Source: Massalongia carnosa
Lineage: Eukaryota
Length of the DNA: 20,000 nt
Assembly (NCBI GenBank): GCA_965645245.1
Contig: OZ287078.1
Location: forward strand, 2,097,889 to 2,117,888
Reading direction: 5' to 3'
The stretch's first letter is position 1. The number at the start of each line of letters is the position of its first letter. This document shows, one piece after another, positions 1-20,000 of the stretch. The translations under genes and the position numbers were made by a program. The notes beneath the pieces were generated by a model. It was not told the DNA's origin, ran no database searches, and was given only the letters and a program-made list of their open reading frames with translations.

Positions 1-964
1 AATGTCGTACAAGGAGGCTGTGAAGATCTCGTTTTCTCGCTTCTTCATCAAGGTTGAAAAGGGGGCGGCTCCGATCATGTGAATACTCAGATCTGGAGGC
101 TGAACAGGGGACAATACAGAGTGCATGGGCTTCAAGGGTTCAAGACTAGCATGAACAGCGGGATTCTTAGGTTCAAAGGAATCGAATGCTTCCCCGTTTG
201 ACATCCTGAACAGGCATGTCAACTCGGGCAAGCTCGAAGGGTTCGATAACCTCGAGAGGGACCTTGTCCTCACGAGGGGTTTGACGGCCGTCAGATTGGC
301 TATCAGATTCAGGAAGAGTATGGTTCAGAGAAGAAGCAGTCTTTCTTGATAAAGACTCTTCCGAAGGATCACTAGATTTCGAGGCAATATTATTCGAAGA
401 AGAAGCAGTTTCTTTCACTAGAAACTCTTCCGAGGGATCTGGAATTCCAGGAACAACAAGAGGGGAGCGCTTTCCTTGTAAGCACTCCGCCGCACAATAA
501 CGAGACGAAAAGGTCAAGGTGTTTCGGGACCAGCTGACGAAGGGATCATGAATCTGAAGCCATTTGACTCCCAAAACAACGGGGTAATGACCCAATTGAG
601 TAACAAGAAATGAACCAGGTTCGCTATGGGCATCGATACTGAGTTGAAGTTTGACAAGATGAGTGAGCATGCCAATGGCAATAGGGCGGCCCTCCACTAC
701 CTGAAGAACACGAGGGCAAGCTAAAGGGGTGAGGGACAGGGAGTTTCTTTGCGCGAAGGATGCATCAATAAACGCATAACCCGAGGCACCACAATCAATC
801 AGGGCATGGGTGCGGAAGGAGCGATTGCCCACAGAGAGTACTATAGATATGACAAGGTGTCTACCATCTAAGGAGTCTTCTGACAGAGAAAATGCTGAAA
901 TTGAAACCGGGGAACCTTCCAAGAGTCTTCGAGGGCGACTTATCCCGAAGACTCCGCATTTTCC
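1..964 (-). pseudogene. gypsy pol N-terminal part (aspartic protease + linker), frameshifted near 190-230
   Basis: ORF 173..1072 has HALIDCGASGYAFID and YPVVLGVKWLQIHDPFVSW (retropepsin). After its stop the protein continues in another frame as GEAFDSFEPK...HMIGAAPFSTLMKKRENEIFTASLYDI up to position 1. Confidence 0.85.
923..964 (-). promoter_or_regulatory. Putative -1 programmed ribosomal frameshift signal (gag-pol)
   Basis: Minus strand G GAA AAT (958-964), 3-nt spacer, then a 9-bp stem GAGTCTTCG/CGAAGACTC (946-954 with 923-931) enclosing the gag stop. The pol ORF is in the -1 frame relative to gag. Confidence 0.7.
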
Positions 965-2164
965 GGAGAAGCAAAAGAGGTCTCGTTGAGACGTGAATTC
1001 TTGGGCGTACTCGGGCCCTTTGTTATGGGACAATTTAACGCAAAATGTCCCGACTCCCCACAATACCGACACAGACCTTCCGTCATCCGGCGAGTGACCT
1101 CCGCTGAGAGCAACTTACCACGGCTAGTAGTCGAGAGATCCATGGGGTCGGGTGCGGAGGATGAGGACAAGGGGACGGAGGATGCGGCGCGGGGCAAGGC
1201 CACTCCTCCGGACTGCGGATTACGGGGCAAGGCTCCAATAGTGGCAGGCGAAGAGGAACGAGACGTGAAAAGCTTACGAAGCGAAGCATTGACGTTGCAT
1301 TTTCGGGTGTCGAGTCTCTGCAACAGGGTAATTAACCCGTCTAAATCGTTGGGTAACTCCTGGGTTACCATTAGCTGCTTTAGTTCGTCGCTGACACCAT
1401 TCAACAGAGCCGAGCGCTGAGCCTCAGAATCGAAGTTAGTGTCCGGGATCAGTCGCTGAAAGTCCGACAAGTACACGTGAAACTCCCGATTCTTCTGTCG
1501 AAGGGACCGAAGCTCTCGTTGTGCAGTGGCCTTCTTGTCGGGATCCCCAAAAGCTCTCTCCAACATTGTTAACAAGGCGGCCACATCATCCAGAAGAATT
1601 TCTTGCTCCGATCTGACGTATGGTTGTACTTGTGAAAGGGCGAGTCCCTCGAGTCGACTAATAGCGTAGATGAGGCCGGACTTGGGACCCATGAACCGAT
1701 CGGCATTGACAAAGAGTTTGAGATGCAGTTGAGTCGTCCATGATCGAAGCTCGTCCTTGTTTCCCGAGAATTTCGGAATGTCGGGAACTTTTCAGAACGG
1801 GGTTCTCTGTTGCTAGTATGATTCTGATATTCTTGACTCTGCTGACGAAAGACAGATATCATCCCACGGGCGGCTATGAGCTCGTCATTGGAGGCCTGCA
1901 GCTGGGCACGAAGGTTGTTGAGTTCCGTTTCGAGGAATTGTATTGTCGATTCTTCTCCTCAATAACCTCCACGGCTCCGGAAGCGAAACTGATGAGACGA
2001 TGCGTGTAGCGATACCACTCTCTCGGATAAGCCGAGGCCGACTGGGCCTGTCCTTCCTGAGAGGCTGCTATTGCTGTGAGTCCGAGGCCTCCTCCGAGTA
2101 TCGGGACTCGAAGGGGCTGAGAGGTAGATCCTGGAGTGTCGAGAGCTGGAGAAGCTGAGGACAT
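940..2164 (-). pseudogene. gypsy gag, with frameshifts in its N-terminal third
   Basis: ATG at 2164 (MSSASPALDT) lies 52 nt inside the LTR boundary. Pieces in different frames (1874..2164, 1569..1862, 940..1692) join to give PKFSGNKDELRSW, LRQKNREFHVYLSDF, DPMDLS and the CCHC knuckle. Confidence 0.8.
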
Positions 2165-2216
2165 GAATGCTAATAGGGAACAAGAACCACACTGGAGTAT
2201 GGGAGGGTGTTTGTAA

Positions 2217-2488
2217 TGTCACGGTAGGAGTCCAATGATCCTATCAATGTGGTGGAACAGTGTTACGCTATCGACTATACTACATGATAATCTGACGAAA
2301 CGAACACAAGGAGGAAAACAGTAACAGCTAGCAGAGATTTCCTTTAACTACTGAAAAGGGACACTAAACCCAACTCGGTAAGCTCGCAGTCTAACCACAA
2401 CGATCATCCGCCGGCGCTAAACCTTAAAGTCCATCTAGGGCAGCCGTCTGTTCAATGAACCTCTACGTCTCATGTTCACACCATGACA
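2217..2488 (-). repeat. 5' LTR (272 bp) of the gypsy element at 1-2488
   Basis: Termini TGTCACGG (2217) and CCATGACA (2488) form a 7/8 inverted repeat with TG...CA ends. It sits between the gag start and an unrelated pol fragment. The partner LTR is not in the window. Confidence 0.75.
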
Positions 2489-2953
2489 GAGGGGTGAGAT
2501 GCTGAATACTAGTGATACCAGAGATGCTGGCGCTGGTCAGCGAGGACTGCAATCGGTGAAGGATTCGAGTATTTTCAGCTCGAAGCACTTCCCTTCGCCT
2601 TGGCTCCTCTGAGGATAGAGAGATAAAGCATCGCCAGCTCCATTATCCTTGCCATGACGATAATCGATGCGGAAATTGTAACGAGAGAGTTCTTGCGCCC
2701 AGCGAACCTGGCGGGGGCTTAAACTCTTCGTATCAATAAATCACCGCAGGTTGTTGTGGTCTGTAAGCACGAGAACTTCATGCTTACAACCTTCGAGATA
2801 ATGCCTACAATTCTTAAAGGCTTCAACGAAGGCCAGTAGTTCCCCATCGTGAGTTTCGTAACGAGTTTCTGCAGGAATCATTTTTCGAGAAAAATACGCT
2901 ACTGGGTGCCATTGGCCGGTTTCGATATCCAGCTGGGTAAGAACGACACCTAT
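2489..2953 (-). pseudogene. Fragment of a second Ty3/gypsy pol (RNase H), interrupted on both sides by other elements
   Basis: Manual translation: [110 protein letters not shown], with an internal stop at 2741-2743. Confidence 0.9.
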
Positions 2954-3217
2954 TGAAGAATAGTAAAACTCACGTGTAGGTATAATAGCATGATTGTCAT
3001 TGAAGGTATGGATTATATGTGAGCTATCTACTTCCTTATATAGCAGTCACATTGGAGACCTTTCGGCGACCCTTTTCATAAGCAGTCAAGCGGTCCACTG
3101 AATCTCGGTCCCCGGAGGTCATCTGGGTCCCCGTGGTAGAGTCGCCGAAGATAAGCACTAGATAAATGCCCATGATGGTAGTTCTTACCATCTGACACTC
3201 CCATTCAGTCATCTACC
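2954..3217 (-). mobile_element. Probable 3' LTR (2954-3197) of a copia-type element plus a ~20-bp internal stub
   Basis: Minus-strand termini TGTCAGA...TCTTCA. It is preceded by purine-rich GATGACTGAATGGGAG (PPT-like), contains TATATAAG, and starts exactly where the RNase H frame stops. No partner LTR is present. Confidence 0.55.
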
Positions 3218-3414
3218 TGTAGAAATCGCCCGTTGTGCGGCGTAACACGAAACGCGTAAGGTGTGCTTGGCTGATTTCCCCCCGCTTCGGCGTCGGCACG
3301 CACCGCTGTACCGTAAAACGTGCACCATAACACGAGAATCCCCGTCGCTGGCAACGCGACCTCTAATCGCCTCACGAGGGAGCTGGGAAGCGGCTAGGGC
3401 ATAGGGAGAGGATC

Positions 3415-4724
3415 ATGAGCGCCCGTTTTGTCTATCTGCCGGAATGGCGGGTGCTGGTGTGCGAAGCGTGCGGCTTTGGCCTCCGTCCCGGTCACGGCGT
3501 TTGGGTTCGGCACCTGAGGCAAGCACCGCATTGCTTGAAGGGCCCCGAGCTCCGGGCCCAGGTCGAGCTGTTCGAGAGCTACGACCTCTGCGCGCCGGAG
3601 CCGGAGCTCGCGCAGCTGCCGGCCCACGCGATCCCCGGATTACGGCTCCTCGACGGTTTCCAGTGCTTGACCTGCGCGGCTGGTCTGACCCCAAGCCTCC
3701 AAGCTATCGAACGGCACGTGTCAAAAGCCCACCAGCTCAAGCCTGCATGGCATCAGAAGAACCCCCTCTGGCGGTCGTGCAAACTCCAGACTTTCTTTGC
3801 CGAGAATCGCTTAGTTCGGTATTTTGTGGTAGAGGATGAGGGAAGAGCAGAGGCGCCAGGGAGCTCCGGATACAGGGGCGCGGATAGCTTGGGTTCAGGG
3901 GACGAAGACTTCTTTAAGCTGCTCGACCAGGACGCCGCTATTGCAAAGGAGGATGCTAAGGCAGAGGCCAACATCGTTCATGGCTTCGATGACCACCGAT
4001 CCGCTGTGGTGCCGTGGCTGAGACGGACGGGCATCGAGGAGCACACGCGGAGCTTAAAGAAGGACGAGATGCACGACTCTTTTGCAGTACCGAAGGCTGC
4101 CGAGAGCGAGCCCGAGCTGTTCCTGATGCTAGAGGTGATGGACGAGATCTTTCTAGAGACGCACAGCTAGTGCTTCGATGGTCCCGACTGCATGCTGACC
4201 TGGCCACGGCAGCTGGCGTTGAGCCGCTTCCATCCTGCCGCTGTCCCAGGGCAGAAGACGCGCGCGTTCGACCCGAAGAAGGAGCCTAATACGCTCAAGA
4301 CCTACTTCGGCTACTGGAAGCAGTTCTTGACCTACAGCTACCGGGTGGCCTACCGGGGCGACCACTTCACCGCGGCCGACAGCGACCAGCGGACCCCCGA
4401 GAGCCATATCCAGCTCACGGGTGCTCAGGAGAATGCGTGGGAAGTGGCTTTCCAAAGTGCCGTCGAGCAAGACGGGCCTGCGCTGAGAAAGGCCATGTCG
4501 GTGATCTCAATGGCGCTGATCTGCCACGAATTTGGAGGCAATCGGTACAGATCCTCACTGCTCAGCTTCTGCGCCATGCTCAGTGTCAAGCCACACACCA
4601 AGACTTGGAAGGAGCCGGGCAATTACAATAGCTGCTTGTCTGGCGTAATCTGGATTGTGCAGCTAATCATCTTCCACGCCAGCGCCTGTCTGGAGAAGGC
4701 GGAGCTAGGTGATACACTCGAGCG
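3415..4724 (+). pseudogene. Telomere-linked helicase (TLH/RecQ-associated)-type gene, 5' part with two C2H2-like Zn fingers (DUF3505-like)
   Basis: Motifs VLVCEAC...VRHLRQAPH, IPGLRLLDGFQCLTC...ERHVSKAH, LQTFF...RYFVV and PWLRRTG. ORFs 3415..4170 and 4192..4755 share a frame separated by one TAG (4168-4170). The gene is interrupted by the copia element at 4725. Confidence 0.8.
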
Positions 4725-5198
4725 TATTGGAATTTGCCGAGAATTTCCAGATTAGGCAATCATATGCTATATACGAAAAGCTTCAGATTTCGGCACGAGT
4801 TCGGCAACTACGAGGAGGCAAAGGTATGCAGCAAAAATGCTACATTTCGGAGGCAATTCAGCTGTTCATGATCACTGAGTGTCTCTGTGTCTCCGGTCAG
4901 CAATAAGGTGTATTGTGCCCAGCTGAAAAGCTTCAAAGGAAGCAGGTTCATGCATTTGATATAGGCCGAGATGGAGGCCCTCAAGCAGTATAAAGAGACG
5001 ATGATTCCTCATGTAATTTAGTTATTCAGTCGTTCAGAAGTTAGTGCAGCAGATAGCTAAATTTGGAGTATCTTCACTGGAAATACGGAGTACCTGCATC
5101 ACTTTTTCCAAGCACTTCTCTTTGCCTATCCTTGATAGCCCTAGACCCTCTTCTCCTGCATCCCGCTGCCGTATGCCTGGTTGATTTTTTGTTCAACA
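4725..5198 (+). repeat. 5' LTR of the copia element (474 bp)
   Basis: TATTGG...TCAACA. Matches 9585-10103 apart from 12 substitutions (counted by eye) and one 45-bp indel. Confidence 0.97.
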
Positions 5199-5210
5199 GG
5201 TTATGAGCCC
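5199..5210 (+). promoter_or_regulatory. Primer-binding site, half-tRNA-iMet type (copia/Ty5-like)
   Basis: GGTTATGAGCCC directly after the 5' LTR, with no TGG (anti-CCA) start. Confidence 0.85.
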
Positions 5211-5344
5211 GTATAGCACTCTATTCAAATCCAGGAGTATTTTATCACTAGATCTTTTATCTTAGGGGATATAGCCTGTGTGCTTGTTTGAACTCCTAGC
5301 TATCCATTTCGGCACTCGAATAGGACGACTCCTTTACCACCAAA

Positions 5345-8300
5345 ATGTCTGCCTCAGAAGACAGCCAAGATACCGGAGGTGCCATGAGGGCATCCACCAC
5401 CCCCGAGGCTAGCAAGGACTCCTCATCAAAGGACAAGGGCCTAGCGGCTATGACAGCCATTGATGGGGGATATAAAAGGGGTGCCGGTGTAAAAGATGAA
5501 GTAAAACTGCCAAAACTTACTAGCGACAACTACAGGCTGTGGTCCCACCTTTTGAAGGTGCACTTAATTGCCAAAGGGCTCTGGAAAGTAGTCAGTGGAG
5601 AGATACTCGAACCACCAGGAAGCATGCCTTTAGATAGAGACTCGTGGATCTTTGATGATGCCACAGCAATTACCATCCTCATGGGAGCCATGGACGAAAG
5701 GCAGCAGAAGCATGTGCAACTGCAGCAATCTGCCGAAGGGGTATAGGATGCCCAAAAGGAAATTCACGGCAAAGACTCCAGGACACGCTTGGTCCCCATG
5801 CTCCGCCGATTTCATACGTATAAGGCCAAGGCAGAGGAAGGAGTAGATGAGACTGCAGCAGAGCTAGAAGATATGAGGGATATCATCGCAAACATAAACC
5901 CAGAGGTGAAGCCATCCGATATCATGATGGCCCTAGTCCTAATGGATTCGGTGGATCACGAGCGGTATAATGCGGTGAAATTGCAATTAAACGACTTGGA
6001 AAACCTCACGTTTCGGAAGGTGATTGAAAAATATAAAGAAATCGAGCAGATGGCGAGTGATAACGCGGGGAACCCCTATGAAATCGCTTATAAGGTCTCC
6101 GCCAAGCCCTATAAGTTTAAGGGGAAATGTTACCACTGCAAGAAACCTGGTCACGTGAAAACCAAGTGTTTTGAATGGCTTGCCAGTGACGAAGGCAAGG
6201 CTTACAATGAAGATACAGCCAGCACGGCCCAATCAAAGGGCAAGAAAGTCAAGGACGGAGGTAAGGGAGAGGAAAAGTTAAGTGATGGCAGACGTGGAAT
6301 GGGCCGAGGAGTTCACCTTGCACGTAAAGCATCCGGCACAAGGGACAGCGACAGTAAGGATAGCGACGACGAGTCAGTGTACGGTCGCATTGCCATTGAC
6401 CACGTAGACCAGAGCGACCATGAGGATTTCACCGACTACGTCAACAATGGGGCGAGCTATCGCACTTCCTAGAAGTGCTCCTCCCCTAAGAGTTTTGCTA
6501 GAGTGGCAAAACTCACTTCCAAAGTAATACCCCCGAATGAGTAGATGATTGACTCAGGGGCCATTCGCCATATGACGGCCAGTCGGAAGCTATTCACAAA
6601 CTTTACACTGCAGGTAAGTTGGGTGAGGATAGCTAATATGGTAAAGATTAAATCACCTGGTTAAGGTGATGTGGCTGTGGAGCTGGAGGATAAGAAGTTC
6701 AAACTTACAGAAGTGTTATACGTACCTGAGCTGGATGCGAATTTGTTGTCAATTTCGGCATTACAAGCTAGAGGAATGATTGTGAGGTTTGGATTGAGTT
6801 TCGTCGAAATTTTGAGGAGAGGTAGCTGCCTCGCCACCGGGTTTTTGGTGGGAAAAACGTACCTGCTCCGATCCGCAGGAAGCGGAGTGGCCCTGATAGC
6901 CACTGAGGATCCCGATGAAGAAATCCCTATTACTTCTGATCCAAATATCAGCGAAAGATCGTCCGGAAATCAGAATTTGCCAAGAATGCCAGAAAATGCA
7001 AAAAGACAATAAAAAAGCAATTAGTACTTGGTCCCAATTAGAAAGAGACCGATACCTACTATGGCATGGCCGCATGGGGCACGTGGGAGCATACAGACTC
7101 ACTGACCTCCATGAAGCCACTAATGGAGTGGGAGCCAAGTTACATGACCATGAGAAGGAATGCAAATGCATCACATGTACTCAGACGAAAATGACTTGAA
7201 TAATCAACCGAAACCCACCAGAACGGGCTACCCGCCGTCTGGAACGAGTCTGTTCAGACTTTTGGGGTCCATATCGGGTGCCCAATAACCAGGGGACCAA
7301 GTATTTTGTGTCCTTTACCGACGAAGCCACCGGCTACTCGGATGTTTACCTCGGAGCCAGGAGCGAGCTAGAAAAGCTCTTTCGGATGTTCAAAAATCGT
7401 GCCGAGATCGAGACAGGGGAGCGAATCAGGATCCTGCGATGTGATAACGCTTTGCAGTATGAAAAACTGGGTAGAACGATATTGCCGGAAGGAATAGTGG
7501 TGGGTTTACCACGGCCTAAACCCCTGAGCAGAATGGGGTTGCAGAAAGACTCAATAGAACGCTGATGCAGATGGTATCAGCGATGCAGATGTGGTCTGGG
7601 TTGCCTAGGTCATTTTGGGGGGACGCAGTACTGACTGCCAATTATCTGAAGAATCGCCTTCCGTTGAAGCGGTTTGATAAGAAGACCCCATATGAGATAT
7701 GGCACCAGAAGAAGCCAGAGGTAGGCCATATGAGGACCTATAGATGCCTCGTACACGTGCACGTTCCTAGCAAAACTCGAGCGAAGATGGATAAGGTATC
7801 CCATCAGGGAATTCTCGTTGGATTCCGGTCATCTATACAGTATAAGGTGCATAATCCTGATACGAAAACAGTGGGAGTACATACCTCAGTGAAGTTTTTC
7901 GAGGATTGGCCAAGAGGCCCTTTACTGAATACACCAGCGGAACAGGGTGAGTGGGAGTTAGATGTTGCAGATTCAGACTACGAACCTGATGAGGAACAAG
8001 GAGTTCCTACGTACAGACTTACAAACCCTGAGAATGCCTTAGAATTTCAGGGAACATCAAACCTAGAAAATGACGACGCAATATTTCTAGGTGATAATGT
8101 TCCCGGAGAAAGTATTGAGGGTACAGAGAATCCCTCACTGAATGAAGGCGATATTCCCGGAAATCGCGAAACTCCGGGAAATCAAGAAGAAGGAAACGAG
8201 ACCTCGGAAACTGAAATCCGAGCACCAGAATTCGAAGGTCTGCCGACTACTGGACGAAATTCGCCAGAGCCAGCACAGAATTCAAAAAGGGGGCAGAAAG

Positions 8301-9430
8301 CCACGCTATCACCGAAAAATCAACAGCTTGTTTTAGCAGCACCTTCCCGGTCAAGACGCACGAAAAAGCCGTATGACTCCAAGGCATTTGATAAGTCAAA
8401 AGCACCAATGGCTATCGTTTATATAGCTCGATTGCCTGAACCGGCTACCTATAAGGAAGCCATGACTGGACCAAATCGCCGTGAATGGAGGGGGGCAACA
8501 GAAGAAGAGCTGGAAGCGCTGCGGTGGAAACGCACGTTTATTATCGTGCCGAGGCCGAAAAACCGTGAGCTAATAACTTCGAAATGGGTATTCAAAATCA
8601 AATACACATCCGCCGCAGTTATTGAGCGGTTCAAGGCCAGACTTTGTGCTAGAGGTTTCACTCAGAAATATGGCATTGATTACGAAGAAATATTTGCACC
8701 CACCTTGAGGTTCGAATCTCTGAGAATGTTAATGGCAATTACTGCGTTACTGAACCTGGAAGCACATCAAATGGACGTTTCAAATGCCTATTTAGAAGGG
8801 GAGTTGGAAGAAGAAATCTACATGGAAATACCAGAGGGAATGGATGTTCCGAACGAAAAGAATAAGGCCCTTCTACTGCAAAAAGGCCTTTATGGTCTCA
8901 AGTAATCCGGCCGAATCTGGAGCAGAAAGTTCAGAAGGTATCTGAGATCCATTGGATTCGAACCAATCTCAGCCGGCAATTGTGTGTTCATAAACCTCCA
9001 AGCCGGCGTCATTATCTCAGTATACGTCGATGATCTTCTCATTTTTACCGCCAAAATATCCCTCATCAATGCAGTCAAGGCACAGCTAAAACAGGAGTCT
9101 AAGATGAAGGATTTGGGAGAGGTAGACCACATCTTGGGAATGCGAGTGCGGAGAAACCGAAAATCTAGAAATCTAACACTAGATCAGTCAGTATACATCA
9201 ACAACTTCATTTCGAAATATGGGATGGAAAATGCACAACCAGTTTCAACTCGATTGATGGATATGCAGCATTGACTGCCGCCACCCCCACGGAACCCAGG
9301 ACCGACCAGCTGGAGTATCAGAAAAAGCTATGATCCCACCAACGAGATAGCAGCTGATATTTTGACAAAGCCTTTGACAAAGGCGGCTTTTGAACGCGGA
9401 CGTGCTCTACTAGGTATGAAGGGTGCCTAG
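5345..9430 (+). pseudogene. copia gag-pol polyprotein with multiple stops, frameshifts and an RT/RNase H deletion
   Basis: Gag LTSDNYRLWS...LIAKGLWKVV and knuckle CYHCKKPGHVKTKC; protease *MIDSGAIRHMT (~6542-6577); integrase LWHGRMGH..CITC, SDFWGP, RCDNA, PEQNGVAERLNRTL; RT SKWVFKIK, RFKARLCARGFTQ, QMDVSNAYL, LYGLK*S, YVDDLLI; RNase H tail AADILTKPL. Stops at 5744, 6470, 6542, 7197 and 8903. Confidence 0.95.
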
Positions 9431-9574
9431 AGAGTTAGCGATAGTTTATCGCAACCACATCGGCCCACGAGGGCCAATGGCCTACCTGAGCATCGTGTTC
9501 CGATTGGCAAAACACGCAGGATTTCTTTTAATTCGTTTTCGGGCATGCGAGGGTATGAAGGCATTCAGATACTC

Positions 9575-9584
9575 GGAGTAGGAG
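9575..9584 (+). promoter_or_regulatory. Polypurine tract of the copia element
   Basis: GGAGTAGGAG immediately before the 3' LTR. Confidence 0.7.
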
Positions 9585-10103
9585 TATTGGAATTTGCCGA
9601 GATACCTGAATATTTGCGACCGAGGTTCTTTTGCCTCCTGCTTACTAATTTCCAGATTAGGCAATCATATGCTATATGCGAAAAGCTTCAGATTTCGGCA
9701 CGACTTCGGCAACTACGAGGAGGCAAATGTATACAGCAAAAATGCTACATTTCGGAGGCAATTCAGCTGTTCATGATCACTGAGTGTCTCGGTGTCTCCG
9801 GTCAGCAATAAGGTGTATTTTGCCCAGCTGAAAAGCTTCAAAGGAAGCAGGGTCATGCATTTGATATAGGCCGAGATGGAGGCCCTCAAGCAGTATAAAG
9901 AGACGATGATTCCTCATGTAATTTAGTTATTCAGTCGTTCAGAAGTTAGTGCAGCAGATACCTAAATTTGGAGTATCTTCACTGGAAATACGGAGTACCT
10001 GCATCACGTTTGCCAAGCACTTCTCTTTGCCTATCCTTGATAGCCCTAGACTCTCTTCTCCTGCATCCCGCTGCCATATGCCTGGTTGATTTTTTGTTCA
10101 ACA
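9585..10103 (+). repeat. 3' LTR of the copia element (519 bp)
   Basis: TATTGG...TCAACA. Carries 45 bp (9603-9647) that are absent from the 5' LTR. Confidence 0.97.
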
Positions 10104-10108
10104 GAGCT

Positions 10109-11540
10109 CATTGAGCAGTATTGCGGGCAGTTCTTGAAGCAGGACACCGAGACTCCTGTGGGCGAGATCCTCGGCTGGCGCTTGCTGCTGTTTACTGTCT
10201 CGAAGGAGGTTGTTGGGCCGCACCAAGCACAGTGGGATGTGGACGAGAAGGTCCTGACCTACCGAGACGTTGATTTGCATATGGATCACGTGCCGCGGCT
10301 CTTACTCTCCGAGTTCCAGCAAGCCCAGCACCTACTCTACGACGAGCTGATGTTCGGGACCCAGAACCTTCCGCGGATGCGTGCTTGGGCATTAAAGGAC
10401 AACTTAGACGCCGATGCCTTTGGCTGGTTCTTTGGCCAGCACTGGGTGAACTTTGAGCTGGTAAAGCCACTGGCGAGGTCTTTGCTAACCGTTATCCAAG
10501 ACTCGAAGCCGTTGCGGGACTCGTTCCTGGATGCCAACGCGGATGGCGCTAAGGTCTGGCGGGAGAAAGCGATTGAACGGTCTGAGGCCGTGGCTAACGA
10601 GTTCCTGAAAAGGCTCTTAGTCTTGATCCACATGGGCTCTGGCCAGCCTCTGCGCGAGAGTGAACTGTTCTCCGTCACCTGGCGTAACACCCAGCGGCGG
10701 CAAAGCGTCTACCTCAAGCACGGGCTAGTCATGCTGCACACCACATACCACAAAGGTCAGCAGCAGACGGACAAGTTTAAGGATAATATCCGGTTCTTGC
10801 CTGCACCTATAGGAGACCTCTTGCTGGACTACTTGGTAGTTGTAGTCCCGCTCCACCAGGTCTTCCTCCGCCGGTCTGCCCCGCATTCCCTTATCTCTCC
10901 GTACTTGTGGTGGCAAGACGGCAAGGTCTGGGCTGACAACCGGCTCACGCGGTGCATGGAGCAGGCATGTAGTCGGGCCAGCGTCCCCCGGCTACACATT
11001 GCCAACTGGCGGCAGATGACGGTCAATATCGTCGAAACTAAGTTTGCAGCTGACGTTGGGTGCTTTGAGGTTGACGACGGGGCTAACGACGAGGATGCCG
11101 AAGAGATCGAGGCGAACATTCGGATTATGACCAAGCAGCGGAACCATAGTAAGCGGACTGTCAACCGGGCATATGCAAACCAACACAATGCTAACTTTGG
11201 GAACGTGTGGGATGGCCTTATCCGCCGGAATCTGCGTGCTTCAACTCTGTGGAAGGACTTGTGGGGGCTTGACCAGCTGCTGGGACCTGCTGGGAAGAGG
11301 AAGCGGGATGGTGAAGAATTGGTGGTCCGCAAATGCTCAAGAAGATCGCCATGGGGGTCTACCGGCCACGGAAGAAGTGGTCAGCTGCGGCTCTGCTGAA
11401 CAGTGTAAGAAAGCTGTACCTAGAAAACACGCTGAAGTGGAAGTCAGCAGCGCAGGAGCGGGCTATGACTACTATCATGTCATGGACTGAGCAAGTGGTA
11501 GTTATCATGGCTACTGGCGAAGGGAAGAGCCTGCTGTTTA
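10109..11540 (+). pseudogene. TLH-type gene, 3' part: tyrosine-recombinase-like domain and start of a RecQ-type SF2 helicase, truncated after Walker A
   Basis: In frame with the 5' part once the copia element is removed (DTLER-IEQYCGQF). Motifs GSGQPLRESEL, TTYHK, IRFLP, NWRQ and QRNHS...RAYA. After a frameshift near 11315-11330 it reads KWKSAAQERAM...VVVIMATGEGKSLLF. Confidence 0.85.
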
Positions 11541-11766
11541 TAAGAGGGACAGTAGATACTAGTCCTTATGGGTTATAATGCTCAGTGTGACTGTGTGAGG
11601 GATAAAACGAGTTCAATTTCAATAGCCTAGTTCTACACCAAAATCTTCAGACGAAGTCTAAAAGCTTTACTCGGGCGGAGTTCTATATAACCCCTGAAAA
11701 GTCGGTTCCTCGGCACATTACCTAATCGATGCTAGTCTGATGTCAGGTGACCTCAGGACCCTGACA
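11541..11766 (-). repeat. 3' LTR (~226 bp) of the chromoviral gypsy element
   Basis: Starts TGTCAGGG right after the PPT (minus strand) and contains TTATATAG. The far end (CCCTCTTA, about 11541, +/-2 nt) coincides with the loss of helicase coding sequence. Confidence 0.7.
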
Positions 11767-13862
11767 CTACCCCTCCTCTGAGACGGCGGCTCCGGACGTC
11801 GATGGTTGACTGTTATTCATGAATAGGACATCCTTTGGGGCGTTGGGTTTTCCTTTATTGTCTGTATGAAATTTTCTGATTTCTTCTTTGGCGCGAATGA
11901 AATCAGTCTATGGCTGCCAAGGTGGGTTTGCGTTCCAGTCATCCCATGAGCCGATATAGGTTGCTTTATACTGAGTGCCGTATTTCTTAGTTTCACGGCA
12001 GTCGACGATTTCGAGGACTTCATATTCTTCATGAGGACTGGATTCGGCGTCTTCTTGAATCAGTATCGGGGGACCCGGTTCAATAAGTTGACCGGGGAAT
12101 GGGTTCGTAGGAGCCAGATGAAGTTTCTATGGATGAAATATGGGTGTGAGCCCCACTCTTTTCAAGTGTTCGGGAATTTCCAATTCATAGGCCTTGTTAT
12201 CTATGTTTCGGATGATTTTCCATGGCCCCGCGTTTTTGGAACTCAGGGAGCGACTCTGCTTGTCGACGGAGAAATCTTTGGTGTTGACATATACCATGTC
12301 TCCTATCTTGTAGTCTGGATGTGGGGCCCGCGACTCATTGGCATATCTCATCTGATCTGACTGTGCCCAGGTTAGGTGCTCGATAAGCCATTTGGTCATG
12401 GCTTCTTGTCGGGCGGTTATTTTGTCTGCCGACATCAGTTCCGCGCGTCCGGTGACATTTGAGTCAAAAGGCTGAGGCGGCTCCGAGCCACTACGAGGGT
12501 GATAACCGTGATCAGCGAAGAAGGGGGACATTCCGGTTGAAGCGTTCGTATGATTATTGACTGCAAATTCGGCATCTGGTAAGTAGTCCACCCAGTCGTC
12601 TTGAGCATGTCTGACGTATGCTCTCAGGTAGTTCTTCATAACCTTATTCGCATTTTCGGTTTGACCATCTGTTTCTGGATGATGCGCGGAGGACGGTTTC
12701 GATTTGACTCCTAATCGCTGACAAATTCGCTTCCACAGATGGGCTGTCAATTGCGTCCCGCGATCGTGGACGATGGAGTTTGGCAAGCCGTATGTTGAAA
12801 AGACCCGACGTTTGAGGACTTCTAGTACGTCCTTCGTGCCTATATCCACCATAGGTTCGTACAACCTACGTTTGGTCAATCTGTCCACGATAACCAAGAT
12901 ATTTTCGTACGTCCGGCCCCGTCTGTGACATTTGGGCAGTTTGACTACAAAGTCCAGAGATAAGTCTGTCCATTTTCTTTGAGGTATGGGTAGTGGGGCT
13001 AATAGTCCCTGTTTCTGATCGTTGTACGCCTTGGACCTTCGGCATGTAGAGCAGTTAGTAGCGTATCTTCGACAATCATCCTTCATGGACATCCAGAAAT
13101 AGTTCTCCAGCATTTTGGCATACATGCCTCGATACCCGGGGTGTCCTTGCATCGGGGGATTATGATGATCCGATAAAAGACGCAGCTTCAGCTTGTCGAA
13201 ATTCGGAATGAAGAGGCGTGTTTTGTAGTATAGTCTTTCGTGACGGACTTCCAAGTCACCCATCGCCAGTCTCAGCCCGTTGCTTAGAATTTTATCGGGC
13301 AATTTCTTCAGATTTTCCAACTTAGCCTTCATGACTTCCTGAATCATTGCGTCTTCTTGATATGCCTCCGCTAAAAGATTTTCTAATAATTCATCAGGCT
13401 TTTCTGCATCCGAATCATCATTCGAATTGATTGTGAACTCCTCTACCGTCAAGTCCTCTACTTCCTCATCCCTGATTTGATCGGATGAGTCAGTAGTAAT
13501 GTTGTCTTCAACCCGTTCTCGATTGGCCATGGATCTGGTTGTCACGTACAGCTTCAGGTCCTGTTTCACTTCATCGTCCAGCTGATTTTCTTTTAGCAGC
13601 ACCTGATATTGATATCTGGTGCGATCATCCTCCGCGTCCATCGGCAGATCTTGCTCTCTTCTGGTGAGGGCGTCCGGTTTGCCCCCTTGCTTGCCTGGTC
13701 TATACATAATGCGAAAATTATATTCCGCCAGCATCTCAGCCCAACGCACTTGACGGCGATTTAGTTGTTTCAAAGTCATGAAGGTCTCCAGATTCTTATG
13801 ATCTGAGTAGACCTTTGTTGATTGCTCCACTCCCGCTAGCTCCGGTCTCCAGATGACGAAAC
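11767..13862 (-). pseudogene. gypsy pol C-terminal part (RNase H end, integrase, chromodomain)
   Basis: VYSDHKNL, RQVRWAEML, HHNPPMQGHPG..CSTC, LSLDFVVKLP, IVDRLTK, VHDRGTQ, HPETDGQTE, AGPWKI. The same frame continues through TAGs at 12127 and 11908 into the chromodomain-like EEYEVLEIVDCRETKKYGTQYKATYIGSWDDWNANPPWQP. Confidence 0.93.
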
Positions 13863-14012
13863 TTAGGGTTAGGGTTAGGGTTAGGGTTAGGGTTAGGGTT
13901 AGGGTTAGGGTTAGGGTTAGGGTTAGGGTTAGGGTTAGGGTTAGGGTTAGGGTTAGGGTTAGGGTTAGGGTTAGGGTTAGGGTTAGGGTTAGGGTTAGGG
14001 TTAGGGTTAGGG
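13863..14012 (+). repeat. Telomeric repeat (TTAGGG)25
   Basis: 150 bp of perfect hexamers. The G-rich strand runs 5'->3' away from the fungal sequence, which is the polarity of a right chromosome end. Confidence 0.99.
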
Positions 14013-14013
14013 C

Positions 14014-14436
14014 GATCAGAGCCAGACCAGCGCCGTTCTCGGCGACGGCGGCGTTTATTCTTCGATCGACGATCTCGCCAAATGGGACGCCGCGCTCTAC
14101 GACAATCGGCTGCTGCGGGCCGAGTCGCTGCGCCGGGCGTTCACGCCGGCGACCAAAACCGACGATCCGGCGGTTCAATACGGGTTCGGCTGGCGCATGA
14201 CCGGCGAGACAGTCTGGCACTCCGGCGAGACGATGGGATTTCGCAACGTCATCGTGCGCTATCCGAAACGCCATTTGACCGTCATCGTTCTGACGAACCG
14301 CGACGAGCCGGAGCCCTATCCCGTGGCGCTGGCGATTGCGAGGATTTTCGTGCCGGACGCGGACCCGGCTCACGCGGCGACCTCGGTGACCGGCCCCGAC
14401 TCCGGCGCGCGGCCGCTGTCCGACCAACGTCGTTAG
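14014..14436 (+). CDS. Bacterial serine hydrolase (class C beta-lactamase-related family), 3' part only
   Basis: Open from the junction: DQSQTSAVLGDGGVYSSIDDLAKWDAAL...YGFGW...WHSGETMGFRNVIVRYP..LTVIVLTN. The N-terminal SxxK half is missing. Confidence 0.9.
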   Translation, partial: DQSQTSAVLGDGGVYSSIDDLAKWDAALYDNRLLRAESLRRAFTPATKTDDPAVQYGFGWRMTGETVWHSGETMGFRNVIVRYPKRHLTVIVLTNRDEPEPYPVALAIARIFVPDADPAHAATSVTGPDSGARPLSDQRR

Positions 14437-14465
14437 TTCTTTATCGCGTTTCGCGGCCGGCCGAG

Positions 14466-15065
14466 TCAGTCGCCCACCCGGATGACCAACACGTCGACGT
14501 CGGCCTTGCGCAGGATGGTGCGCAACCGATTGAGTTCGTCGAGCTTGGAGATCGGTCCGATGCGGATGCGGTGCCAGGTGTCGTTGTCCACGGATACTTT
14601 TTGTACTTTGGACTCCACGCCTTGCAATGCCAGCTGCGCGCGAATGCGATCGGCATCGGCAAAATTCTTATAGGAACCGGCTTGCAAGACATAGGTGCCG
14701 CGGCGCGTTTCCGGGACGGCGCGCACGTCGGGCTTGACGTCTTTTTCCCTTTCCGGGACCACCACCTCGAATTTGGGCAGACGGTCGTAGAAGTCGTAGG
14801 ATTGAGCCGGTTCTTCGGCTGCATCCGATTCGCCCGCTTCGGTGTCCGGCGATTCGGTATTGCGCAGTTTTCTCTTACCGGCCTTCGCGGTCGCGACAGC
14901 GGGCGTGTCCGAGCGATGGTCCTTGAGGTACACGATCCCTGCGATACTCAAGCCGACGGCCAAGCCGCACACGGCACCCAGCCATCCCGAAATCCGGCCC
15001 GGCGGCTTTCGTTTGGGCTTGTAGTCCCGCGCCATGCGTTTCGCCGCCACGTCTTTTCCCGCCAT
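14466..15065 (-). CDS. SPOR-domain membrane-anchored cell-division protein (FtsN-like); start codon uncertain
   Basis: MARDYK, one TM segment, YDFYDRLP, and C-terminal YVLQAGSYKNFADAD...WHRIRIGP. It lies directly downstream of argS. Confidence 0.9.
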   Translation of the reverse strand: MAGKDVAAKRMARDYKPKRKPPGRISGWLGAVCGLAVGLSIAGIVYLKDHRSDTPAVATAKAGKRKLRNTESPDTEAGESDAAEEPAQSYDFYDRLPKFEVVVPEREKDVKPDVRAVPETRRGTYVLQAGSYKNFADADRIRAQLALQGVESKVQKVSVDNDTWHRIRIGPISKLDELNRLRTILRKADVDVLVIRVGD

Positions 15066-16826
15066 TTACATCGTGTCGGGTGCCGAGACGCCTAGCAAAC
15101 GCAGTCCGTTTCGAATCACGACCTGCGTCGCGAACGCCAGAATCAGGCGCGCGTCGCGCAACGCCGCGTCATCGACGATGAACTGATGCGCGCTGTAATA
15201 AGAGTGAAAATCGTTTGCGAGATCGCGCAGGTAATGAACGAGCGTGTGCGGCGCGCGTTGCACCGCGCATTGCTGGATCACTTCCGGATAGGCGGCAATG
15301 CGTTTGATGAGTTGGATTTCCTGGGGCTCCTTCAGCTTTCCAAGCGAAGCCAGACCTCGGGCGGCGTCCTCCACGACTCCGCGCTCCGCCAGCTGCCGCT
15401 TCACGCTGGACACGCGCGCATGCGCATATTGAATGTAGTACACCGGGTTGTCGTTGGACCGCGCCTTGGCCAGTTCCAAGTCGAAGTCCAGATGCTGATC
15501 GTTGCTGCGCATGACATAGAAGAGCCGCGCCGCATCGTTGCCGACCTCGTGGCGTAGATCCCGCAGGGTCACGAATTCGCCGGATCGCGTCGACATCTGT
15601 ACCTTTTCGCCGCCGCGGAACAAAGAGACGAACTGCACGAGCCGTACCTCGAAACATTCCGGGGGGCCGCCCAGGGCAATCAAGCCGGCGCGCAGTCTGG
15701 CGATGTAGCCGTGATGGTCCGCGCCCCAGATGTACAGCAAGTGCTCGAAACCGCGGTCGCGCTTGTTGAGGATGAACGCGATATCGGAGGCGAAGTAGGT
15801 CTTGATGCCGTTGTCTCGGACGATCACGCGATCTTTCTCATCGCCGTACTCGGTGCTCTTGAACCAGAGCGCACCCTCCTTGCGATAGGCGCGGCCCTGA
15901 CTTTCGAGCATCTCGACTGTCTTGTCGATCGCGCCGCTGTCGCTCAAGGAGCGCTCGGAATACCAGGAATCGAAGGTCACGCCGAACTCGGCCAGATCTT
16001 CGCGGATATCGCTCAAGATTCCTGCGACCGCATGATCCAGCACGCGCCGGAACGCGCTGTCCCCGATCGAACGCCGCGCGCCGACGATGAGGGCGTCGAT
16101 GTAGACGTCCTTGTCGCCCCCTTGGGGCTCGTCGGGAGGCAAATCCTTGAACACTTCCGCGGCGCTACGGCGCAGCGCCTCGCCCTCCGCGGCATGCAAT
16201 TGCTCGGCAATGGCGACGACGTACCCTCCTCGGTAGCCGTTTGCCGGAAATACGAACCGCTCGCCGCAGCGTTCGAGATAGCGCAGCCAGGTGCTCACCG
16301 CGAGAATTTCCATCTGGCGCCCGGCATCGTTGATGTAGTACTCGCGGCCCACGCGATACCCCACGGCCTCGAGCAAATTGGCCACGGTGGCGCCGAATGC
16401 CGCATGCCGGCCATGGCCCACATGCAAGGGTCCCGTGGGATTGGCCGATACGAATTCCACCAGCACGGAGTGGTCCGCACCGAATTGCGACCTGCCGTAG
16501 CCGTCGCCCTGGCTGAGGACGCGGCCGAGTTCTGCGTGGTAAGCGTCATTCTCGAGAAAAAAATTGATGAAACCGGCACCGGCGATTTCCACCTTGGCGA
16601 GCGTGGCGTCCGGCGGGATCGCAGCCACCAGAGCTTCGGCGATCTTGCGCGGATTTTGCCGGGCAGCTTTCGCCAGCCGCATGGCGATATTGCTGGCGAA
16701 GTCACCGTGCTGCGGGTCACGCGTGCGCTCGATTTCGATGTCGAGATTGCGTGCCGCGGCCGGAACCAGCGTCTCGGGCAGCGATACCAGCGCCCGGCGC
16801 AACAACGAGTCGATCAAGGTCTTCAA
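15066..16826 (-). CDS. argS: Arginine--tRNA ligase
   Basis: HGDFASN, AGAGFINF, VEFVSANPTGPLHVGHGR (HIGH), WGADHHGY, MSTRSG, YYIQYAHAR, LLGVSAPDTM; 586 aa; TTG start. Confidence 0.98.
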   Translation of the reverse strand: MKTLIDSLLRRALVSLPETLVPAAARNLDIEIERTRDPQHGDFASNIAMRLAKAARQNPRKIAEALVAAIPPDATLAKVEIAGAGFINFFLENDAYHAELGRVLSQGDGYGRSQFGADHSVLVEFVSANPTGPLHVGHGRHAAFGATVANLLEAVGYRVGREYYINDAGRQMEILAVSTWLRYLERCGERFVFPANGYRGGYVVAIAEQLHAAEGEALRRSAAEVFKDLPPDEPQGGDKDVYIDALIVGARRSIGDSAFRRVLDHAVAGILSDIREDLAEFGVTFDSWYSERSLSDSGAIDKTVEMLESQGRAYRKEGALWFKSTEYGDEKDRVIVRDNGIKTYFASDIAFILNKRDRGFEHLLYIWGADHHGYIARLRAGLIALGGPPECFEVRLVQFVSLFRGGEKVQMSTRSGEFVTLRDLRHEVGNDAARLFYVMRSNDQHLDFDLELAKARSNDNPVYYIQYAHARVSSVKRQLAERGVVEDAARGLASLGKLKEPQEIQLIKRIAAYPEVIQQCAVQRAPHTLVHYLRDLANDFHSYYSAHQFIVDDAALRDARLILAFATQVVIRNGLRLLGVSAPDTM

Positions 16827-16906
16827 TTCAGATCCGGCGCAGTGACAGGGGCCGGCAGTTTACCGCAAACTTCCGCTCCGGCTTCCGGCGCTTATCAATC
16901 CCGTTG

Positions 16907-19105
16907 TCAATCCACTTCGATGGGATCGACGTCGATCGACCATCGGAGAGCCGGCGGCGCTGGAACGGTCTCGAGCAGCGGCAGCCAGCGGCTCAAAAAG
17001 CGCTGCAGTGCGGAACGTGCCGCCGTCTCGATGAGCAGGTGCGCCCGGAAATGATCGGCGCGCCGGGCGATCAGAGCGGAGGCCGGCCCCCATATTTTGA
17101 CGGGCGCAGCTGCGAGCGCTGTACCCCGCGCGGCTGCCGCGCGCAGGAAGGTATCGAGGCCGACGCTGTCCTTCGCTTCGGCACGCAGCATGGCAAGCCG
17201 CGAAAAGGGCGGCCACTCGGCCTGTCGGCGTTCTTCCAAGGCGCTTGCCGCGAACCCTTCGTAGCCTTCCGCGATCAGCCGGTTCAGCAAGGGGTGTTCG
17301 GGAAATTGGGTTTGGATGATGACTTCGCCGGCACGCGCCGCACGTCCCGCGCGCCCGGCCACCTGGGTGATGGTCTGAGCCAGGCGTTCGGTGGCGCGGA
17401 AATCGCTGGCAAACAACCCTTGGTCGGCGTCCAAAATAACGACGAGGCTGACTTCGGGAAAATGGTGTCCCTTGGTGAGCATCTGCGTTCCCACTAGAAT
17501 GCGCGCCTCACCCCCATGGACCCGTTGGAGCACGGCCTCAAGGGCACCTCGTTTCGTTGCCGTATCCCGGTCCAACCGGGCGAGCGGCGCGTGCGGGAAC
17601 AATCGTACCAAGGTCTCTTCGACGCGCTCCGTGCCTTGACCGACGGGATTCAATGGCTGGCTGCAACTGCCGCAAGCCCTGGGTACCGGGCTGTGCGCTC
17701 CGCAGTGATGGCAGCGCAGCTGCCCGGCGCGTCGATGCAGCGTCATGCGCGCATCGCAATGAGCGCAGGGAGCCACCCACCCGCAGGCGTTGCAGAACAA
17801 CGAGGGCGCGTAGCCGCGTCGATTCAAGAAGACGATGACCTGGCCGCCGGCGGCGAGGTGCCGTCCGATCGCCTGCATCGCCGGCTGCGACAAGCCCTCA
17901 TCACTGGCATGTTTTCGCAGATCGATCAACGCCGTCCGTGGCGGGTGAGCTGCGCCGGGCCGTTGCGGCAGCAGCAATTTCGAATAGCGTGCTTGGGCCG
18001 CATTCTCCAAACTCTCGAGCGACGGCGTGGCGGACCCCAAGATGATGGGTATGTGGGCCCGTTGCGCCCGCCAAACGGCGAGATCGCGGGCCGAATAGCG
18101 GAATCCTTCGTGCTGCTTGTAGGACGCATCGTGCTCCTCATCCACGACGATCAAGGCCAGCCGCGGCAGCGAGGTAAACACGGCGGACCGAGTGCCGATG
18201 ACGATGCGCGCGCGACCCCCGTGAGCGGAGCGCCATGCGTCGCGCCGCTCGAGCGAGGTAAGCGCCGAATGCAGGACAACCACGCCGGCGCTGAAGCGCT
18301 GCCGGAAGCGCTCGACCAACTGCGGAGTCAGGGCGATCTCCGGAACCAGAACCAGCGCTTGGCCGCCGGCGGCGATGGCGGCGGCGATGACCCGCAAATA
18401 GACCTCGGTCTTGCCGCTGCCCGTCACGCCATACAACAGGTGCGCGGCAAAGCGATCGAGCGATTGGGTGATGGTTTCGACGACGCTGGATTGGGCGTCC
18501 GTCAGCGTCACATCGCTGGGGCGAACGTCGAAAGCGCCGGATTCGGACAGCGGTAGTGAGGCGGCCTGTGGCGGTGATGGGGTGGCCCAAGCGCGATCGA
18601 CTGCCACGCGCAGAGCCCGGCGCTTGAACAGCGCACCCATGTCATCGACGGTTGCTGGTCCGTGTTCGGCGAGCCAGGCCAGCAGGGCCCGTGGCTGAGA
18701 CTTGCGGCCCGTGGGAGACTCCAGTTCCTGCCGGCCGGCCGGGCTGAGCATCCAAGCCTCGTCCATACCCGCCGCGGCCTGGCCGGCTCGCAGACTGGCC
18801 GGCAATGCCGCCGCAAGCACCTCGCCGAGAGGGTGGTGATAGTAGTCGGATGCCCAGCGGAGCAGCTCGAAAGTGATCGGATCGAACACCGGCTCATCGT
18901 CGAGAATCTCCAGCGCCGCCTTTAGCTTGCCATCGGCGATGACGCTGTCCCTGGCTGTGCCGACCAGGACGCCGATCAGGAATCGGCGCCCGAAGGGCAC
19001 CCGCACCCGTACGCCGCACTCGAGCGTTTCCGCAGAAACGTCCGGGGGACATAAGTAATCGAATGCCTGGCGCAGCGGAGTGTCGAGCGCAATTTGCAGA
19101 ATCAC
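16907..19105 (-). CDS. priA: Primosomal protein N' (replication restart helicase PriA)
   Basis: GVRVRVPFG, GVTGSGKTEVY, LVPEIALTPQ, DEEHD, four CxxC (CNAC, CAHC, CHHC, CGSC), QVAGRAGR, C-terminal WSIDVDP; 732 aa. Confidence 0.98.
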   Translation of the reverse strand: MILQIALDTPLRQAFDYLCPPDVSAETLECGVRVRVPFGRRFLIGVLVGTARDSVIADGKLKAALEILDDEPVFDPITFELLRWASDYYHHPLGEVLAAALPASLRAGQAAAGMDEAWMLSPAGRQELESPTGRKSQPRALLAWLAEHGPATVDDMGALFKRRALRVAVDRAWATPSPPQAASLPLSESGAFDVRPSDVTLTDAQSSVVETITQSLDRFAAHLLYGVTGSGKTEVYLRVIAAAIAAGGQALVLVPEIALTPQLVERFRQRFSAGVVVLHSALTSLERRDAWRSAHGGRARIVIGTRSAVFTSLPRLALIVVDEEHDASYKQHEGFRYSARDLAVWRAQRAHIPIILGSATPSLESLENAAQARYSKLLLPQRPGAAHPPRTALIDLRKHASDEGLSQPAMQAIGRHLAAGGQVIVFLNRRGYAPSLFCNACGWVAPCAHCDARMTLHRRAGQLRCHHCGAHSPVPRACGSCSQPLNPVGQGTERVEETLVRLFPHAPLARLDRDTATKRGALEAVLQRVHGGEARILVGTQMLTKGHHFPEVSLVVILDADQGLFASDFRATERLAQTITQVAGRAGRAARAGEVIIQTQFPEHPLLNRLIAEGYEGFAASALEERRQAEWPPFSRLAMLRAEAKDSVGLDTFLRAAAARGTALAAAPVKIWGPASALIARRADHFRAHLLIETAARSALQRFLSRWLPLLETVPAPPALRWSIDVDPIEVD

Positions 19106-19114
19106 AGGGTTATT

Positions 19115-19149
19115 TTGTCCACAAAAGCTGTGGATAAGTCTGTTGAGAA
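19115..19149. promoter_or_regulatory. DnaA-box cluster directly upstream of priA
   Basis: TTGTCCACA (19115-19123), 5-nt spacer, TGTGGATAA (19129-19137, perfect box in inverted orientation), then degenerate TGTTGAGAA (19141-19149). Confidence 0.7.
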
Positions 19150-19384
19150 GCGGGGATCATAAGCCCTAAGTGCCCGTTCTGTTTCGGGTCACTGACAAAT
19201 TGGTGAAAATCTGCTCTAAATCGAAATGAACCGTTATAATTCAACAGGTTATGGTGCCCTCTAGATCTGGCATCGAGCTATGAGTTGCAAATATTGCATG
19301 CTAGTCTTCCGCAATGTGCGTAAGTCTCTGATCTTGCGTGAGACCGAGCCGCCGTGTGCAGGCGACGTGAGTCTGGGTTGCGCC

Positions 19385-19410
19385 GTCAACCTTAGCTCGA
19401 GTCAGGCGTT
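19385..19410 (+). promoter_or_regulatory. Putative ECF-sigma-type promoter
   Basis: GTCAAC-N16-CGTT located 40 nt upstream of the sigma factor's first in-frame ATG. Confidence 0.45.
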
Positions 19411-19449
19411 CTGCTAGGTATGGAATAGGCCGACGTCGAGAGGACGGGT

Positions 19450-20000
19450 ATGCCACGCTTTGATACGCTCCACCACGCTTGGATGGCCTGGGATGTTCCC
19501 GCCCCAGCACCTGAGGGAGCGGTTCTGGAGCAAACGCGAGAACTCGATAAATTCTTGAGCGAAATCGAGCGCCGTGCGTTCCGCATGGCCCAGATCGCGC
19601 TCCGCGATCCCGACGACGCGATGGACGCGGTGCAGGACGCGATGCTGAAACTGGCACGCAATTATGCGATGAAGCCGAGCTCGGAATGGCGGCCGCTGTT
19701 TTACCGGATCCTCGAGAACGGTATCCGTGACATGCAGCGGCGTCGAACCGTGCGCAAAAAGTTCATGGTTTGGCTCCCCGGTTCGAAGGAAGATCCGGAC
19801 AATGAGGCCCAGGATCCGCTCGCGATGGTCGCCGATGGCGGACCGGATGCGCCTGAACTGTTGATGCAGGATCAGGCCATGCAAAAATTGGAGATATCGT
19901 TGCGTGCTCTGCCGGCACGGCAACGGGAAGCCTTCACGCTGCGTAATTTTGAGGGCTTGGACGTTGCCGAAACGGCGAATGCCATGGGCTGCTCCGAAGG
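19450..20000 (+). CDS. ECF-family RNA polymerase sigma factor, 3'-truncated by the window edge (not in the ORF track)
   Basis: Manual translation: [43 protein letters not shown]...[19 protein letters not shown] (region 2)...[34 protein letters not shown] (region 4). Candidate starts: ATG 19450 (after GAGGA), ATG 19483, CTG 19525 (after GAGGGAG). Confidence 0.93.
   Translation, partial: [183 protein letters not shown]

Follow-up and report, generated by a model that had tools for sequence, protein, structure and literature searches.

Structure prediction assigns a tyrosine-recombinase catalytic fold to the part directly upstream of the RecQ helicase in telomere-linked helicase (TLH) proteins, which we equate with the published "TLH domain". 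For over two decades, fungal TLH genes have been known from chromosome ends and were treated as helicases that carry this otherwise unexplained domain. In our models and alignments, the domain has the look of an entire tyrosine-recombinase module whose putative active site is intact. We consider it probable (roughly 0.7) that the domain is an active DNA breaking-rejoining enzyme that would form a 3'-phosphotyrosyl bond via tyrosine Y363 and, aided by the helicase, promote recombination of chromosome ends.

We studied a stretch of 20,000 nucleotides (in the following "the window"), which contains one decayed TLH copy. Fungal, repeat-rich DNA makes up the first 14 kb of the window and closes with a telomere. 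Respective features are given below, where P0152 denotes a relative of 1439 residues used as tblastn query.

173-3046, minus strand: gypsy gag/protease and RNase H remnants
3415..4728, plus strand: 5' fragment of the TLH gene (tblastn of P0152 and ORF list), covering P0152 residues 1-437 of 1439 with 79% identity
3424..3735, plus strand: N-terminal OrsD-type (C2H2-like) zinc finger (PF12013, E 1.4e-12, residues 4-107 of ORF 3415-4170)
4108..4728, resuming at 10098-10211, plus strand: helical region with a weak resemblance to a recombinase core-binding domain (TLH residues about 232-437)
4168-4170, plus strand: in-frame stop codon that breaks the TLH reading frame (ORF list)
4729..10097, limits approximate, plus strand: copia-type LTR retrotransposon inside the TLH gene (Pfam: copia gag, RVT_2, others)
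10098-11321, plus strand: middle fragment of the TLH gene, P0152 residues 433-840 (tblastn, 92% identity)
10221..11285, plus strand: predicted tyrosine-recombinase-fold catalytic domain (fold prediction, conservation, profile alignment)
11318-11542, plus strand, other frame: start of the RecQ-type helicase, P0152 residues 840-914 (tblastn, 89% identity)
11543..13862, minus strand: fragment of a gypsy-type LTR retrotransposon (Pfam on ORF 12127-14667, minus strand)
13863-14012, plus strand: telomere repeat (TTAGGG)25, the chromosome terminus (regex scan and sequence)

The G-strand of the (TTAGGG)25 array runs 5' to 3' endward, and the TLH gene is oriented toward that end, with about 2.3 kb between its remnant and the array. 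That is, the decayed TLH copy is the final gene ahead of the (TTAGGG)n chromosome end. The first-pass annotation of this DNA had called the gene telomere-linked, and the array confirms this. The limits of the copia element were set where TLH homology breaks off (4728) and restarts (10098) in tblastn; its LTR cores (4742-5041 vs. 9647-9946) are 98% identical. The ORF of the gypsy fragment yields Pfam matches to Integrase_H2C2, rve, RT_RNaseH and SH3_Tf2-1. This fragment truncates the TLH gene and is in turn cut by the telomere.

The TLH copy of the window is a non-functional pseudogene, since it combines the copia insertion, the in-frame stop, a frameshift and the gypsy truncation. The stop separates ORF 3367-4170 from ORF 4171-4755 in the same frame, while relatives read through this position (tblastn). 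The frameshift is located near 11318-11321 and precedes the helicase part, and TLH homology ends at 11542 (residue 914) such that everything beyond helicase motif I is lost. Within the recombinase-like region, 3 of the 35 most conserved residues are substituted. Given that the copy is dead, the finding concerns the TLH family rather than an active gene at this locus. Compared to one relative, the two halves of the copy diverge unequally, i.e., by 17% vs. 5%. Repeat-induced point mutation (RIP) was considered as the reason why the 5' fragment is less identical, and rejected: we observe no one-directional excess of C-to-T or G-to-A changes.

The case for a recombinase starts from short motifs, which we read in the translation of 10086-11399 (plus strand). 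All motifs listed by the first-pass annotation, i.e., GSGQPLRESELFSVTW, TTYHK, IRFLP, ACSRASVPRLHIANWRQ and IMTKQRNHSKRTVNRAYA, occur there at the positions it had given. Its range of 10626..11180 holds for the motifs and falls short as domain extent, which is roughly 10221-11285. The putative catalytic residues are as follows, with their conservation among 81 relatives and the XerD residue each is aligned with (see below).

10653..10655, plus strand: Arg-I (R190) in G-x-P-x-R-x-x-E-L; 81/81; XerD R148
10752..10754, plus strand: putative catalytic Lys (K223) in the Y-H-K motif; 81/81; XerD K172
11010..11012, plus strand: Arg-II (R309) in W-R-Q; 81/81; XerD R247
11145..11147, plus strand: His-II (H354); 79/81; XerD H270
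11172..11174, plus strand: candidate nucleophilic Tyr (Y363, or Y791 in P0152); 81/81; XerD Y279

The set of 81 relatives is mostly full-length and covers 18-100% identity to the first row of the alignment, measured upstream of the catalytic domain. The first-pass annotation had made its reading depend on whether the two arginines and the tyrosine are conserved among TLH homologs; both of them, the tyrosine and also the lysine are invariant. The two exceptions at His-II both carry R. Within the recombinase-like region, only 35 of 251 columns are conserved at 90% or more in this set, and all five residues are among these 35. Since the five had been picked blind from a single sequence, the chance that all of them fall into conserved columns is about 4e-5 (hypergeometric, our own arithmetic). 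A second alignment of 58 relatives provides a similar picture (R190, K223 and H354 55/58 each, R309 and Y363 56/58 each). The spacing from H354 to Y363 is 9, which is the same as in XerD.

One position of the recombinase signature is absent across the family, namely the first His of the HxxR motif. It had already been described as replaced in the window copy, and the replacement turns out to be family-wide: position 306, which aligns with XerD H244, is unconserved and holds A, S or Q.

Next to the residues, we evaluated the predicted fold. AlphaFold2 was run on the window's own translation with an alignment of 150 sequences and resulted in a mean pLDDT of 87.5 and a pTM of 0.86. Low confidence is confined to the out-of-frame tail and to an acidic loop of about 22 residues located between Arg-II and His-II. 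When the model was compared to 48,161 chains with VIA-align, the superfamily of recombinases, type IB topoisomerases and Ndc10 occupied ranks 1-28, and type IB topoisomerases ranked below recombinases by score. TelK and TelA reached a score of only 4.1. A Foldseek search against the PDB agrees, with Xer or Cre recombinases in all of its 11 best rows; the ranking starts with XerH, XerA and Cre and goes on with a Staphylococcus integrase and further Cre and XerD entries. No E-value of this search reached 1e-3 (best 4.1e-3) and TM-scores were 0.2-0.3, as expected because the model is large and consists of several parts. The lambda-integrase fold, whose absence would have refuted the first-pass reading, is supported by these searches.

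The model also places the five residues in a setting that fits recombinases. Arg-I is found at the start of a helix and Arg-II within one, while K223 sits in the loop between the strands 214-220 and 233-237. His-II is part of a loop that precedes a helix, the end of which carries the Tyr.

Direct sequence searches are mostly silent on this kinship. Pfam reports no recombinase family for the window fragment, and in 28 members not one Pfam family of any kind hits the domain at E<=1; both phmmer and an HMM profile return only noise and no solved recombinase from the PDB sequences. Likewise, hhalign provides no meaningful alignment of the TLH alignment with Cre alone or lambda Int alone; an alignment of just these two sequences was poor and set aside. 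We then refer to a recombinase profile of 15 sequences, i.e., 13 from the E. coli K-12 chromosome (PF00589) plus lambda Int and Cre. Against this profile, a TLH profile of 58 sequences aligns over 130 columns with a score of 32.7 (E 5.7e-4, with a probability of only 29.6%). As controls, reversing the alignment gave a score of 15.2, and shuffling its columns 40 times gave at most 16.1 (median 12.6). The hhalign alignment pairs A306 with H244 of XerD and the five putative catalytic residues with their XerD counterparts as given above. The XerD numbers, which we take to be the standard ones, agree with the motif positions given the 34-residue offset of the trimmed ORF. Finally, the nearest named clusters of a protein language model are Phage_integrase, NDC10_II (0.86), protelomerase (0.83) and DUF3435 (0.83). 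These values, 0.83-0.86 overall, are below the reliability mark of 0.9 and serve as leads only.

The remaining parts of the protein are best seen in intact members, which have about 1440 residues and consist of an OrsD finger, a helical region, the recombinase-fold domain, a RecQ helicase and a cysteine-rich tail. Among 15 full-length relatives (1238-1856 residues), Pfam identifies OrsD, then about 760 residues without any match, then DEAD and Helicase_C. The order of zinc finger, recombinase and SF2 helicase proposed in the first-pass annotation is found in 15/15 of them, where one relative is without OrsD match and one without DEAD match; OrsD opens 14/15. The helical region was modeled for residues 110-470 of an intact relative, which resulted in a largely helical structure with a pLDDT of 91.4. 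The C-terminal 200 residues of the family hold many near-invariant cysteines.

Concerning the helicase, the window retains 75 residues with a Walker A motif ATGEGKS at 11510-11530 (plus strand), for which the match to Pfam's DEAD family is weak and under the cut-off (E 0.0028). We also considered the helicase of an intact relative whose identity to the window copy is 92% in the recombinase-domain fragment and 79% in the 5' fragment. This helicase is most similar to RECQ5 (E 4e-26), followed by BLM, RECQ1, WRN and E. coli RecQ (to 1e-15).

This composition coincides with the published description of TLH proteins, in the part of that source available to us, in which a conserved "TLH domain" of ~250 residues immediately precedes the helicase, along with N-terminal C2H2 fingers and RecQ motifs (bioRxiv 10.1101/2024.02.27.582403). 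Based on position and size, we equate the recombinase-fold domain with this "TLH domain". The window gene is a decayed member of the TLH family, which comprises Magnaporthe TLH1, S. pombe tlh1/tlh2, Ustilago UTASa, members from Metarhizium and Fusarium as well as from a choanoflagellate. With these it shares the subtelomeric position adjoining telomere repeats.

The family is large. Among 1.84 billion representative proteins, 1506 score as relatives at E<=1e-3 and, with the stricter limit of E<=1e-30, 103 do. Many of them are fragments on short contigs. By source name, close relatives belong to Leotiomycetes, Dothideomycetes and Sordariomycetes, and one is annotated at its source as "telomere-associated recQ-like helicase". 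A scan of metagenomes with a single protein provided relatives at 17 loci. Intact copies consist of one continuous ORF of about 1430-1460 codons and have no introns. One locus (L001) is 92% identical to the window copy in the query region, has the same orientation and runs into terminal telomere repeats about 2 kb beyond the stop codon; these 2 kb are AT-rich with degenerate tandem repeats. Two loci (L002, L005) each carry two intact TLH genes head to tail, 150-450 bp apart. The upstream paralogue, TLH-B, is about 41-44% identical to the downstream TLH-A and retains all five putative catalytic residues. Another two loci (L014, L009) hold two TLH copies each.

The 1506 representatives, the single ORFs, the many fragments and the mosaic window copy are traits that we list in support of a selfish element, and we infer that TLH genes may be mobile or exchanged between chromosome ends. 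When loci were compared by blastn, common sequence was restricted to the inside of the genes and the region just upstream of them. The spacers examined are AT-rich and of low complexity and yielded only trivial palindromes, i.e., no convincing inverted-repeat core. Among the metagenome loci, which are on short contigs, we found no boundary in common and neither a recombination site nor a duplicated target, a circle or an empty site.

How would such an enzyme act? According to the reading we prefer, the zinc finger and the helical region would select a DNA site, where Y363 would attack the DNA to give a 3'-phosphotyrosyl intermediate as in Xer and Cre. The 3'-5' helicase could then unwind or branch-migrate the exchanged strands, such that terminal blocks would be exchanged or copied between chromosome ends. 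Recombination of this kind would account for the multicopy, subtelomeric and mosaic nature of TLH genes. It fits the terminal position of the family, the many decayed copies and the mosaic divergence of 17% vs. 5% noted above.

A further-reaching version is possible, and we offer it tentatively. Here, TLH units would constitute an unrecognised class of tyrosine-recombinase elements at chromosome termini, in which finger, recombinase and RecQ together move terminal blocks and the tandem paralogues maybe act as an XerC/XerD-like pair. This would explain the spread to many ends as well as the induction upon telomerase failure.

Because the first His is missing, the main rival to strand exchange between ends is a nick-and-reseal enzyme. 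That is, the domain might serve as a swivel like type IB topoisomerases, which nicks and reseals one strand to free the helicase from torsion without synapsis or strand exchange. The missing His makes the TLH active site resemble these topoisomerases. On the other hand, they score lower than recombinases in the structure comparison and the TLH box motifs align with XerD; N-terminally, the TLH recombinase module has no topoisomerase-like look. We consider such a swivel unlikely.

The domain could also be an exapted module that has kept the recombinase fold to bind DNA and tethers the helicase to subtelomeric sequence without catalysis, as is the case for host genes derived from Cryptons or for Ndc10. 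To our knowledge, Ndc10 is without the catalytic residues discussed here. In TLH proteins, however, the Tyr, both Arg and the Lys are invariant down to about 25% identity, which is unexpected once catalysis is lost. A non-catalytic tether is thus improbable given the invariant nucleophile.

A telomere resolvase, i.e., a protelomerase-like enzyme that makes or opens hairpin ends, would suit a gene located at a chromosome end and the protelomerase cluster among the language-model neighbours. We regard this reading as very unlikely. That the motif resemblance is a coincidence, with fold and function unrelated, is hardly credible: the negative results of Pfam, phmmer and the HMM search of the PDB speak for it, but the fold search, the invariant residues and the profile-profile alignment with its controls agree with each other against it.

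When related to known systems, the putative breaking-rejoining enzyme resembles the Xer/lambda-integrase family (PF00589). The order of Arg-I, Lys, Arg-II, His-II and Tyr is common to both, and the helical region of TLH proteins is a possible counterpart of the upstream core-binding domain. In contrast to that family, TLH proteins show no PF00589 match, have A, S or Q instead of the first His of HxxR, carry the acidic loop before His-II and contain extra sequence N-terminal to Arg-I. A further difference is the fusion: a single eukaryotic protein of ~1440 residues joins the TLH domain to a zinc finger and to a RecQ helicase.

Cryptons and Starship captains are like TLH genes in that these are fungal, multicopy, without reverse transcriptase and, by predicted fold, recombinase-encoding. 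Pfam finds no match to the respective domains (NDC10_II, DUF3435) in 28 TLH members at E<=1. Furthermore, we know of no Crypton or captain that has a RecQ helicase or is tied to chromosome ends. The coupling of a RecQ-type or SF2 helicase to an enzyme that breaks and rejoins DNA is also known from RecQ with Top3 and from reverse gyrase. Both use type IA topoisomerases, and only in reverse gyrase are the two activities part of a single chain. For TLH proteins, this is a functional analogy only and implies no homology.

In the literature covered, where subscription journals are thinly represented, no paper came to light in which TLH genes are connected with tyrosine recombinases; an earlier report is possible. 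Nor did we find one that ties RecQ and subtelomeres, or Cryptons, to a TLH-like recombinase. The term "TLH domain" is said to originate from Rehmeyer et al. in 2009. In its accessible part, a 2024 preprint calls the function of TLH proteins undetermined, with zero occurrences of the word "recombinase" (bioRxiv 10.1101/2024.02.27.582403). The 2025 FoTeR paper often mentions TLH and never a recombinase. What appears to be new is thus a known fold and a putative chemistry, based on sequence and model, for a long-known unexplained domain, within a fusion that seems undescribed for eukaryotic recombinases.

A recombinase reading provides these chromosome-end genes with a testable mechanism of DNA cutting and rejoining. 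It makes accessible to experiment the reasons for the extreme terminal location of the genes and for their multicopy and mosaic state, as well as their role when telomerase is lost. If true, a recombinase-helicase fusion would be added to the few tyrosine-recombinase systems of eukaryotes. In addition, a family of this size (counted at E<=1e-3) eludes Pfam-based annotation in its most distinctive domain.

The window continues beyond the telomere repeat with bacterial DNA from position 14013 on (GC 57-67%). This part encodes a beta-lactamase-family fragment, a SPOR protein, arginyl-tRNA synthetase, PriA and an ECF sigma factor. Since the DNA is fungal up to 14012 and bacterial thereafter, the window crosses a junction where a fungal chromosome end meets bacterial sequence unrelated to it.

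We find that four metagenome loci encoding relatives of the telomere-linked helicase (TLH) gene (L002, L005, L009 and L014) each hold a pair of diverged TLH paralogues. The two share about 41% identity and lie head to tail with 150-450 bp between them. Coordinates for two of these loci are:

L002, 2-9107: tandem TLH paralogue pair
L005, 2897-11626: tandem TLH paralogue pair

In L002, the reading frames of both paralogues are open and retain the catalytic pentad (Arg-Lys-Arg-His-Tyr) of the tyrosine-recombinase-like domain. The arrangement is reminiscent of recombinases that work in pairs, e.g., XerC/XerD. The window itself contains no trace of the upstream paralogue.

Next, we compared each half of the TLH copy in the window with one and the same relative. 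Their divergence is very unequal, i.e., 222 mismatches in 1311 nt for 3415-4728 and 62 mismatches in 1224 nt for 10098-11321. RIP was considered as the source of this divergence and rejected, since transitions are balanced among the substitutions; the copy thus resembles a recombinant mosaic and not a RIP product. At window positions 10581, 10701 and 10854, it also carries substitutions of residues that 90% or more of the relatives conserve. One of these substitutions, R206Q, hits an arginine kept in 57/58 relatives.

The copia-type insertion into this gene is, on the 98% identity of its LTR cores (4742-5041 vs. 9647-9946), fairly recent. Compared with the 3' LTR, the 5' LTR lacks a short segment close to its start.

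The gypsy element truncating the same gene (window 11543-13862, minus strand) is itself cut short by the telomere repeats inside its pol region. This suggests a terminal deletion at this chromosome end followed by healing through new telomere addition. Within 13863-20000, (TTAGGG)25 closes the fungal part of the window at 14012, and the DNA from the directly following base is high-GC and bacterial:

Window, after 14012: bacterial stretch with beta-lactamase-family fragment, SPOR protein, ArgRS, PriA and ECF sigma factor

Rather than biology, the junction appears to reflect a chimeric assembly or the joining of two unrelated contigs.

At locus L001, which also encodes a TLH relative, 2 kb of AT-rich DNA (3993-6034) separate the TLH stop codon from the telomere. 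They hold degenerate tandem repeats of 12-32 bp and one TTAGGG-like interstitial unit, and a (GTGA)13 run adjoins the telomere.

Finally, in the alignment of TLH relatives, the C-terminal ~200 residues, which are absent from the window, show many near-invariant cysteines and one histidine after the helicase. This pattern suggests one or more putative zinc-binding modules.
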